Below, piece by piece: positions 1 through 64,000 of a stretch of 64,000 nt of DNA (the first letter of the stretch is position 1; every line of letters starts with the position of its first letter). Source of the DNA: an uncultured Methanosarcinales archaeon (GTDB lineage Archaea; Nanobdellota; Nanobdellia; Woesearchaeales; CAYVYK01); contig CAYVYK010000011.1 of NCBI GenBank assembly GCA_964455675.1, forward strand, positions 1 to 64,000. Reading direction: 5' to 3'. The position numbers and the translations under genes were made by a program. Under the pieces are notes generated by a model. The model ran no database searches and was not told where the DNA came from. It was given only the letters and a program-made list of their open reading frames with translations.

Positions 1-19
1 CCCGTCGGAGGCTTTCTAT

Positions 20-1324
20 TTATGCCACGTTCGGAAGGGGCAGAAGATGAGGGAGGTACTTTGCGAACCCAGAACCGTCGCCATAGACAAGAGAAGGAGC
101 AAGTGTATCATACGCGTCGATGAGAGAATGAGGCTTCAGGCCAGAGGGGAAGTGAATACCCTCGTCAAGACGCAGCAACGAAGTAGGGCTCGCACCCCAA
201 AACTGGACGTAATGATGACGATCCGAGGGTGGAAGCTTTTCCCCGTCGGGACGGAAATGCGAAATCCAGGAACTTGCGAGAATCGGAACACCTTCGGCAT
301 CGGGCCTTGTGAACCTTGCGTAACGGAACTCCATTCTCGACCTATCAAGAGCGACAGAAAACTGCCTTGGCGTTCCTCTTGCGCTCTCATAAATCCGGTC
401 AATCCATAAGTTCCCAATATCGAGGAAATAATTCCACGCCTCCTCATGCGTCATGAACGAGCCGGAATCATCACGGAACGCAGGATCCTCAACGCCCTCA
501 TTATTCTCCCACGCGAATACCTGATACTTATGCTCACGACGGAGCAAGTGGGACGTCGTCAGAAGAGCACGATACGCACGAGGAGGCCCATCAGTATGAT
601 GATCCTCCACCTCAAGCCATATCTCGCGCTCCATGGTACCTGTGAGGTAGCTAAACCAATGCGAGCGTTCACGGTAGAACTCCTCTTTTGGCACCTCTTT
701 GATATGGTCTCGCAATATAGTCCTCAGCGAAGGAGGAGCGACGAGCGAATTCGCGTCAGCAGCTTTTTTCTCTGCGGCCACAAAACTGTTTAACGCACCC
801 ATCATGATTACGCGAACGTTCTGCTTTGAAGTCTCAAGCTCAACAATCAGAGAATCCTCATATGAAGTGGCGGATAATCCTTTTGGAGTGATGTAGAGAC
901 CGACTTGCCAAACGGGATGGAGATTTCCCCTCGTGCGAGAAACCTCAAGAGCGACAAAATGAAACGTGTACGCATTCCCATCAAGGCCCTTGTAATCAAA
1001 ACGGCTATACATTTTAAAGTCAGACTCATTACTTAAGGAGTTGTGCGCATTCGCTAGAATTGAGGAGATTCCACCCCTTGTCTCATAGCGCATCCAGTGC
1101 TGGTGAGTGCCGCCGCTTGAGGCACTGGGAATATATTTCGTGCTCCCTGCACTATCCCTAATGACTGATTCCAGATCATCGTGGCTCTGCAGCATGCGAA
1201 AAACACTGCGTGGAAGTCCACCGTACCCAAGAAAGTCAAACTCCACCGAAGGAGGCTCACAGCGCAAGGTATTTAGAATCAGAATATCCTGCATGTCCCT
1301 TGGCTCTGCGGTGAGCGATCCCAT
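20..1324 (-). CDS. hypothetical protein (434 aa)
   Basis: Long ORF, divergent from an AT-rich promoter-like gap; no recognisable motif. Confidence 0.65.
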   Translation of the reverse strand: MGSLTAEPRDMQDILILNTLRCEPPSVEFDFLGYGGLPRSVFRMLQSHDDLESVIRDSAGSTKYIPSASSGGTHQHWMRYETRGGISSILANAHNSLSNESDFKMYSRFDYKGLDGNAYTFHFVALEVSRTRGNLHPVWQVGLYITPKGLSATSYEDSLIVELETSKQNVRVIMMGALNSFVAAEKKAADANSLVAPPSLRTILRDHIKEVPKEEFYRERSHWFSYLTGTMEREIWLEVEDHHTDGPPRAYRALLTTSHLLRREHKYQVFAWENNEGVEDPAFRDDSGSFMTHEEAWNYFLDIGNLWIDRIYESARGTPRQFSVALDRSRMEFRYARFTRPDAEGVPILASSWISHFRPDGEKLPPSDRHHYVQFWGASPTSLLRLDEGIHFPSGLKPHSLIDAYDTLAPSLVYGDGSGFAKYLPHLLPLPNVA

Positions 1325-1422
1325 GAATCTTCAGGTTTTTTAGTATGAATATAAAAATTTCCTGTATACTATGATATAATCATCGCTATCTTTATAAATC
1401 AGGTGGTATTAATGTACCAACC

Positions 1423-2043
1423 ATGAAGCAACTCGACCATCAAGAGCGGGAAGTCGTGCGCATGCTGATACGAAATCCTCGCGCAAGCGACAATGAAGTA
1501 TCGCGGCAGACAGGGATACCCCTCATGACCGTCAACCGGAAACGAAAAGCGCTCGAGAAAGAAGGATTCCTGAGATATTTTACGTCCCTTGACACGGGAG
1601 AACACGGAACAGGAAAGTACACAGCAAAACAAGTGTATATCGTACGGTTCAAGATAGGCATCACGAGACAGCAGTTCCTAGCAACCATCAGCGACGCAAG
1701 CCTGCACGCATTCAGCGCGTGCTACATCAGCCTCTCATACCTTGGAGAACGCGAAGGACACCTCACATACCTTGCTATGATCGACGCAGTGACAGAATCA
1801 GCACTCCTTGACGCATTCAACGAAAAACTCGTGCCGTACTTCCAAAAAAAATTCGGGATGGACTGCATCGAGGAAGTCACCACCATGCGGATCACGAACA
1901 CCATACGACGCAACCACAACTATATCCCCATGCTCAACATGGAATGCGGTATCATCAAGAAAGACTGGCCGGACAACTACATCTTTGTGGACGAAGAACT
2001 GCCAGGAGATAAGAAGTCCCACGCCAAAGAAAGCAGCCTCTAA
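1423..2043 (+). CDS. Lrp/AsnC-like winged-helix transcriptional regulator
   Basis: N-terminal LDHQEREVVRMLIRNPRASDNEVSRQTGIPLMTVNRKRKALEKEG HTH pattern; TTTATAAA about 25 nt upstream. Confidence 0.75.
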   Translation: MKQLDHQEREVVRMLIRNPRASDNEVSRQTGIPLMTVNRKRKALEKEGFLRYFTSLDTGEHGTGKYTAKQVYIVRFKIGITRQQFLATISDASLHAFSACYISLSYLGEREGHLTYLAMIDAVTESALLDAFNEKLVPYFQKKFGMDCIEEVTTMRITNTIRRNHNYIPMLNMECGIIKKDWPDNYIFVDEELPGDKKSHAKESSL

Positions 2044-3536
2044 ACCCTGCGCGCGACGTCAAAATTTGCAGAAGTCTCGATGCCACGATAACGAATGCCA
2101 CGTCTTCTATTCAGATAACCTACATCATCCGGCGTCAAAATCTGCGCAGGAACTACATCGCCCTCATGGATTTCCTCAAGTCCGCGAAATACATAGATCG
2201 GACGCGAGCCATTCCTCGCGCGGAAAATTCTACTTGCCACCTGCTCCCCCACCTCAACAAGCTGTTCGTTCCCCTGCTGTGCGAGCGAGGGATCGTACAA
2301 TCTCTGCGCGAGAGCAACGCTTGCCCTGTTCGCCGACACAAAACTCTCCTGCAAGTACTTTGCGTCAGGACGGAACTTGGGAATGGGAAAGCCATAGTCG
2401 TCACGAAGAATTGCCAGAACTTCCTCCTTGGGAAGAACGACATGACCGTTGCGCTGCATGAGACCGTGCAACGTGAACCGGTTAAGCTTCATGAAGTACT
2501 CAAAGAGACCGGGCTTATCAAAAAACACCTCTGGCTGACGATAAACAAGATTCAACCCTGAAAGAAGCTTTGCCGAGCCGAATCCTGCATGATACATCTC
2601 CTTGAAAATTGTGTATCTTGGGGATTCATTCGGAAACTCGAACGCACCCTTGAGGACCTTTGCCGATGTCTTGAAGAGATGATTACTCACGTTGATATAC
2701 AAAAAATTTCTCAAGACGGATCTAGGAACAAAGATCACACCAACTTCCTTGTCGCTCTCACGAGGTTTTGATCCGCGGATCCTTGCATAGAGATCAGGAT
2801 AGAGCATGTTCAGGACGGCAAAGTTATCAAAATCGTTCCCAGCGCCTGCAGCACTAGAGCCATACAAGAGAACACCTGCGAATGAGCGGCCAACTATCTC
2901 CTCAAGCTTCGCAGGGTATGCAAGCTCATGAGGCTTCGCTTCCCCACGGATGCCACCTTGCACTTCAGGACGGACGTGCTTTAAGAGAACCGTCGCATTC
3001 TTCTTCACATGGAAGAGAATATCCAACACCTGATCCTCGGGAATACCGCTCTCCTCAAGCGGGGAGTCATCAATACACAGATCAGGAAAACCCATAATTG
3101 TGGCAACTGAGTTCAGATTGCGGACCTTGCTCATCGCCGTATGACGGTTATAAAACTCAAACATGATGGACTTGTCAAGCGTGCAGTATAGGTGACACAG
3201 TTTACTGTAGGCAAACTCCTGCATCGTCGATTCTCTGTAGGGAAGGTGAAGTTCATGATGACGGTTCGCCGCGTACACCACACTTGGCGCAAAGTCGCCA
3301 AACAAACCCATACGTTCTCTCCAGCCAATATGAGGTGGCGTGAAGTAATGAAGTCTTGAATCCGTATCGTCCTTTGGGATACCCGCAAAGAATTCTCTAA
3401 ACGCGGTATCGACTGCAGATTCCTCAAACGTGTCCGCAAGGACTATCTTCGTCTTATCATCAGGCTCAATACTGTTAAGATTGTCAACGCTCACTGTATG
3501 GCTCGTTACTGCAAAAGTCGTCATTCCCCCTGGCAC
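2040..3536 (-). CDS. protein with a Pol-beta-superfamily nucleotidyltransferase domain
   Basis: GVLLYGSSAAGAGNDFDNFAVL fits hG[GS]x(n)DxD; true start may be the ATG at 3524. Confidence 0.6.
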   Translation of the reverse strand: MPGGMTTFAVTSHTVSVDNLNSIEPDDKTKIVLADTFEESAVDTAFREFFAGIPKDDTDSRLHYFTPPHIGWRERMGLFGDFAPSVVYAANRHHELHLPYRESTMQEFAYSKLCHLYCTLDKSIMFEFYNRHTAMSKVRNLNSVATIMGFPDLCIDDSPLEESGIPEDQVLDILFHVKKNATVLLKHVRPEVQGGIRGEAKPHELAYPAKLEEIVGRSFAGVLLYGSSAAGAGNDFDNFAVLNMLYPDLYARIRGSKPRESDKEVGVIFVPRSVLRNFLYINVSNHLFKTSAKVLKGAFEFPNESPRYTIFKEMYHAGFGSAKLLSGLNLVYRQPEVFFDKPGLFEYFMKLNRFTLHGLMQRNGHVVLPKEEVLAILRDDYGFPIPKFRPDAKYLQESFVSANRASVALAQRLYDPSLAQQGNEQLVEVGEQVASRIFRARNGSRPIYVFRGLEEIHEGDVVPAQILTPDDVGYLNRRRGIRYRGIETSANFDVARRV

Positions 3537-3600
3537 TTTTGGCGTGATTTAAATGCATTGCGGTGATGGAAATGGCCTCAAGAATTGAAGAATAGTAAGT

Positions 3601-3728
3601 TGTACATCATGATACCATCGCAGGACAGTCCGGCACCCGTCGGTCGAGAATTGATATCGCATAGAAAGCATTAGATAATAATGTACATCATAGATACCAT
3701 CGCAGGACAGTCCGGCTCCCGTCGGTCG
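3601..3728. repeat. direct repeat pair, 46/47 bp, with a 35-bp spacer
   Basis: tgtacatcat(a)gataccatcgcaggacagtccggc[a/t]cccgtcggtcg at 3601-3646 and 3682-3728. Confidence 0.9.
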
Positions 3729-3816
3729 CCGGGTTTCGGACGCCATCTTCAAGCGTGCGCTTGAATGATGGCTCTGCGGTGCGTGATTGAACGTTTGGGT
3801 ATGTTCTGTGAAGGGG

Positions 3817-5016
3817 TTATGCGTCGCTCACGATTTCGATGACGTCGCCAGCTTGCAACGGATGATCCTTTCCGATGACCATGCGCTTTTTCACGTCGAT
3901 CGCGCGGATAAAATGATTGCCAAGATCGGAATGGATGCGAAACGCGAATTGTAGCGCAGTTGTTTTTGGCGGCACAAGAAAACAGTCGGGAAGCGTTCTG
4001 CCGTATTGGTCGACGAGGTTATTCATTCCACCAGGAAAAACAGGGAAGCACCCTAGCAGTTTGAAGACTGCCGTGTCAAGGACTTCCTGCACACCAGTTG
4101 AATGCCAGGTATTCAGAACTGTCACCTGAATGAAGTCAAGAGCTGCCTTCTGTTTTGGAGCAAGTTTATCTTCGGCTTTATATGTAAACAACGCGGATCC
4201 AGGAACGTAGTCAATAAGGCCGTGCTTTGCCGCAGCACGCAATGCAAGCTCGCAGTCACCAGAAACAGGAATCATCAACTGATCAGGAAACTGCTGTTTC
4301 AAACGGACAACGTTATCCGCACCGGACTTAAGATCAACCTTGTTCAACGCGACAATGATGGGTTTTGTGCGCTTCCGAAAAAGCTGCGCAAGCCGCAAGA
4401 GATCATCCTCAGACCAGGCAGTGATATCACGATCTGACAGATGGAGTTCTTGCATCGCAGACTCAGCAAGCTCCTCTGTCACATTCATTGCGGAAAGCTG
4501 TTTTGCTATCGCCTTTTGCAACTGCTGATGCGTCTGCTGGACCTCACGCGCAAATTTCACCCAGCCCTTCTTCAGTATACCAAGGTACCAGAAGTCAAGC
4601 TCCTCCTCGAAGAACTTGATATCGTTTGCTGGATCATAACTACCCGGATCAACAGGTTCGCCAAACGCGTTTGTGGTTCCTGCAGCGTCGACGACATGAA
4701 TGAGCACATCAGCCTGCCGCAGGTCGTCCAGAAACTGGTTGCCCATACCCTTGCCCTCATGCGCGCCTGGAACAAGGCCGGCGACATCCATGAGCTTGAT
4801 CGGGACAAACCGCGTGCCATCCAGACAAAACCCTTCCCTTGGATTGCACGTAACACCAAAGAATTTATCCGCGCAGGCAACCTTAACATAGCCAACGCCG
4901 ATATTAGGTTTGATCGTGGCAAAAGGGTAATTCGCGATCTCAACTTCGGCAAGCGTAGCTGCCTTGAAGAACGTGCTCTTTCCCACATTCGCTTTTCCAA
5001 CAACGCCGACGAGCAT
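3817..5016 (-). CDS. ychF: YchF/Ygr210-like OBG-family GTPase with TGS domain
   Basis: GKANVGKST, NYPFATI, DVAGLV, NKVD motifs and C-terminal TGS (IHSDLG...GDVIEI); start reassigned to MLVGVVG. Confidence 0.9.
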   Translation of the reverse strand: MLVGVVGKANVGKSTFFKAATLAEVEIANYPFATIKPNIGVGYVKVACADKFFGVTCNPREGFCLDGTRFVPIKLMDVAGLVPGAHEGKGMGNQFLDDLRQADVLIHVVDAAGTTNAFGEPVDPGSYDPANDIKFFEEELDFWYLGILKKGWVKFAREVQQTHQQLQKAIAKQLSAMNVTEELAESAMQELHLSDRDITAWSEDDLLRLAQLFRKRTKPIIVALNKVDLKSGADNVVRLKQQFPDQLMIPVSGDCELALRAAAKHGLIDYVPGSALFTYKAEDKLAPKQKAALDFIQVTVLNTWHSTGVQEVLDTAVFKLLGCFPVFPGGMNNLVDQYGRTLPDCFLVPPKTTALQFAFRIHSDLGNHFIRAIDVKKRMVIGKDHPLQAGDVIEIVSDA

Positions 5017-5104
5017 TCTCTTGCAGATTCTTTGCGTGTTTAAGAAAGTATCGGAAGGTCGAGTTAATGGAATATCTCCACAACAAAAAATTATCACGAG
5101 CCTT

Positions 5105-5150
5105 CGGCGAGCCCTGTTCCTTCAACAACACGATCACGGAACAGGGCAAC
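5105..5150. repeat. dispersed palindromic element, copy A
   Basis: gccctgttcc-17nt-ggaacagggc (5111-5147), homologous to 27360-27396 and 48374-48410. Confidence 0.8.
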
Positions 5151-5185
5151 TGTTGTTGGGAACCAGTGTCAGAATTGAAGTATGG

Positions 5186-6112
5186 CTAACCTGTGAATGA
5201 TTTTACGGTTAGGCGAAGGCCTTGCTTGAAGTCAATCTTCGGATCAAAGCCAAGGAGTGATCGCGCTTTGGAAATGTCGGCTTTGGTGTGAAGGGGATCG
5301 CCCGCGCGGGCAGGAAGGAATTCTGGCTTAGTATCCTTACCAAGGAAATCAGTGATCAGCTCGGCGACCTCAAGAATGGTCACTTGACCACCTGAACCGA
5401 TGTTGAACACCTGATTGACGGCCTTTTTATTATTCATCGCGAGCATGTTTGCCTGAACAACGTTATCGACAAACACGAAGTCCCGGGAGTGTTTTCCCTC
5501 GCCAAAAATGATAGGTCGTGCATCATTCATGATACACTCGATAAATTTTGGAATGACTGCCGCATACTCACCCTTGGGGTTCTGCCGAGGCCCAAACACA
5601 TTAAAGTAGCGAAGACTTACCGTCTCAAGACCATATAGGTCATGGAAAAGATGCATGTATTCCTCGCCAGTCTTCTTCGTGAGAGCGTACGGCGACAATA
5701 CCCTGCCGATGACATCCTCGCGCTTTGGGAGAGAGGGATCATCACCATAAACTGAAGATGACGAGGCAAACACCACACGTCTAACCTTTGCATCACGAGC
5801 CTCAAGCAATACGCTAAGCGTACCTGTGATACCTGCTTCGTTAGTCTGCATGGGATTTGCCACAGAACGCGGAACGGAAGCAATTGCAGCCTGATGGAAT
5901 ACTCCGTCCGCTCCCTGCATGTGATCCTTGAGAAGACTACGGTCCAGGATGGAACCTTTTACAAACGTTATCCGATTGCGACAAGCACTGAGATTCTTGA
6001 TATTGCCTGTTGATAGATCATCAATTACTATCACTTCGTGATCCTGTTTTAGGAGAGCTTCAACAAGATGGCTTCCAATAAAACCAGCTCCCCCTGTGAC
6101 AACATACTTCAT
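5186..6112 (-). CDS. NAD-dependent nucleotide-sugar epimerase/dehydratase (extended SDR)
   Basis: VTGGAGFIGSH, SSSSVYG, YALTK, LRYFNVFGP. Confidence 0.92.
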   Translation of the reverse strand: MKYVVTGGAGFIGSHLVEALLKQDHEVIVIDDLSTGNIKNLSACRNRITFVKGSILDRSLLKDHMQGADGVFHQAAIASVPRSVANPMQTNEAGITGTLSVLLEARDAKVRRVVFASSSSVYGDDPSLPKREDVIGRVLSPYALTKKTGEEYMHLFHDLYGLETVSLRYFNVFGPRQNPKGEYAAVIPKFIECIMNDARPIIFGEGKHSRDFVFVDNVVQANMLAMNNKKAVNQVFNIGSGGQVTILEVAELITDFLGKDTKPEFLPARAGDPLHTKADISKARSLLGFDPKIDFKQGLRLTVKSFTG

Positions 6113-6208
6113 GCGAGACGCAATATAGCAGCACTTTAAATACATGACGGAACGTTTCAAAGATAAATTTAAATAGGCATTTCACTGGTGAATTAAAAAT
6201 CAAGAGGG

Positions 6209-6649
6209 GTGGATACTATGGCGTTTGAAGAGCTTGGGATTGGAGCGATTGCGGGATTACTTATTGGACTAGGCGTGATGATTATTGTCCTTGTGCTTAT
6301 TCTGATCGCAGCGCTCTATGTGTACACATCACTTGCGTTGATGACAATTGCCAAAAGACTCCAGACAGAGCCAGCATGGCTTGCATGGATACCGATCGCG
6401 AACCTTGTGCTTATGGCCAAAATGGCGAAGATGCATTGGTGGCCAGTACTCCTCGTGATCGGCATGGTGATACCATGGATCAGTCCGCTCGCGGGAATTG
6501 CGCTGCTCGTTTTCATCATCATCTGGAGCTGGAAGATCTGCGAAGCACGCAAACGACCAGGGTGGTATGCGGTGCTCACCATCATTCCCTTCGTTGGAGG
6601 AATCTGGGCGCTTATCCTATATGGGATACTGGCGTGGTCGAAGGATTGA
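6209..6649 (+). CDS. small integral membrane protein (DUF5684-like)
   Basis: Several TM segments; WLAWIPIAN and PGWYAVLTIIP motifs. Confidence 0.7.
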   Translation: MDTMAFEELGIGAIAGLLIGLGVMIIVLVLILIAALYVYTSLALMTIAKRLQTEPAWLAWIPIANLVLMAKMAKMHWWPVLLVIGMVIPWISPLAGIALLVFIIIWSWKICEARKRPGWYAVLTIIPFVGGIWALILYGILAWSKD

Positions 6650-6779
6650 AATTTACCTTTTTCTCTTTCTTTTTTATTCAAAATTTGAATACGGAATGTA
6701 TTTAAAAGCATGCATGATTCCCTCATATGATACAGCCATACCCCTTTTGCATTGATAACCCGGATGGTGTTCATGCCTC

Positions 6780-7691
6780 ATGAAAATATTTCCTAAACTG
6801 GAAGCAGTCCTTCTCCTGATCGGTGTGTTCATAATCTACACCTCCCTCAGGATCTACAGGATCAACCACAGCGAACAATTCCAAAAGCTGGACGTGATAT
6901 TTTCTATCATCTTTATCCTTTCCTGTTTCATCCTCGCCGCTGCACTCCTGCCACACCGTGCGATTCATCATATGAAAAAGTCCTTACCCCGCAGAATCCT
7001 TGGGTGGCACACACATCATCTCATTCTTGTCTTTCTTACCATGGGAATCCTTAGCATGCTGATGTACATCGCAGGAATGCGGATACGTCTGATCATGCTC
7101 GGCTTATTGGCGGTTCTCCTTATCGTTACTACATCACTCGCACTTCCACGGACAATACAAGGATACAAGAACTCCACATTCCATACAATTCTCTTTGTCA
7201 TCGCAGGCTACCTCATCATCAGCGCAACGATATATCTCCACTTGCACGAGCGCATCACAACTCCATGGTCCTTTATCGGATTCCTCCTGACGGCAATTCT
7301 GTTCCTTCTCATTCGAGTAGACTCTCGATTCATCCTTTTCTTGGTACCACTTTTTCTCGGATACTGCCCATTCCTGCTCTTGTCAGATCATCAGCTCTCT
7401 GCGGAATACTGCGCGATTTATGCATTCTACCTTCTCACTTGTGGAGTTGCTCTCCAATTGATTGAGACCCTACGAGATCCTGAATACACTTTTTCGGATA
7501 GCGCGCGGCTAGTCGCGCGCATCAATCCATTCCTCCCGCTCAGTATAGGGATGGCTGTTGTCTTGGCGTTCGGTATCCTCAGTACTACCACGGATGGAAT
7601 CGCTCTCTACAGCACCATCTACCTCTTTGCCATCATTTGCATACTCAATCTCTTGAGCTTAGCTTATCAACATGGATGGATCGAAGCCTAG
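6780..7691 (+). CDS. multi-pass membrane protein
   Basis: About 9 hydrophobic segments; no catalytic motif seen. Confidence 0.7.
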   Translation: MKIFPKLEAVLLLIGVFIIYTSLRIYRINHSEQFQKLDVIFSIIFILSCFILAAALLPHRAIHHMKKSLPRRILGWHTHHLILVFLTMGILSMLMYIAGMRIRLIMLGLLAVLLIVTTSLALPRTIQGYKNSTFHTILFVIAGYLIISATIYLHLHERITTPWSFIGFLLTAILFLLIRVDSRFILFLVPLFLGYCPFLLLSDHQLSAEYCAIYAFYLLTCGVALQLIETLRDPEYTFSDSARLVARINPFLPLSIGMAVVLAFGILSTTTDGIALYSTIYLFAIICILNLLSLAYQHGWIEA

Positions 7692-7707
7692 GGAATCCTC
7701 TTTCTCT

Positions 7708-9408
7708 CTATGGATTCTTACCATATAATTGGTTTATGATGAGCAGCAGAGCTCCAAGAGATATCAGAGAACCAATAACAAAACGAACAGGCAGTTTTTG
7801 TTCCTGCGGACCATTTAGGATTAATGGTTCGAGCTTAATTATCGTCAGGCAACCATTATCATGTATAACAGTCCTGTTGAGCCAATCATACCTATCAGGA
7901 AAATATGCACAACGATCTTTCAGCACGTATCGAACACCACTCCTCTCGAGACAGGATACAGAACGGTTTTGGATACAGGCGCCGATCGTGTTCTGAAACG
8001 AGTCCACGGAGCCCCAGATATCAGGACCAAGTGTTACCGATCGCTTAACTACATGGTTGATGGGCGCTGGGATCCTACCGTCGGGTGATGTTCCCTTTGT
8101 CCATGTGTACGTCAAGTACGTTTGCCACGGAAGATAGATCGTGTAACCTTCAAGCGGCTGTTCGTTCAGAAATTCTGCAGCTGAAACGTAACTGGACGGA
8201 TACCACGCGCTCTTTATCTGGTGGCCAAAACCGATCAAAGGAAATGTGAAAACAAGGATGAGCACGACAATGAACGCATACACGCCTGCACGCATGATGG
8301 CCTGTTTTTTTGAGCCCTCGCGCCCCTTCACATCAAGAACACAGGGACACAGGAACGCATACCCCATCGCGATGAAGACAACTAATTTGTGGCTATCCCG
8401 AAACCCGCTAAAGAAAGGGAGATGATTGAATAAAAAATCAAAGAAAGGGGCGGTGAATGGATGGCTCACCCCTGTGGCAAGCACCACACCAATCCACCAA
8501 AGTGACAGCATCGTGCGACCGGTCGGATCGTTTGACTTCATGTACCCGAGCAACAGCAACAGAAGCAGACAGCCCACGAGTGCGTAGTACACAAATCGCG
8601 GTACTGATTCATAAAAAGTCACGAATCCATCTTCACGCCAGAAACCCCACATACCGATAATCTTAGCCACAGCAGGAAGATCCTGGCTTAGCGTCGGCGA
8701 AAAAAAATACTTATGCCCAGCAGAAATTGAGGGCAATGCGATGGATGGGGAAAGAACCGCTTGAAGCCAATAGGCATTGAGCATCATGAGGAGAAGGATG
8801 AATACACATACAGACTTCAGCTGATCCTTCCATTGGAAACCTACAGTTCCTCTCACAAACCAAAAGAAGGCTACACCCATGATGACCAATAGGAAAAACA
8901 TCATATGAGGGGAAAACGTACTGATGACCGCAGCTGCAACTGCTGCCTTCATCCAGGAAGCTCTGCTGTTCTTGGAACTCAAGGCTTGAACGATGTAGTG
9001 CAGATACATAGGCAACAGAAGGTACGAAACAACCACCCATATCTGACCGACCATCAGACGGGAATACACAAACGGATTGAATACAAAGATCAGGAATGAG
9101 AGCATATAGTGCTTTTGCAATTTACGAATGAAATAAAACGAGACGTACAGTGAAGAGAGAAAAGCAATCTGAAAGAATATTCCGCTTAGCCGAAATGAGG
9201 ATAGCAGCCAATCAAGAATATCACCCGCGTGCAACCAGCTGAAGTTACCCATCTGAAGATCCTTGATTGGATTCACATACAGCCGAGGAGCGTAATCAAC
9301 AAGGAACACAGGCTGAAAAAGAACAGGGTAAAAAATCAACACAAATATGAAGAACGGGAATAACCAGGGAACAACTGTGAGCAGTGTAACTCTCCTTTTC
9401 GCCATCAT
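7708..9408 (-). CDS. polytopic GT-C-like membrane glycosyltransferase
   Basis: Multi-TM N-terminus with FNPFVYSR and FRDSHK loops, soluble C-domain, terminal TM; lies in glycan cluster. Confidence 0.6.
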   Translation of the reverse strand: MMAKRRVTLLTVVPWLFPFFIFVLIFYPVLFQPVFLVDYAPRLYVNPIKDLQMGNFSWLHAGDILDWLLSSFRLSGIFFQIAFLSSLYVSFYFIRKLQKHYMLSFLIFVFNPFVYSRLMVGQIWVVVSYLLLPMYLHYIVQALSSKNSRASWMKAAVAAAVISTFSPHMMFFLLVIMGVAFFWFVRGTVGFQWKDQLKSVCVFILLLMMLNAYWLQAVLSPSIALPSISAGHKYFFSPTLSQDLPAVAKIIGMWGFWREDGFVTFYESVPRFVYYALVGCLLLLLLLGYMKSNDPTGRTMLSLWWIGVVLATGVSHPFTAPFFDFLFNHLPFFSGFRDSHKLVVFIAMGYAFLCPCVLDVKGREGSKKQAIMRAGVYAFIVVLILVFTFPLIGFGHQIKSAWYPSSYVSAAEFLNEQPLEGYTIYLPWQTYLTYTWTKGTSPDGRIPAPINHVVKRSVTLGPDIWGSVDSFQNTIGACIQNRSVSCLERSGVRYVLKDRCAYFPDRYDWLNRTVIHDNGCLTIIKLEPLILNGPQEQKLPVRFVIGSLISLGALLLIINQLYGKNP

Positions 9409-10400
9409 CGACCCTTCAGGACATGATTTATCTCCGTCTTTTTCATCGTCAGACCATACAGCACTCCCACAAACGTTGCTCCGAGCAGGAGGTATTCCGC
9501 GTACAACGAGAGAAGAATCATTGCTAGAGAGTCCTTTGCTGTCTTCAATGAGATAGTGATATCACGAATTCTCACGAGAGCTAGAACGAGCAACAAAAAC
9601 ACAAGCGCGAGGATGAATCGCCACACCGTCGGTCTCCAAAGCAAAAAGGCAATAAGACCAGCAATAGATCCAAGGCCAAGCAGAATCACCATAAGAAAAT
9701 AGTTACTGATGGGAAACGGAATGCTACCATTCTTATACAGCATCGCAAGTCCAAGACCACCACGATATTTACGCCTAAGGTAAGCCCTCAAGGTTGACGG
9801 TTCACGATGCAACCATAACGATTTTGGCTCAAAGATAAGCTTCTTTCCCCGCTCTTTAAGCATCCTTCCGGGAAGAGTGTCCTCCACCATCTCCAAGGAA
9901 GTGTCGAAACGACCCAAGTTCTCAAAGTCCTTTCGACGGTAGAACCAGCAAGAATTTGGCCGGTAGTGATAAAAATTACGCCTCCGCTCAATGTCTTTAA
10001 ATCTCGTCCAAATACTATCATCCCGGTTCCATACATAATGAGGACCAATAATTCCCCCAACGGAGGGGTCGGCAAAATGACGCACAGCAGACGCGAGATA
10101 CTCCGGTGAGTACCACGCATCATCCTCACAGAACGTGATGATGTCCCCTGACGCCTTCTTCGCTCCGTTATTACGCGCATGGCCACGACCCTGGTTTTTC
10201 TGACGGATGACCATGATGGGCGACTTAGGATTATCACGCACAAGCTTGTCAACGAGCAGGGGAGTTTTATCGGTACTTCCATCGTCAACGACGATGATCT
10301 CCTTTGCTGGATACGATTGATGCATGAGGGATAGAAGAGAATCCACAACTGATCTCTCACCATTATAAACCGTCAAGATCACGCTAATACTAAGAGGCAT
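9405..10400 (-). CDS. glycosyltransferase family 2 with C-terminal TM helices
   Basis: VILTVYN, VVDDGSTD, ARNNG, EDD. Confidence 0.9.
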   Translation of the reverse strand: MPLSISVILTVYNGERSVVDSLLSLMHQSYPAKEIIVVDDGSTDKTPLLVDKLVRDNPKSPIMVIRQKNQGRGHARNNGAKKASGDIITFCEDDAWYSPEYLASAVRHFADPSVGGIIGPHYVWNRDDSIWTRFKDIERRRNFYHYRPNSCWFYRRKDFENLGRFDTSLEMVEDTLPGRMLKERGKKLIFEPKSLWLHREPSTLRAYLRRKYRGGLGLAMLYKNGSIPFPISNYFLMVILLGLGSIAGLIAFLLWRPTVWRFILALVFLLLVLALVRIRDITISLKTAKDSLAMILLSLYAEYLLLGATFVGVLYGLTMKKTEINHVLKGR

Positions 10401-10517
10401 TAACCATCACCATCACATTATAGAACAGAGTATCGAGAAGACAGAGCATAGAATTCACAAGACCTCTTGTACAAGCACAGAGCAGATAATTCCTCATTGT
10501 CCCCCAAAGAGAAGGTC

Positions 10518-11417
10518 CTACTTCTCCATATAAATCTTCCCAGTCAACTTTGGAAGATCACGAAGGAAAACAAACCTCGGAGTGAAGCCATCAATTGATA
10601 ACGCACGCACGAGCCGATGCATGTACTGCGGAAATTTCTCGGTGATCGCCTGAAGCCCAAGAATTGTCTTTGCGATGTGACAATGGATAACCACAACACC
10701 ACCCATTCGGGCGACTTCCATGGCCCTTGCCGTTTGATGGGGATAGCAGTTCGAGGTGACAAAAAGGGTTTTTCCTGCCTTTGTCGGGATCACGCTTGAT
10801 ACCCGGATCTTGAATACATACCTTGATTCGTCCAATGAACGATCAAGATTGTGCGTTGCCGCGATGTGATACGACATCTTTTGCAGAGCTTTCAAAGACC
10901 CAGGAGACATCCTCCAACCTGGTGGGCGAAAAAAGGAGTCTAATTTGAGACCGGCGTCCTTGAACATCGTTTCAGCATCAAAGAGTTTTTGCAGCGCAGA
11001 ATCCAGAGAGAGCGATGAAAACTCCAGATGAGAACCATTACAGGCATGATGAAGCCCGTGAAGACAGAACGCGACATGACCCGAGTCGCGCATATCCCCC
11101 AATGAGCGGCACCACGACGCGTATTTCTCACTTGAAATTGCGAATTGGCCTTCAGAATAAGGACTTTTTCTGTACAATCGGTATTGCAACGTTTTCAGCA
11201 GGGTCGGCCTTGCAGAACGGTCAGTCCAATCAGGTACGACAAAAAGGTTGAACTTGATACCGGGCACTCGAGAGATGGATTCCAAGAGATACTTGAACGG
11301 ACCATTCTTGATATCAAGCCCAAAATCCAATCCCTGAGAATCGTGAGAACCCTCGGGATGAACGTCATCGACGACAATGCAGATCGTTGCTACCTTTTTT
11401 TTTGGCGGCATACTCAT
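10518..11417 (-). CDS. polysaccharide deacetylase-like protein (DUF2334/NodB fold)
   Basis: VDDVHP, LHGLHH, FRPPGW motifs. Confidence 0.75.
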   Translation of the reverse strand: MSMPPKKKVATICIVVDDVHPEGSHDSQGLDFGLDIKNGPFKYLLESISRVPGIKFNLFVVPDWTDRSARPTLLKTLQYRLYRKSPYSEGQFAISSEKYASWCRSLGDMRDSGHVAFCLHGLHHACNGSHLEFSSLSLDSALQKLFDAETMFKDAGLKLDSFFRPPGWRMSPGSLKALQKMSYHIAATHNLDRSLDESRYVFKIRVSSVIPTKAGKTLFVTSNCYPHQTARAMEVARMGGVVVIHCHIAKTILGLQAITEKFPQYMHRLVRALSIDGFTPRFVFLRDLPKLTGKIYMEK

Positions 11418-12382
11418 CCTTTCAGATTTCTGTAATACTCGATCGTCCTTTTCAGACCCTCATCAAGCCGGACTTTCGGTCTACATTTCAGCGTCTCTAT
11501 CATGAGCTGAACATTCGGGAACCGGTGCGACACATCCTTCCTTGGTTGAGGTATCAAGCGAGGAGAAAGAGAACCATCCTTGCCACACAAACGGACTACT
11601 TCCTCTGCAAGATAAAGGATCGTCGTCGGAATTCCGGTACCTACATTGATCACCTTACCATCCGTTGCAGGAGATTCCATTGCTAGTATAGTCGCTTCTA
11701 CATTATCATCCACATAGACAAAATCTCTCGTCTGCGTTCCATCACCAAACACGGTCGGGGCTTGCCCAGCAAGCGCCTGCTTGATGAATATGCCAACAAC
11801 AAAACCATAGGGACTTGAATCCTGCCTAGGCCCGTAAACGTTGAAGAACCTCAACGAACAGGTCGGCAGATGGTACGTCTGGTAGTACGCTTCAAGGAGC
11901 TTCTCACCGTACAGTTTGGTGACAGCGTATGGCAAATGAGGATTCAAGTGGCCATTCTCCCGCTCGGGAATCTCCACAGGATCGCCATATACTTCCGATG
12001 ATGAAGCAAACACAAATTTCTTCACCTTCGCGTTCTTTGACGCTTCCAGCAGGTTCCACATTCCATGAGCATCTGCCAGGACGGACAGCGGCTGCTCAAG
12101 CGTACGCTGGACCCCAACAACAGCAGCGTGATGAAACACATAATCGATCTGGTGCTTTGCAAAAACCGCATCAACTTCCAACCTATCGTTCACGTCTCCC
12201 CTCACGATAACAAGATCGTTCTTGAGATGCGTAATATTCTTTTCAGAACCCGTTGAGAAATTATCAAAACACACAACGGAGTACCCCTTTTTTATCAGAG
12301 CACCACAGAGATGAGACCCTATAAAGCCAGCACCACCGGTGACTAAGACCACTTTTTTGTTTTTTTCCATAAGTACCACCAT
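11414..12382 (-). CDS. NAD-dependent nucleotide-sugar epimerase/dehydratase
   Basis: VTGGAGFIGSH, SSSEVYG, YAVTK, RFFNVYGP. Confidence 0.92.
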   Translation of the reverse strand: MVVLMEKNKKVVLVTGGAGFIGSHLCGALIKKGYSVVCFDNFSTGSEKNITHLKNDLVIVRGDVNDRLEVDAVFAKHQIDYVFHHAAVVGVQRTLEQPLSVLADAHGMWNLLEASKNAKVKKFVFASSSEVYGDPVEIPERENGHLNPHLPYAVTKLYGEKLLEAYYQTYHLPTCSLRFFNVYGPRQDSSPYGFVVGIFIKQALAGQAPTVFGDGTQTRDFVYVDDNVEATILAMESPATDGKVINVGTGIPTTILYLAEEVVRLCGKDGSLSPRLIPQPRKDVSHRFPNVQLMIETLKCRPKVRLDEGLKRTIEYYRNLKG

Positions 12383-12402
12383 CCCACCAGAATATAAAAA
12401 GT

Positions 12403-14676
12403 TTATCGTGCAACGCGCTGTTTAGATTTTTTCCTCCCACCGAATATGATCACGGTCAGTACAACAACGAGCGTAAGAAGCGAGATCGTCAGGCCCCAAT
12501 AGAAGAAAGCTTGAGGCATGTACACAAGAATGTACGATGTTTGGTTTTGAGATGGCGGAATCACCCACCCATTCGCAAATCCACTCGCAACAACATGGTC
12601 CTTATCGTACACCGGAGTCCTAAAAGGCAGCAGCATGATATCCCATACATAGACACGTGTATCATCAGTGCGGAAGAGCTTCCAACCGTTGTCGTAACGA
12701 TGATTTAGGATCAGAAGAGCATTCCTCTCATGTGCAGATACTGATACCGAAAAAATTGCGTTGTTATCCTTAACTACGGATACATCCGGCGCTTCAAATG
12801 AAACACCTTGAAACGCCTCCGGCACAAGCCATGCAGATCTTCCAACTGAATCAGGCTCACATGCGACTGACGAATTACTAGCGAGGACGACGGTTGCAGG
12901 TAGGTACACCTCTGGGTATACATCCAAACCGTTCACCGTGTAGAGCTTCAGATTACCGATAGTGCTCTCCAACAGCACACGATTGGTAGCGCTCAGATTA
13001 CGATCAACCTCCTCTGGCGACATGCCAATCCAAGCAGTCTCCCCATTCACCCTACCATCGTACAGCGCGTAATCCGAGTCATACTGATTCAGGAAGTACC
13101 TGATACCCAAACGACTTGCCTCAAGCGCAAAGCATGACGGATCAGTGCGCAGCCTCGTGTACAGCTCACCTAACCTACCACCATAATATATGCTCCCACT
13201 CTGAGGGTATATTACGTTATTATCAAAGAATCTACGGAAAAAATTACTGTGCTTTCCCCTCAGCGAGGTAAAGTTATACATCGCAAAGGGAATCTCAGGA
13301 AGCAGCAGGGTCCTATCATCATTCTCGTTGATCGACCGGATGTGGTCACTCATCTCATACCAGTACTGGGGGATGAATATCTGCTCATGACGATAGAAAC
13401 TGCCCTGCCAAAACTGGTATGAGAGTACGAGCACCGACACAACAAGGAAGAATGCAACACAGCGAAATACGTTCTTAGCCCTCTTTGCCAGCACGAAAAG
13501 CGCGAATGAAACCAGAAGCACTGTCACTATATGAAGAAGGATCATCGCCTTGTAGGAATCCCGAAAGACCATAGAATATGGAATGATCTGGAGGAATAGT
13601 TGATACATGCCCTTGGTCGGTGAGTACTTGAATATTCCCATACAAATGATCAATAGGATGATGTACACAATGGATAACAACAGGATCGGATACCCTTCCT
13701 TATGATTCGCAGTCTTGCGAGAAAACAGTAGCACAACCAACGCAAGAATCGGGATGATATAGGATGCAATCAGCAGGAAAGGATTCGTGATGAACGGCTG
13801 CGCATTCGGATATGCCCAGCCTTGGAAATAGTAATAGTAACTCACGGCGCCCATTTCGCGCCACAATTCATGAAGCCACGCACTAGAGCTTTTCCAATCA
13901 GCAGTCTCGAGTGAGAGAGACTTATCAATAAATGTACGCTGGTAGCTGTACTGTGAGACAAAAGAAAGCAGGAAAAGACTGCCGAGCAGCAAACCAATGA
14001 AGCCCCCAAGCGCAACAATTTTCAATGCTTTTACAGGATTGCTTTTCTTTTGCGAGAGCATCTTCAAGACAATAACCACCAGTATCCAGACAATCAAGTA
14101 TGCAGTATACGCGGGGTGCAAGCCGGTAAGAAGGAAGAAGAGCAAACCAAGGATACAAGATTGCCGAATGACCGTGGATTGATCGTTCACGCGATACACA
14201 AGCAAGGAAATCAGGGGCAGAAGGACGAACATCATGCGCGTAGTATTCCAAAAGACCGCAAACTGGCCAAAAATGGAGTAAATATAGACGAGCGCACCAG
14301 CAAATCCGATAACCTCATTTGACGTAATTCGCACAATGAAATAATAACAGGAAACGGCTGCGGTAATCTCCATCGTGGTGAGAAGAAGGATAGTTGCCAC
14401 ACTTGATCCGACTAACATGCTCAATAGATAGAACACAAGCCCGACAGGGTCCATAAAAAGATTGAAGCTCCCCAGAAACAAGGAATACCAAGTCGTAAAG
14501 AAGACACTCGGAGAGTACGACTCATAATTCGTGTAATCCGTGTGCAAATGAGGATAAAACGAGTAAGGAATGGCGGCAAAGATGATGATTAACACTAACC
14601 ATTTATGCACCATCAGCCAGTTCATTACCTTGCTTACGATTTTTTTCTGCATAGATAGTACCGCTCCCATGAACAT
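12403..14676 (-). CDS. polytopic GT-C-like membrane glycosyltransferase (DUF3367/AftD-like)
   Basis: Multi-TM, FRDSYK loop, IPQYWYE, C-terminal GFANGW and YxPQ-TM. Confidence 0.62.
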   Translation of the reverse strand: MFMGAVLSMQKKIVSKVMNWLMVHKWLVLIIIFAAIPYSFYPHLHTDYTNYESYSPSVFFTTWYSLFLGSFNLFMDPVGLVFYLLSMLVGSSVATILLLTTMEITAAVSCYYFIVRITSNEVIGFAGALVYIYSIFGQFAVFWNTTRMMFVLLPLISLLVYRVNDQSTVIRQSCILGLLFFLLTGLHPAYTAYLIVWILVVIVLKMLSQKKSNPVKALKIVALGGFIGLLLGSLFLLSFVSQYSYQRTFIDKSLSLETADWKSSSAWLHELWREMGAVSYYYYFQGWAYPNAQPFITNPFLLIASYIIPILALVVLLFSRKTANHKEGYPILLLSIVYIILLIICMGIFKYSPTKGMYQLFLQIIPYSMVFRDSYKAMILLHIVTVLLVSFALFVLAKRAKNVFRCVAFFLVVSVLVLSYQFWQGSFYRHEQIFIPQYWYEMSDHIRSINENDDRTLLLPEIPFAMYNFTSLRGKHSNFFRRFFDNNVIYPQSGSIYYGGRLGELYTRLRTDPSCFALEASRLGIRYFLNQYDSDYALYDGRVNGETAWIGMSPEEVDRNLSATNRVLLESTIGNLKLYTVNGLDVYPEVYLPATVVLASNSSVACEPDSVGRSAWLVPEAFQGVSFEAPDVSVVKDNNAIFSVSVSAHERNALLILNHRYDNGWKLFRTDDTRVYVWDIMLLPFRTPVYDKDHVVASGFANGWVIPPSQNQTSYILVYMPQAFFYWGLTISLLTLVVVLTVIIFGGRKKSKQRVAR

Positions 14677-15362
14677 AACGCTTTGAGATACGACATGACT
14701 TTACCAGCATCAAACTCGCATAAGTCACTCGTTCTGAGAAGACTGAATCCGTGCCGTTGCAGCTCATTCTTGACAAACCCAGCATTCCTTGCAGAATAAG
14801 TTATCACATCATGCCCATCATGAACCTCAACATAGTATCCACTCCTCATCAGAGAAGGAAGACGACGCAAGTTCCTTATCAAGATGGATAATCCCCTCTT
14901 GTCATGCACACAGGGATTGAAGATATGCGAAGAAAAGATGAAAAAACCACCCGGGTTTAATGTCCTTGCAATCTCACGATACGCAGCGTCACGCTTCGAG
15001 TATGGATATACATAGTCCAGACTGTTATGACTAAAGAGGATGATATCAAACACTCCATCATCGAAAGGTAAAGATGACGCATCGCCGCAAACAACCGAAA
15101 CGGAAGGCATTGTCTTCTTGAGTGAGTCTACCAACGGATAGGAGACATCCAGTGCGACGAGAGAATACCCGTGCAGGCCGAGCGGAAGAGTCGTCCTTCC
15201 CCCGCCACAACCAAGATCAAGCACGCGAATCTTGGTAGCGTTTTTACCAAGCAGCTCCACAGCTCTGGCGAGAAAAACCTTCTCAACATCGAACAACCGG
15301 CACTCCATATTCGAGTACCGATCCACAGTACCTTCATACTCCCAGTACTGGTACGTCCGCAT
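14634..15362 (-). CDS. class I SAM-dependent methyltransferase
   Basis: VLDLGCGGG, GDASSLPF, LNPGG. Confidence 0.9.
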   Translation of the reverse strand: MRTYQYWEYEGTVDRYSNMECRLFDVEKVFLARAVELLGKNATKIRVLDLGCGGGRTTLPLGLHGYSLVALDVSYPLVDSLKKTMPSVSVVCGDASSLPFDDGVFDIILFSHNSLDYVYPYSKRDAAYREIARTLNPGGFFIFSSHIFNPCVHDKRGLSILIRNLRRLPSLMRSGYYVEVHDGHDVITYSARNAGFVKNELQRHGFSLLRTSDLCEFDAGKVMSYLKALCSWERYYLCRKKS

Positions 15363-15363
15363 A

Positions 15364-16443
15364 TTACTTCCCCAAGAACCGTTTCTTCAACCGCTGCAAA
15401 CCTCTCACGGTTTTTGCATAGCGATTCACGCTAATCCCATACAGGATCTCTCCACCCCATCCCAGCTTGAACGCATTGATTCTCTGCTGCTTTTCAGACT
15501 CTCGCTGGACATCTATCATGTTCAGATCACACGAATGAACATTCCGCCTGAGGCATTCCTGAACCACCTCATACCTCACGAGATAGTTACTGCAGGTGTT
15601 GTTCTTTCGTTCGTAATCCGTCGTAAAGGTGCTGAAGAGCAAGCATGTTGATCCGAAAAACATCAGACCAGATCCGCCAGTCAAGTATCCATTGTGGAGC
15701 CCAACCACAAATTTCACATGAGGCGTCTGCATTAAACCCTCATAATACTTTCTCGGCATGATCGTCAAACCATTACTTCGCATGCTCTGCACCAAACCAT
15801 CGTAAAACAAGGAAGAATCCGCCGGATCATCAACAAATTTTATGATCACACCTCGTTTCTGAGCTCTCCGAATATCCTTCCGGTAGGAATAGGTTATCTC
15901 ATCCGCAGTCGTCTGTCCTGGACGAATCACGAGCCTTGTAGTCCCGACAATCCTAAAATTCACTGCAGGCCATTCCTCGGATAATTTCGCAATAACTCCC
16001 ATTGCGGATGGTTGGTCTTTTGTGAATAGGAAATCGTTTGGTCCGATATTCTTTCCCCCCCGCTCTGCGATCGAAACGACGCAACGACAACACTCGAGCA
16101 CAGCCTCCTGCTTTACCAAAGGATCCACGTCACCTATGAACGTTGGAGACATGTGAGAACTCATACTGGTCAAATGAGGAGCACGCCTAAGCAGTCGAAT
16201 CATCGATGATGGAACGTACCGCAGCAACATGGGCCCTCCGAGAATCGATTCGTATAGCAAGACCTGGAGAATGAGCACATCATCACGAAAAAGTCTCAGG
16301 TATCGCCCTCTCCCAATACCGAGATTCTCACAGACGCCAGCCCACAAGGAAGTATTCGGGAAAAAACCATTGTTTTTCCTTTCCAACTCATCCCAATCCT
16401 CAGGAGCTTTCTCCGATAGGCTATGCCTCCATATGCCAGCCAT
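15364..16443 (-). CDS. FemABX/GNAT-fold acyl- or aminoacyl-transferase
   Basis: YRKDIRRAQKRGV, NYLVRYEVVQ and FKLGWGG patterns of FemAB-like proteins. Confidence 0.7.
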   Translation of the reverse strand: MAGIWRHSLSEKAPEDWDELERKNNGFFPNTSLWAGVCENLGIGRGRYLRLFRDDVLILQVLLYESILGGPMLLRYVPSSMIRLLRRAPHLTSMSSHMSPTFIGDVDPLVKQEAVLECCRCVVSIAERGGKNIGPNDFLFTKDQPSAMGVIAKLSEEWPAVNFRIVGTTRLVIRPGQTTADEITYSYRKDIRRAQKRGVIIKFVDDPADSSLFYDGLVQSMRSNGLTIMPRKYYEGLMQTPHVKFVVGLHNGYLTGGSGLMFFGSTCLLFSTFTTDYERKNNTCSNYLVRYEVVQECLRRNVHSCDLNMIDVQRESEKQQRINAFKLGWGGEILYGISVNRYAKTVRGLQRLKKRFLGK

Positions 16444-17238
16444 TCATCTACCCCTCAAGAGTCTCACCTTCTTAACAAAGTTCTCAACGTCCTCATCATA
16501 GAACATCAGGAGATTCCTTCTGATCAATCTTGGACTCATGTCCCACCAGCGAGAGTCCTGAAGATTAGCGGAGACTCTCTTCTCAAAGCGGCGCTTAATC
16601 ACCTTAGCCGGAATTCCCCCAACAATAGTATAGGGCTCAACATTCTTCGTGACGATAGCTCCAGCTGCAACAACCGCACCATCTCCAATGGTCACGCCGC
16701 CCATGATCTTCACATCATCCCCGATCCAGACATCATTCCCTATTATTGTCATCCCCTTAAATATCTGCTCCCTTGGCCGCAACCTCGGACGCAAATAGGC
16801 AGGGCAAAGATTGCTATCCGAGAAATGGAACACTGAAGGCAGATTGATGTTATGCATCGAGGGGTAAACCCTCACGTTCGAAGCAATAAGCGAGTATTTC
16901 CCAATCCTTACCGAGTTCAAACTGCACCCTCGATTCACAAACGTATACTCCCCGATCTTGACATCGCTCGCAACCTCAGTATTATTCCGGATAACGCACG
17001 TGGAAGCCACATCCGCAAGAGGGGAGATCACCGCACCGAAGGTATGTGGATTTTTCAACCTCACCAAGGAAATCACGTAACTGGCGGCTTTTGCCATGAA
17101 CGAGGGGACATGCAAGTACCCAATGTACAGAACACGCCTCATGGATGATTTTCGTTCCCCCATCACTTCGTCGCTCCTGACTAGTCTATCGGATTTTAAA
17201 ATACCAATGGTTCCCCTCTTGCAACCGGTCAGTGACAT
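16444..17238 (-). CDS. CatB/Vat-related hexapeptide O-acetyltransferase
   Basis: IGNDVWIG...GVTIGDGAVVAAGAIVTKNV...GGIPAKVIK...WWD; start may be 17163. Confidence 0.88.
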   Translation of the reverse strand: MSLTGCKRGTIGILKSDRLVRSDEVMGERKSSMRRVLYIGYLHVPSFMAKAASYVISLVRLKNPHTFGAVISPLADVASTCVIRNNTEVASDVKIGEYTFVNRGCSLNSVRIGKYSLIASNVRVYPSMHNINLPSVFHFSDSNLCPAYLRPRLRPREQIFKGMTIIGNDVWIGDDVKIMGGVTIGDGAVVAAGAIVTKNVEPYTIVGGIPAKVIKRRFEKRVSANLQDSRWWDMSPRLIRRNLLMFYDEDVENFVKKVRLLRGR

Positions 17239-17254
17239 CTACGACTGTTACTTC

Positions 17255-18181
17255 TCATTTGAGCATGTACAAGAATCCATCACACACACCCCGAATGCAC
17301 GCTGCCGCCATCCGGAACTCGCGATGCCTCACCAGCACATAGAGATAATAGACTGTGTACATATGAGAGAAAACGCACGCGAACGAGATCCTTTGATACC
17401 ACAAGGCGTGCTTTTTCATGAACACAAACTTGTTCCTCATGAAATAATACACTCGCTCGGGAGTTCCCCCCACATGGCGAGGAGTAAGTCGCCTGCTCGT
17501 CTGCCTGGGTGATTTGTGGTACACTTTCAAGTCAGAAGCCTGGTACACCTTGTGGCCTCTTTTCCTCACCTTCTCCGCAAAGTCAGCCTCACTTAGCGTC
17601 TGCACAATCTCATCGCTAAACCCTTGAACCTCTGCTGCTACCTTTGCGCGCACAAAAAAAGCGTTCGGAGTGTCAAAGGTCTCCCTCAAGCCCTCGATCG
17701 ACTTACGGTCACGCATGTTAGTTGCAAGGTTCGTTGTGCGACAAGTGATCTTATTCAACCTATTTGGGCCGATCAGTATGATATCAGGCTCATCAAAATA
17801 GTAGGTCCTGCACCCAATAATCCCAATGGACGGATCCTGGAAATACCTCAAACCACGCTCGAAAAATGCAGGATCCTTAATCTCGTTATCATCATCAATG
17901 AAGAACAGGATCTCCCCCTTAGCGGAACGCCACCCCTTATTCCTTGACCTTACCAGATACAACCGAGACTCATTCCGGATGAATTGAATCCTGTGATATC
18001 TTTTCTTTAGCTCCCGACCATAATCCTCATCTGAATTGTCGTCCACGACAATGATCTCGTGCGACAAATTTAATCGGCATGCACGAATGGTATCGAGCAA
18101 CCTATAAAGGAGATGCTTCCTATTCCTCGTGTTGACAATAATCGAAAGATACGGCCTTGCTACCATCGTGTACTCAACCAC
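17255..18181 (-). CDS. glycosyltransferase family 2
   Basis: IVVDDNSD, SRNKG, FIDDD. Confidence 0.9.
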   Translation of the reverse strand: MVEYTMVARPYLSIIVNTRNRKHLLYRLLDTIRACRLNLSHEIIVVDDNSDEDYGRELKKRYHRIQFIRNESRLYLVRSRNKGWRSAKGEILFFIDDDNEIKDPAFFERGLRYFQDPSIGIIGCRTYYFDEPDIILIGPNRLNKITCRTTNLATNMRDRKSIEGLRETFDTPNAFFVRAKVAAEVQGFSDEIVQTLSEADFAEKVRKRGHKVYQASDLKVYHKSPRQTSRRLTPRHVGGTPERVYYFMRNKFVFMKKHALWYQRISFACVFSHMYTVYYLYVLVRHREFRMAAACIRGVCDGFLYMLK

Positions 18182-18945
18182 TCAGCAGTTTTCAAGACAA
18201 CCATGGACAGCGTGAGCAATGGATGGATAACAAAAGATTTTGCGAGCTCAAGGGGTGGGAATCTTGCAAAAAAACTGAACTGCCTTCGCGCAATCTTTGG
18301 GTATCGACGTTCGTACGCGTGAATCCATTTTCCGTAGTACTTTTTTTTTCTCATCGTTGAAATGAGCGAGATCTTACCCTCATCATGCAGCAGCATATGC
18401 CTTGCTCGCATTGTGATGAAGCCACGATTGTTGAGTCTCCACTGCAAATCCCAGTCTTCACAAGCGGTTAGCGCTTCATCATACCCACCAACCCCTTGGT
18501 ATACATTCTTTCTAAAAAAGCGGGCAGCTTCCATCATGGGATTACCGACGTAAAACTCACGTTCAAAAGATTTTACTTTAGCCCAGAAACCCACACCAAT
18601 AGACCTTTCCGGCAGAATCACTGCATGACACGGCGTCTCCTCCGCCACATTCACACACTCAGCGACCGAATCAGGATGAAAATAAATATCTGAATCGTGA
18701 ATGAGCACATATTTTCCCTTTGCCATCGAAACTCCAAAATTACGCTGAGCAGAACGCTCAATCCCATGATTGTATACGAAGCGAGTATACGTCCTCGCAA
18801 TCTTTTTCGTCGCATCAGTACTGTTGTTGTCAACGACAATAAGCTCGATCGGCTTATACGTCTGCGTAATAATACTGAGCAAGCATTTTTCCAAGGTTCG
18901 CGCAGAATTTCTCGTCGTGATGATCACGGACACCTTCGGCTTCAT
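18160..18945 (-). CDS. glycosyltransferase family 2
   Basis: VVDNNSTD, QRNFG, HDSD, EDWDL. Confidence 0.9.
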   Translation of the reverse strand: MKPKVSVIITTRNSARTLEKCLLSIITQTYKPIELIVVDNNSTDATKKIARTYTRFVYNHGIERSAQRNFGVSMAKGKYVLIHDSDIYFHPDSVAECVNVAEETPCHAVILPERSIGVGFWAKVKSFEREFYVGNPMMEAARFFRKNVYQGVGGYDEALTACEDWDLQWRLNNRGFITMRARHMLLHDEGKISLISTMRKKKYYGKWIHAYERRYPKIARRQFSFFARFPPLELAKSFVIHPLLTLSMVVLKTAEWLSTRW

Positions 18946-19631
18946 GGTTTCACACCTGTGACAATAATGAACTGCGCGTGCGTCTTGTCAATCCGGCCAA
19001 GAACTGAAGGGAGCGGCACGTAGCCTGTCCCAAATGACCGTAGCTTCCGATATCCATGCGATGCAAGAAACTCAGAGAGGAATCGAGCAGTGTACAGACG
19101 TTTGTGACGCATGAATCTTGGGATCATTGCATGCCGATGAAGCGACAGCGGATTACCCAGGTTCCTACCGGTCACATTCGTCAAATCAAAGGGCATCCAT
19201 CCAGCGACGAGGGCACCAATATTATGCCAGCTTGCAGCGTTATTCGTCGAAATAATCATGCGACCTCCGGGCTTGAGCACACGATTCTGTTCGCGTACAA
19301 AATTGTCAATATCGTCGAGATGCTCAATTACCATATTTGAATACACGATGTCAAAGAAACCGGACTCATAAGGAAATTCTCCTTCGAGATCAGCACGCTT
19401 AACAGTAATACCGAGGAGCCTTGCTCGCGCCAATTTTTCCCTGTCACTATCAATGCCGTACAGTTTTGCGGATCGACAGCGCCTCATCACCCTACTCGTA
19501 AATGCCCCATCGCCACATCCCACATCCAATATGTGCGCAGGTCTCTTTTCAGCGATCAATCGCAGGAGCAAGTCAAGGTTCTTTTGTTCCGGCACACTAT
19601 ACAATCTATCAGTACTTGCCATTCTACACAT
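18942..19631 (-). CDS. class I SAM-dependent methyltransferase
   Basis: ILDVGCGDG, VIEHL, LKPGG. Confidence 0.9.
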   Translation of the reverse strand: MCRMASTDRLYSVPEQKNLDLLLRLIAEKRPAHILDVGCGDGAFTSRVMRRCRSAKLYGIDSDREKLARARLLGITVKRADLEGEFPYESGFFDIVYSNMVIEHLDDIDNFVREQNRVLKPGGRMIISTNNAASWHNIGALVAGWMPFDLTNVTGRNLGNPLSLHRHAMIPRFMRHKRLYTARFLSEFLASHGYRKLRSFGTGYVPLPSVLGRIDKTHAQFIIVTGVKP

Positions 19632-20340
19632 CCCTTATTTTTTCTGCGATCACAAACAGATTGAAAAAACCAGCATGTGCAGATAGATATTCCTTCCGAC
19701 GTGATTTCTGAAAACAATTAGCACACATTTTTCTCCTGCGCAGTACGTGCCGCGAAAAATAGTAGCAGAGCATACCAAAAGATTCGCCAAAACCTCCACG
19801 CACCTCCATCTGAACGACCATAAACCCTGCCTGCTGCAAAAGGTGGCGCACTCTTCTTTGAGTATAATGCCGGTGACCAATACACCAGTACGCCGGATCA
19901 AGAAGATTGCCAAAAAATGAGCTATACGGAGTGGACAAGCACAACCTGCCGCCGGATCTCAGCGCCCTATTAATGTTTTTTAAGGCCAAGAGCTCTGAAC
20001 CCGCCGGAAGGTGCTCCATCACTTCAAAGAAGGCAGCGATATCAAACCAGTGTTTCTTCACCCGCTGCAGTTTCAGGACGCTTTCCAGAGAGAAGATTAT
20101 TTTTGATCTTCCCCTTGGCGATCCATAATCCACAACGTCAATGGAGTGTACTGCTTTAACATCAATATTATTATGCACGATGTAACTCTCGAGCCACCCC
20201 TCCTTACACCCAATATTTAGCAAACGCTTCCGACTCAAATTCCCAAGGAGACGGATCGACTTCTCCAAACGCGCTACCTTTGGGTACACTAGCGCATCAA
20301 TGGGTTTTCTCACGTTAGACTTATTCATTTGGATTCGCAC
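19624..20340 (-). CDS. class I SAM-dependent methyltransferase
   Basis: LLNIGCKEG, EVMEHL, LRSGG. Confidence 0.85.
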   Translation of the reverse strand: MRIQMNKSNVRKPIDALVYPKVARLEKSIRLLGNLSRKRLLNIGCKEGWLESYIVHNNIDVKAVHSIDVVDYGSPRGRSKIIFSLESVLKLQRVKKHWFDIAAFFEVMEHLPAGSELLALKNINRALRSGGRLCLSTPYSSFFGNLLDPAYWCIGHRHYTQRRVRHLLQQAGFMVVQMEVRGGFGESFGMLCYYFSRHVLRRRKMCANCFQKSRRKEYLSAHAGFFNLFVIAEKIRDV

Positions 20341-20348
20341 GCCAATTC

Positions 20349-21392
20349 TTACCTCGTCATTTTAGGTATTCTCCTCAATACCTGCTCGACCGTGATATCG
20401 CTCATCCTTCCAGGACCAACGGCACTACGCTTTAACTCATACCGATACCAAGGATTCTGAGAAGTCTTTATGAGAGACACGCTTTTTCCCCATGGAAGGC
20501 TCCATGTAGGATTCGTAGAATCCCATAAGGTAATCAATGGAGTATTCATGGCAGCAGCGATATGCCCAAAACCGTTGTCATTTCCAATGAAAAGATCGCA
20601 CTTTGCCACCAACGCGCAGCAAACAAGTGTGGGAAGTCCGTCTGCCACGACCACATCATCCTTACTAAGGTTTTTGAGCGCTCTTGCTGCATCCTTCTCC
20701 CACGCTCCTGTGAACACAAGAATCTTTGCTCCTCTTTTTCGGACAAGGTTCTCGGCAACAACCACATAACGCTCGAGGGGCCAGCGCCGTAAAATGGCAG
20801 CAGGCGATGGAGTACTTCCCGGATGCATACCGACGAGATACTCTGATTTATCCAATCCGTTTGACTCTAGAAAAGACTGTGCAGCACTCCTTGATTTTTC
20901 ATCGATTGCGAGATCATAATGAATGTCGTCCTTTGACAACACATCCTCCCAAGAAATTCCAAGAGAGTGCAACAGGTTCAGGTTGTTGATCACATTATGA
21001 CTGGACTCAAACACAGGGATTACTGACTCGTTCAGGAAATGAAGCTCCGTTATTGAGCCGACCTTCCATTTGTGTCCGATCCGCCGTTTTGCTCCGATCA
21101 GATAGCTAACCACATGATACTCCCGCCGATACTGAGGGTATGCCATGATCGTCACATCATACTTGCCCCGCAAACCTAAGAGGAAACGGACTCCACCACG
21201 GCGATCATCCATCAAAGGGTAATACAGAACCCTGTTCAGATTCTTATTATGGAGAAGGACGTCATGGCAGCTTCTCATCATCGTGAGCACATCAATCTCC
21301 GCGCTTGGAAACTGTCTTCTCAAGAGCTTCAATGTGGGAGTAAACATGAGACAATCGCCCATTCCGGGAAGGCAGAGGCAGAGTATTTTCAT
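20349..21392 (-). CDS. glycosyltransferase family 9 (heptosyltransferase-like)
   Basis: GMGDCLM, HPGS, RRWP, GNDNGFGHIAAA; start overlaps the upstream stop (ATGA). Confidence 0.88.
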   Translation of the reverse strand: MKILCLCLPGMGDCLMFTPTLKLLRRQFPSAEIDVLTMMRSCHDVLLHNKNLNRVLYYPLMDDRRGGVRFLLGLRGKYDVTIMAYPQYRREYHVVSYLIGAKRRIGHKWKVGSITELHFLNESVIPVFESSHNVINNLNLLHSLGISWEDVLSKDDIHYDLAIDEKSRSAAQSFLESNGLDKSEYLVGMHPGSTPSPAAILRRWPLERYVVVAENLVRKRGAKILVFTGAWEKDAARALKNLSKDDVVVADGLPTLVCCALVAKCDLFIGNDNGFGHIAAAMNTPLITLWDSTNPTWSLPWGKSVSLIKTSQNPWYRYELKRSAVGPGRMSDITVEQVLRRIPKMTR

Positions 21393-22120
21393 GTGAGATC
21401 CCGACGCTGACGCTGATACCATCTCAGGATGTAGTACCGATACCACACAGCACACGTGTCCACAAACATATTCCAGACGGCATTTGAGTCAACACTACTC
21501 ATGGAATTTTGCTTATGTATGGTCACTGGTGCCTCAACTATCCTAAACCCATGCTTATGCGCAAGAAAACATAATTCCAAATCAAATGCATACCTCTTCA
21601 CCAGAATGTATGGCATAATGACCTCGAGAACATCTCGTTTAAAAATCTTTAAACCGGTTTGCGTATCATGGATCCTGAGCCCAAAAAAAATGCGCACGAA
21701 TAGAGAATAAGCCCTTGAAAGAATACGTCTGATAAAAGGGTATTCCAAATGTGAGAACGGATGCCGCTTATTACCAATAACGATATCAGCCGCGGATAGA
21801 TAAGGGTAGAATCTTCTCAACTCTGAAGCATCGATATCACCATCAGAATCCATGAACGTAACAAGATCGCCCGTTGATTTCCCAAAACCATACTTCAGCG
21901 CATACCCCTTTCCCCGATTCAGTTTGTACCCATGGACAACGATGCCGGTAACCTTGCGCACCTCCTCAATGATGTTATCATCATTACCATCCACAACCAC
22001 AATGATCTCGTTGTTCGGAAAGGACGCGCGAATCTTATCACGAATCCGTATCAGATTATCCTTTATGGAGGAACGCTGATGATACACCGGAATAATAACG
22101 GAAAGTTTCCTCTGAAGCAT
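21389..22120 (-). CDS. GT2, dolichol-phosphate glycosyltransferase-like
   Basis: NRGKGYAL, MDSDG, DTQTGLK, FDLEL. Confidence 0.88.
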   Translation of the reverse strand: MLQRKLSVIIPVYHQRSSIKDNLIRIRDKIRASFPNNEIIVVVDGNDDNIIEEVRKVTGIVVHGYKLNRGKGYALKYGFGKSTGDLVTFMDSDGDIDASELRRFYPYLSAADIVIGNKRHPFSHLEYPFIRRILSRAYSLFVRIFFGLRIHDTQTGLKIFKRDVLEVIMPYILVKRYAFDLELCFLAHKHGFRIVEAPVTIHKQNSMSSVDSNAVWNMFVDTCAVWYRYYILRWYQRQRRDLT

Positions 22121-22185
22121 GACATCCCCTACCGAGGTAGTCGCCCGGAGACTTTTAAACTCTTCGCAATGAGACAATCTAAGTT

Positions 22186-23448
22186 CTAGACTACCAGATC
22201 CCGACGTGTCAAGATCATCAAGCCGCCGAATAGAAGCACGTTTGTCACAAGCATGATCTGGACGACACCCGCAAGGCTTGAATGATACGCTACCACCGCA
22301 AGCACCTCAAAGATGAGCATCGCGGCAAGAAGCAGTATAAAAGAATACCTTTCACGAGCAAGGTTGTACACAACTAACAGATGGCTGAGGGAATAGAGCC
22401 CCAAGGAGATACCAAAAATTCCAATCCACCCGGCAATGACAAGATACTCACGCCCGTATAAAAGCGAAACGACAAGCTCAGGGACGAGGAAGTACACAAT
22501 ACAGCCTGAACAAACCAGTACTGCGGTATATGCTAGCACCTTCCTCAGCACGTGATTTGGCAGTTTCCCTTCGGCAATAATGGATATCACCTTCGGGAAC
22601 AGCACACCGCTCAAGAAACTGGAACCAAACCAGATAATCTTCGCAATCATGCCAGCTGCGGCGTAATACCCCGCGTCAGCATTCGAGAAGTAATGCTTCA
22701 CGAGGACCAGATCCACGGTCACAATGAGCGTCAGCAAGAGTGATGAGCAAAATACGGGAAGGGCAAATACATACATCCTTTTGGTTGGATACTTCTTTTG
22801 GCTATGATGCGTCAGGAATGACCACAACGGGACAATGCCAAAGGGGATACTTAGAACCAAACCAATGAGGATTGCCACAAGAGCCCCCATATACCCAAAG
22901 CCAAGATACACGAGGAGAACAGCCAGAAGAAGCTTAATAATGATAGCACTCGACCCAAGAATGTTCTGCAGGACAAAGCGCTGCAAACCATTCAGGGCAC
23001 CCCCGAGAGTAGAGGCAATAAGGGATACAAACGCAACAATACCCACAATGATCACACCCGCAACTTCAACATGCATAAACTTTGCGAGAAGTGGTGATAG
23101 GAGGCAGTATAGGAGTAATCCAAGTCCCCCAAAGATGATGATCCGTGAAAGAGCGTGGACAAGGAGGAACTTCAGGTGCGGATAATCCTTTCTGCCATGA
23201 AGCTCAGACGTAAATTTTGAGACGACCAGACCGATCGTTGTTGACGAGAGCAGAACAATATACACGATCGCGAAAAGGCTGCCTAAGATACCATACTCTT
23301 CAGGACCGAGCATCCGACCCATCGAGAGGTGATATATATAATTGAAGGCAGCTGTCACGACCGAAGCCACAAGAAAAATAAGTCCACTCTTCACGATGTC
23401 ATCGCGAAAAAAGAGATTCAGTGCATTAGACAACTTCTTTGTTGACAT
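22186..23448 (-). CDS. oligosaccharide flippase (Wzx/MOP family)
   Basis: About 12 TM; RMLGPEEYG, DLVLVKHYF...AGYYAAA. Confidence 0.88.
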   Translation of the reverse strand: MSTKKLSNALNLFFRDDIVKSGLIFLVASVVTAAFNYIYHLSMGRMLGPEEYGILGSLFAIVYIVLLSSTTIGLVVSKFTSELHGRKDYPHLKFLLVHALSRIIIFGGLGLLLYCLLSPLLAKFMHVEVAGVIIVGIVAFVSLIASTLGGALNGLQRFVLQNILGSSAIIIKLLLAVLLVYLGFGYMGALVAILIGLVLSIPFGIVPLWSFLTHHSQKKYPTKRMYVFALPVFCSSLLLTLIVTVDLVLVKHYFSNADAGYYAAAGMIAKIIWFGSSFLSGVLFPKVISIIAEGKLPNHVLRKVLAYTAVLVCSGCIVYFLVPELVVSLLYGREYLVIAGWIGIFGISLGLYSLSHLLVVYNLARERYSFILLLAAMLIFEVLAVVAYHSSLAGVVQIMLVTNVLLFGGLMILTRRDLVV

Positions 23449-23608
23449 GGAGAGTATTCACGAAGTCCCGGGGTTCTATTAAAGGTTTCCCGTGGATTGT
23501 TGGATTCACTTACGTAAATGCTCTCATATGATCTCGAAGCATAACACCTACAACACAGTATATTTGGGGCTTAGACCTCATTTTAAGTTACAACAAAAAA
23601 AAGAAGGA

Positions 23609-25045
23609 TCAATAGTGGCTCTTCCTTAATCCTTTCATGTACGCATACGCGCCAGCAATAATGAGGACCACGAGCACCACAATGATTGGCCAAGTCGGAG
23701 TTCTTCCTTTTGTCGGAGTAGTCGGTTCAACAGCACGCCCTGTGGTATCCTGTAATCCTTTCTTTGGAGTTGGGGTTGGCGTCGGCACAACTTTTTTCGT
23801 CAGAACAGGAATCGTATCTGATGTAACGGAAGTAAGCTTACTCTGCACAACATAGGAAGTCTCGAGTACCTGTCCTTGATAGACGTTGTTGAACGACCAT
23901 TTCACAATGGGGTCTGCCTGCAAAATTTCAGGCATGCCATCAGGGAATAGGAGTTGCGAAACGTCCTGTGCAACGCTCTTTGGAATCACTTCTACGATGT
24001 CAACGGATCCTGCCTCTGTTGCAACCGTCTGAATCCGGATAACCGATCGATAAACTGACTGCCCTGTTGCGGGATTCTTTACCTCATAGACATTCAGCGT
24101 GGTCTGAACGTTCAACAGGGATCCACTGCCACTACTTGCCACGTTCTGCAATTGCTGCAACAACTGCTGAGCAGCACCAGATGCAGATGCAATGGCGCTC
24201 GCGAGATCTGCGGTCGAAATCTCCGATGCGACAGACGTCTGAGCACCAACCTGAGTGACCTGGCTATATCCAGAAGGCGCGCCAAGATCAGTAGCAGAAG
24301 GCAATGTCGCAGCCGCCGGGGTAGAGGGGAATGAAAGCGCAGTTCCTGATGAACTGCTGCCACCACTGCTACCGCCGCCGGAGTCGCCGCCGCCACCCTG
24401 GGTGACCTTCGCAACAGTTATAGTATCATAATTGCCACCGTACGTCTCATATCTCACATTTGTGACACCATCGGTCACATATGCACTGAGGCTAACTGTG
24501 TATTCCGTGTTTGCAGTAACATCTGGCAAAGTCCATGATACCGAATACACCATCTCAGCAGTCGTCTTTAACGTCGTATTAAACGTATCATATCCATACC
24601 CCGGATTGTATGCATATCCATGACCCAGGGAAGCGTTGTAATCTGTGGTATTTGTTGTATACAACCCCTGGCTGAAATGATAACCATAACCATACAGCGT
24701 ACCATTTGTATAATTTCTTACTCCAAGATTCGTACTCTCCACGGTCACAGTGATTCCCGAACAGGCGGATAACTCCGTACCGGCAAGACTGAATATACAG
24801 GACGCATTTGGCTGGCCAATAGTATTCGTCATATTCACCGTCAAGTTCACATTCTCCAAGAGGATGTCATTTGTGTGAAGATCTACCTTCGCCTTGAACG
24901 TTACGGCAGTCTGTTCATTCGCACCGCTTGTGAGATCAGTGATACCAACCGTAATAGCCTCTGCTGGACCAGAATACAACAAAATCCCGATAACAGCGAT
25001 AGTAAGAATTATTGTGATTAAAGGTCGTTTGTTTCTTGTCTTCAT
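23609..25045 (-). CDS. S-layer-like cell-surface glycoprotein
   Basis: Signal peptide, 8 N-x-S/T sequons, GYGY motifs, Gly/Ser and PT linkers, EVIPKSVA...DPIVKW domain, C-terminal TM. Confidence 0.7.
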   Translation of the reverse strand: MKTRNKRPLITIILTIAVIGILLYSGPAEAITVGITDLTSGANEQTAVTFKAKVDLHTNDILLENVNLTVNMTNTIGQPNASCIFSLAGTELSACSGITVTVESTNLGVRNYTNGTLYGYGYHFSQGLYTTNTTDYNASLGHGYAYNPGYGYDTFNTTLKTTAEMVYSVSWTLPDVTANTEYTVSLSAYVTDGVTNVRYETYGGNYDTITVAKVTQGGGGDSGGGSSGGSSSSGTALSFPSTPAAATLPSATDLGAPSGYSQVTQVGAQTSVASEISTADLASAIASASGAAQQLLQQLQNVASSGSGSLLNVQTTLNVYEVKNPATGQSVYRSVIRIQTVATEAGSVDIVEVIPKSVAQDVSQLLFPDGMPEILQADPIVKWSFNNVYQGQVLETSYVVQSKLTSVTSDTIPVLTKKVVPTPTPTPKKGLQDTTGRAVEPTTPTKGRTPTWPIIVVLVVLIIAGAYAYMKGLRKSHY

Positions 25046-25188
25046 AGTTTAACCTCGAGACCAGCCAACACAGAAAATTGTTCTATATAAGCTTTTCTAC
25101 TGTCGTCCTCGATATTTTATCGGACGGGGGTATATCGCCATTTTGCAGCGGCAAACATATAAAAAGCCCCAACTGTTCCCTGGAAGGG

Positions 25189-25659
25189 ATGGCAAACGAA
25201 ACAGTACGGAAAGCATACGAACCGCTCGCGGGCAAGTACAAGCTCCCAGCATATGATGAGATCAATAGAGTATTTGAGATCGAAACCATTGAGGAAACAG
25301 GATTTCTCCTACGGCACATCCTCCAGCAGATGTACGAAACACTCGAACGATACACCAAAATCCTTGAGGACGTGCTCCAACCAGATAGCAACCTTGCGGG
25401 ACTCGTGGAATCGGGAGCCTTGAGCGAAGAGCACAAGCGCAAACTCTACAAAGTCTTCCGCGCAATCATGTACCTTAACAGAAAAGCGATCGCAACCGCA
25501 GCTTCAAGTTCCGAAGAAGAGGAAGCAACAACGATCAAACTTATCATGCAATCATGGCAAAACATCGCTCCCGAGCTTGTTGAAACGGGAACACTGCTTG
25601 CCGATGCATGGAAAAAAGAAGACAAACAAAAACCAGAAGTACAGGGGTATCTCGGATGA
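25189..25659 (+). CDS. conserved hypothetical helical protein
   Basis: ORF from MANE with TATAAAAA about 25 nt upstream; stop overlaps adk start. Confidence 0.7.
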   Translation: MANETVRKAYEPLAGKYKLPAYDEINRVFEIETIEETGFLLRHILQQMYETLERYTKILEDVLQPDSNLAGLVESGALSEEHKRKLYKVFRAIMYLNRKAIATAASSSEEEEATTIKLIMQSWQNIAPELVETGTLLADAWKKEDKQKPEVQGYLG

Positions 25660-26294
25660 TGCGACTCATATTCTTAGGACCGCCAGGAGCGGGCAAAGGA
25701 ACCGTAGCAAAGAAAGTCATGACAGCGTACCACATTCCGCAGATCAGCACCGGGGACCTGTTCCGCGCAGAAATGAAAGCAGAAACACCACTCGGAAAAC
25801 AGGCAAAGACGTTCATCGACCAAGGAAAACTTGTGCCTGACACGATTACGGTAGGCATGATCCAGGAACGACTCAAACAAAAAGATGTCAAAGAGGGATT
25901 CATCCTCGACGGATTCCCGCGAAGCATCCCGCAAGCAGAAAGCCTAGAACAAGCGAAGATCACCGTTGACGCCGTGCTCCTCTTTGATGTACCTGACAGC
26001 GCGGTCGTTGAGCGCATCTGCGGCAGGCGGAACTGCGAAAAATGCGGCGCGATCTACCACGTGAAGTATATCCCGACAAAGAAAAACGGCATATGCGATG
26101 CGTGCGGCGGCAAGCTCATCCAGCGCAAGGACGACACGGAAGAAGTCGTGCGAAAAAGACTTGACACGTACCATTCACAGACGGCACCGCTCATCCAGTA
26201 TTATTCAAAGAAGAAAAAATTGAAGCGGATCGATGCAAGCAAGCTTCCGGATGATGTGGCAAAAGAGTCGATGCTACTCCTTAAGAACCTTTGA
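25656..26294 (+). CDS. adk: adenylate kinase (zinc-lid type)
   Basis: GPPGAGKGT, ISTGDLFR, LDGFPR, CxxC...CxxC lid, RKDD. Confidence 0.95.
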   Translation: MMRLIFLGPPGAGKGTVAKKVMTAYHIPQISTGDLFRAEMKAETPLGKQAKTFIDQGKLVPDTITVGMIQERLKQKDVKEGFILDGFPRSIPQAESLEQAKITVDAVLLFDVPDSAVVERICGRRNCEKCGAIYHVKYIPTKKNGICDACGGKLIQRKDDTEEVVRKRLDTYHSQTAPLIQYYSKKKKLKRIDASKLPDDVAKESMLLLKNL

Positions 26295-27266
26295 GGGTTT
26301 GAACTCATCAACAGGCTCACTCACGAGATAGCGAACGGCAACCGTTGCGTAGGAGCCCTTGCCAAGGATAAAATGCAGAACCGCTTTCCTTTTCCCAGGA
26401 TGAAGTTCATCATCGCTTATTTCTGAAGAGAAATCCGATACAACCGCTTGCACAGGCCGCTCCACGCCCTCAAGAGAGATTTCAGGAAAATTCCGCAGGA
26501 TGAAGTCACGCTCCTGCACCTCGTGACGACGTAAAATTCTCGCGATTACCTCCGCCGCATGCGCCGGATATGACGTATTAAACCCAGGCAACGAAAGGGA
26601 GCCGTTTATACTGTCACGGAGCTCCTCTACAGCTTCATTCCACACCATGCTTTGAAACGCATGCACGTACATTTTCAACAGATGAGTTGGGAGCAACTTA
26701 AGCGCACCAATCTTGTTTTTTGGCTGACTATCAAGAAACTCGCGCATTACCCCAGCATAATCAGAAGACTCAAGCAAGAGCTCAACTGCCCTACTCCACT
26801 GCTGACGGAGAAGCAGCCCGCCAATCTCCACATTGTTCTTCGAGAACCGCTGCGGACCAAACAGATTTAGAAAATACTCGCATGGCGTGATCGCCGCAGA
26901 AGGATCAAGGTCGCGAACAATAATGGTGAACTCATTTGCGTCCAGATCGCCAAGATGAAGAGGTTTTTCATCGTAACCTGCAAACTTAAGCTGAATTCTT
27001 GGCAGGAAAAATTTTTCAAGTTCCCTTGCTGATACACCCTCAATAGAAAGAAGCTGGCACGTTATGGCACGGCGATCCTTGTAACCAGCGACGGAAATGC
27101 GCTTCTTTTGAATCTTCAGTTCTGAAGCGATTTCCTCCTCAGCGAGAAGAGTGGTAATGTTATCTTTCGTCATCCAAAAATACGCGAAATTCCCTTCATT
27201 CCTGAAGCTTCGACTCTGAATTTCGTTGACGACAAAATCCTCGGGTAAAAATTTTATGACCGCCAT
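26274..27266 (-). CDS. truD: tRNA pseudouridine(13) synthase
   Basis: PEDFVVNE, AGYKDRRAIT, NxFGPQRF, KGSYAT. Confidence 0.92.
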   Translation of the reverse strand: MAVIKFLPEDFVVNEIQSRSFRNEGNFAYFWMTKDNITTLLAEEEIASELKIQKKRISVAGYKDRRAITCQLLSIEGVSARELEKFFLPRIQLKFAGYDEKPLHLGDLDANEFTIIVRDLDPSAAITPCEYFLNLFGPQRFSKNNVEIGGLLLRQQWSRAVELLLESSDYAGVMREFLDSQPKNKIGALKLLPTHLLKMYVHAFQSMVWNEAVEELRDSINGSLSLPGFNTSYPAHAAEVIARILRRHEVQERDFILRNFPEISLEGVERPVQAVVSDFSSEISDDELHPGKRKAVLHFILGKGSYATVAVRYLVSEPVDEFKPSKVLKE

Positions 27267-27353
27267 CAGAAGAAACAAATACTTACAGACATTTATGTGT
27301 TTGCACTTACGGGAATGAATTTATAGAGGGGTTCAAGGATTATTACCATCCTT

Positions 27354-27397
27354 CGGCACGCCCTGTCCGTTCCACATCACAATCAATGGACAGGGCG
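27354..27397. repeat. dispersed palindromic element, copy B
   Basis: cggcac-gccctgtcc-19nt-ggacagggc. Confidence 0.8.
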
Positions 27398-27557
27398 ATT
27401 ATGACGGGGCGCACCGAACTGGCAGCAATCGCCAACACGCGATCAATTCCACAAGGAGCTGGGGGACTATCAGTCTGGAAGGCATTCATATTTTAAAGAA
27501 TATGAAACATGCCGTTTGATGGCGGTTGGCCTAACGTGTAAGGATTACGGTAATATA

Positions 27558-27565
27558 TTTATAAA
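27558..27565 (+). promoter_or_regulatory. archaeal TATA box for tRNA-Arg
   Basis: TTTATAAA about 27-34 nt upstream of the tRNA 5' end. Confidence 0.6.
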
Positions 27566-27591
27566 GAAATAAAAACTGAGGTGGTTATTGT

Positions 27592-27702
27592 GCGCCAGTA
27601 GCGCAGCCTGGATAGCGCGGCAGCCTTCTATCCGAAGCGGGGTCCTTTGGACAACGCCCGAAAGCAAGCTGTAGGTCGGGGGTTCAAATCCCCTCTGGCG
27701 CG
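27592..27702 (+). tRNA. tRNA-Arg(TCT) with 36-nt intron (27631-27666)
   Basis: Acceptor GCGCCAG/CTGGCGC, T-loop GGTTCAAATCC, anticodon TCT at 27627-27629, intron at position 37/38. Confidence 0.92.
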
Positions 27703-27734
27703 GTTTTATAAATTACTGAGCATTCTCAGAACCC

Positions 27735-28670
27735 ATGGACACGGTACCCGCACGACAACACGGATACACGATCTGCAGCGCAATCGTCGAAGACCGTGGA
27801 AAGATTATCCTCAAGCAGAAAGACGAAGGGCTCTCACTCCTTGGAGGATTTGTCGACTGGAGCCATGGATTTCCAGGATGCCTCGTCGAGCGTGTGCGGC
27901 AAGACCATGGCCTACAGATCACACCATGGCACATCAACGGAATCTACCAATACCACTCGGGAACGGGCCTGTGGTTTACGAATATCAACGTCTACGCAAG
28001 CCTCGACTATGAACCACGACGCAAGGGACTCTGCAAGATACCGCTTGACGACTTGCTCTCTGGACGGCATGATTTTCGCACACCAGACACTGTGCACGCG
28101 CTCGAGGACCTCTTCGTGGACGCCCGAGCAGATCTCTCATATGTGCACGTCACCGCACGAGGAGATGCCACGCGGGCGAATACCAATCCGCCTGCACCGG
28201 TGCCAACGCACAATGGATTTACAGTTGTCTCCGCAGTCATCCGAAGCAGCGACTCCAATTACCTTCTCATGCTTCCAGGACGCGGCATCGGAGCAGGACG
28301 CTGGAGCCTCATCGGCGGAAAACTCAAACCCGGAGAAGTACTCCTGCGGGGAATACGACGCGAAGAAATTGAAGAAACACAGGACGGCTATAACCCCACG
28401 GGAATCGTTGGCGTGTACGTCAACCAGATCGAGGATGGCAGCTGGCCAAATGTCCTTGCAGTGCACTGCGTTGGACACCACGAAGATATGCGCCCGCCGC
28501 GGGGGGATGAAGTCGAAGAACTTCGCTGGATACAGTACAACCTCATCTGCAAAATGAAGGATGACATGTTCCGAACCCGCGACACCCGCCTTGCGATCAT
28601 GAACGCAGAAAGCCTCTGCAATCAGCGACGCCTCATGCCGCTCTCATTCGTGCGGGATATCAGGCCTTAA
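27735..28670 (+). CDS. tandem Nudix-domain hydrolase
   Basis: Second domain GGKLKPGEVLLRGIRREEIEET (Nudix box); first domain homologous but degenerate. Confidence 0.75.
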   Translation: MDTVPARQHGYTICSAIVEDRGKIILKQKDEGLSLLGGFVDWSHGFPGCLVERVRQDHGLQITPWHINGIYQYHSGTGLWFTNINVYASLDYEPRRKGLCKIPLDDLLSGRHDFRTPDTVHALEDLFVDARADLSYVHVTARGDATRANTNPPAPVPTHNGFTVVSAVIRSSDSNYLLMLPGRGIGAGRWSLIGGKLKPGEVLLRGIRREEIEETQDGYNPTGIVGVYVNQIEDGSWPNVLAVHCVGHHEDMRPPRGDEVEELRWIQYNLICKMKDDMFRTRDTRLAIMNAESLCNQRRLMPLSFVRDIRP

Positions 28671-28672
28671 GA

Positions 28673-29755
28673 TTACGGCAGCCACGACTTCTTATCAGCA
28701 AGCTTCTTCGGGAGATAATCTGTGATCACATAATTCAAACCCCACTGCGCAAGCGCCTGCTGCTCGGCACGAACCTTCATCTTGACCATCTGGTCAATGG
28801 CCTTCTGCCACTCCTTGTGATGCTTGACAAACGGATCATTCTTTGCCGCGTCCCTTGCGCGCTTGATGTCAACTTCCTTTAGTGGATGCGTGGGAAGCTT
28901 GAAGTCAATGATGTCTTGCGGAGTTACGCCAAGATAGATTGCATTCGGAACACAGAAGTACTGATTGATATGGGCAGCATTACCCGAGCCGACCTTGAGC
29001 GTACGATAAATGTTGAAGTACCCATACGGATCTCCGTCTGTGAAGACATACACGGGAAGCTTCTTGTCATCGCTCAACCTGCGGATGAACCTACGGCATG
29101 ACCTTGTTGGAACCCCACCCATGCTGATCAGGATGCAATTGGACTTCTTCCAGTAATTATGCTTGACGAGGCGCTGAAACATACCAGCAGTCTCAATCGC
29201 GAGGATGAACTTCGCCTTCGTCTCAAATTTCAGTCCCTCAACACTGCTTGGAATGGAATACGCGCCGGAACCCATCTTCGTGCAGTCAATCTTCACTTCC
29301 TTCCCAGAATCAGGATCCTTGTCGATGACGATGAGCTCTCCTGCAATCTCGCCACCCTTCTCTTCGGGAATGAAGCCGATCTGCTCGCGATTCACGCGAA
29401 GCATGGCCTCAATGTCATCCATCACCGTATCAGATTCTGGCTGATCATGGAACCTAGCCGCGCCCCAGTTCTTGCTGACATAATAGGCTTCTCTCTTTGT
29501 CGCAATATCATCAGTCTTGACAAGCTCTTTTGACAACGCCATCATTCGGAGGGTCTGCGCAAAACTTTTTACGGAAGAAGCGGTAAGCGTCCGGATCTTC
29601 TCCTTACCCACAAGATCAAAAAAACCATCCTTAGGATCATACTTCACATTCGCGAGCGCGCGCAAGGGGAACGAGAGCTTTGGCTGGTTCTTCTTCTTAA
29701 TCGAATTGTACACGTCCTCAGCAATTTCCTGAATTTTCTTGATCACATCAACCAT
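28673..29755 (-). CDS. top6A: DNA topoisomerase VI subunit A
   Basis: TKREAYY catalytic Tyr region; TOPRIM motifs IETAG and DGDPYG. Confidence 0.95.
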   Translation of the reverse strand: MVDVIKKIQEIAEDVYNSIKKKNQPKLSFPLRALANVKYDPKDGFFDLVGKEKIRTLTASSVKSFAQTLRMMALSKELVKTDDIATKREAYYVSKNWGAARFHDQPESDTVMDDIEAMLRVNREQIGFIPEEKGGEIAGELIVIDKDPDSGKEVKIDCTKMGSGAYSIPSSVEGLKFETKAKFILAIETAGMFQRLVKHNYWKKSNCILISMGGVPTRSCRRFIRRLSDDKKLPVYVFTDGDPYGYFNIYRTLKVGSGNAAHINQYFCVPNAIYLGVTPQDIIDFKLPTHPLKEVDIKRARDAAKNDPFVKHHKEWQKAIDQMVKMKVRAEQQALAQWGLNYVITDYLPKKLADKKSWLP

Positions 29756-29757
29756 TG

Positions 29758-31485
29758 TTACTCATCCGTCTCCTCGTCATTTTTCGATTTTTTCTTCGGC
29801 TTCTCGTCAGATTGCTCGTCATCATCCCACTCCGTATCCTCAGATGAGCCGCCACGCTTTGCAAATTCCTCATCGTACTCCACATTCCTTGAAGGATCAA
29901 ACTCAATGTCCTCAAGCTCGCCGCGCTGGTGCTCAAGGATGTCCGCAAGGAGAACATTTGACTCGTCAATCTCGGCTTTCTTGAGCTGCAAGAGCTCGCC
30001 AAGCGCCTCCGAAACATGAGGGATAAATGTAGAGATGTAATCACGTTTCTTGGACTCGGTGTGGATACGCTTCTTCTTGAGAACATAGGACGCGAGCTTC
30101 CGTCCTACTTCCTGCAGAGCGAGACGCACCTCCTTGAGTATCTCAGGATAATGCGCAACAGCTTCCTTACTCTCTGACGTGAATGGAACCCAGACAGAGG
30201 AAATATGCACCATAACTGTCAAAGGCCCTGATGGAATAGAACCCTTACTCTGATTCATCCCGTACGTACGCCATTGCGTCGCAATAATCGCTTTCGTAAA
30301 CGCGCATGCACCCCCCTGGAATAGCAGGGGAACACGATTGGCAAACCTCAGAACGCGCACTTGCTCTTCTGCAGGTTGCTGCCCGCCGTATGCGATACCG
30401 ATCTCGATCGCAAAAGGATTTCCGCGGTATACCGACGGAGGACGTGATACTGCAGCGAAGAATTCCGCATTGATCTCGCGACGCAGGCCCTTCTCAATCG
30501 CCTCCTCGCCAATTGGGGAAATGCAGTCAGTTGGAGGAGCCATAATCTTTGTTTCCTGAATCGCATGCCAGATTCTGTCAGCGGTCTCACGAGAAATATC
30601 CTCAGGCTTCGTGTTTGGAGCGATCGCGGCTTTCTCACAAATCTCCTTTGCCACGGCAGAACTCACACGACAAAACTCGTTTGTCAGGAATGCCTGCAGC
30701 GTTCGGTTCTCTGACAACCCAAGAAACTTGATCAGCATTCCAAGCTCAATACCGTACGGATGAGGCTTGATCTCTTTTGGAATTGGCGGCAGAGTCTCCA
30801 CGGCTCTTGCGAACACAAACTGCTCTGCCTTTGGATTTGTGTACACAATCGTCGCGTGAGGATTTGCAATGGACGTCTGCTTCAAATACTCATCAATCGA
30901 CTGGCTACCCTGCTGGTAGGACGCCTCAAGCTCAAGCTCAACCTTCGTACCATGCTCCTTCTTCCACTCAAACTCACTCTCATTCAAAATATCAGGACGG
31001 TTATGCTGCGTGTCAAGAAATAATTCGTAATAATGAGCAGGCTTTTTCGGGTCGATCTTTGAAGTGATCTTCGCAGGCTTACCAGTCGTCAATTGCGCGT
31101 ACATCACCGCTGCAGAAATACCAATACCCTGCTGGCCGCGCGTCTGGGAGAGCTTGAAAAACTTCGAACCATAGAGGAGCTTTGCGAACACCTTCGGGAC
31201 CTGCTGCTTCACAATACCGGGACCATTATCCTCGATGACAACACGGAAACGATCATTCCCCATGTCAACTACTTCCACATACACCTCAGGAAGGATACCT
31301 GACTCGTCACACGCGTCAAGCGAGTTATCAACAGCTTCCTTGATTACAGTCATCAAGGCTTTACGTTTGTTATCAAACCCAAGCAGGTGGCGGTTCTTCT
31401 CGAAAAACTGCGAAATAGAAATCTCCTGCTGGCGCTTGGCCAGATCCTCGGCCTTAACCTTTGGCTGCAATGTTTCCTGCCCCAT
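29758..31485 (-). CDS. top6B: DNA topoisomerase VI subunit B
   Basis: KEAVDNSLDA, EDNGPG, RGQQGIG, RFANRVPL, PFTSESKE. Confidence 0.96.
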   Translation of the reverse strand: MGQETLQPKVKAEDLAKRQQEISISQFFEKNRHLLGFDNKRKALMTVIKEAVDNSLDACDESGILPEVYVEVVDMGNDRFRVVIEDNGPGIVKQQVPKVFAKLLYGSKFFKLSQTRGQQGIGISAAVMYAQLTTGKPAKITSKIDPKKPAHYYELFLDTQHNRPDILNESEFEWKKEHGTKVELELEASYQQGSQSIDEYLKQTSIANPHATIVYTNPKAEQFVFARAVETLPPIPKEIKPHPYGIELGMLIKFLGLSENRTLQAFLTNEFCRVSSAVAKEICEKAAIAPNTKPEDISRETADRIWHAIQETKIMAPPTDCISPIGEEAIEKGLRREINAEFFAAVSRPPSVYRGNPFAIEIGIAYGGQQPAEEQVRVLRFANRVPLLFQGGACAFTKAIIATQWRTYGMNQSKGSIPSGPLTVMVHISSVWVPFTSESKEAVAHYPEILKEVRLALQEVGRKLASYVLKKKRIHTESKKRDYISTFIPHVSEALGELLQLKKAEIDESNVLLADILEHQRGELEDIEFDPSRNVEYDEEFAKRGGSSEDTEWDDDEQSDEKPKKKSKNDEETDE

Positions 31486-31620
31486 GCAAAAATGTCACTC
31501 TGCAACTTGTTTATATCGTTTTGGGTAAGCGAGATTAATAATGGTTCTGATTGTTGGAATGAATTCAGATTCTTTACACTCACTCTTAGAACTCAAATGT
31601 ATGATATAAAAAAAATATTT

Positions 31621-31668
31621 CGGCCTGACGGCGAGCCCTTTTCCTGAACACCCTTCTCGGAAAAGGGT
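31621..31668. repeat. dispersed palindromic element, diverged copy D
   Basis: cggcctgacggc (shared with copy C) followed by gcccttttcc-14nt-ggaaaagggt. Confidence 0.5.
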
Positions 31669-31702
31669 GTGCAGAGGCTTTTTTCGCGGCAGAGGCAGTT
31701 CA

Positions 31703-32245
31703 CTAGAACGATTTTTCCTTCAGCACTCGACGGTGTTTTTCGAGATAATGGTACACTGTTGCATGCGTGGACCCTGACAGCAGAAGCTCGATCGCGTGAC
31801 GCGCATAAGGGATGTTTGTGACAGGTCCAATAATACCAACAGTCTTGCCGTACACACAAATAGTGCAATCAGTCAGCTGCTCAATGACCCTCCGAGATTT
31901 CCCCGCAGCACCGATGACACGACCTTTCAAACGGACCTCATCATTCTTGGATTTTGCAAAGTCCTTCATCTCAACAATCTCAAAACCATAATCAAGACGC
32001 AGGAGGAGAAAAGCAACATCGGGATTGAAACCCCTGGCAACGGCCTTAATGATCTCACGCACAGTGTAGAGCATGAGCGGATCACCACCCTCGATCACGA
32101 CATCACCTTCTCTAGAATCAATCATCAACTTGCACTTAGCGGCATCCTCCAAACGACGTTTCATCTCGCCCTTCCTGCCGATAAGCACAGCTATTCTTTC
32201 CTTGGTGATCTTGATTTCCTGATTAAAAACTCCGGGTTCAGCCAT
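31703..32245 (-). CDS. KH-domain pre-rRNA processing protein (Dim2/Pno1-like)
   Basis: Two KH GxxG loops (IGRKG, IGAAG); ARGF; located between rio1 and top6B. Confidence 0.9.
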   Translation of the reverse strand: MAEPGVFNQEIKITKERIAVLIGRKGEMKRRLEDAAKCKLMIDSREGDVVIEGGDPLMLYTVREIIKAVARGFNPDVAFLLLRLDYGFEIVEMKDFAKSKNDEVRLKGRVIGAAGKSRRVIEQLTDCTICVYGKTVGIIGPVTNIPYARHAIELLLSGSTHATVYHYLEKHRRVLKEKSF

Positions 32246-32272
32246 AGTATCACGATGTTATGCGGGGGGTTA

Positions 32273-32992
32273 TTAAGCTTTTATTCTGCTGATGACTTCA
32301 TCAGGATCCTTTTTCAACTTCAGTTTCGCAAAATGCGAACACATGTTGCGCACATCGCGCACTAAAAATTCCTCAGCATGAGGAGACTTCTGCAGCGTTG
32401 CCTGCGACATATCGATAAACACGGGCCGCTCATCATGATTAAGGATGTTGAAAGCGGACAGATCGGCATGGACAATCCCCGCACGGTAAAGCTTCCTCAT
32501 ATCATCGATGATCAAAGAGAAGAACCTCTCTGGATCCTTCGGCGGAGCATCCTTGAGCATCCTTGCAGGATAGTATGTATCACCATCCACCACACCAACA
32601 AACTCCATGATAATGATATTGAACCGCTGAGCAATAGGCGTCGGAACAGCCACCATCGCCTCCCTTGCCTTGAGGAGGTTGCGATACTCACGCTGCGCCC
32701 ACGCAAAGATCACCTTCCTCCGATTGTTCTTCACTGCAGGATACCTCGGATCATTACTGATATACTCCCACATTTTAAGAAAATCCACCGTCTGAATAGA
32801 ATAAATCTTTACAATAACAGGCTCATCATCCTTATTCATCGCAATGAAGATACTCGCTTCCTTGCCCATGTTGATTTGACCGAGCAGACCCTGCAGACCG
32901 TGCTGCCTGATGAGCTTGTAGAGATTATCGTTCGTGAACTCATCAAAGACGTGCGCGTAGGTCTTGAAGCGCTCACTTGATTCTTTCGCCAT
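32273..32992 (-). CDS. rio1: RIO1-family serine kinase
   Basis: GKEA, WAQREYRNL, HADLSAFNIL, IDMSQA. Confidence 0.92.
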   Translation of the reverse strand: MAKESSERFKTYAHVFDEFTNDNLYKLIRQHGLQGLLGQINMGKEASIFIAMNKDDEPVIVKIYSIQTVDFLKMWEYISNDPRYPAVKNNRRKVIFAWAQREYRNLLKAREAMVAVPTPIAQRFNIIIMEFVGVVDGDTYYPARMLKDAPPKDPERFFSLIIDDMRKLYRAGIVHADLSAFNILNHDERPVFIDMSQATLQKSPHAEEFLVRDVRNMCSHFAKLKLKKDPDEVISRIKA

Positions 32993-33170
32993 GAATACAG
33001 AATCTGCGCGTGGATTATAAAAAACATAGCTTGTATTCCTCGTGCATTTCAGCTGTACCTCGAGAGCCCACCCGAAACCTTTAAAAAGGGCCCCCGATTC
33101 TTTGAACTAGAGCCCGAGTCAACCGGCGTCATTAGGGCGTTTCTTAGGTTGACTCTCTCGGATGATACTC

Positions 33171-33653
33171 ATGGCAGAACAAGTCAAATACCTTGTCAGA
33201 ATCGCCAACACAGACCTTGACGGAAGCAAAGGCATCGCACAAGCACTGCGCAAAATTAAGGGAGTCAGCTTCATGTACGCAAACATGATCTGCAAGATGG
33301 CAGGCGTTGAGCGAAACCGAAAGGCAGGAACACTCCTCGATGCAGAAGTGAGAAAGCTCGAAGAAATCATGCTTACTCCGGAAAAATTCGGTGCGCCAGA
33401 GTGGCTCCTTAACCGAAGAAAGGAACCGGAAACGGGAGAAGACCACCACCTCGTCATGTCAAACCTCACATTCCAACAGGATAATGACCTTAAAATGCTC
33501 AAGAAGATGAAGACATACAAGGGAGTGCGACACATGTTCGGACTTACTGTACGCGGACAACGCACAAAGAGCAAACACCGAAGGAACAAGTCACGCGGTA
33601 AAGGATCGCTCGGCGTAAAACGCAATGCCGATGCGAAGAAGGGACGCACGTAA
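33171..33653 (+). CDS. rps13: 30S ribosomal protein uS13
   Basis: IKGVS, PEWLLNRR, YKGVRH..GLTVRGQRTK. Confidence 0.95.
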   Translation: MAEQVKYLVRIANTDLDGSKGIAQALRKIKGVSFMYANMICKMAGVERNRKAGTLLDAEVRKLEEIMLTPEKFGAPEWLLNRRKEPETGEDHHLVMSNLTFQQDNDLKMLKKMKTYKGVRHMFGLTVRGQRTKSKHRRNKSRGKGSLGVKRNADAKKGRT

Positions 33654-33662
33654 GGTGAATGA

Positions 33663-34235
33663 ATGGGAGACCCAAAAAGGATCCAAGGCAAGTTCAGCAG
33701 ACCACTCAAACGATGGGATAAAACCCGAATCGATGAAGAAAAAAAGCTCCTGAAGGAATACTCGCTCAAGAACAAGAGCGAGATCTGGAAAGCATATGCG
33801 AAAGTAAGCTACCTCACCACGAGAGTCAAGCTCCTTGTGCGCGAGCGCGGCGCGAGCGCAGACATGAACAGAGACAAGTTCCTTGCACACGTCAAAGCAA
33901 TGGGATTTGTTCCTGAACAATCAACACTTGACCAAGTGCTTGGACTCCAGACAAGAAACATCCTCGATCGGAGACTCCAAACAATTGTTTGCAAGAAGAA
34001 CCTTGCCCACACCATGAAACAAGCACGACAGTTCATCACGCACAATCACATCGTCCTCAAGGACCGAGTAATCAACAGGCCGAGTTACCTTGTACCGCTC
34101 GCGGAAGAAAATGCCATCGCATTCAAGCTCGCATCAACATTAAGCTCAGCAGACCATCCTGAACGGACCGTTAAGAAAAAGGAACCGAAGAAAGAACAGA
34201 AACGAAGGGGTCCCCCACGACGAGGTAGACAATAA
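33663..34235 (+). CDS. rps4: 30S ribosomal protein uS4
   Basis: [28 protein letters not shown]. Confidence 0.95.
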
Positions 34236-34633
34236 TGAGAACCGACAAAACAACGTGGGGAATAGCACACATTTACTCAAGCTACAACAACACGATCATC
34301 CACATCACGGACATCAGCGGCACGGAAACAATCGCACGAGTCTCGGGCGGAATGATGGTCAAATCTGACCGAATGGAATCAAGTCCAACCGCAGCGATGA
34401 TGGCCGCGAAAAAAGCAGCCGAAATCGCCTTTGAGAAAGGCATCAACGGCATCCATGTCAGGATCAAAGCACCCGGAGGCCATAACGGACCAAACAATCC
34501 TGGCCCCGGAGCACAACCAGCAATCAGAGCATTATCCCGTATGGGACTTCGGATTGGCATCATCGAGGATGTCACCCCCTTGCCGCACGATGGTTGCCGC
34601 AAGAAAGGAGGACGACGAGGTCGACGCGTATGA
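34235..34633 (+). CDS. rps11: 30S ribosomal protein uS11
   Basis: [37 protein letters not shown]. Confidence 0.97.
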
Positions 34634-35424
34634 AGCTAACAATGCTTAGCGAGGATAAGAAGCAAGGCAAATGCTCATTCCTCCTTGAGGGGGCAAATCC
34701 CACGATGGCAAATACCATCAGGAGAATCATCCTTCAGCAGGTACCCACGATGGCGATCGAGAATGTTGAGATATCAAAGAACAGTTCCGTGCTCTACGAC
34801 GAAATGATCGCGCATAGGCTCGGACTCATCCCACTCACAACGGACCTCAAAGGATATGATATGCCGGAAAATTATCCAAACAACGGCGAAGGCAATCCAA
34901 AAGTCGAATGCCATCTCACCCTCAGCGCAAAAGGGCCAAGCACCGTTTATGCAAGCGACCTCCAAAGCAAAGACCCAAAGATCAAGCCAGTCCATCCAAA
35001 ACTACCAATCGTCAAGCTCCTCAAAGGACAAGAACTCGAACTCGACGCTATAGCAGTCCTCGGACGAGGAAAGACACACATGAAGTGGTCACCAGGACAC
35101 GTGTGGTACAAATACCGAACAATCATCAAAGTCAAGGATGCGAAGAAAGCAAAAGAACTCGCCGAACAGTTCAAGGATAAAGACATCAAGAATCCGGAAA
35201 TGAACGTCATGGCAGAAGCAGACCTCAAATTCAACCTGCCCCTATACATCATGGAAGAACATCCGGATGCATTCGAGATCAGCTACAGCGACACCGACTT
35301 CGTCTTTTACATCGAAGCCTGGGGACAGCTTAGCTACAAAGAAATCATGATCAAAGCGGCGGAAATAATGACCGCCAAACTGGAGGATTTTGAGCAAACA
35401 CTCAAAAAACTCGATATACCCTAA
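34630..35424 (+). CDS. rpoD: archaeal RNA polymerase subunit D (Rpo3)
   Basis: [30 protein letters not shown]. Confidence 0.95.
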
Positions 35425-35425
35425 T

Positions 35426-35523
35426 GCGAGGGTGCCGGAGTGGCCAAACGGGCATGGTTGAGGTCATATAGGCAAACGCCATGTGGCTTAGTGCCTGCGC
35501 GAGTTCGAACCTCGTCCCTCGCA
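35426..35523 (+). tRNA. tRNA-Leu(GAG) with 14-nt intron (35464-35477)
   Basis: Acceptor GCGAGGG/CCCTCGC, anticodon stem CATGG/CCATG, long variable arm, GTTCGAAC; usual archaeal position between rpoD and rpl18e. Confidence 0.92.
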
Positions 35524-35540
35524 TCATGGTCGTGAGATTC

Positions 35541-35897
35541 ATGAGAACAACACATTCACCAAACGAATACCTGAACGCGCTCATCAAGGAGCTGCGAAAA
35601 GCCTCACATCAGGCTCCGCTCTGGACGACAATCGCGTCAGAACTATCAAAACCAACGAGCCAGCGAAGAGTCGTCAACATCTCACGACTCAACCGCGTAT
35701 GCAAGGACAACGAAATAGTCATCGTACCTGGAAAAGTCCTTGGAAGCGGAATGCTCGCACACAAGCTCACGATCGCCGCATGGAATTTCTCGACAACGGC
35801 ACGAGAACAAATCATCAAGCAGAACGGGAAAGCCATGAGCATCCCGGAACTACTCAAAGAAAACCCCAAAGCAACGGGAGTAAGAATCATAGGCTGA
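35541..35897 (+). CDS. rpl18e: 50S ribosomal protein eL18
   Basis: VNISRLNR, VPGKVLGSG; operon position. Confidence 0.93.
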   Translation: MRTTHSPNEYLNALIKELRKASHQAPLWTTIASELSKPTSQRRVVNISRLNRVCKDNEIVIVPGKVLGSGMLAHKLTIAAWNFSTTAREQIIKQNGKAMSIPELLKENPKATGVRIIG

Positions 35898-35901
35898 TAC
35901 C

Positions 35902-36324
35902 ATGGAACTCATCGTCGACGCAACAGATATGCTTGTAGGAAGGTTTGGAAGCTACGTCGCCAAACAAGCAATCCTCGGAGCAAAAGTTTCCGTCATCAAC
36001 TGCGACAAGGCAGTCATTAGCGGAAAACGCCTCAAAGTCATCAAGGAATTCTTGCACAAAAAAGACATGGGCACCTGGTCCCACGGACCGTTCTACTTCA
36101 GATCAAGCGACAGGTTCGTGAAACGCATGATCAGAGGAATGCTTCCCCACAAACAGCAAAAGGGCAGGGACGCGCTCGCACGCATCAAGTGCTACAACGG
36201 CGTGCCTGAAACGCTCAAAGACAAGCAAGCAATCAGCTACCCGCAGGCACACGCATCACGACTACAAAGAATCACGGTCGTTACGATCAAAGAAGTCTGC
36301 AAGCACATAGGAGGAACAGCATGA
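35902..36324 (+). CDS. rpl13: 50S ribosomal protein uL13
   Basis: VDATDMLVGR, IRGMLPHK. Confidence 0.94.
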   Translation: MELIVDATDMLVGRFGSYVAKQAILGAKVSVINCDKAVISGKRLKVIKEFLHKKDMGTWSHGPFYFRSSDRFVKRMIRGMLPHKQQKGRDALARIKCYNGVPETLKDKQAISYPQAHASRLQRITVVTIKEVCKHIGGTA

Positions 36325-36716
36325 AAGTCATCCATGTGAGCGGAACACGCAAACGCGCACAAGCACGCGCAACACTCTGGCAAGGGAAGGGAATCGTACG
36401 AATCAACGGACACGAGGTACAGACACTCGAGCCAGAATCAACCAGACTCAAGATCCAAGAACCAATCATTCTCGCCGGAGAGAGCGCAAAAGGAGTAGAC
36501 ATCTCCGTCAGCGTTTTTGGCGGCGGACAAACAAGCCAAGCAGATGCTATCAGACTCACAATCGCACGAGCACTCAGCGCGTACAATAAAAAACTCGAAC
36601 CCATATTCCTCAAATACGACCGCAACCTCCTCGTTGCGGACGTGCGGCGAAAAGAAACACACAAGCCCAACTGCCACGGAAAAGCACGCGCAAAACGACA
36701 AAAGAGCTACAGGTGA
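36321..36716 (+). CDS. rps9: 30S ribosomal protein uS9
   Basis: [29 protein letters not shown]. Confidence 0.96.
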
Positions 36717-36720
36717 GCAC

Positions 36721-36918
36721 ATGATAATCCCTATACGATGCTGGAGCTGCGGAAAACCAATAGGCCACCTTTGGGAAGAGTTCAAGGAACGCGTGGAAAA
36801 CGGCGAAGACAAAAAGAAAGTCCTTGACCAACTGGGCCTTGAGCGATACTGCTGCAGGGGCATGATGCTTGGCCAAGTAGACCTCATCGATACCGCGGCA
36901 CAGTTCAAGAAGTTCTAG
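36721..36918 (+). CDS. rpoN: archaeal RNA polymerase subunit N (Rpo10)
   Basis: [12 protein letters not shown]...RYCCR. Confidence 0.96.
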
Positions 36919-36986
36919 ACAGGAATACAACACCCCATTTATTAGGCAGCAATAGTTTTTTATTCTCCATTGTGCTCCCTAAATGT

Positions 36987-37703
36987 ATGACAATCACAAG
37001 AAAGCACGTCGTGTTCCTTCTCCTCTTCCTCACCCTTGCATTCATCAGCATGAACATCAATTTCTCAAAGATCGTGGGAGAGGAAAACCAATACTTCACA
37101 GTGTTTCAGTTCTTTGCGCCATTGGCTGGAGCATTCATCGGAACACCGCTTGGAGCAATAGTGCTATTCCTCGCGCAAGTCATCAATGCACTCTTTAAAG
37201 GAAACATTCCGACATGGCTTGCCCTCGTGCGAATGATGCCAATAATCATCGCCGCATACTACTTTGCGAGATTGACCAAAAAAACCACAATGAGCAAGGC
37301 ACTCATGATTATCATCCCAATTTTGGCAATGGTAATCTTCATGACGCACCCTATCGCCAGGGGTGCATGGTACTATTCACTTTACTGGCTCATCCCTATC
37401 GGAGGAGTACTGCTGCCAACAAAGATCCCTGGAATACTCTTCATTAGAAGCATCGGGGCAACATTTACCGCGCATGCAGTCGGGAGTATCATTTGGCTCT
37501 ACACCGTACCCATGACCGCAGCGCAGTGGAGCGGACTTGTTCCCGTGGTAGCAATCGAACGGCTGATCTTTGCCCTTGGCATCATGGCATCATATATCGT
37601 TATGAACACCGTCCTTGACAGAGTTTCCGCAAGGCTACCAACAGGCATCATCGTCGACAAAAGCTATACAATACCAGAAGTATTCAAAGCTCTCTCTTCA
37701 TAA
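36987..37703 (+). CDS. membrane protein, ECF S-component-like
   Basis: 6-7 TM; ATFTAHAVGS and VVAIER motifs. Confidence 0.55.
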   Translation: MTITRKHVVFLLLFLTLAFISMNINFSKIVGEENQYFTVFQFFAPLAGAFIGTPLGAIVLFLAQVINALFKGNIPTWLALVRMMPIIIAAYYFARLTKKTTMSKALMIIIPILAMVIFMTHPIARGAWYYSLYWLIPIGGVLLPTKIPGILFIRSIGATFTAHAVGSIIWLYTVPMTAAQWSGLVPVVAIERLIFALGIMASYIVMNTVLDRVSARLPTGIIVDKSYTIPEVFKALSS

Positions 37704-39331
37704 TCAGCATTCTCCACTTCAAAGAGCAGCCAAGAACCAGCGATAACATCAATACGATCGTAGTTATACAGCCAGGAATAACACTGCTCCCTGCTCTTAA
37801 ACAAGCCGACATAATTATTCACAGAAACAAGCACAGTCCCAGCGACTGGAGAACAGCCGGGATTCACGTAGACCATATTGTCACGGGATGCAACATACCA
37901 CTCTGCAAACTTCTCACCCTGCCCCCAATCAGTGTCGGAATCAGCGAGGTGACGATACCCATTCTTGACGCCAACGACCTCATTGTAATACCCAAGGTAA
38001 TACGGATAGGCAAGCACACAGGAGACGATTAGGAAAGCAACTGCCGCCACAATCACATACTTCAACCTCTCGATCGAAGCGGCGCGAGCAGAGATCAGAC
38101 AGATGAAAGGAATAACAAAAAGAATATGGCGGATACCAAGATTAATCCGCGAACTGACCGTGAAAAGAACGTACGTGAGCACGACGACGGAGATCATCAG
38201 AAAATAGATCCAGTCACCAGGCTTTTGCACGCGAAGCAAAGAGGCAAGCGCAAGCACAAGCAAGAGAAGAATCGCAAGGGGAAATTTGATCAATGATGCA
38301 TACACATAATACTGAGGAAAACCGACAATACTCCTCACACCGCGCAGATAGGCAAACGCAATCGTATGATACGTCTCGGCGTGCCACTTCGCATAATCAA
38401 AATGCAGCATAAACCTCTCAGGCAGAGGAACTGGCAAATCGGAGGTCATAGGATTTTCTGCGAGGGAACTCAGCAGGGAACTTCTAAACTCAAAAGAACC
38501 CAAGGGATGAAACAATCCATGGAAGAAGAAACCTGCACACGTGAGGAAGAGAACAAGAGCACAGGATACCACAAGATGTGAAAGCATGACCTTTAGTTTA
38601 ACAGGACGAGTCCATACGAGGCCAAAAATCATCACAGGAATGAGAATAGCTGCGGTAAACTTCGACAACAGCGCGCCTGTGAACGCAACCGACGTGAGGA
38701 ACGCGTACTTCCACCCTGGTTCCTTAACGTAGCACGTAAAAAAATGGAAGGTAAGCAGCATCATGAGCGTCACAAGGAGATCGGTCGTCGACAACGCGCC
38801 AAAGGCAACAAGCGAAGGAAAGAACACACAGAGAAGCAACGCAAGCTTGGATTCCGCTGCACCAAGAAATTTTCTGGCACAGATGAACACTGCGTACGCA
38901 AGCCACACAAGCAAAGCAACAACCATGACACGCGCAAAATACAAATCCAAAGGAAAAGAAGGTGGAGGCTCGCCTACATCATACACAATCGGGCGTCCAA
39001 GCATCAGGAAAGGGAGCGCAAGAAACGAACGAAGAGGAGGATTATCATCAAGCACAAACTCAGGAAGCGCAGCATGCTGCAAAACATATGAACCATACTG
39101 AATATGCAACATCTCATCATACGTCGGAGAATATACATGCACGAGCAATAACGCCTGCAGCGCAATAAGGACAAGGAAAAAAGCAACATAGAAGCGATCA
39201 TTCTTCACAATCTTTGGTACAGATATCCTCAAAGTAACAAAATGAATGACAAACACCAAGACAGCAGACAGAAACGCGACAACCAACAGAACATTCAGGA
39301 ACAGATATCCGGGAATAAAGGAATCAAACAT
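37664..39331 (-). CDS. ArnT/PMT-like (GT-C) membrane glycosyltransferase
   Basis: PTYDE first-loop motif, NPPL, SKFTA, GIRHIL, DSDTDWGQ; start uncertain (up to 39382). Confidence 0.75.
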   Translation of the reverse strand: MFDSFIPGYLFLNVLLVVAFLSAVLVFVIHFVTLRISVPKIVKNDRFYVAFFLVLIALQALLLVHVYSPTYDEMLHIQYGSYVLQHAALPEFVLDDNPPLRSFLALPFLMLGRPIVYDVGEPPPSFPLDLYFARVMVVALLVWLAYAVFICARKFLGAAESKLALLLCVFFPSLVAFGALSTTDLLVTLMMLLTFHFFTCYVKEPGWKYAFLTSVAFTGALLSKFTAAILIPVMIFGLVWTRPVKLKVMLSHLVVSCALVLFLTCAGFFFHGLFHPLGSFEFRSSLLSSLAENPMTSDLPVPLPERFMLHFDYAKWHAETYHTIAFAYLRGVRSIVGFPQYYVYASLIKFPLAILLLLVLALASLLRVQKPGDWIYFLMISVVVLTYVLFTVSSRINLGIRHILFVIPFICLISARAASIERLKYVIVAAVAFLIVSCVLAYPYYLGYYNEVVGVKNGYRHLADSDTDWGQGEKFAEWYVASRDNMVYVNPGCSPVAGTVLVSVNNYVGLFKSREQCYSWLYNYDRIDVIAGSWLLFEVENADYEERALNTSGIV

Positions 39332-39487
39332 TCGGGATGGTGATATGCGAATAGTTAATAAGATTAGCGACCAAGGATGCAAATAGCCAAGTCACACTCT
39401 TGTATGGCTAAAAAGAATATCTTACCAATGGGCTTACTGATGAACTCACCAATGATCTCTTGGTACCGCTTGATCTCTCTGCACGTC

Positions 39488-40051
39488 CTACTTCTTCATC
39501 TGTAAATCGTAGATCAAATCATCAAGGCGCTTTAAATTCCATTTGATGCTATCAGCCTTCTTGCGAAGCTCGCCATTACGCAAGTCCAGCTTCAGGAATT
39601 CACCGTACAGTTGCTCAACGAGCGCATACACCCTCTTCGCGTGATCAGGCCTTCCTTGGATTGCATCCTGAACCGCGCGGCGCACAAGCTCGCCAGAAAG
39701 GTCGCAAAGACCCATCAAATAGTCCTCGGTCTCAGCACCAAGAAGCTTCCTCGTTGGAATGGTGCCGGACTTCACAAATTCGAGGAATGCAGCAGCCTCC
39801 ACATATTCCTGCACTGCGGTCTTCTGGATGCCCACGTCAAAGGGAGTGTTTGGCATCTTCTTGAAGAGAACCTCCATCTGCTTCTGATGCTTTTCTGCGT
39901 CCTTCATCTCAGAACGATGGACGCTGTAGATACAGAGCTTTGAAAGACGGATGATTTCGCGCGCGAGCTGGATCACCTTCTCACGCTGGTCCTCAAAATC
40001 AGCCAGCTCCTTTCTCATCGCGTCAAATTCCTTACTCAGATTGGTATCCAT
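39488..40051 (-). CDS. translin/TRAX (C3PO) family protein
   Basis: QEYVEA, YLMGLCDLSGELVRRA, LRKKAD. Confidence 0.85.
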   Translation of the reverse strand: MDTNLSKEFDAMRKELADFEDQREKVIQLAREIIRLSKLCIYSVHRSEMKDAEKHQKQMEVLFKKMPNTPFDVGIQKTAVQEYVEAAAFLEFVKSGTIPTRKLLGAETEDYLMGLCDLSGELVRRAVQDAIQGRPDHAKRVYALVEQLYGEFLKLDLRNGELRKKADSIKWNLKRLDDLIYDLQMKK

Positions 40052-40233
40052 CCATCATGGACATGCAGGAGAGCTATAAAAGAGTTTGCCTCCCGAAGAC
40101 GTTGTATGCAATCGCACCATGAATAGGTAGCAAGCCATTCTGAATATAAAAATAAACAGGCAGTTTTCAGTCGGAAGAGGGTTTCCAGAAAACCACAAAG
40201 CTTATATATATTAGTATAGGATAAAGGATATCC

Positions 40234-40821
40234 ATGGCGGACAGCACATTTCGAGAGATGCTTACGTTCTTTCATGACCTTGGAGTCTATGATGTCATTC
40301 TACCGTTCCTTCTCGTGTTTGCCATCGTATTCGCAATCCTTGAAAAAACGAAGGTATTAGGCGTTGAGGAGATCGATAACCGCAAATACACCAAGAAAAA
40401 CCTCAACTCGCTCGTAGCGTTTGTCATTGGATTCTTCGTTATCGCAAGCTCGCGGCTTGTCGAGACCATCACGGAAGTATCCGCGAACATGGTAGTACTC
40501 CTTATGCTTATCGTGTTCTTCCTCCTCCTGATCGGAACATTCTACAAGGAAGGAGAAATGGTTGCGCTCACCGAAGGCCCATGGAGATATATCTGGATGA
40601 TCATCATGTTTGTCGGAATCGTTGCAATATTCCTCTGGGGCATCAAGAAAGAGGACGGGCAACCATGGCTTGAGTGGTTCTGGGAATACATCCGCGACAA
40701 CTACGAGAGCACGGCTGTGGCATCCATCATCATGATGGTTATCTTCATCGGGATCCTGTACTTCCTCGTTGCGTACGATGGAACGCCCAAGACCAAGGCA
40801 AAAGACAAGGAGAAAGACTGA
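40234..40821 (+). CDS. membrane protein, paralogue 1 of 4
   Basis: DVILPFLLVFAIVFAILEKTK motif, 5 TM. Confidence 0.8.
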   Translation: MADSTFREMLTFFHDLGVYDVILPFLLVFAIVFAILEKTKVLGVEEIDNRKYTKKNLNSLVAFVIGFFVIASSRLVETITEVSANMVVLLMLIVFFLLLIGTFYKEGEMVALTEGPWRYIWMIIMFVGIVAIFLWGIKKEDGQPWLEWFWEYIRDNYESTAVASIIMMVIFIGILYFLVAYDGTPKTKAKDKEKD

Positions 40822-40827
40822 GGTGGC

Positions 40828-41451
40828 ATGATGGCAGATTATAACTATGTGAATTTCTTCCTACGGCTGGAAGACATGGGGTTTACTGACGCTATACTGC
40901 CGTTCCTGTTCATCTTCGTCATCGTCTTTGCCATACTCCAAAAAATCCCGATTCTCGGAACGAAAAGCAAGCGGTTCAACGCCGTGATCGCATTCGTCAT
41001 TGGAATGTTCGTGGTCGTGCCACACATCATGGGCACGTATCCTGACGGATGGGACGTTGTCGAAATCATGAAAGCGTTCCTCCCAGGAGTGTCGGGAGTA
41101 CTCATCGCGTTCCTCATGATGCTTGTACTCATCGGTGTCTTTGGAGGATCACCGGGTGGCAAGAAATCTTCACTAGGCGGATGGATCGCGTTCGCGTCAT
41201 TCATCATCATTATTGTGATATTTGGCTCTGCCGCTGGATGGTGGGGCGGATGGGACCAGATCAGGAACTTTTTCGGAGATGATGCTGTTGCGCTGATTGT
41301 CATGCTCCTTGTCTTTGGAATAATCATCGCGTTTATCCTGAGCGACAAGAAAGTGTATAAGGACAAGGATGGGAAGGAGATACCAAGGATGAGGTTTTCA
41401 GAAAACTTGGGCAACTTCTTCTACAACCACGGCGGCAAAGAAGGAGAATGA
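40828..41451 (+). CDS. membrane protein, paralogue 2 of 4
   Basis: DAILPFLFIFVIVFAILQK; VPHIMGTYPDGWDVVEIM. Confidence 0.8.
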   Translation: MMADYNYVNFFLRLEDMGFTDAILPFLFIFVIVFAILQKIPILGTKSKRFNAVIAFVIGMFVVVPHIMGTYPDGWDVVEIMKAFLPGVSGVLIAFLMMLVLIGVFGGSPGGKKSSLGGWIAFASFIIIIVIFGSAAGWWGGWDQIRNFFGDDAVALIVMLLVFGIIIAFILSDKKVYKDKDGKEIPRMRFSENLGNFFYNHGGKEGE

Positions 41452-41509
41452 AATCCCACTTAAAAAGATATAAATAGCCAAAGCATATGGTGAGTTGAGA
41501 GGTGTCAGC

Positions 41510-42121
41510 ATGGTTTATGACTTTCGCGAACTGTTTATGAGACTTGAGAACTTCGGTCTGACAGACGCACTGCTACCGTTTCTTTTCGTCTTCGTGCTCA
41601 TCTTCGCACTCCTTGAGAAGGTGAAGATCTTCAACAAGGACAAGGAAAAGAACGAAGCTGACGCAAAGAAAGTACACGGCGTCATCGCGTTCGTTGTTGC
41701 CATGTTTGTTGTTGTACCACACATCACAGGCACATACCCTGATGGATGGGACATTGTCGAAATCATGAAGACGTTCCTGCCTGGCATCTCAGCAGTAATT
41801 GTCGCATTCCTCATGATGCTTCTCCTCATCGGACTCTTTGGGGGATCACCAAACAGGGCAGCTAGCAACATGCGCGCATGGATCAGCGTCCTTGCCCTCG
41901 TCATCGTCGTCGTCATCTTTGGAGCAAGCGCGGGATGGTGGAGAGGATGGGACTGGCTCATCAATGTCCTTGGAGAGGACGCGGTTGCGATCATCATCAT
42001 GCTCCTCGTCTTTGGGATCATCATCGCATACATCCTTTCTGACAGCGATGAAGCGAAGAGAAATGAAAGATTCATGGATTCCTGGGGCAAGTTCTTCTTC
42101 GGAGGAGGAGGAACTGAATAG
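41510..42121 (+). CDS. membrane protein, paralogue 3 of 4
   Basis: DALLPFLFVFVLIFALLEK; VPHITGTYPDGWDIVEIM; GAGGTG RBS. Confidence 0.8.
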   Translation: MVYDFRELFMRLENFGLTDALLPFLFVFVLIFALLEKVKIFNKDKEKNEADAKKVHGVIAFVVAMFVVVPHITGTYPDGWDIVEIMKTFLPGISAVIVAFLMMLLLIGLFGGSPNRAASNMRAWISVLALVIVVVIFGASAGWWRGWDWLINVLGEDAVAIIIMLLVFGIIIAYILSDSDEAKRNERFMDSWGKFFFGGGGTE

Positions 42122-42124
42122 GGT

Positions 42125-42703
42125 ATGGCATCACCCCTTGACTTCGGATTATTAAGCGGACGATTCTCTTTCATATTCCCGCTACTCCTCGTGTTTGCAC
42201 TTGTCTACGGAATACTTACATTCACAAAGCCGTTCAAGGAAAATAGGGGAGTGTATTCACTCATTGCCCTCGTGTTCGCACTGATGACGCTCTTCTCGCC
42301 GATCGCAAGGCTCTCCATCAACAAGATGGCCCCGTGGTTTGTGCTCCTTGTGGTGTGCGCAGTCTTTTTCCTCATCATCCTCAAGATGTTCAACATCAGC
42401 GACACGGACATCTCAGGAGTGCTCAAGTCAAACAAATACGACTACCTGAATTTCTGGATATTTGGAATCATCGCACTCATCGTGATCGGAAGCATTGTAA
42501 GCGCTGTATCCGATATCGGAGGGATAGGCGCCGACGGTAGCAGTGTTCGGAATGCATCGCTTGAAGATCGCGAAGGAGACATCGACAGTGCGAACCAGGA
42601 AAGCGCATTCTGGGCCACGATCACCCATCCGAAAGTACTAGGGCTCGCGTTATTACTCCTTATCGGAGCGGCCACGGTGCAGCGAATGAGTTCAGCCCCA
42701 TGA
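42125..42703 (+). CDS. membrane protein, paralogue 4 of 4
   Basis: IFPLLLVFALVYGILTFTK variant motif. Confidence 0.75.
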   Translation: MASPLDFGLLSGRFSFIFPLLLVFALVYGILTFTKPFKENRGVYSLIALVFALMTLFSPIARLSINKMAPWFVLLVVCAVFFLIILKMFNISDTDISGVLKSNKYDYLNFWIFGIIALIVIGSIVSAVSDIGGIGADGSSVRNASLEDREGDIDSANQESAFWATITHPKVLGLALLLLIGAATVQRMSSAP

Positions 42704-43422
42704 ATGGAAAAGGCCAAATAACTCTCTATATTCTCATGATACTGATAGCGGCAACCATTATCGCATTTCTCGCATGGCTCCACACAAGCCCTATGCCAGA
42801 ACCGCCTGCCCAAATCTCAAGCGACATCATCGCGATGGAGGAAAACCTTAAGTCATGTATCGAGACGCAAAGCGTGACAGCGCTGAACGCATTCGGAGAC
42901 GCAGGAGGCTACTATGACATTCCACCTCACAGGATTGATACTCCGGTTGCCATCATACCCCTCTATGTGGAAGGAAACGAAAGCTACCCACGCGGCGAAG
43001 AAGAACTCACGGACGACCTTGCCAAGTATGTCAACGAAAGCCTGGCACCGTGCACGATCAGCTGGCACTTCATCCAGAACGAAAAACCGCGTATCACAAC
43101 AGAATTTACAGAAGGAAAAGTGATCGTACTCGTGGAACCATACAGCGAGGTGTATCGAGAAACTGGAACAACCATGATATCTCACGAGCTCTCCGAGATT
43201 ACGACAACACTCCCTATCGATATGGAAGAGATCATCCATGCGGTGGACGAGATCATGGTTGCACATCGGGGAGAGACAATGCTTTGCGCAAGCTGCCTTG
43301 TAGACATCGGAACAAAGCACGGACTAACAATCAGCGTCCTTGAAAACGTCGGATATCATATCATCTCGCTTGAGCGGGACAATTACACCTACACTATTGG
43401 GATGAGGCTTGCCCATGAATAG
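42700..43422 (+). CDS. class III signal peptide (pilin-like) protein
   Basis: N-terminal KG/QITLYILMILI followed by a hydrophobic stretch. Confidence 0.65.
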   Translation: MNGKGQITLYILMILIAATIIAFLAWLHTSPMPEPPAQISSDIIAMEENLKSCIETQSVTALNAFGDAGGYYDIPPHRIDTPVAIIPLYVEGNESYPRGEEELTDDLAKYVNESLAPCTISWHFIQNEKPRITTEFTEGKVIVLVEPYSEVYRETGTTMISHELSEITTTLPIDMEEIIHAVDEIMVAHRGETMLCASCLVDIGTKHGLTISVLENVGYHIISLERDNYTYTIGMRLAHE

Positions 43423-45103
43423 CGTTCGTACGAACATAATCTTTTTCGTACTAGGCATGGTACTCCTTAGCACAACACTTGCTGTTGAAGATACGGCAAC
43501 AGCCCTCAATTCCGGGCAGGTCAGCATGGACCAATACCTCTCCGAGGGCCACAGCAACACAGAGGTAGAATCTGTATTCCCACAGCTCGATAAGACCAAG
43601 CAATCAGAACTCCTCAGTAAACAGCACCATGTAGCGGTCAAACTTGATGGAGACGTCACCTACAAAGACGGAAAAATCAGTACGAACAAAGTAAAGGATT
43701 TTGAACTCGCACGCGAGGGCTTTACGGGCACAATCACCGTGCAGGCAGACGGAAGCATCGTCATACAAAACAGCGGGGATCTCGCACTTGGAGACGCCAA
43801 AGTTGCCGGAAACGGATACAATGTACATCTCGATGAGAAAGGTTGGAGCGCACGCGGATCAAACATCCTTGTGGAAGAAGGGAGCACAAGCACAAAACTC
43901 ATAGATGGAGAGATCCGACACCAATCAGGGGGATATTTCATCACCGCTGGAAGCTCTGCCGAGATCGGCGATACTCTCCGCGTCTACGGCAATGACAAGG
44001 GAGTTATGGTCTACCGCGACAGCGGAAAACACTATGACGAAAACTACGTACAGACATCAGATACAAACATGCGCATCAAGGGAGGAGGGTACAGCGTCGA
44101 GCTAATTAAGGATATCACATCCAAGATTGAAGTTGAGGGAACTGGAGTCAAAATCATGAGCGGAAGCCTCCGCATGGCGTTTGACGACCAGATCCGTGTG
44201 ATGCCACCTTACGAAGGAGGAAAGAGGGCAAGCTTCGTCAATACAAGATCGGGGCACACACTCGATATCACAGACACCGGAACTGCGGTGAGCAATAGCG
44301 CGACACGCGTCCCGATCCAAGACTATCTCGCCGCACAAAAAAAATGGACTGCAGATGACAGCGGAGAACTCATCACCAATAACCTCAACGATCCGCTTAT
44401 CCTCATTCAGAGCGAGGAGACAGAAGATGATCGGCGAATGGTATACACGCTTGAGACCGTTCTTCATGGTACCCTCACGGAGAAACTTGTCGATGGAGCA
44501 CGGGCACTAGGAGACTACAACGTCCTCAAGAATGGAGAACTCCACCGCGTGAAAAGCCAATACCAGGACAAAGGAACAACCGTCTACGTCACCGACGAAG
44601 GCAAAAAGATTACTAATCCGGAAAAAGTATACGAACCACTCCCGAAGCAAGCAGCCCAAGAATATGAACAGCTCATCAACGATTACTCACGATTCTCATA
44701 TGTTGCGCAACCAAGCGCGACAGGAACACCCCAAGCGACCGTATTCAATGACCGAGACCTACGAGCATACTGGGGCCTGTTTGGACCGGTCGAGGAGAAA
44801 GCAGCCCAGCAGAAGTGGCAGCAAGTTGCACCAAAATATGGGAAAACACCATTCGAAGACGGACTCCTTTCCGACACATATTACATGGAGAGCCTACCAA
44901 AGGTTGGAACAATCGTCCTTAGCATACCAAAGCAAGGAGACCAGGGATGGGTTGGGATCTATGCACGGAAAGACCAAGCATACAACTCGCCAGTACAAGC
45001 CCAGGTTGCAAGCATACAACTTCCAAAAACCGCACTCGAACAGATCGAAGCACGCGTCACGACATGGGTTCAAACAAAGAATCCTAAAAAGAAACTTCCC
45101 TGA
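43415..45103 (+). CDS. secreted beta-rich hypothetical protein
   Basis: Signal peptide followed by Gly/Asp/Thr-rich beta-strand-like sequence. Confidence 0.7.
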   Translation: MNSVRTNIIFFVLGMVLLSTTLAVEDTATALNSGQVSMDQYLSEGHSNTEVESVFPQLDKTKQSELLSKQHHVAVKLDGDVTYKDGKISTNKVKDFELAREGFTGTITVQADGSIVIQNSGDLALGDAKVAGNGYNVHLDEKGWSARGSNILVEEGSTSTKLIDGEIRHQSGGYFITAGSSAEIGDTLRVYGNDKGVMVYRDSGKHYDENYVQTSDTNMRIKGGGYSVELIKDITSKIEVEGTGVKIMSGSLRMAFDDQIRVMPPYEGGKRASFVNTRSGHTLDITDTGTAVSNSATRVPIQDYLAAQKKWTADDSGELITNNLNDPLILIQSEETEDDRRMVYTLETVLHGTLTEKLVDGARALGDYNVLKNGELHRVKSQYQDKGTTVYVTDEGKKITNPEKVYEPLPKQAAQEYEQLINDYSRFSYVAQPSATGTPQATVFNDRDLRAYWGLFGPVEEKAAQQKWQQVAPKYGKTPFEDGLLSDTYYMESLPKVGTIVLSIPKQGDQGWVGIYARKDQAYNSPVQAQVASIQLPKTALEQIEARVTTWVQTKNPKKKLP

Positions 45104-45108
45104 TCAGA

Positions 45109-45750
45109 TTACTTTTTCTTTGGCAAGTCCTTGGACTCCTTCAAAGTCTGGGTGACCTTGGAAAGCTCGTTCACATTATCAGTGAGCGTCGGAAGAACTT
45201 TCTGGAACACGCGCTCCATCGCCTTGATCTCAACACCAACATTCAGAATATTCTGGTCATACTCCCCGATCTTGCCGATCATAGCCTTATGAAGATTATC
45301 AAAATTATGTTGCAAATCCTTGAACTGCTGATCAAGCTGGGTCATACGCGCCTCGGTGCGATCCTTCCACTCAATGATCTTGTTCAAGTTCTTCATGAAC
45401 TCCTCCCATTTCTCATCGATGATGGATTCCGCAATCTCCTCTATATGCTCACGATCAGCCTCGGGAGCAGGAGCCATTTGAGGCATCATCATAGGAGCAG
45501 GCTGATTGAACTCAGGAATGGAGGGGATGCCTTCATCCGGTTGCATAGGAGACTGGCTTGATGACTGAAGATCCGCTTGGTTCATCGCATCAAAGATTTG
45601 GTTTGCGGAATATCCATCACGCTGCAAGGCTTGAACGATCTGATTATCAGAAAAATTCTGCGAACGCATCTGCATAACCAAGGATGTTGGGACGTCAGAC
45701 GCTGGCATTGGAGCTGCGGGTTCCTCGTTCTTCTTACCAAAGAGCGCCAT
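45109..45750 (-). CDS. coiled-coil hypothetical protein
   Basis: Small helical N-domain, Pro-rich linker, heptad-rich C-terminus; GAGGTGA RBS. Confidence 0.75.
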   Translation of the reverse strand: MALFGKKNEEPAAPMPASDVPTSLVMQMRSQNFSDNQIVQALQRDGYSANQIFDAMNQADLQSSSQSPMQPDEGIPSIPEFNQPAPMMMPQMAPAPEADREHIEEIAESIIDEKWEEFMKNLNKIIEWKDRTEARMTQLDQQFKDLQHNFDNLHKAMIGKIGEYDQNILNVGVEIKAMERVFQKVLPTLTDNVNELSKVTQTLKESKDLPKKK

Positions 45751-45824
45751 GGCTCACCTCTCTATTGAAAAACTGACTCTTTCTACATATAAATCTATCT
45801 GTCACCATTGTACCTGTTTGTATG

Positions 45825-46295
45825 CTAAAGGTTCTGCGGAAAATCAACTTTTGGAGGAGACTCATCCTTGCCCTTGAGCGCATCATTCAATTGCTTCTGC
45901 GTCACAAAGTTCAAAGGCTCCCAATAGTTCAAATATTTCTGGATCACCTGCACCTCTTCCTTCTTCGCGCACGTGCGAAGCTCCTTGACCATGAGCAACA
46001 TCTTGTTCTCGATTTCATGCAAAATATTCTTGATCTCCTCAATCTCGGAACTCACCATCTTGATCTCGCCGGAAAGCTTCTTGTGGTTTGTGATCATGTT
46101 CTGTTCAATCACGGTAACTTTCCGACGGAAATTAGTATAACGCTCCTCAACAATGCGAAGTCTGCGACTGACATTTGTTACTTCGCTCACTACCTCAGAC
46201 ATGTCAAACGCCTGGGCCTTGGGTTTAGCAGAAAAAATACCACCCATATCAAAACTCTTCTTCTCGCCAGGTGGCGGTGGAGGTTCATCAGCCAT
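45825..46295 (-). CDS. coiled-coil hypothetical protein
   Basis: Heptad pattern; KYLNYWEP...FVT tail; AGGAG RBS. Confidence 0.75.
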   Translation of the reverse strand: MADEPPPPPGEKKSFDMGGIFSAKPKAQAFDMSEVVSEVTNVSRRLRIVEERYTNFRRKVTVIEQNMITNHKKLSGEIKMVSSEIEEIKNILHEIENKMLLMVKELRTCAKKEEVQVIQKYLNYWEPLNFVTQKQLNDALKGKDESPPKVDFPQNL

Positions 46296-46375
46296 AGCAG
46301 AACTCCTGGTGAAAGGGGTTTATATGTTTATTGAAAAGAAAGGAAGAAAAGATGAAGAAAAAATGAAAGCAGTTA

Positions 46376-47623
46376 TCACATTGTTGCTGCAGTCATCAAG
46401 CGGATCTTGGTCTCCTGAGGACGGACCCGGCACTGCATGCCGACGAGGTGCATGACCTTTGCTCCTTCAGCAATCTGCACGAGATCCTTCTCGATCACGC
46501 CATCAAACACAACAGCATACACGCCGGAGTTGAGCGACTTAATCGTGGACCCAAGCTCGGTTACAGGAACCTTACCAAGCACGTTCAGATTGTTATCCAG
46601 GATGAACGCACCCTTCGTGCCAATGAGCTTTTCCAGCATCTCCTTGAACGACTTTCGCTCGTTCATTGAAACGGAAGGCATCTGAGCAGGAAGAGGCTTC
46701 TTCATCGGAAAACGAGGGGGCTGCTGTGACGGCGCTTGCGAAAATCTCTGCGGCCGCGACATCGCCTCACCATTCAAAGCCTCCGATTCCTTATTCAGCT
46801 CGTACTTCGCTTGCTCTGCAGGAATCCTGCTGCGCAAGGACTTGTGGATCTCCTTCTTTGCGAGTTCCTCGACCTCTTTACCGTCGGGAGCACGCGCCAC
46901 AAAGTCTATTTCGGCAACAGCTATCAATTCCTTCAAGATGAGATTGCCACCTCGGTCGCCATCGACAAAGGCGGTGATCTGCTTCTTCCTCGATAATTCA
47001 ATGATCGTTTCAGGAACAGATGTCCCGTTGATCGCAATAGCGTTCTTGAATCCGTGATGGAGCAGGTTGACGACGTCAGCACGACCCTCGACAACAATGA
47101 CTTCCTCTGATTCATCAATAGCGGGGCCAGCAGCAAGACGATCCTTGCCATACTCACGAATCTCATTCACACGAACAGAAGCTGCAACTTCCTCAGCAAG
47201 CTCCTGTGAATCTGGCATCACTTCGTCAATCATTCCCCTCAGAAGAGACTTTGCACGCTCAACGACGAACTGGCGCTTCGAAATGCGAACGTCCTCAATA
47301 TTGTCGACGTGAATCTTTGCATTGCAGGGGCCAATACGCTGAATGACTTCTAAAGCAGCGCCTATGATTGCGGTTTCTGCTTTGTCAAGAGAAGAGGGAA
47401 TGATAATCTTCCCGGCAGTCTTTCCTCCCTTCGTCTCGGTGTTAACCTCGATTCTACCAATGCGACCCGAGCGCTGTAGCTCGCGCAGTTCCAGATCGGA
47501 ACCTAGCAACCCCTCGGTCTGGCCGAAGATAGCACCGATGACATCGGGCCGATCGACAACGCCCTCAATCTCAATGTTTGCGTGAACAATGTACTTACTG
47601 GTGACTGGACTAATTTTTCCCAT
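46376..47623 (-). CDS. dnaG: archaeal DnaG (primase-like, exosome-associated)
   Basis: GVVDRPDVIGAIFGQTEGLLG, VVEGRADV, DGDRGG (TOPRIM); start reassigned to MGKISP. Confidence 0.95.
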   Translation of the reverse strand: MGKISPVTSKYIVHANIEIEGVVDRPDVIGAIFGQTEGLLGSDLELRELQRSGRIGRIEVNTETKGGKTAGKIIIPSSLDKAETAIIGAALEVIQRIGPCNAKIHVDNIEDVRISKRQFVVERAKSLLRGMIDEVMPDSQELAEEVAASVRVNEIREYGKDRLAAGPAIDESEEVIVVEGRADVVNLLHHGFKNAIAINGTSVPETIIELSRKKQITAFVDGDRGGNLILKELIAVAEIDFVARAPDGKEVEELAKKEIHKSLRSRIPAEQAKYELNKESEALNGEAMSRPQRFSQAPSQQPPRFPMKKPLPAQMPSVSMNERKSFKEMLEKLIGTKGAFILDNNLNVLGKVPVTELGSTIKSLNSGVYAVVFDGVIEKDLVQIAEGAKVMHLVGMQCRVRPQETKIRLMTAATM

Positions 47624-48359
47624 AGGGATCTCCTCCACGCAAGCCCAAAGAACGAACTGATCAGTATTACGGATCGCGGGGCCAAACGAGTTTGAAACAA
47701 GGCCGTTTTGATCGTTACGCGTTGCAGTGAGCTTGATTTGTGGCTTTACAGACAGAACAAGTGTTTTTTCACTCAAACAACTCATTTATGGGACTTTTAT
47801 TGGATAACAACCATGAATGATGATATTGACGTGAATGAACATTGAACACCGGTCCTTCCGAAGCCTGTATGATTATGAAAGGTAATGGTGCCCGTTCCAC
47901 TAACGGTAAGGCTCACGGCACGAAATGCTCGTACGCTCCCCTTCCCAACTCTCGTGACGGGCTGATCCGCGCAAGAGTGTCTCAAAATCACCGCCAAAAC
48001 GTCGTTTCAGCTCAATTAAGGACCCATTTGCACAGTGCGTAATACGATATTTGGGGGTCAAGATCAGCATATAAACATTTGGGTGACCGAGGGGAAATCT
48101 AAAAAAATCCCAATGGCGTACCCACCGACGAAATCAGACCGTTTCAGCGCAGATATGAAGTCTGTGCCATTGTAGCTTGATGGCAGGACCTGTTCACAAA
48201 AGATCCTTCAAAATCCAGGATTATCATAACGAGTCTTCGGCACACCCTTTTACTTCATTTGGGTTCGCGCGAACCACCACTCCGCAAAACACTAAGCATA
48301 CATGGTACGCTTGTGCCCAAGCGAATTATGTTCACTTTGGACGCTGGCGAAAACAAAAA

Positions 48360-48413
48360 CGGCCTGACGGCACGCCCTGTCCGCTCTGTACAACGATCGA
48401 TGGACAGGGCAAC
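48360..48413. repeat. dispersed palindromic element, copy C
   Basis: cggcctgacggcac-gccctgtcc-19nt-ggacagggc-aac. Confidence 0.8.
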
Positions 48414-48551
48414 TTCCATTGTAAAAATCGGGAAAAATTGCCATGCAATGATTTTTTTGTCTCAGTCATTTCCTTTCGGGGACGATAGTAGACTTAAGGC
48501 ATGCTCCATTTAGGGTTTATATATGACAAAGAGGTGACAGGAGGTAAAAAT

Positions 48552-48839
48552 ATGCCAGATGAAGCAATGGAAGAGTTCTTCCCGAAAGGACAACGACCAG
48601 ATGGTAAATTCAGCATTGACGAAGCAGTGCGAGAAGCAGAAGCGGTAGGACAGCTAGCGGTACATAACCCACTTGCAGCGCTGTACGTAGTCGAAAAGCT
48701 CCCTGGAAGCCCCGAGACTAAAAGGCCACTGTACGCATTGGTACAGTACGGAATGCAGATGAGACACACCAGACCAGATGTTGTCGATCAAGTCATCGGG
48801 TACTGCGGTGATCGCTGCGGATACGGGAAAGCTGCTTAG
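48552..48839 (+). CDS. small hypothetical protein
   Basis: GGAGGT RBS and TTTATATA box upstream. Confidence 0.6.
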   Translation: MPDEAMEEFFPKGQRPDGKFSIDEAVREAEAVGQLAVHNPLAALYVVEKLPGSPETKRPLYALVQYGMQMRHTRPDVVDQVIGYCGDRCGYGKAA

Positions 48840-48876
48840 CGACAGAATATCGGCCGGCTCATGCAGCCGGCCCATT

Positions 48877-49500
48877 CTATACCCCAAGCAATCCTTTCGC
48901 CAATCCTTCCAATACCCAGAAGCCGTCAAACGGAGGTATTGGCAACATATTGAATATGAACAAGAATCCATTAATGCGACCTGCGATAGCGAGCGGGAGA
49001 TTATACTTTCTCGGGAACCACTGATATTTCAACCCTAGACGAGCGACAATCCATAACAGCCCATTGATTGCAGGACCAGAAAACGCGATGATTGCTGAGG
49101 GAAGGGGACCTGTCGACGTATGCTGAACAAAACCAGGAACAAAAAGCAGAACTGGAAAATTAAAAAAACTCAGGATGACCGCACCGATCAGCAAGATACA
49201 AGAGAAATTGAACAAAGGAACATTTCCCAGAATAGCCTGAGACGAACACCCCGCGAAAAATATCGCGTGAGCCCCAAACGCTATAGCAACAAACTTATGT
49301 CCAAGTTCGTGCAGAACAATACCCGGAGCCACAACGGCAGCGGCAAACCAGAACGCCTTCCAGCGATCACTCTTCTTCTTCAAGTAATAATCCACTGGAT
49401 CAACAGAACGGGCTGGGCGGAAAATTCGCATGAAAATGTATCCAAGCGCAGCAGTCATGATGAGGATATCAACGATCTCAAAAAGATTGATGAATGCCAT
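48877..49500 (-). CDS. site-2 protease / M50 membrane metalloprotease
   Basis: HELGH, SGP, FNMLPIPPFDG. Confidence 0.9.
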   Translation of the reverse strand: MAFINLFEIVDILIMTAALGYIFMRIFRPARSVDPVDYYLKKKSDRWKAFWFAAAVVAPGIVLHELGHKFVAIAFGAHAIFFAGCSSQAILGNVPLFNFSCILLIGAVILSFFNFPVLLFVPGFVQHTSTGPLPSAIIAFSGPAINGLLWIVARLGLKYQWFPRKYNLPLAIAGRINGFLFIFNMLPIPPFDGFWVLEGLAKGLLGV

Positions 49501-49609
49501 ATATAGGAAAAAACATGGAGGGTTTTTATTATTTTGGTTTACGATAGAGCGAGAAGCAGGACGCTTCACAAGCAAAACTCTTATAAATCACACACACTTG
49601 AAATGAGGC

Positions 49610-50593
49610 ATGAGCACTCCCATCCAGCATTACATCAAAAAACTCAAAGATTCTGGATACAGCGACCAAGTAATCCTTGATGAGTTCAAGAATAAGGGGT
49701 ATGAAGAACACATCATCAAAGAGGAACTCAAGAATTACCATCACACGCTGAAAGAAAAGGAACCACCAACCACAGCAGAAAGGTATATTGCCATGGTCGG
49801 AGCAGGATGCGTCGTGCTTTTCATGATCTGGGTGATGAGCAGAACACAATCATCACCGTTTTGGATTCTTGTCGGATTCCTCCCAAGCCTCTGCGTCGTT
49901 GTGCTTACCCTTGTGCTGATCGAGCAGATGCCACGAAAACACAAAGCGTACCTGTGGGTGCTGCCACTCCTGACATCAGCAATCTACTACACGCTTGGAA
50001 TGTCCACGCTCGAATTGGATGACCGGATGGACCTTGGCGGAGTTACCATGCTCAACTTCATCGTGGGCATGCTCTACATATTTCTCATCAATTTCCTCAT
50101 GCACCGACCTTTCGAACTGCCAGCAGCAAAGCCTACAATCAGGCGAGCAGAACCACAAAAAAAACAAAAAATTGAGGAGAGCATCCAGGCCCTCGAAGAC
50201 AAACTTAAAGCCATCAACTTTGCAATCGGAAGAGTGTACCGGCGGACAAACGGAGGGACGCTTGAGATCAGGAACAAGATCAAAATACCTGCAGAAGTCT
50301 ACAACTTCTTCAGCCAGATAACAGCTGAGCACGCGCAAGCGCATCCAGCACAAGTAAAACAAATCCTTCTGGACCTGCAGCAAAAACTCAAGGCGCTCGA
50401 AAAAACCGAAAAAGAACTTTTCGGAGAAGGCATCTCAACACTCAAGAACCTCAAGAGACATTGGGATGGGAGCAACCGAGTCCTTGACGTCCTCGCATGG
50501 AATGACGACGATCCAGTCAACAGCTACTACACAAGCGCAGAACAATTCTGCAAGGAAGCAATTGAGGAACTTGACAAGATCGCCAAGAAGTAA
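49610..50593 (+). CDS. membrane protein with helical N- and C-terminal domains
   Basis: 4 TM segments; TTATAAA about 25 nt upstream. Confidence 0.75.
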   Translation: MSTPIQHYIKKLKDSGYSDQVILDEFKNKGYEEHIIKEELKNYHHTLKEKEPPTTAERYIAMVGAGCVVLFMIWVMSRTQSSPFWILVGFLPSLCVVVLTLVLIEQMPRKHKAYLWVLPLLTSAIYYTLGMSTLELDDRMDLGGVTMLNFIVGMLYIFLINFLMHRPFELPAAKPTIRRAEPQKKQKIEESIQALEDKLKAINFAIGRVYRRTNGGTLEIRNKIKIPAEVYNFFSQITAEHAQAHPAQVKQILLDLQQKLKALEKTEKELFGEGISTLKNLKRHWDGSNRVLDVLAWNDDDPVNSYYTSAEQFCKEAIEELDKIAKK

Positions 50594-50647
50594 TACTTGT
50601 TCTTTTTTATACAAAACCATATAAAATAAAGATGACTCTATACTGAC

Positions 50648-51004
50648 ATGACAGTCTTCGTCGCAACTCTTGGGAGTGATACCGGAACACGCAAGCACGT
50701 CCAGCGTATCATCGAAGAAGGAGAATGGGACAAGAGCGTTCTCATCACGACAAAGGATGCCCAGACAGGATTCACCTGTGCCAAAGACATAACGTGGGTC
50801 ATCGTGGATACAGAACTCTTTCTAACACCACTTAAGGAACACATAAAGAAGGCCATAACAGGGAGCATTGGATTTGGAGATGTAGCAGTAAATTTTGTAT
50901 CGGGCGGCGGAAAAATCCATATGGCTACACTTGGTGCACTTCTGGAACTCGGAGCAGGCATACGACTTATCGCGCTCACGCCGGAAGGCGTACGAGAGAT
51001 CTAA
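50648..51004 (+). CDS. stand-alone CARF-like Rossmann protein
   Basis: VFVATLG first strand, VLITT, VNFVSGGGKIHMA. Confidence 0.55.
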   Translation: MTVFVATLGSDTGTRKHVQRIIEEGEWDKSVLITTKDAQTGFTCAKDITWVIVDTELFLTPLKEHIKKAITGSIGFGDVAVNFVSGGGKIHMATLGALLELGAGIRLIALTPEGVREI

Positions 51005-51072
51005 AAAAAAAGAAAAAAATCCCCGGGGCGACGGGGAGAGGTGCGAGGATTACAGAACAGTAGCAGACATCA

Positions 51073-51227
51073 TTACAGCACGTCTTTAATGCCACCAAGC
51101 TCAACCCAAACTTTTCCTACGCTTGGGTACCTCCCTACGGTCGGTACCACCGCTCCGAAAAGTTTGATCAAAAAAAAAGCGCCTAACGGCGCATCATAAC
51201 ACATCCTTAATGCCACCAAGCTCAACC
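51073..51227 (-). repeat. duplicated radA 3' end flanking an inverted-repeat element
   Basis: 21 bp identical at 51086-51106 and 51207-51227; both copies encode VELGGIKDVL-stop; caaacttttc/gaaaagtttg inverted repeat at 51107-51166. Confidence 0.85.
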
Positions 51228-52240
51228 TGGAAGGGCGCTTCACCTTCTGCAAGATTAGGGCTGTCGACAAGTTTGGCAACACGAGAACCCTTCTTGCCTT
51301 TCCGCAGGTAGATACGGAATGTCGATGCATGGCCAACGATGTGACCACCAATCGGCGCGGTTGGATCACCAAAGAACTGGTCGGGTTTGGACATGACCTG
51401 ATTCGTCACATACACACAAAGATTATGCATGTCCGCGACCTTCAGCAGCACGTGCATGTGACGATTGAGCTTTTGCTGGCGATCAGCAAGAGTCCCGCGG
51501 CCAATATACTCCGCACGGAAGTGCGCAGAGAGCGAATCAACGACGACAAGCTTCACGTTCAGATGTTCCTTAGATATAAGGTCATCAATCCGTTCAGCAA
51601 GCAGCATCTGATGATCTGAATTATATGCTCGTGCAACCTTGATGTTTGCAAGTATCTTCGTTGGATCAAGGCCTGCGCCTTCCGCAAATTGCTTAATACG
51701 CTCAGGACGGAAGGTATTTTCCGTATCGATGTACACTGCGATAGCGGTTGGATCATCAATCTGAGTACGCACGCACAAAAGATGACCTATCTGCGTCTTT
51801 CCTGAACCATACTCACCAAAGCATTCAGTGATGGCACCAGTCTCAAAACCACCACCAAGCAGATCATCGAACGCTTTCGCTCCGGTCGTTATCTTGAACA
51901 CACGCTCACGGCGCGCGAGCAGATCCATCCCGGATTCAAAACCCATATCAAGATTAGCGCGCGCAGCGGCAATGATGCGCTTTGCAACCGCATCACCCAT
52001 ACCGGCTGCATCAATCAGTTCGCCTGGCGTTGCGACAGCGATGGACATCAGAGTGTTGAAGCCAACCTCACGCAACTTTGCAGCAGTTGCCGCACCAACA
52101 CCCGGAAGCTCTTCGATTGATAATTCCCGCCGGTCAATAGGCTTTTCAGATTTTTCTGGCGCTGCCATCTCCACCACAACCTGCTGTTCCTCTTCCATCA
52201 TGAGTTCCTGCTCCTGCATATATTTATTTGGTTTCTTCAT
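51194..52240 (-). CDS. radA: DNA repair and recombination protein RadA
   Basis: N-terminal HhH (LPGVG), GFESG, GEYGSGKT, YIDTENTFRPER, VVVDS, RQQKL. Confidence 0.97.
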   Translation of the reverse strand: MKKPNKYMQEQELMMEEEQQVVVEMAAPEKSEKPIDRRELSIEELPGVGAATAAKLREVGFNTLMSIAVATPGELIDAAGMGDAVAKRIIAAARANLDMGFESGMDLLARRERVFKITTGAKAFDDLLGGGFETGAITECFGEYGSGKTQIGHLLCVRTQIDDPTAIAVYIDTENTFRPERIKQFAEGAGLDPTKILANIKVARAYNSDHQMLLAERIDDLISKEHLNVKLVVVDSLSAHFRAEYIGRGTLADRQQKLNRHMHVLLKVADMHNLCVYVTNQVMSKPDQFFGDPTAPIGGHIVGHASTFRIYLRKGKKGSRVAKLVDSPNLAEGEAPFQVELGGIKDVL

Positions 52241-52256
52241 CGTTTCACCTGGGTTA

Positions 52257-52529
52257 TTATAACACCGCTTCCTCGGTTACGGAAGGGTCGGCATCTTGTC
52301 CACGTAGGACAAGATACTCGTACGCCTTCTGAAGGACGAGGGACGCCTTTGGCAAATCATTCACCCGCAAGGAATTGGCAGTCTGCCATGTACCTTTTGG
52401 ATCCATATAGCGGCGCTGGAGAGAAATGGTTCGGTACTCGGCAGCCTTGCCATCCCTCGATGTGCCCTGATTTTTCCACACGGTTGCGGACACAGCTCCC
52501 GTGGTAAACTTCTTTTCTGGTGCTTGCAT
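52257..52529 (-). CDS. small putative ssDNA-binding-like protein
   Basis: VSATVWKN...ISLQRRYMD..G.W...SL...DLPK pattern; GAGGTGA RBS; start could be 52565. Confidence 0.6.
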   Translation of the reverse strand: MQAPEKKFTTGAVSATVWKNQGTSRDGKAAEYRTISLQRRYMDPKGTWQTANSLRVNDLPKASLVLQKAYEYLVLRGQDADPSVTEEAVL

Positions 52530-52886
52530 AACAATCACCTCATTGCTTTTCGCATTTTGTTTCATATCTCCCGTCGGATATCTCTTCACCGGAGATTGAG
52601 GATAGCTACTACACAGATGGGATTTCCTTAAATAGGTCATTTTAGCGGTTGGCCAGTGGCTCGTGCTTATTTTCTATATAGTAAATATTATACAAAAAAA
52701 TAATGACCGTGTGCGCGAAGGGTTCGCAATCATCCCTCACGCGGACAAACAGCGTCTCTCAGCGACATGTTAATCGCCACGCGACAAAGAAACATCGCAG
52801 CACACTTCACCCCGCGGTGAACTGTACTATTGGAGATGAGAGACACTACAAAGTCAGAAAGTAGATGTGACCCAACCTACCGGGAT

Positions 52887-53018
52887 TTACACATTCCGTC
52901 GCCTCAACCGAAGAAGAAGGCAGATGAGAATGGCCAGCCCGATGGGTACAACGATGTAGTGAAGCCAATCCACCCATGTGGGTGTTGAAAGGGCTTTCCA
53001 AAAACTCTCCCAGTTCAT
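52887..53018 (-). CDS. 43-aa single-pass membrane peptide (absent from the ORF track)
   Basis: AAGGAG RBS, then MNWESFWKALSTPTWVDWLHYIVVPIGLAILICLLLRLRRRNV-stop: TM plus basic tail. Confidence 0.6.
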   Translation of the reverse strand: MNWESFWKALSTPTWVDWLHYIVVPIGLAILICLLLRLRRRNV

Positions 53019-53077
53019 ATCACACTCCTTAGTTTTCGAGGATCCAGACTTGACTCTTCGGATTTCAGTTATCGGGC

Positions 53078-54040
53078 TTAAGGAACTGGATTACCCTGCT
53101 GCGGATCACCCTGAACAGGCTTTACGCTGCAGTGTTTCTTGTAGCAATCGTCCTTGCACCAGTCATACTGCAATCCCGCGGCAGTCTTGTCGTGATCGTA
53201 ATTGTTCGCACAGATTGAGAGGCCAGTGTACAAGCAGGCAAGCAGGACGCAACCACACACTGCAAGACCAAGCCAGAGCCCGCCACCACCACGCTTCAGG
53301 AGGCTTGCGAGACAGGCGACAACACCAGCAACACCGCAGGTCAGCATGCAGTTCTCAACACAGCCCTGCAAGCGGTTTCCGGCAAGCGTCATTGCGCGGT
53401 TGTACTGGTCCTTGCAATCATCGACGCATTCAGTGTATGCGGCAAGGTCACGGCAGTACATTTGAGCGTTCGTGCCTGCTTTCTCAACCAAATTCATCGC
53501 CAGGGGAACAAAGGAACGCTCACGCTCGGGAGGGCTAGCCTGCCAGACATCCATGCAGAAAGTGACGCCGGAGACCAAACAATACACATCACCGAGATCC
53601 ACCTTCAAGACAGCAGAACCAACCTCCGTCTGAAGATCGATGATGTCCAGCTGCTGATCGGCCGGAAGATCCATCCAACTGATGTCCTCAGCAAAGGACT
53701 CAACAACCGCTTCGAACGAGGCAGACGGATCAGTCACGCGAGACATGATGAGCACATAAGCTTCATCAAAGTCCGCATCCGCGTTCAAAACAATGTCCTC
53801 GCGGGCATTGTATTCCTCAAATCCCACGAAGCCCCGCTCCGAGAGCAGACGGAAGAATTCCTCCTGGAACTGGACGAGCTCGGGAGGAAACGCAATGACG
53901 GGATCGCCTGCGTCCTCCACAACTCCCATGGGAATTCTCGCCGGAGGATCGCCGAACAAGGGCTGCATGCTGAATGGCATGAGCAAAAGAACCAGGAAAA
54001 TCCCTTTCCACAACCGATACGTCATGAGAGAATTTGACAT
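53078..54040 (-). CDS. secreted protein with Cys-rich hydrophobic C-terminus
   Basis: AAGGAG RBS; signal peptide; repeated CxxxC around a hydrophobic hairpin. Confidence 0.7.
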   Translation of the reverse strand: MSNSLMTYRLWKGIFLVLLLMPFSMQPLFGDPPARIPMGVVEDAGDPVIAFPPELVQFQEEFFRLLSERGFVGFEEYNAREDIVLNADADFDEAYVLIMSRVTDPSASFEAVVESFAEDISWMDLPADQQLDIIDLQTEVGSAVLKVDLGDVYCLVSGVTFCMDVWQASPPERERSFVPLAMNLVEKAGTNAQMYCRDLAAYTECVDDCKDQYNRAMTLAGNRLQGCVENCMLTCGVAGVVACLASLLKRGGGGLWLGLAVCGCVLLACLYTGLSICANNYDHDKTAAGLQYDWCKDDCYKKHCSVKPVQGDPQQGNPVP

Positions 54041-54148
54041 GACTACTACTCCTTCTCGAAATGGGCACACGTGCCCGAACACACATCTACCGACGGCATT
54101 TCCACACCATGCGGAAAACAAAAACCGCTCGGCAGTTCCTTCCCATCC

Positions 54149-54185
54149 AAAAAGGGAAGCCGATCATGTGACTGATCGGCTTCCC
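54149..54185 (-). terminator. intrinsic terminator
   Basis: Perfect 13-bp stem gggaagccgatca/tgatcggcttccc, followed by T5 on the minus strand. Confidence 0.75.
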
Positions 54186-54213
54186 ATGCTACACACTCAG
54201 TCATTCCTCCAAT

Positions 54214-54624
54214 CTAGGAGGGCGGGAGACGCATCTTGCTCAATTCGCCTGCGCCCTGCAGAATGATGTGGTTGAAGGCCGCTTGCGCGATCTGCAGACA
54301 GGTCACCTCCCAGAGCCGGTTCTTCACCATGAGGGAGACGAAGTCGACCTGAGCTGAGAGGCACAGCTCGACATCGCGGCGGATCGACTTGAGCTCATCG
54401 ATCAGCTTCACGACATCAGGGAGAGTGAGGATCGGCTGCGCCTTGTGCTGCTCCATGTACTCGAGGACTTCCCGCATGCCGCCCGTGAATACCTCAAGGC
54501 CCGTAACGTCACGACCGTCGATGGCCTTGCGTCGATCAGGAGAACGCTTAACGTCACGATTGAGTAGATCTGTGAGCGCCTGGAAGTCCTCGACTTCTTT
54601 TTTGAATCCTTCAACGTCCGGCAT
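54214..54624 (-). CDS. hypothetical helical protein
   Basis: AAGGAG RBS; followed by a terminator. Confidence 0.65.
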   Translation of the reverse strand: MPDVEGFKKEVEDFQALTDLLNRDVKRSPDRRKAIDGRDVTGLEVFTGGMREVLEYMEQHKAQPILTLPDVVKLIDELKSIRRDVELCLSAQVDFVSLMVKNRLWEVTCLQIAQAAFNHIILQGAGELSKMRLPPS

Positions 54625-54735
54625 TGGAGCATCTCCTTTTACTAGTGCCGGCTCGTCCGCGCGCCGCCCACCGAGGGAGGACCGAACGAGAACAATAGAA
54701 CCACGGTATTATGATAGTTCTCCGGTGACCGCTGT

Positions 54736-54939
54736 TCACATGCCGATCAGGCGACTGATGAACCGCCAACTCACCCACAGCAGCCCGAGAACCGTTGTCC
54801 CGAACAGCAGGATGAGGAAGACGAGCACACACCACTGCAGTCCCGTCAAGCGCGGCAGTGGCGCTTCCGAAATCGATTCACACGCCGGACAGAACTCCGC
54901 ATCTTCCGGCAGTTCCGCACCACACTCTTCACATTGCAT
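54736..54939 (-). CDS. zinc-ribbon protein with C-terminal TM
   Basis: CEECGAELPEDAEFCPAC plus TM; AAGGAG RBS. Confidence 0.75.
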   Translation of the reverse strand: MQCEECGAELPEDAEFCPACESISEAPLPRLTGLQWCVLVFLILLFGTTVLGLLWVSWRFISRLIGM

Positions 54940-54987
54940 GTGGAACTCCTTGTACTACCCGCCAGACCGGAGGGAAGTTGTGGCAGT

Positions 54988-55326
54988 TCAGCTACAGGGT
55001 TTCGTGCACTCGACAGAGAGATCGAGCAGCACGCCATCGATCCGCAAGAACGGCTTGATGCGCTCGGCGACCACCTGTAGGTCTTCACGATTCTGCGCGA
55101 ACACAACTCCGTAGCGCGTCGGCGTGAGCACGCACTTGTCACGAACACGAACACACCTCGTGTCACAGAATGCGAACTCAACACTCTGCTCAAAAGGCAG
55201 CCCGTGCAGCGCCGTCAGGATGCACTCGAGCAGGGATGTCGCGTCATCGCCCGGAACACCGTTGACGAACGCAAGATGAATCTCGATCAACATTCGACGA
55301 ATCTCGAACAACATTCGATCGCCCAT
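54988..55326 (-). CDS. hypothetical protein
   Basis: AGGAG RBS; same orientation as neighbours. Confidence 0.5.
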   Translation of the reverse strand: MGDRMLFEIRRMLIEIHLAFVNGVPGDDATSLLECILTALHGLPFEQSVEFAFCDTRCVRVRDKCVLTPTRYGVVFAQNREDLQVVAERIKPFLRIDGVLLDLSVECTKPCS

Positions 55327-55373
55327 ACTTGCTCCTATCCAGTCGTGCGAGACGGCAGGCCAATGAGGTTTTG

Positions 55374-55422
55374 AAAATAAACGGGCCGCCGCACATCAGG
55401 TGAATCAGCGCGGCGGCCCGTT
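55374..55422 (-). terminator. intrinsic terminator after the GHKL ATPase
   Basis: 13-bp stem aacgggccgccgc/gcggcggcccgtt, followed by a T-rich tail on the minus strand. Confidence 0.65.
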
Positions 55423-55459
55423 CAGTAAGACAGACGCAGCCATCGTCATGTACCAATGG

Positions 55460-56995
55460 CTATTTACCTGGCTGGAATCGCATCGCATCCACGTAGGGAA
55501 GCATCCATGACTCCGCGACGTCGATGAAGCCAGGGACTTGCGCTTGATTTGGCGCCATCAGACCTGCAAGCCTCGTCGCCACGAGGAACCCGATGTACTG
55601 CTGCAGAGCGACGTTTCCATGCTGCTCCGCATCGATCATGTCACGATGGGTGAGGTTGATGACGATCGCGCGAGCTTCGTCACCACCAGAACCGAGGCGA
55701 GCCCGCCAGAGATTCCCATGAGTCTCGTCGCCCTCCTTGAAGACGATCCGAAGCTGGGAACTCTGGACCTTATACGCCCGAGGCTTACGCGCCTTTGGCT
55801 CAGCACGCCGAATACTTGGCACCTCGGCCTTCTTGCGCACCTTCTTGCGCGTCTGCGTTGGTGGAGGTTCGGGCGTTCGATCGGGCTTCTTGAAGAATTC
55901 GGGAACGAGCTCGGGATCCTGGAAGATGTCACTCTCCAGATTCCGGATGACGCGCTCCGCGACCTCCATGAGGCGATCTTCCTCGCGCTGCTCCTTCAAG
56001 CGCTCAAGCCAAGGCTCTCCGTAGTCGACGACGAACTGAAGAACCGCGTCCTGAAACGCCTCAAGACCCTCGTTGACCTCAAAGTTCGTGCGGTCAGGAT
56101 CGATCGTGCAGAAATCCACGCGGATGCGACCCTGCACATAACCGCATCCGAAGAAGTGACTGACCGCGGGCCAGACGTCACGAAGGTTCGACAGCGGGAA
56201 CGAATACTTCCCCTGGTGGTCGACGAGCACGCGCGGATTCTTCACCTGCGTGACCGTGAGGTAGACCTCAAAGGACACCGTACCGCGCGGAGTCTCGATG
56301 AGGAATTCCTCGCGTCTCCCAGGAAACTCGATGGGGTGGACGATCTTTTCGACGGGAACTCCTTTCTCGTCCACAACCTCAATCCGGATCTTGATGCCGG
56401 AATCGCGGATTCTTCCCGGGAACGTCTGGGCGATAGTATCGACGATCTCGTCGAGCAGGTTTGGGATCTTCGCGAGCCGCCGGATGTGAGCGCCGTCAAT
56501 ATCCTGAACATCAATGTAGCTCGACATCCCGGCATAACGGTCCTTGAACCCCCAGCTCACAGGCAAGTGCTTGCCAGCGAATTCGACGTCCCTTTGGCCC
56601 GCAACCGCCTCACGGTCCAGAATGATCTCGAAGAACGGGGGCGGATTGTGGACCGTTGCATCGCGCGTGATGATGCGGTACTTGGCTCCAACAGCGAGAG
56701 GCGCGAGATTACCGATGCCCTTCTCGCCGATGTCGTCATCACCCTTCTGACGCTGACCGACGCAGTTGATCCGACGAGTGATCTCCTCAAGCGACGCGCC
56801 AAGACCATCATCCCAGGACTGGAGACGCCGACGCTTGAGATTCAAGCGGATAAGCGCAGTCTGCGCCTTCTTGTCGAGGAGATTCTGCACGAGCTCCAAG
56901 ATGACCTGTTCGAGCGTTCCATACTTCTGAGCGAGGTAGAGGGCAACGTTGCCCTGGTGGTACCCAAGTTTAACACCGAACGTTTGTTCAATCAA
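55460..56995 (-). CDS. GHKL (HATPase_c, MORC/MutL-like) ATPase
   Basis: ELVQNLLD, DDGLG, GEKGIG Bergerat motifs; C-terminal IVINLTH; TTG start after a perfect AAGGAGGT. Confidence 0.8.
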   Translation of the reverse strand: MIEQTFGVKLGYHQGNVALYLAQKYGTLEQVILELVQNLLDKKAQTALIRLNLKRRRLQSWDDGLGASLEEITRRINCVGQRQKGDDDIGEKGIGNLAPLAVGAKYRIITRDATVHNPPPFFEIILDREAVAGQRDVEFAGKHLPVSWGFKDRYAGMSSYIDVQDIDGAHIRRLAKIPNLLDEIVDTIAQTFPGRIRDSGIKIRIEVVDEKGVPVEKIVHPIEFPGRREEFLIETPRGTVSFEVYLTVTQVKNPRVLVDHQGKYSFPLSNLRDVWPAVSHFFGCGYVQGRIRVDFCTIDPDRTNFEVNEGLEAFQDAVLQFVVDYGEPWLERLKEQREEDRLMEVAERVIRNLESDIFQDPELVPEFFKKPDRTPEPPPTQTRKKVRKKAEVPSIRRAEPKARKPRAYKVQSSQLRIVFKEGDETHGNLWRARLGSGGDEARAIVINLTHRDMIDAEQHGNVALQQYIGFLVATRLAGLMAPNQAQVPGFIDVAESWMLPYVDAMRFQPGK

Positions 56996-57407
56996 CGGCC
57001 ACCTCCTTGCGGTCACTTAGAACCCGCTCCCTCATCATTTCGCTCGTGATCGCACGAACTGCCTCGAGGAACTCATGGAATGACCCGCCGAGATCTTGTC
57101 GCAGACGCACCCGATAGGTGCTATCATCCTCGTTGACGAGTTGTCTCAGGAGCGGGGTCAGCACAATGATCTGATCACCAGCGAGCTTCACCACACGATC
57201 CAAGATTGGGGATTTGTGCTTACCGGCAAGCAGATCGTCCAGTAACTTGCGGTACTTCTTCGCGGGCTTCAAACCCTTCAGCCAGTTCTGGACAGTTGTT
57301 CGAGGAACTGCTTTTCCGGTCTCCTTTCGGAGGTGCACGACGAGTGCGGCAGCTCCCTGTAGGTCGTGCTGGGCCATATAGGCCTCGAGCCTTTCCTGGT
57401 ACATCAT
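56988..57407 (-). CDS. XRE-like helix-turn-helix protein
   Basis: VPRTTVQNWLKGLKP; ATG overlaps the upstream TGA. Confidence 0.6.
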   Translation of the reverse strand: MMYQERLEAYMAQHDLQGAAALVVHLRKETGKAVPRTTVQNWLKGLKPAKKYRKLLDDLLAGKHKSPILDRVVKLAGDQIIVLTPLLRQLVNEDDSTYRVRLRQDLGGSFHEFLEAVRAITSEMMRERVLSDRKEVAVD

Positions 57408-57691
57408 GACCCTCGCACTGGCATGATCAAGACCTTCGGCCGATGGGTACCATGCCATACTATTACACCATCGACCATGATTCGGTAGTGCTGCTTTGTT
57501 TCCTCCCGTCGCTTTTTGCGATGGAGCTGCTGGCACTCCCGAACCAACCGTTGTTCGGACACTCTCCTGCCCCGAAACCGCAGACGAAAATTTGCCAACA
57601 GACTCGCACGACGATCAGTGTCGTACGGGTGCATCGTCGGCGGTCTCACAGCAAGGAGAAACTCTGTTTCTCTTTGAGTGAGTTTCATCAT
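57404..57691 (-). CDS. small paralogue of the upstream Myb-like protein
   Basis: Shares FL..V.PP.M....R....F..RF and VDGV.VW.G..RP.V with 57737-58312. Confidence 0.65.
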   Translation of the reverse strand: MMKLTQRETEFLLAVRPPTMHPYDTDRRASLLANFRLRFRGRRVSEQRLVRECQQLHRKKRREETKQHYRIMVDGVIVWHGTHRPKVLIMPVRGS

Positions 57692-57736
57692 GATACATTC
57701 CCTCGGAGGACCGCGCGACCCTACGCGATGGCGCAA

Positions 57737-58312
57737 TCAGAGCGTCTCGGTCGTGACTGATCTGAGCTCGACGTTCGGACGCTTGGAACCTGACCACACC
57801 TGGACGCCGTCCACGAGGAGAATGAAGGATGCTCCCGGTGCGCATGCCATGACTTTCGCTTCGGCCGCCGGAGCTACGGGAATTGCCCCACGCTTCCGCA
57901 GGACGTAGAAGTGCTGCTGGATACTGCGCGACGTGACCTTGCAGCCGAACGTTCGGTTGAACTTTGCCGCGCGTCGCTTCCACGACCCGCTCCGCTCGCC
58001 GAGCCCGATGATGAACTGATCCTGCTCGGGAGTGTACGTGTGCAGCGGTCCGCGGCCGACCTTGTTATTGATCACTTTCGCGACCCTGGCCTTCGGCGGC
58101 ACAATCGCGACGGTCTTGCCGTGCATCTTCCAACACTTGCGGATGAGGGAAGAGTCCTTGACCCACGCCGGAACGGTGGGAAACCGGGCACGGAATGCAG
58201 CAACGAACGCCTCACGCGCCGCGCCGTCTACAGTCTTCATCGAGGGCGGCGTCACGGAAGCCAGATACTCCATCTGAACTCTTGAGTAACGATATTTCTT
58301 GTGTTTCTTCAT
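57737..58312 (-). CDS. Myb/SANT-like repeat DNA-binding protein
   Basis: YTPEQDQFII...WKRRAAKFNRTFG..VTSRSIQQHFYVLR; AAGGAG RBS. Confidence 0.6.
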   Translation of the reverse strand: MKKHKKYRYSRVQMEYLASVTPPSMKTVDGAAREAFVAAFRARFPTVPAWVKDSSLIRKCWKMHGKTVAIVPPKARVAKVINNKVGRGPLHTYTPEQDQFIIGLGERSGSWKRRAAKFNRTFGCKVTSRSIQQHFYVLRKRGAIPVAPAAEAKVMACAPGASFILLVDGVQVWSGSKRPNVELRSVTTETL

Positions 58313-58473
58313 GAGTGACTCCTTGTTCTTCACAGGCAAGGCCTGCACCAATTACCGTTGACCGTTTACGACCTTATATCACGCACCAGGTGCAGAAGAT
58401 GCACCAAGGGTTAGAAGAATGGAACCCGAGGCGATCACCAACTCAGGATGATCGACCAAGGAAAGAACTTCCC

Positions 58474-58512
58474 AAAAAAAGGAGCCGAGGCGCGGGGATG
58501 CACCCCGGCTCC
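58474..58512 (-). terminator. intrinsic terminator
   Basis: Minus strand GGAGCCGGGGTGC-loop-GCGCCTCGGCTCC-T7 (stem with G-U pairs). Confidence 0.7.
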
Positions 58513-58643
58513 ATGGAAGCGCGACCCGTCGACAACCGCGCATGCCAACAAGTCAACTCCTCTCCCTTCCTTCCTCCTCCAATTTTTTGAAGAGATCGGA
58601 GCGCGCCTCCGAGATGTGCGCGGTAGGAGTTTACTCTCAAATG

Positions 58644-59489
58644 TCAGAGCTTAGGTACGGCTGGAATTGTCTGCACCATGATACCCACAAAGGCGGCAAT
58701 CATCCCCAGGTAGACTCCAAGGACGAGAAAAATCTGCCACCAGCGCATTGCAGGGGGGGCCTCCACCTTTCTCCGTGCATCATCCAGAATTCCGTGAGCG
58801 ATGAGAGCGTCCGGAGTGCTCAGACGATCCTCATGCTGCGCCAAGAATTTGCCCATGCGCTCAAGAATTCTTGGCGCAACGAACAGATTCTCATAGTCCC
58901 GTCTGATACTGCTGAGCGACATCAAGGCGAGCAGCCCGAAAAACATGGTGTTCCTCGGACTGCCCAGATATACTGCCAGCAGGAAGAGTCCGCCGATAGC
59001 GGCCACCTTCAGACTGAACCCGAGAACGCGGTGCACGGAGTAGGCAACCTCACTAACGATTCCGCCGCCATCGAGCGGATAGATCGGCAGGAGGTTGAAG
59101 AGGTTGATGAGCGCGCAGATCAGCGCTGCCCTTGCACAGAAGATGTTGCCAGTGTGCACGAAAATCTGCGCGAGCACAACGCAAAACAGGAAACCAAACA
59201 TCGGACCCATGAGGTAGATGATAGCTTCCTGCCAGCGAGTCTTGGCACGCTCGGCACTCAGCGCGACGCCCCCCATGAAGGGAATCATGAACACGCCGAG
59301 CGTCTTTATCTTGAAGAATCGGGACGCGGACAAGTGGCCCTGCTCGTGCACGAAGATCATGAGGAGCAGGATCCCGCCCGTTGCCCAGCCGAATAGAAGC
59401 GCGTAGGCAAGGAGCGATGCCACGAAGAGAACAAGCTTGGTCCGCAAAGCGTGTTCCTTCACCTGCGTTGCCATGAATGACATACTCAT
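58644..59489 (-). CDS. site-2 protease / M50 metalloprotease
   Basis: HEQGH, IPFMGGVA, MGP, NLFNLLPIYPLDGG. Confidence 0.9.
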   Translation of the reverse strand: MSMSFMATQVKEHALRTKLVLFVASLLAYALLFGWATGGILLLMIFVHEQGHLSASRFFKIKTLGVFMIPFMGGVALSAERAKTRWQEAIIYLMGPMFGFLFCVVLAQIFVHTGNIFCARAALICALINLFNLLPIYPLDGGGIVSEVAYSVHRVLGFSLKVAAIGGLFLLAVYLGSPRNTMFFGLLALMSLSSIRRDYENLFVAPRILERMGKFLAQHEDRLSTPDALIAHGILDDARRKVEAPPAMRWWQIFLVLGVYLGMIAAFVGIMVQTIPAVPKL

Positions 59490-60343
59490 CCTCGATCCTG
59501 CGGCTTCGCAATCCAGGCAGACCAGAGCGGAAAGCTCAGGCCTTCGCGCACGAGGGTGGCAAGCACGGGAAGCCGCAGGGTATCGTGCTTACCGACCGAA
59601 CCTTTCGATGGCGCCCCGTGAACACGCAGCTTCAGCATCCGCACGATGTCCGCGATGACAGCGAGCGGATTTCGTTCGCCAGGTTCACGCTGAACTGCCA
59701 TACCGCACATCCAGTCGGCAGGAAGCAGGACATCTGCGTCGAGCGACGGAATCGAGATTGCACGCGAGGTCAGAGGCTGGAGGGATGCCAGCACAGCCTC
59801 TGACAACTTCCACACATTCTTCAGTTCGGGACTCTCCTCGCAATGCGTCAGGTACAGCGTGTCCTTGTCACCAAGAGGGATCGCGACGACGACTCCGGGC
59901 TGTACCGCGGACCGAAAGACTGACGCATCGCGCAGCAGCAGCATCTTGCCATCCGCGATCGCCTCGCCCACGCACACGTCAAGTGACAGAACGACAGCGG
60001 CGAGGAGATAGGGCGGCTCGGATGCGCAAAGATAGGACCGCACCGGCGCGCCGATCTGATCCGCCACAAACTCGCAGAGAAAATCGCGGTTATAGCCAAC
60101 CAGTACCTTCATCTCCGGAATCAAAGTGAGAGAAGGCCTGCAGCGTGGAGCGAGCTGGGTCATGAAGTCCTGCTGCACAAACATTGCAGGACTGACGTTA
60201 TCAGGGTACCAGTGGCACGTGCCGCCGACAAGACGCTCGACCGCGTTCACGATCGCAGCGGCGGAGTGCACCGATGTTCCGATGTTACGCTCTATTCCGA
60301 TCATAGCACCTCCATGTTCATCCCCTTGAAGCCGAATCAACAC
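59486..60343 (-). CDS. hypothetical protein
   Basis: Fills the operon gap; stop overlaps the start of the protease gene. Confidence 0.55.
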   Translation of the reverse strand: MLIRLQGDEHGGAMIGIERNIGTSVHSAAAIVNAVERLVGGTCHWYPDNVSPAMFVQQDFMTQLAPRCRPSLTLIPEMKVLVGYNRDFLCEFVADQIGAPVRSYLCASEPPYLLAAVVLSLDVCVGEAIADGKMLLLRDASVFRSAVQPGVVVAIPLGDKDTLYLTHCEESPELKNVWKLSEAVLASLQPLTSRAISIPSLDADVLLPADWMCGMAVQREPGERNPLAVIADIVRMLKLRVHGAPSKGSVGKHDTLRLPVLATLVREGLSFPLWSAWIAKPQDRG

Positions 60344-60351
60344 GCCACCTG

Positions 60352-61029
60352 CTAGTCCTTAGCCGTGTGCGCGTCCGCGATGGCGTCCTCGATACACACA
60401 AGCAGGAGCGCGTGGGGAAGCGAGATGCCGCTCTCGTAATCCACGATAGTGACGACGTAAGTATCGCCATCTACGAACGTGGCCTCGCGATCGACATCAT
60501 AGTCGACGTTCCCCGCCAGGTCCTTGAGCTTGTGATTACTCCAGGCCATGTTGCCGTGCTTTTCCGAGCGGCCGACTTCCTTCTTGTCTGCGTCGTAAAA
60601 GTGGAAAACGTAGCTCAGTGGAGAGAACAAGCTGTCGAACGACTCCTCGCCGATGTGGCCGGTGACCTTGCCGCTGCCGTCGTAACAAATCGCGGCGCGG
60701 TTCCACTGAAAGAACCCCTTCTGCTCCTCCTCGCGAGCAATCACTTTGCCATCACTTGCCGCGAGCGTGAAGATGTCGCCGAAGGTTTTCCACGATTTAC
60801 CCTTCACGGTGGCGACGATCTCCTTGTTGACAATGAGGTCGTAGTGCTTGCCAAAGGAGAAGCGCTTCTCGCGGACGGTGATCGACCTCGCCGCGAACAG
60901 CTTGTCCATCGGCTTGTCGGTGCAGACCGGGTAATCGTCGACGAACGCGTAGCCGACCACGCTGACCAGAATTATGATCGCGGGCACCAGAAGGATGAGG
61001 GACTTGCTCGATTTCATGCTGGATTTCAT
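60352..61029 (-). CDS. LURP-one/tubby/scramblase-like protein with N-terminal TM
   Basis: VREKRFSFGKHYDL...VKGK...GDIFTL repeated beta-hairpins; terminal helix LLLVCIEDAI. Confidence 0.65.
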   Translation of the reverse strand: MKSSMKSSKSLILLVPAIIILVSVVGYAFVDDYPVCTDKPMDKLFAARSITVREKRFSFGKHYDLIVNKEIVATVKGKSWKTFGDIFTLAASDGKVIAREEEQKGFFQWNRAAICYDGSGKVTGHIGEESFDSLFSPLSYVFHFYDADKKEVGRSEKHGNMAWSNHKLKDLAGNVDYDVDREATFVDGDTYVVTIVDYESGISLPHALLLVCIEDAIADAHTAKD

Positions 61030-61112
61030 ATTTGATACCTCATGCGGGAACTTGCAGGGAGTTCCCGTACACCAAGGCACCCTGCTGCCTCTGTTGTTGA
61101 TTCTGCTGTTGC

Positions 61113-62486
61113 CTATTCCGCGGACAACGCTTCTGCAGACAATGCGCGAGGCGCGTCCGGCTCAGGCATCTTAATCACGACTCGATTCTCTGCGACCTCA
61201 CCACCCTCGCCAGAGAGTTCCCTCAGAATCGCAGCCTCCTCCGTAGAATCATCCGGCAGATGATCCACCACATTCGCGAGTGCGGCCATCGAACTTAGCT
61301 CATCCATCATCTCCTGCGTGCTGGCGGCGACGGCCGTCAGTTCCTGCATTGACGGCAGAGCGACTTCCCTTGCCACCCTGCTCGTCTGAAGATGAAAGAT
61401 GTGCGTACCCAAGATGTCAAGCTGCTGACCGTACACATTCGCGAAGTTCCGTTGACGACGAAGAGTGGAACGCACCTCGCGGATCTTCGACGCCGCGCGA
61501 CGTTTATCCAGTACTGAGGTAGTAGCCGCGCCGGCAGACAGCAGATCCTGCTCTTCGTTCTCCAGCAGGTCAATCTGCTGCAGCGCCTCATCACGCCGTC
61601 GGGCAATGAGGACGCGAACCTCAGAAAGATGGTTCACCTTGCGGGCGAGACGCGCGTCCTTGGAAACGATTAGACGCACGCTCTGACCGAGGCGCGCAAA
61701 CAAGCGATGTGACTTCGCCTCAGGGGCGCCGCGATACAGCAGAGAAACTCCTGAAGCAGTGGAGACATGGAGCTCGCGATCCTTCTCTGTAGCAGCATGC
61801 ACGAGATCCACGGCAACAGCCGATGGAACCTCCAAGCACTCCGCCACCTCCTGGATCGTAACGCCGCCAGTGAGAAGCTGAGAGTTGAGCTCGCTGATCG
61901 CCTGCGCAGCACCCTCTCGATTCGCAACGGAGGGATCGAAGAGCGCAAGCAAAGCGGGGTTAATGCTGCGGTCAAGCGACAGCACCTTCCAGTGCTCGTC
62001 GACGAGCACCAAGGAGACGCTCTTTGGGACCAGCATTCGAGCACAATCCTCGACGTCCTGCTCGAAACCGGACGGGCTGAAGACGACGATGCACTGCGGC
62101 GTTTTACACGACACGACCACGCGGTTGAGGTGATCTAAGAAGTCCCTGCAGCCAACCTCGTCGGGACGATCATGGTCGAGATAGAGACGAGGAGGAGCGA
62201 GGACTGACACTGTGAGGATGCTCCGCACATACCCGCCACCATGCAGCGGACTCCAACCGAGATGAAACATGGAGAATCCGCGACTTAGCGGCAGACTATC
62301 GATTACGTCCTGGTCGTACACGCGCCGATCGATCAGTTCAGCACGAAGATCCTCGGCAAAGTCGAAGAACACCCGCTCGCGACGACCCGGAAGCAGACGT
62401 GCAGACGCAGAGCGCAGATTTTCCTCAAGCCCTTTGAGGAACTCGTCCTCCTTTTTACGAAACCCCCTTGTCACTGTACCATTCAT
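61113..62486 (-). CDS. multidomain protein: alpha/beta domain, winged helix and PspA/ESCRT-III-like coiled coil
   Basis: VVFSPSGF...LVLV; VTIQEVAECLEVP; long helical hairpin ending in acidic EEAAILREL. Confidence 0.55.
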   Translation of the reverse strand: MNGTVTRGFRKKEDEFLKGLEENLRSASARLLPGRRERVFFDFAEDLRAELIDRRVYDQDVIDSLPLSRGFSMFHLGWSPLHGGGYVRSILTVSVLAPPRLYLDHDRPDEVGCRDFLDHLNRVVVSCKTPQCIVVFSPSGFEQDVEDCARMLVPKSVSLVLVDEHWKVLSLDRSINPALLALFDPSVANREGAAQAISELNSQLLTGGVTIQEVAECLEVPSAVAVDLVHAATEKDRELHVSTASGVSLLYRGAPEAKSHRLFARLGQSVRLIVSKDARLARKVNHLSEVRVLIARRRDEALQQIDLLENEEQDLLSAGAATTSVLDKRRAASKIREVRSTLRRQRNFANVYGQQLDILGTHIFHLQTSRVAREVALPSMQELTAVAASTQEMMDELSSMAALANVVDHLPDDSTEEAAILRELSGEGGEVAENRVVIKMPEPDAPRALSAEALSAE

Positions 62487-62556
62487 GATGAACACTCCCA
62501 ATACGCTGGATAGTGCCCAGCGATGACGAGTAACAGGTTAATTGATACGCATCTCG

Positions 62557-63999
62557 CTAGCGGTCGCGACGCAGCAGATCCGCAACCACTCGAGGGATAC
62601 CAAGAGCACCACGAAGACCTCGGCTCGAGCGCGCGGCAGTCCACAGCTGCCGAACAGGCCCTCTCTGCATATACTCACCACCTCCCTCGGCGAGGAGATC
62701 ACCCAAGCCAACCTCATTCAGAAGCCCAGGCAGGTTCCCATCGCCGATGCCAGGAGTCAGGCGGTGCTTGCGATCATACCGGAAGCATGCCGCGCCACCC
62801 TGCTGCTCGAGCTGGGCAGCCAGCATCTGGATTTGGGTGGCGAGGATGACACTCGCGCCGTGCTGCTTGAGCCGCTGCAAGAGCGCGTTGCCCGCAATGT
62901 AGCCAGCCTGCTCCTGCGTACCAAACCCAAGCTCGTCGAGCAAGACGACCACAAGACGGCCGTCGACGTTCTTGATGCCCGCGAGCACGGATGCTGTTTT
63001 CTTCCAGAGGAGGGAGCACGTGGACGCGCTCTCCTTCTCGGTTGTCTTGACGAACACAACACCGAGGACTTGCTTGATGTTCGTCTTGAAGTAGCTGCCG
63101 AAGATGGGAAGCCCGCTCATAGCAGACCAGAGGTCGAGACCAATCGTCTTGAGCGCTACACTCTTGCCGCCGCCGTGCTCGCCCGTGATGACGAGAATAT
63201 CACCGTTCAAGTCGGGAAGAGCGCCGATCGGCCGGGGCCGCTGATTCTCGCCGAGCACGAGGAGCTGGATCGGAAGCAGATCCTTGAACGCAACGACGTG
63301 ATCGTCACCATCCTGGATGTCAGCGAAGCAGATCGAATGCGGCAGCTTCTTCTCGCGCAGATCGTCCTGCATCTGGTGATACCGATGGATGATGCTCGAA
63401 ACGTGGCAGAGCGTCTGCATCGCACGATCGAAGAAACTCCTCGCATCTTGCGCGGCCTCGTAAAGCGCATGAAGCGCGGGATCGGTGTAGAGATGCTTTA
63501 GGGCAAACCACCGAAAGTACTGATCAGTGCCTGGGGACTTTGCGCCAAACTGCGTATAGAACAGATCTCCTGCGGACTTCTGCAGACGCGCCGTGAGGGC
63601 GGCGAGGCTTAGCAGGCGAACGCGCTCGGTGCGCTGATTCAGATATTCCCGACGACAGCTCTGCATCGCCGCCTGCTGCAGGGTCGTGTACCCGGCGAAG
63701 TCCTCACCGAAGTTAGCCTCGTAGCGTTCCTCCTGGACAACCGGATCGAGGCTGAAAATCTCGACCTTGAGGCCGCCATGATCATAGGCGAAGCGAACCT
63801 TGAGCTTGCTTTTGTTCAGCATCTCGCACAAGCTCTCGTTCCAACGAACGGACTCCCGCAGTTTCGTCAAAACCGCAGTCATCACCTCGAGAACCGTGCA
63901 GTCAGGGACCTTCGTGATCACCATCCGCTCGCACACACTGCGACGATGTTCCTCATTCGCAATGTCAATGCGACCCCTCTTCCACTCGCTCAGGAACGG
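62557..63999 (-). CDS. MutS-related ATPase (domain V), 5' partial
   Basis: ITGEHGGGKS, VLLDELGFGT, VILATQ; reading frame open to the window edge. Confidence 0.8.
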   Translation of the reverse strand, partial: PFLSEWKRGRIDIANEEHRRSVCERMVITKVPDCTVLEVMTAVLTKLRESVRWNESLCEMLNKSKLKVRFAYDHGGLKVEIFSLDPVVQEERYEANFGEDFAGYTTLQQAAMQSCRREYLNQRTERVRLLSLAALTARLQKSAGDLFYTQFGAKSPGTDQYFRWFALKHLYTDPALHALYEAAQDARSFFDRAMQTLCHVSSIIHRYHQMQDDLREKKLPHSICFADIQDGDDHVVAFKDLLPIQLLVLGENQRPRPIGALPDLNGDILVITGEHGGGKSVALKTIGLDLWSAMSGLPIFGSYFKTNIKQVLGVVFVKTTEKESASTCSLLWKKTASVLAGIKNVDGRLVVVLLDELGFGTQEQAGYIAGNALLQRLKQHGASVILATQIQMLAAQLEQQGGAACFRYDRKHRLTPGIGDGNLPGLLNEVGLGDLLAEGGGEYMQRGPVRQLWTAARSSRGLRGALGIPRVVADLLRRDR

Positions 64000-64000
64000 C

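Follow-up and report, generated by a model that had tools for sequence, protein, structure and literature searches.

What does a small operon that joins a GHKL-type ATPase to three small, DNA-binding-like proteins do in an uncultured archaeon of the Woesearchaeales, and how did it come to be there? The operon lies in the window, by which we mean the whole stretch of 64,000 nucleotides that was analysed. A preliminary description of this DNA placed four co-oriented genes here, and all four minus-strand open reading frames were confirmed. The features are as follows.

58481 to 58512, minus strand: terminator hairpin with U7 (z -3.9), which closes the upstream M50 peptidase gene and insulates the cassette
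58344 to 58405, minus strand: candidate control region with TG-A-TATAAG, four GGTGC and two AACGGT copies
57737 to 58312, minus strand: gene 1, 191 aa, pI 10.7, accessory gene of one subgroup
57404 to 57691, minus strand: gene 2, 95 aa, pI 11.5, short paralogue of gene 1
56988 to 57407, minus strand: gene 3, 139 aa, obligate partner of the ATPase
55460 to 56995, minus strand: gene 4, 511 aa, TTG start, GHKL+S5 ATPase (predicted structure, pLDDT 93)
55378 to 55424, minus strand: 17-bp hairpin with a U-run 3' of gene 4, likely terminator

The four genes are a real operon. Genes 2 and 3 share the ATGA overlap that had been reported, and genes 3 and 4 have 8 nt in common (TTGATTGA); each of the four starts follows a purine-rich, SD-like site, a strong one in the case of genes 1 and 4. 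The bracketing hairpin terminators are likewise present 5' and 3' of the cassette. Equal stability to the upstream hairpin (58512-58481) was reached in 1 of 200 shuffles. Two hairpins lie downstream of gene 4, the 17-bp one being the second, and none of 200 shuffles was as stable as this stretch (z -6.9).

Upstream of gene 1, TG-A-TATAAG at 58381-58373 is an extended -10-like element. By eye, GGTGC is found in four copies in the leader of the window's cassette, and AACGGT in five copies over three of five leaders of the Myb clade; AACGGT resembles the Myb core YAACKG. Neither motif is significant post hoc: of 1000 shuffles, 109 held an equally good hexamer and 113 an equally good pentamer. Because shuffles do as well, we treat both motifs as leads only. 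No shared alignment was found among the leaders of cassette loci.

The ATPase has the intact Bergerat motifs attributed to it, with E34, Q37, N38, D41, D62, G64, G66, K84, G90, G93 and G95 all present. Among 123 family members, E34 is conserved in 119, N38 in 122, D41 in 121 and D62 in 122, and the glycines G90, G93 and G95 in 122, 118 and 112; the family shows the GHKL signature ExxxNxxD, DxGxG and GxxGxG. About 290 residues align to MutL, MORC3 and SMCHD1, including an S5-fold second domain whose switch residue, R302, is R in 113 of the 123 and K in 6 (R/K in 119). The basic, proline-rich linker occupies residues 357-406 (15 K/R and 10 P per 50 aa), and its net charge is at least +4 in 85 of 123 members. 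Neither Pfam nor the fold search found a nuclease domain in the ATPase, in agreement with the preliminary description. Pfam matched no family in 27 ATPase tails, where only G, W, N, H and hydrophobic residues are conserved (n=123). The C-terminal domain scores Z 6-7 against minigluzincins, and the HExxH zinc motif of zincins occurs in the last 150 residues of 0 of 123 members. Profiles of the tail and of the partner's domain gave no credible match to PDB sequences.

A representative-based fold search, in which rows within 1 Z count as tied, ranked MutL (Z 18.6), SMCHD1 (18.3), MORC3 (17.6), B. subtilis MutL (17.5), MORC2 (17.1) and TRAP1 (16.3). MutL, which is also the best profile match (E 1e-9), shares the layout of N-domain, flexible linker and C-domain; however, the cassette's C-terminal domain is unlike that of MutL, and no more than about 5% of genomes have the cassette ATPase. 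The eukaryotic MORC2, MORC3 and SMCHD1 are tied-best matches (Z 17-18) and also have no nuclease, but identity to them is 12-14%, and the cassette ATPase has a different C-terminal domain and no CW domain, coiled-coil insert or hinge domain.

Foldseek placed GRP94, Hsp90 and TRAP1 first (E 1e-14), and the protein might thus be a miniature Hsp90-like remodeller, with the partner as dedicated client or co-chaperone and ATP switching this HTH regulator under stress or infection. TRAP1 aligns across residues 1-510 (388 residues, rmsd 13.7), the switch residue of Hsp90 is an Arg, as in the S5 switch loop here, and the NxxHP of the cassette's C-terminal domain recalls the Hsp90 motif INPxHP. That domain also aligns to the HtpG C-domain 1sf8, at a Z of 5.1 that is in the range of chance (rmsd 4.6, 93 aligned, no sequence match). 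However, Hsp90 has many entries in the PDB, and the representative-based search puts MutL, SMCHD1 and MORC at or above Hsp90, with lower rmsd. The cassette ATPase is about 100 aa shorter than Hsp90/HtpG and has a basic linker and a dedicated HTH partner, and the curated HtpG model from NCBIfam scores weakly, matching just 5 of 30 members (best E 2.2e-5) and not the window's ATPase. We consider a remodeller of this kind unlikely.

Of the earlier assignment to MORC-type ATPases, what stands is a MutL/MORC-type GHKL+S5 protein with no nuclease; by the published criteria tested, it is neither MORC nor paraMORC. In the sections of Iyer, Abhiman & Aravind 2008 (PMC2292703) used here, MORC and paraMORC1-5 are prokaryotic GHKL+S5 ATPases with sporadic lateral spread, and those that act on DNA have a nuclease or helicase as co-worker. 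The cassette resembles them in its GHKL+S5 architecture, intact ATP motifs, C-terminal extension and sporadic transfer across bacteria and archaea. Measured against the same sections, however, it has no conserved MORC motif and no ExxxH, HxH, TIR or RE-fold tail: a loose pattern for the MORC motif GhXhhpXXRhl in S5 matches 13 of 123 members with columns not conserved, the paraMORC2 ExxxH pattern in S5 matches 18 of 123 with no conserved column, and the tails of paraMORC3/4/5 (RE-fold E-D-ExK; TIR; HxH) were not found. ParaMORC1 is defined by a conserved C-terminal extension of its own, for which the text gives no motif. Where MORC and paraMORC operons carry a methylase, a restriction nuclease or an SF2 helicase, the cassette has an obligate helical/HTH partner.

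The suggested link to restriction or defence loci was not borne out by 139 neighbouring ORFs from the 27 loci, which are housekeeping genes or of no known family, with no defence-island context. No family of DNA methylases or of restriction nucleases is among them, although ORFs with no Pfam match could hide novel nucleases, and such helicases and nucleases as do occur belong to housekeeping families (RuvB/C, UvrABC, RNase R, NYN, Exo/Endo/Phos). Because the flanks are housekeeping and no methylase or restriction nuclease was found nearby, the cassette falls outside the tested MORC/paraMORC definitions. A paraMORC-type accessory whose restriction nuclease or helicase is encoded elsewhere and cooperates in trans would share the architecture and sporadic spread (PMC2292703, same sections), and the weak N-domain matches to BbrUII/HgiDII and MzaB models would fit it; given the missing enzyme families and the lack of conservation of family-specific motifs, we regard this as very improbable.

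Gene 3 encodes an N-terminal XRE/Cro-CI-type HTH followed by a conserved C-terminal helical domain (R99, R103, E123). The view that the small proteins are of HTH type was upheld, gene 3 being XRE and gene 1 having a three-helix Myb/SANT-like fold. Alone, the gene 3 protein has no Pfam match, and the Atlas returned only clusters with no name. The partner family's profile matches XRE HTHs (3op9, E 3.7e-6; also P22 c2), and one homologue, at locus L010, matches HTH_26 (E 1.4e-5). Across loci, the C-terminal domain carries the motif R..LR...E, and the N-terminus usually consists of XRE-type HTHs, whose number varies from 0 to 2. The domain is one family: leave-one-out recovers 29 of 30, with R99 conserved in 29 of 30, R103 in 28 and E123 in 27. 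In a GC-rich sister clade (L038, L041), the helical domain is retained and the HTH is absent, so that site-specific DNA binding is not invariant. A reverse search with this domain matched 21 of 401 genomes; the ATPase is also present in 20 of these, 19 of which were in the profile's training set. The one match among 379 ATPase-negative genomes (E 2e-5) is an unrelated-looking exported protein.

The preliminary description treated the four genes as a module. The genes do co-occur elsewhere, but the conserved unit is genes 3 and 4, the Myb-like gene being an accessory of one subgroup. The partner is directly upstream of the ATPase in 33 of 35 loci (31 of 33, plus both of two further sister loci), two being truncated, and 27 of 29 gaps lie between -20 and +34 nt. 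L088 is the one locus where upstream DNA is available and the partner is absent, and its ATPase has no ATP-binding N-terminus. None of the 35 loci has an intact ATPase on its own, and a solo partner copy is known in one case (G709). Partner and ATPase similarities correlate (Mantel test, rho 0.55, 0 of 2000 permutations, 27 pairs), which we do not take as evidence of binding, because co-transfer alone predicts it.

This arrangement bears on the main rival explanation, a toxin-antitoxin or abortive-infection pair, in which the XRE-HTH protein encoded upstream would serve as autorepressor and as antitoxin to a toxic effector, the ATPase, forming an addiction or defence module on HipBA-like logic. 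The small HTH gene comes first and is translationally coupled, the partner but not the intact ATPase is found solo, and the cassettes are patchy, stand-alone insertions at many sites. However, Pfam and PADLOC found no known toxin domain, and we know of no type II system whose toxin is a GHKL+S5 protein. Moreover, the asymmetry amounts to one case each, which would suit an obligate complex too. We judge this explanation rather unlikely.

Genes 1 and 2 are indeed paralogues (35% identity over 54 aa, pairwise E 7e-10, and 53% across the 19-aa tail). Gene 1 is predicted to contain two three-helix Myb/SANT-like repeats, at about 8-65 and 90-143 (pLDDT about 90), and a C-terminal beta-hairpin tail, VxGxxVWxGxxxP; gene 2 consists of repeat 1 and the tail, with repeat 2 missing. 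Myb is supported at the fold level only, at Z about 7: repeat 2 matches TRF1 (Z 7.1, rmsd 2.2, 63 aligned), Zeste (7.1), Cdc5 (6.3) and c-Myb R1 (6.0), all below Z 8 and tied with a phage small terminase (7.3). The Pfam Myb match is below cut-off in two of four gene 1 homologues, and an Atlas Myb2 cluster (0.79) is a lead only. The repeats also match phage HNH-associated Myb-like repeats (phrog_1891, E 1e-6), and they appear to resemble these as closely as they do eukaryotic Myb. Only five loci have a Myb-like gene, those whose ATPases are nearest to the window's, and among the loci compared it is duplicated in this genome only. Co-oriented accessory genes are mostly DNA-binding-like: besides Myb-like, they are wHTH with coiled coil, ParB-like and OB-like, the last three called by eye from sequences.

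The ATPase family is large (209 clusters), whereas the cassette is patchy, occurring in 22 of 401 genomes of one Patescibacteria order and, for the phylum of the host, in 1 of 251. It forms stand-alone insertions at many sites, and its GC exceeds that of the flanks in 22 of 26 CPR/DPANN loci. Trees were built by a quick method and FastTree, excluding fragments L008, L009 and L037; word-based searches recovered few relatives. In the window, the cassette lies within a larger feature:

53000 to 64000, no strand: GC-rich island with the cassette, GC 57-58% against 48% in the host, left edge approximate, reaching the contig end at 67221

A chimeric assembly was considered and rejected, as contigs of two runs from one study span the host-island junction (49594-54775 and 52442-57479) at even depth; one of the two, X1, may be the assembly source. 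The contig has no informative repeats, att sites or tRNA. A MutS-V-domain gene (62557-65058) lies near the cassette and is not conserved at other loci.

The island is foreign, and the cassette was acquired horizontally by a small-genome archaeon. The two genes could be a counter-defence pair, stranded in host chromosomes, that came as cargo of a virus or large mobile element which sampling has missed. T4 offers a model: its rIIA is coupled to a small partner gene, rIIB, which contains an HTH, although the T4 gene order is opposite to the cassette's. The part of PMC7824862 that we draw on describes rIIA orthologues as GHKL counter-defence proteins. Like the cassette, rIIA/rIIB and Tiamat, which act in virus-host conflict, have a GHKL ATPase. 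The elevated GC and the phage-like Myb repeats would fit such cargo. However, no family member was found in 50,697 phage records, in 72,556 plasmids or in four scans of IMG/VR, whose single match, L016, falls outside the family in the tree; no rII PHROG was matched, and the chromosomal copies keep their catalytic residues. We find viral cargo distinctly unlikely.

The earlier impression that no named system matches was sustained: PADLOC gave no system, with no match for the window's ATPase and one weak match for gene 3 (HEC-02B, E 0.002). Across the family, its models matched TmtA in 18 of 30 members (best E 3.7e-9) and MzaB in 3 of 30, short of what would define Tiamat or Mza, and capH in 1 of 30 partners. 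As far as the available part of its description goes, Tiamat is a long TPR and nuclease protein (bioRxiv 10.64898/2026.09.30.754977), whereas the cassette ATPase shows only weak TmtA matches. We found no paper on the cassette in literature that covers subscription journals thinly. The cassette is an undescribed one of ultra-small bacteria, of which the window carries one version. This analysis adds the Myb-type variant, the HTH-less sister clade and the archaeal copy, across whose junction contigs from two runs extend.

We tentatively favor, at somewhat less than an even chance, a horizontally acquired pair of partner and nuclease-free ATPase acting as a partner-targeted, non-cutting DNA clamp for conflict or regulation; clamping, silencing and defence are functions that we infer. 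The ATPase shares its GHKL+S5 fold with MutL, MORC and SMCHD1, its catalytic residues are conserved, and the partner gene lies directly upstream. By analogy with the GHKL family, the ATPase would dimerise through its C-terminal domain, ATP binding would close an N-terminal gate, and the basic linker would line the cavity. The partner's invariant helical domain may dock onto the ATPase, with its variable 0-2 HTHs selecting the DNA site, the cassette's own promoter included. Target DNA, most plausibly foreign, would then be trapped, looped or repressed, and the Myb-like proteins may be optional regulators or additional targeting factors. Counting against a clamp, Hsp90's first place in Foldseek and the Arg switch mean that protein remodelling fits too. 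The lack of defence-island context and the failure of the leader motifs in the post-hoc control also count against it.

A narrower version, prokaryotic MORC-type silencing, strikes us as rather unlikely. DNA-binding modules that can be exchanged (XRE HTH, Myb-like repeats, wHTH, ParB-like) would here act through the docking domain and recruit the clamp to silence foreign DNA, and the clamp would be traded between ultra-small bacteria and DPANN archaea. A eukaryotic precedent exists, in that sequence-specific factors recruit MORC to promoters, as with the AP2-recruited MORC of Toxoplasma (PMC10781626, in part); recruitment by DNA-binding factors is thus a shared concept, which in the cassette would be a parallel only.

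The cassette is a clear case of presence in both domains, and in Patescibacteria and DPANN archaea it is a candidate for a conflict system. If the clamp reading is true, the cassette would be a small, testable model for adaptor-recruited, MORC-like action, and its nuclease-free two-gene version would mean that clamping can by itself be the end result, as it is when eukaryotic MORCs silence DNA.

When the sequence was re-examined, the four genes, their overlaps, their ribosome-binding sites and the terminators all matched the preliminary description, which had also called genes 1 and 2 paralogues. Pairwise comparison bears out this paralogy, and gene 2 corresponds to gene 1 reduced to repeat 1 and the tail.

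Cassette genes and GC-rich stretches
58312-57737, minus: gene 1, Myb-like
57691-57404, minus: gene 2, Myb-like
57407-56988, minus: gene 3, helical/HTH partner (139 aa)
56995-55460, minus: gene 4, GHKL+S5 ATPase (511 aa)
53078-54121, minus: orphan of 347 aa; the N-terminus is signal-like, the C-terminal hairpin Cys-rich and hydrophobic; lies behind a terminator of its own
62557-65058, minus: 833-aa protein of the window island, running on beyond the window end (L004); its MutS domain V is divergent (E 4e-6)
1-38000 and 43500-46400 of host contig C7 (G000; L001-L003): second island, GC 57-60%, tetranucleotide signature same as the window island

The conserved unit is the partner gene plus the ATPase gene. 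The partner lies immediately upstream in 31 of 33 loci, the window counted; one of the two exceptions ends at a contig edge and the other lacks the ATPase N-terminus. The partner is also present at two additional sister loci. Its C-terminal helical domain, in which R99, R103 and E123 are nearly invariant, was recovered for 29 of 30 sequences in a leave-one-out profile test; the N-terminus of the partner carries zero, one or two XRE-type HTHs. In a 401-genome sample, the domain was found in 20 of the 22 ATPase carriers and, save for one weak, unrelated-looking match, in none of the 379 non-carriers. Because the matches in carriers are mostly training sequences of the profile, the informative finding is that non-carriers lack the domain. 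One carrier genome (G709) has a second, solo partner copy about 4 kb upstream of its cassette, with no ATPase behind it (L061 12515-13282).

It is the occurrence of an invariant helical domain beside variable HTHs that leads us to propose that the former would be a docking module and the latter exchangeable DNA readers, and hence that the cassette might be a targeted, non-cutting DNA clamp. Of the readings weighed, this is the likeliest, though at less than even odds. In GHKL+S5 modules, ATP drives rearrangement of complexes and movement of DNA (PMC2292703). The same two-gene arrangement could instead represent a toxin-antitoxin-like pair, which we consider somewhat unlikely.

The ATPase model (AlphaFold2, 123 sequences) has a pLDDT of 93. 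Its N-terminal 330 residues match MutL, SMCHD1, MORC3 and MORC2 at Z 17-19, with Hsp90 proteins slightly below in the same search; Foldseek places Hsp90 in the first rank. An Hsp90-like switch would fit the latter ranking, but is in our view improbable. The catalytic residues and the S5 arginine (R302) are kept in the family alignment. Next come a basic linker and a small alpha/beta domain that carries NxxH. This domain is similar to minigluzincins (Z 6-7) and to the C-domain of HtpG (Z 5.1), and it lacks HExxH in all 123 family sequences. Two Patescibacteria GHKL ATPases outside the family likewise end in an INxxHP domain (L028 7945-9842, L034 654-2258). By eye, a TrpR/YerC-like HTH gene lies upstream of the L028 ATPase, which suggests further HTH and GHKL pairings beyond the family.

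By fold, the cassette ATPase is clamp-like in the manner of MORC and MutL, but it differs from MORC and paraMORC2-5 in the features tested. PADLOC, PHROG and NCBIfam gave no system matching the cassette, save weak generic GHKL matches. No account of it turned up in the literature searched; the supplementary sequence lists of Iyer 2008 may bear on paraMORC1. Of 152 neighbour ORFs from 27 loci, 15 were excluded (open-ended, likely spurious, or Myb genes); among the 137 scanned and 2 added, neither a DNA methylase nor a restriction nuclease family appeared. The matches are housekeeping genes, and the sites mostly differ between loci. That the ATPase is a paraMORC acting in trans seems highly improbable.

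With 209 clusters at 50% identity (E <= 1e-10), the ATPase family is large and divergent; its named members come from Patescibacteria and one Aenigmatarchaeota MAG. Profile searches found it in 22 of 401 genomes of one order, 1 of 151 of another and 1 of 61 Aenigmatarchaeota; at 1e-20, 7 of 401 Patescibacteria matched, 4 of which belong to the family and 3 to other GHKL types. It was detected neither in 60 order-level relatives of the host nor in a further 250 genomes from the host's phylum. In the tree, the window ATPase joins a Patescibacteria copy and not the other archaeal copy (support 93-94, under the starred level), and this grouping hints that the two archaeal copies may be separate transfers. 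No member was found among the searched viral contigs, phages and plasmids, and we doubt strongly that the cassette is viral cargo left stranded. A sister clade (L038 106-1928; L040-L042) is found on metagenome contigs with a GC content near 70%; judged by their genes, these contigs look as if they came from a free-living bacterium. The partner in this clade retains the helical domain, with a short basic N-terminus replacing the HTH.

Accessory genes differ by clade, and some clades have none. Of the 111 loci stored, a set with much redundancy, only the window and L006-L009 have Myb-like genes, and whole-genome searches of five other carriers detected none. The three complete ATPases from Myb-gene loci form a single branch (support 99-100); the two fragments share 44-45% identity with the window ATPase. 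The modelled Myb-like protein has two three-helix repeats, then a beta-hairpin tail; for repeat 2, comparison with Myb/SANT-type domains gives Z 6-7, which a common arrangement can also produce. A match to the N-terminal repeats of a phage HNH family was found for two of four homologues. Ahead of the Myb-like gene, canonical sigma-70 promoters are followed by hairpin-forming leaders (L006 1-120, L008 6760-6845, L009 6760-6825), and L006 and L008 have in common the stretch GGTCTTTG...ACCAAGAATTG. Elsewhere, a small OB-like family lies upstream of three cassettes (L081 8706-9071, L065 3820-4176, and L083, where it is duplicated, 8543-8902 and 9014-9313). A co-oriented 435-aa protein upstream of another (L010 5141-6448) has, by eye, a possibly methyltransferase-like N-terminus; Pfam and PHROG searches gave no match for it.

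The host genome (1.72 Mb, completeness 99%) has 48% GC, and its RadA at 51194-52240 is of archaeal type. The island between about 53,000 and the end of the contig has 57-58% GC. Tetranucleotide usage of this island correlates with that of the host at r 0.60, where 49 host chunks average 0.93, and with that of the C7 island at r 0.96. Since the junction of host and island is spanned at even depth by contigs from two runs of a single study, we place the cassette in the archaeal chromosome. Read by eye, the C7 island contains vWA, ABC-type, prepilin-like and PilT-like genes and numerous orphans, with no integrase noticed. The MutS-domain-V gene is not kept next to other cassettes, and a family search with the 347-aa orphan gave no match. 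Across CPR/DPANN loci, cassette GC exceeds that of the flanks in 22 of 26. We conclude that the cassette is real, is undescribed in the literature searched and is a variant of the GHKL-clamp type.
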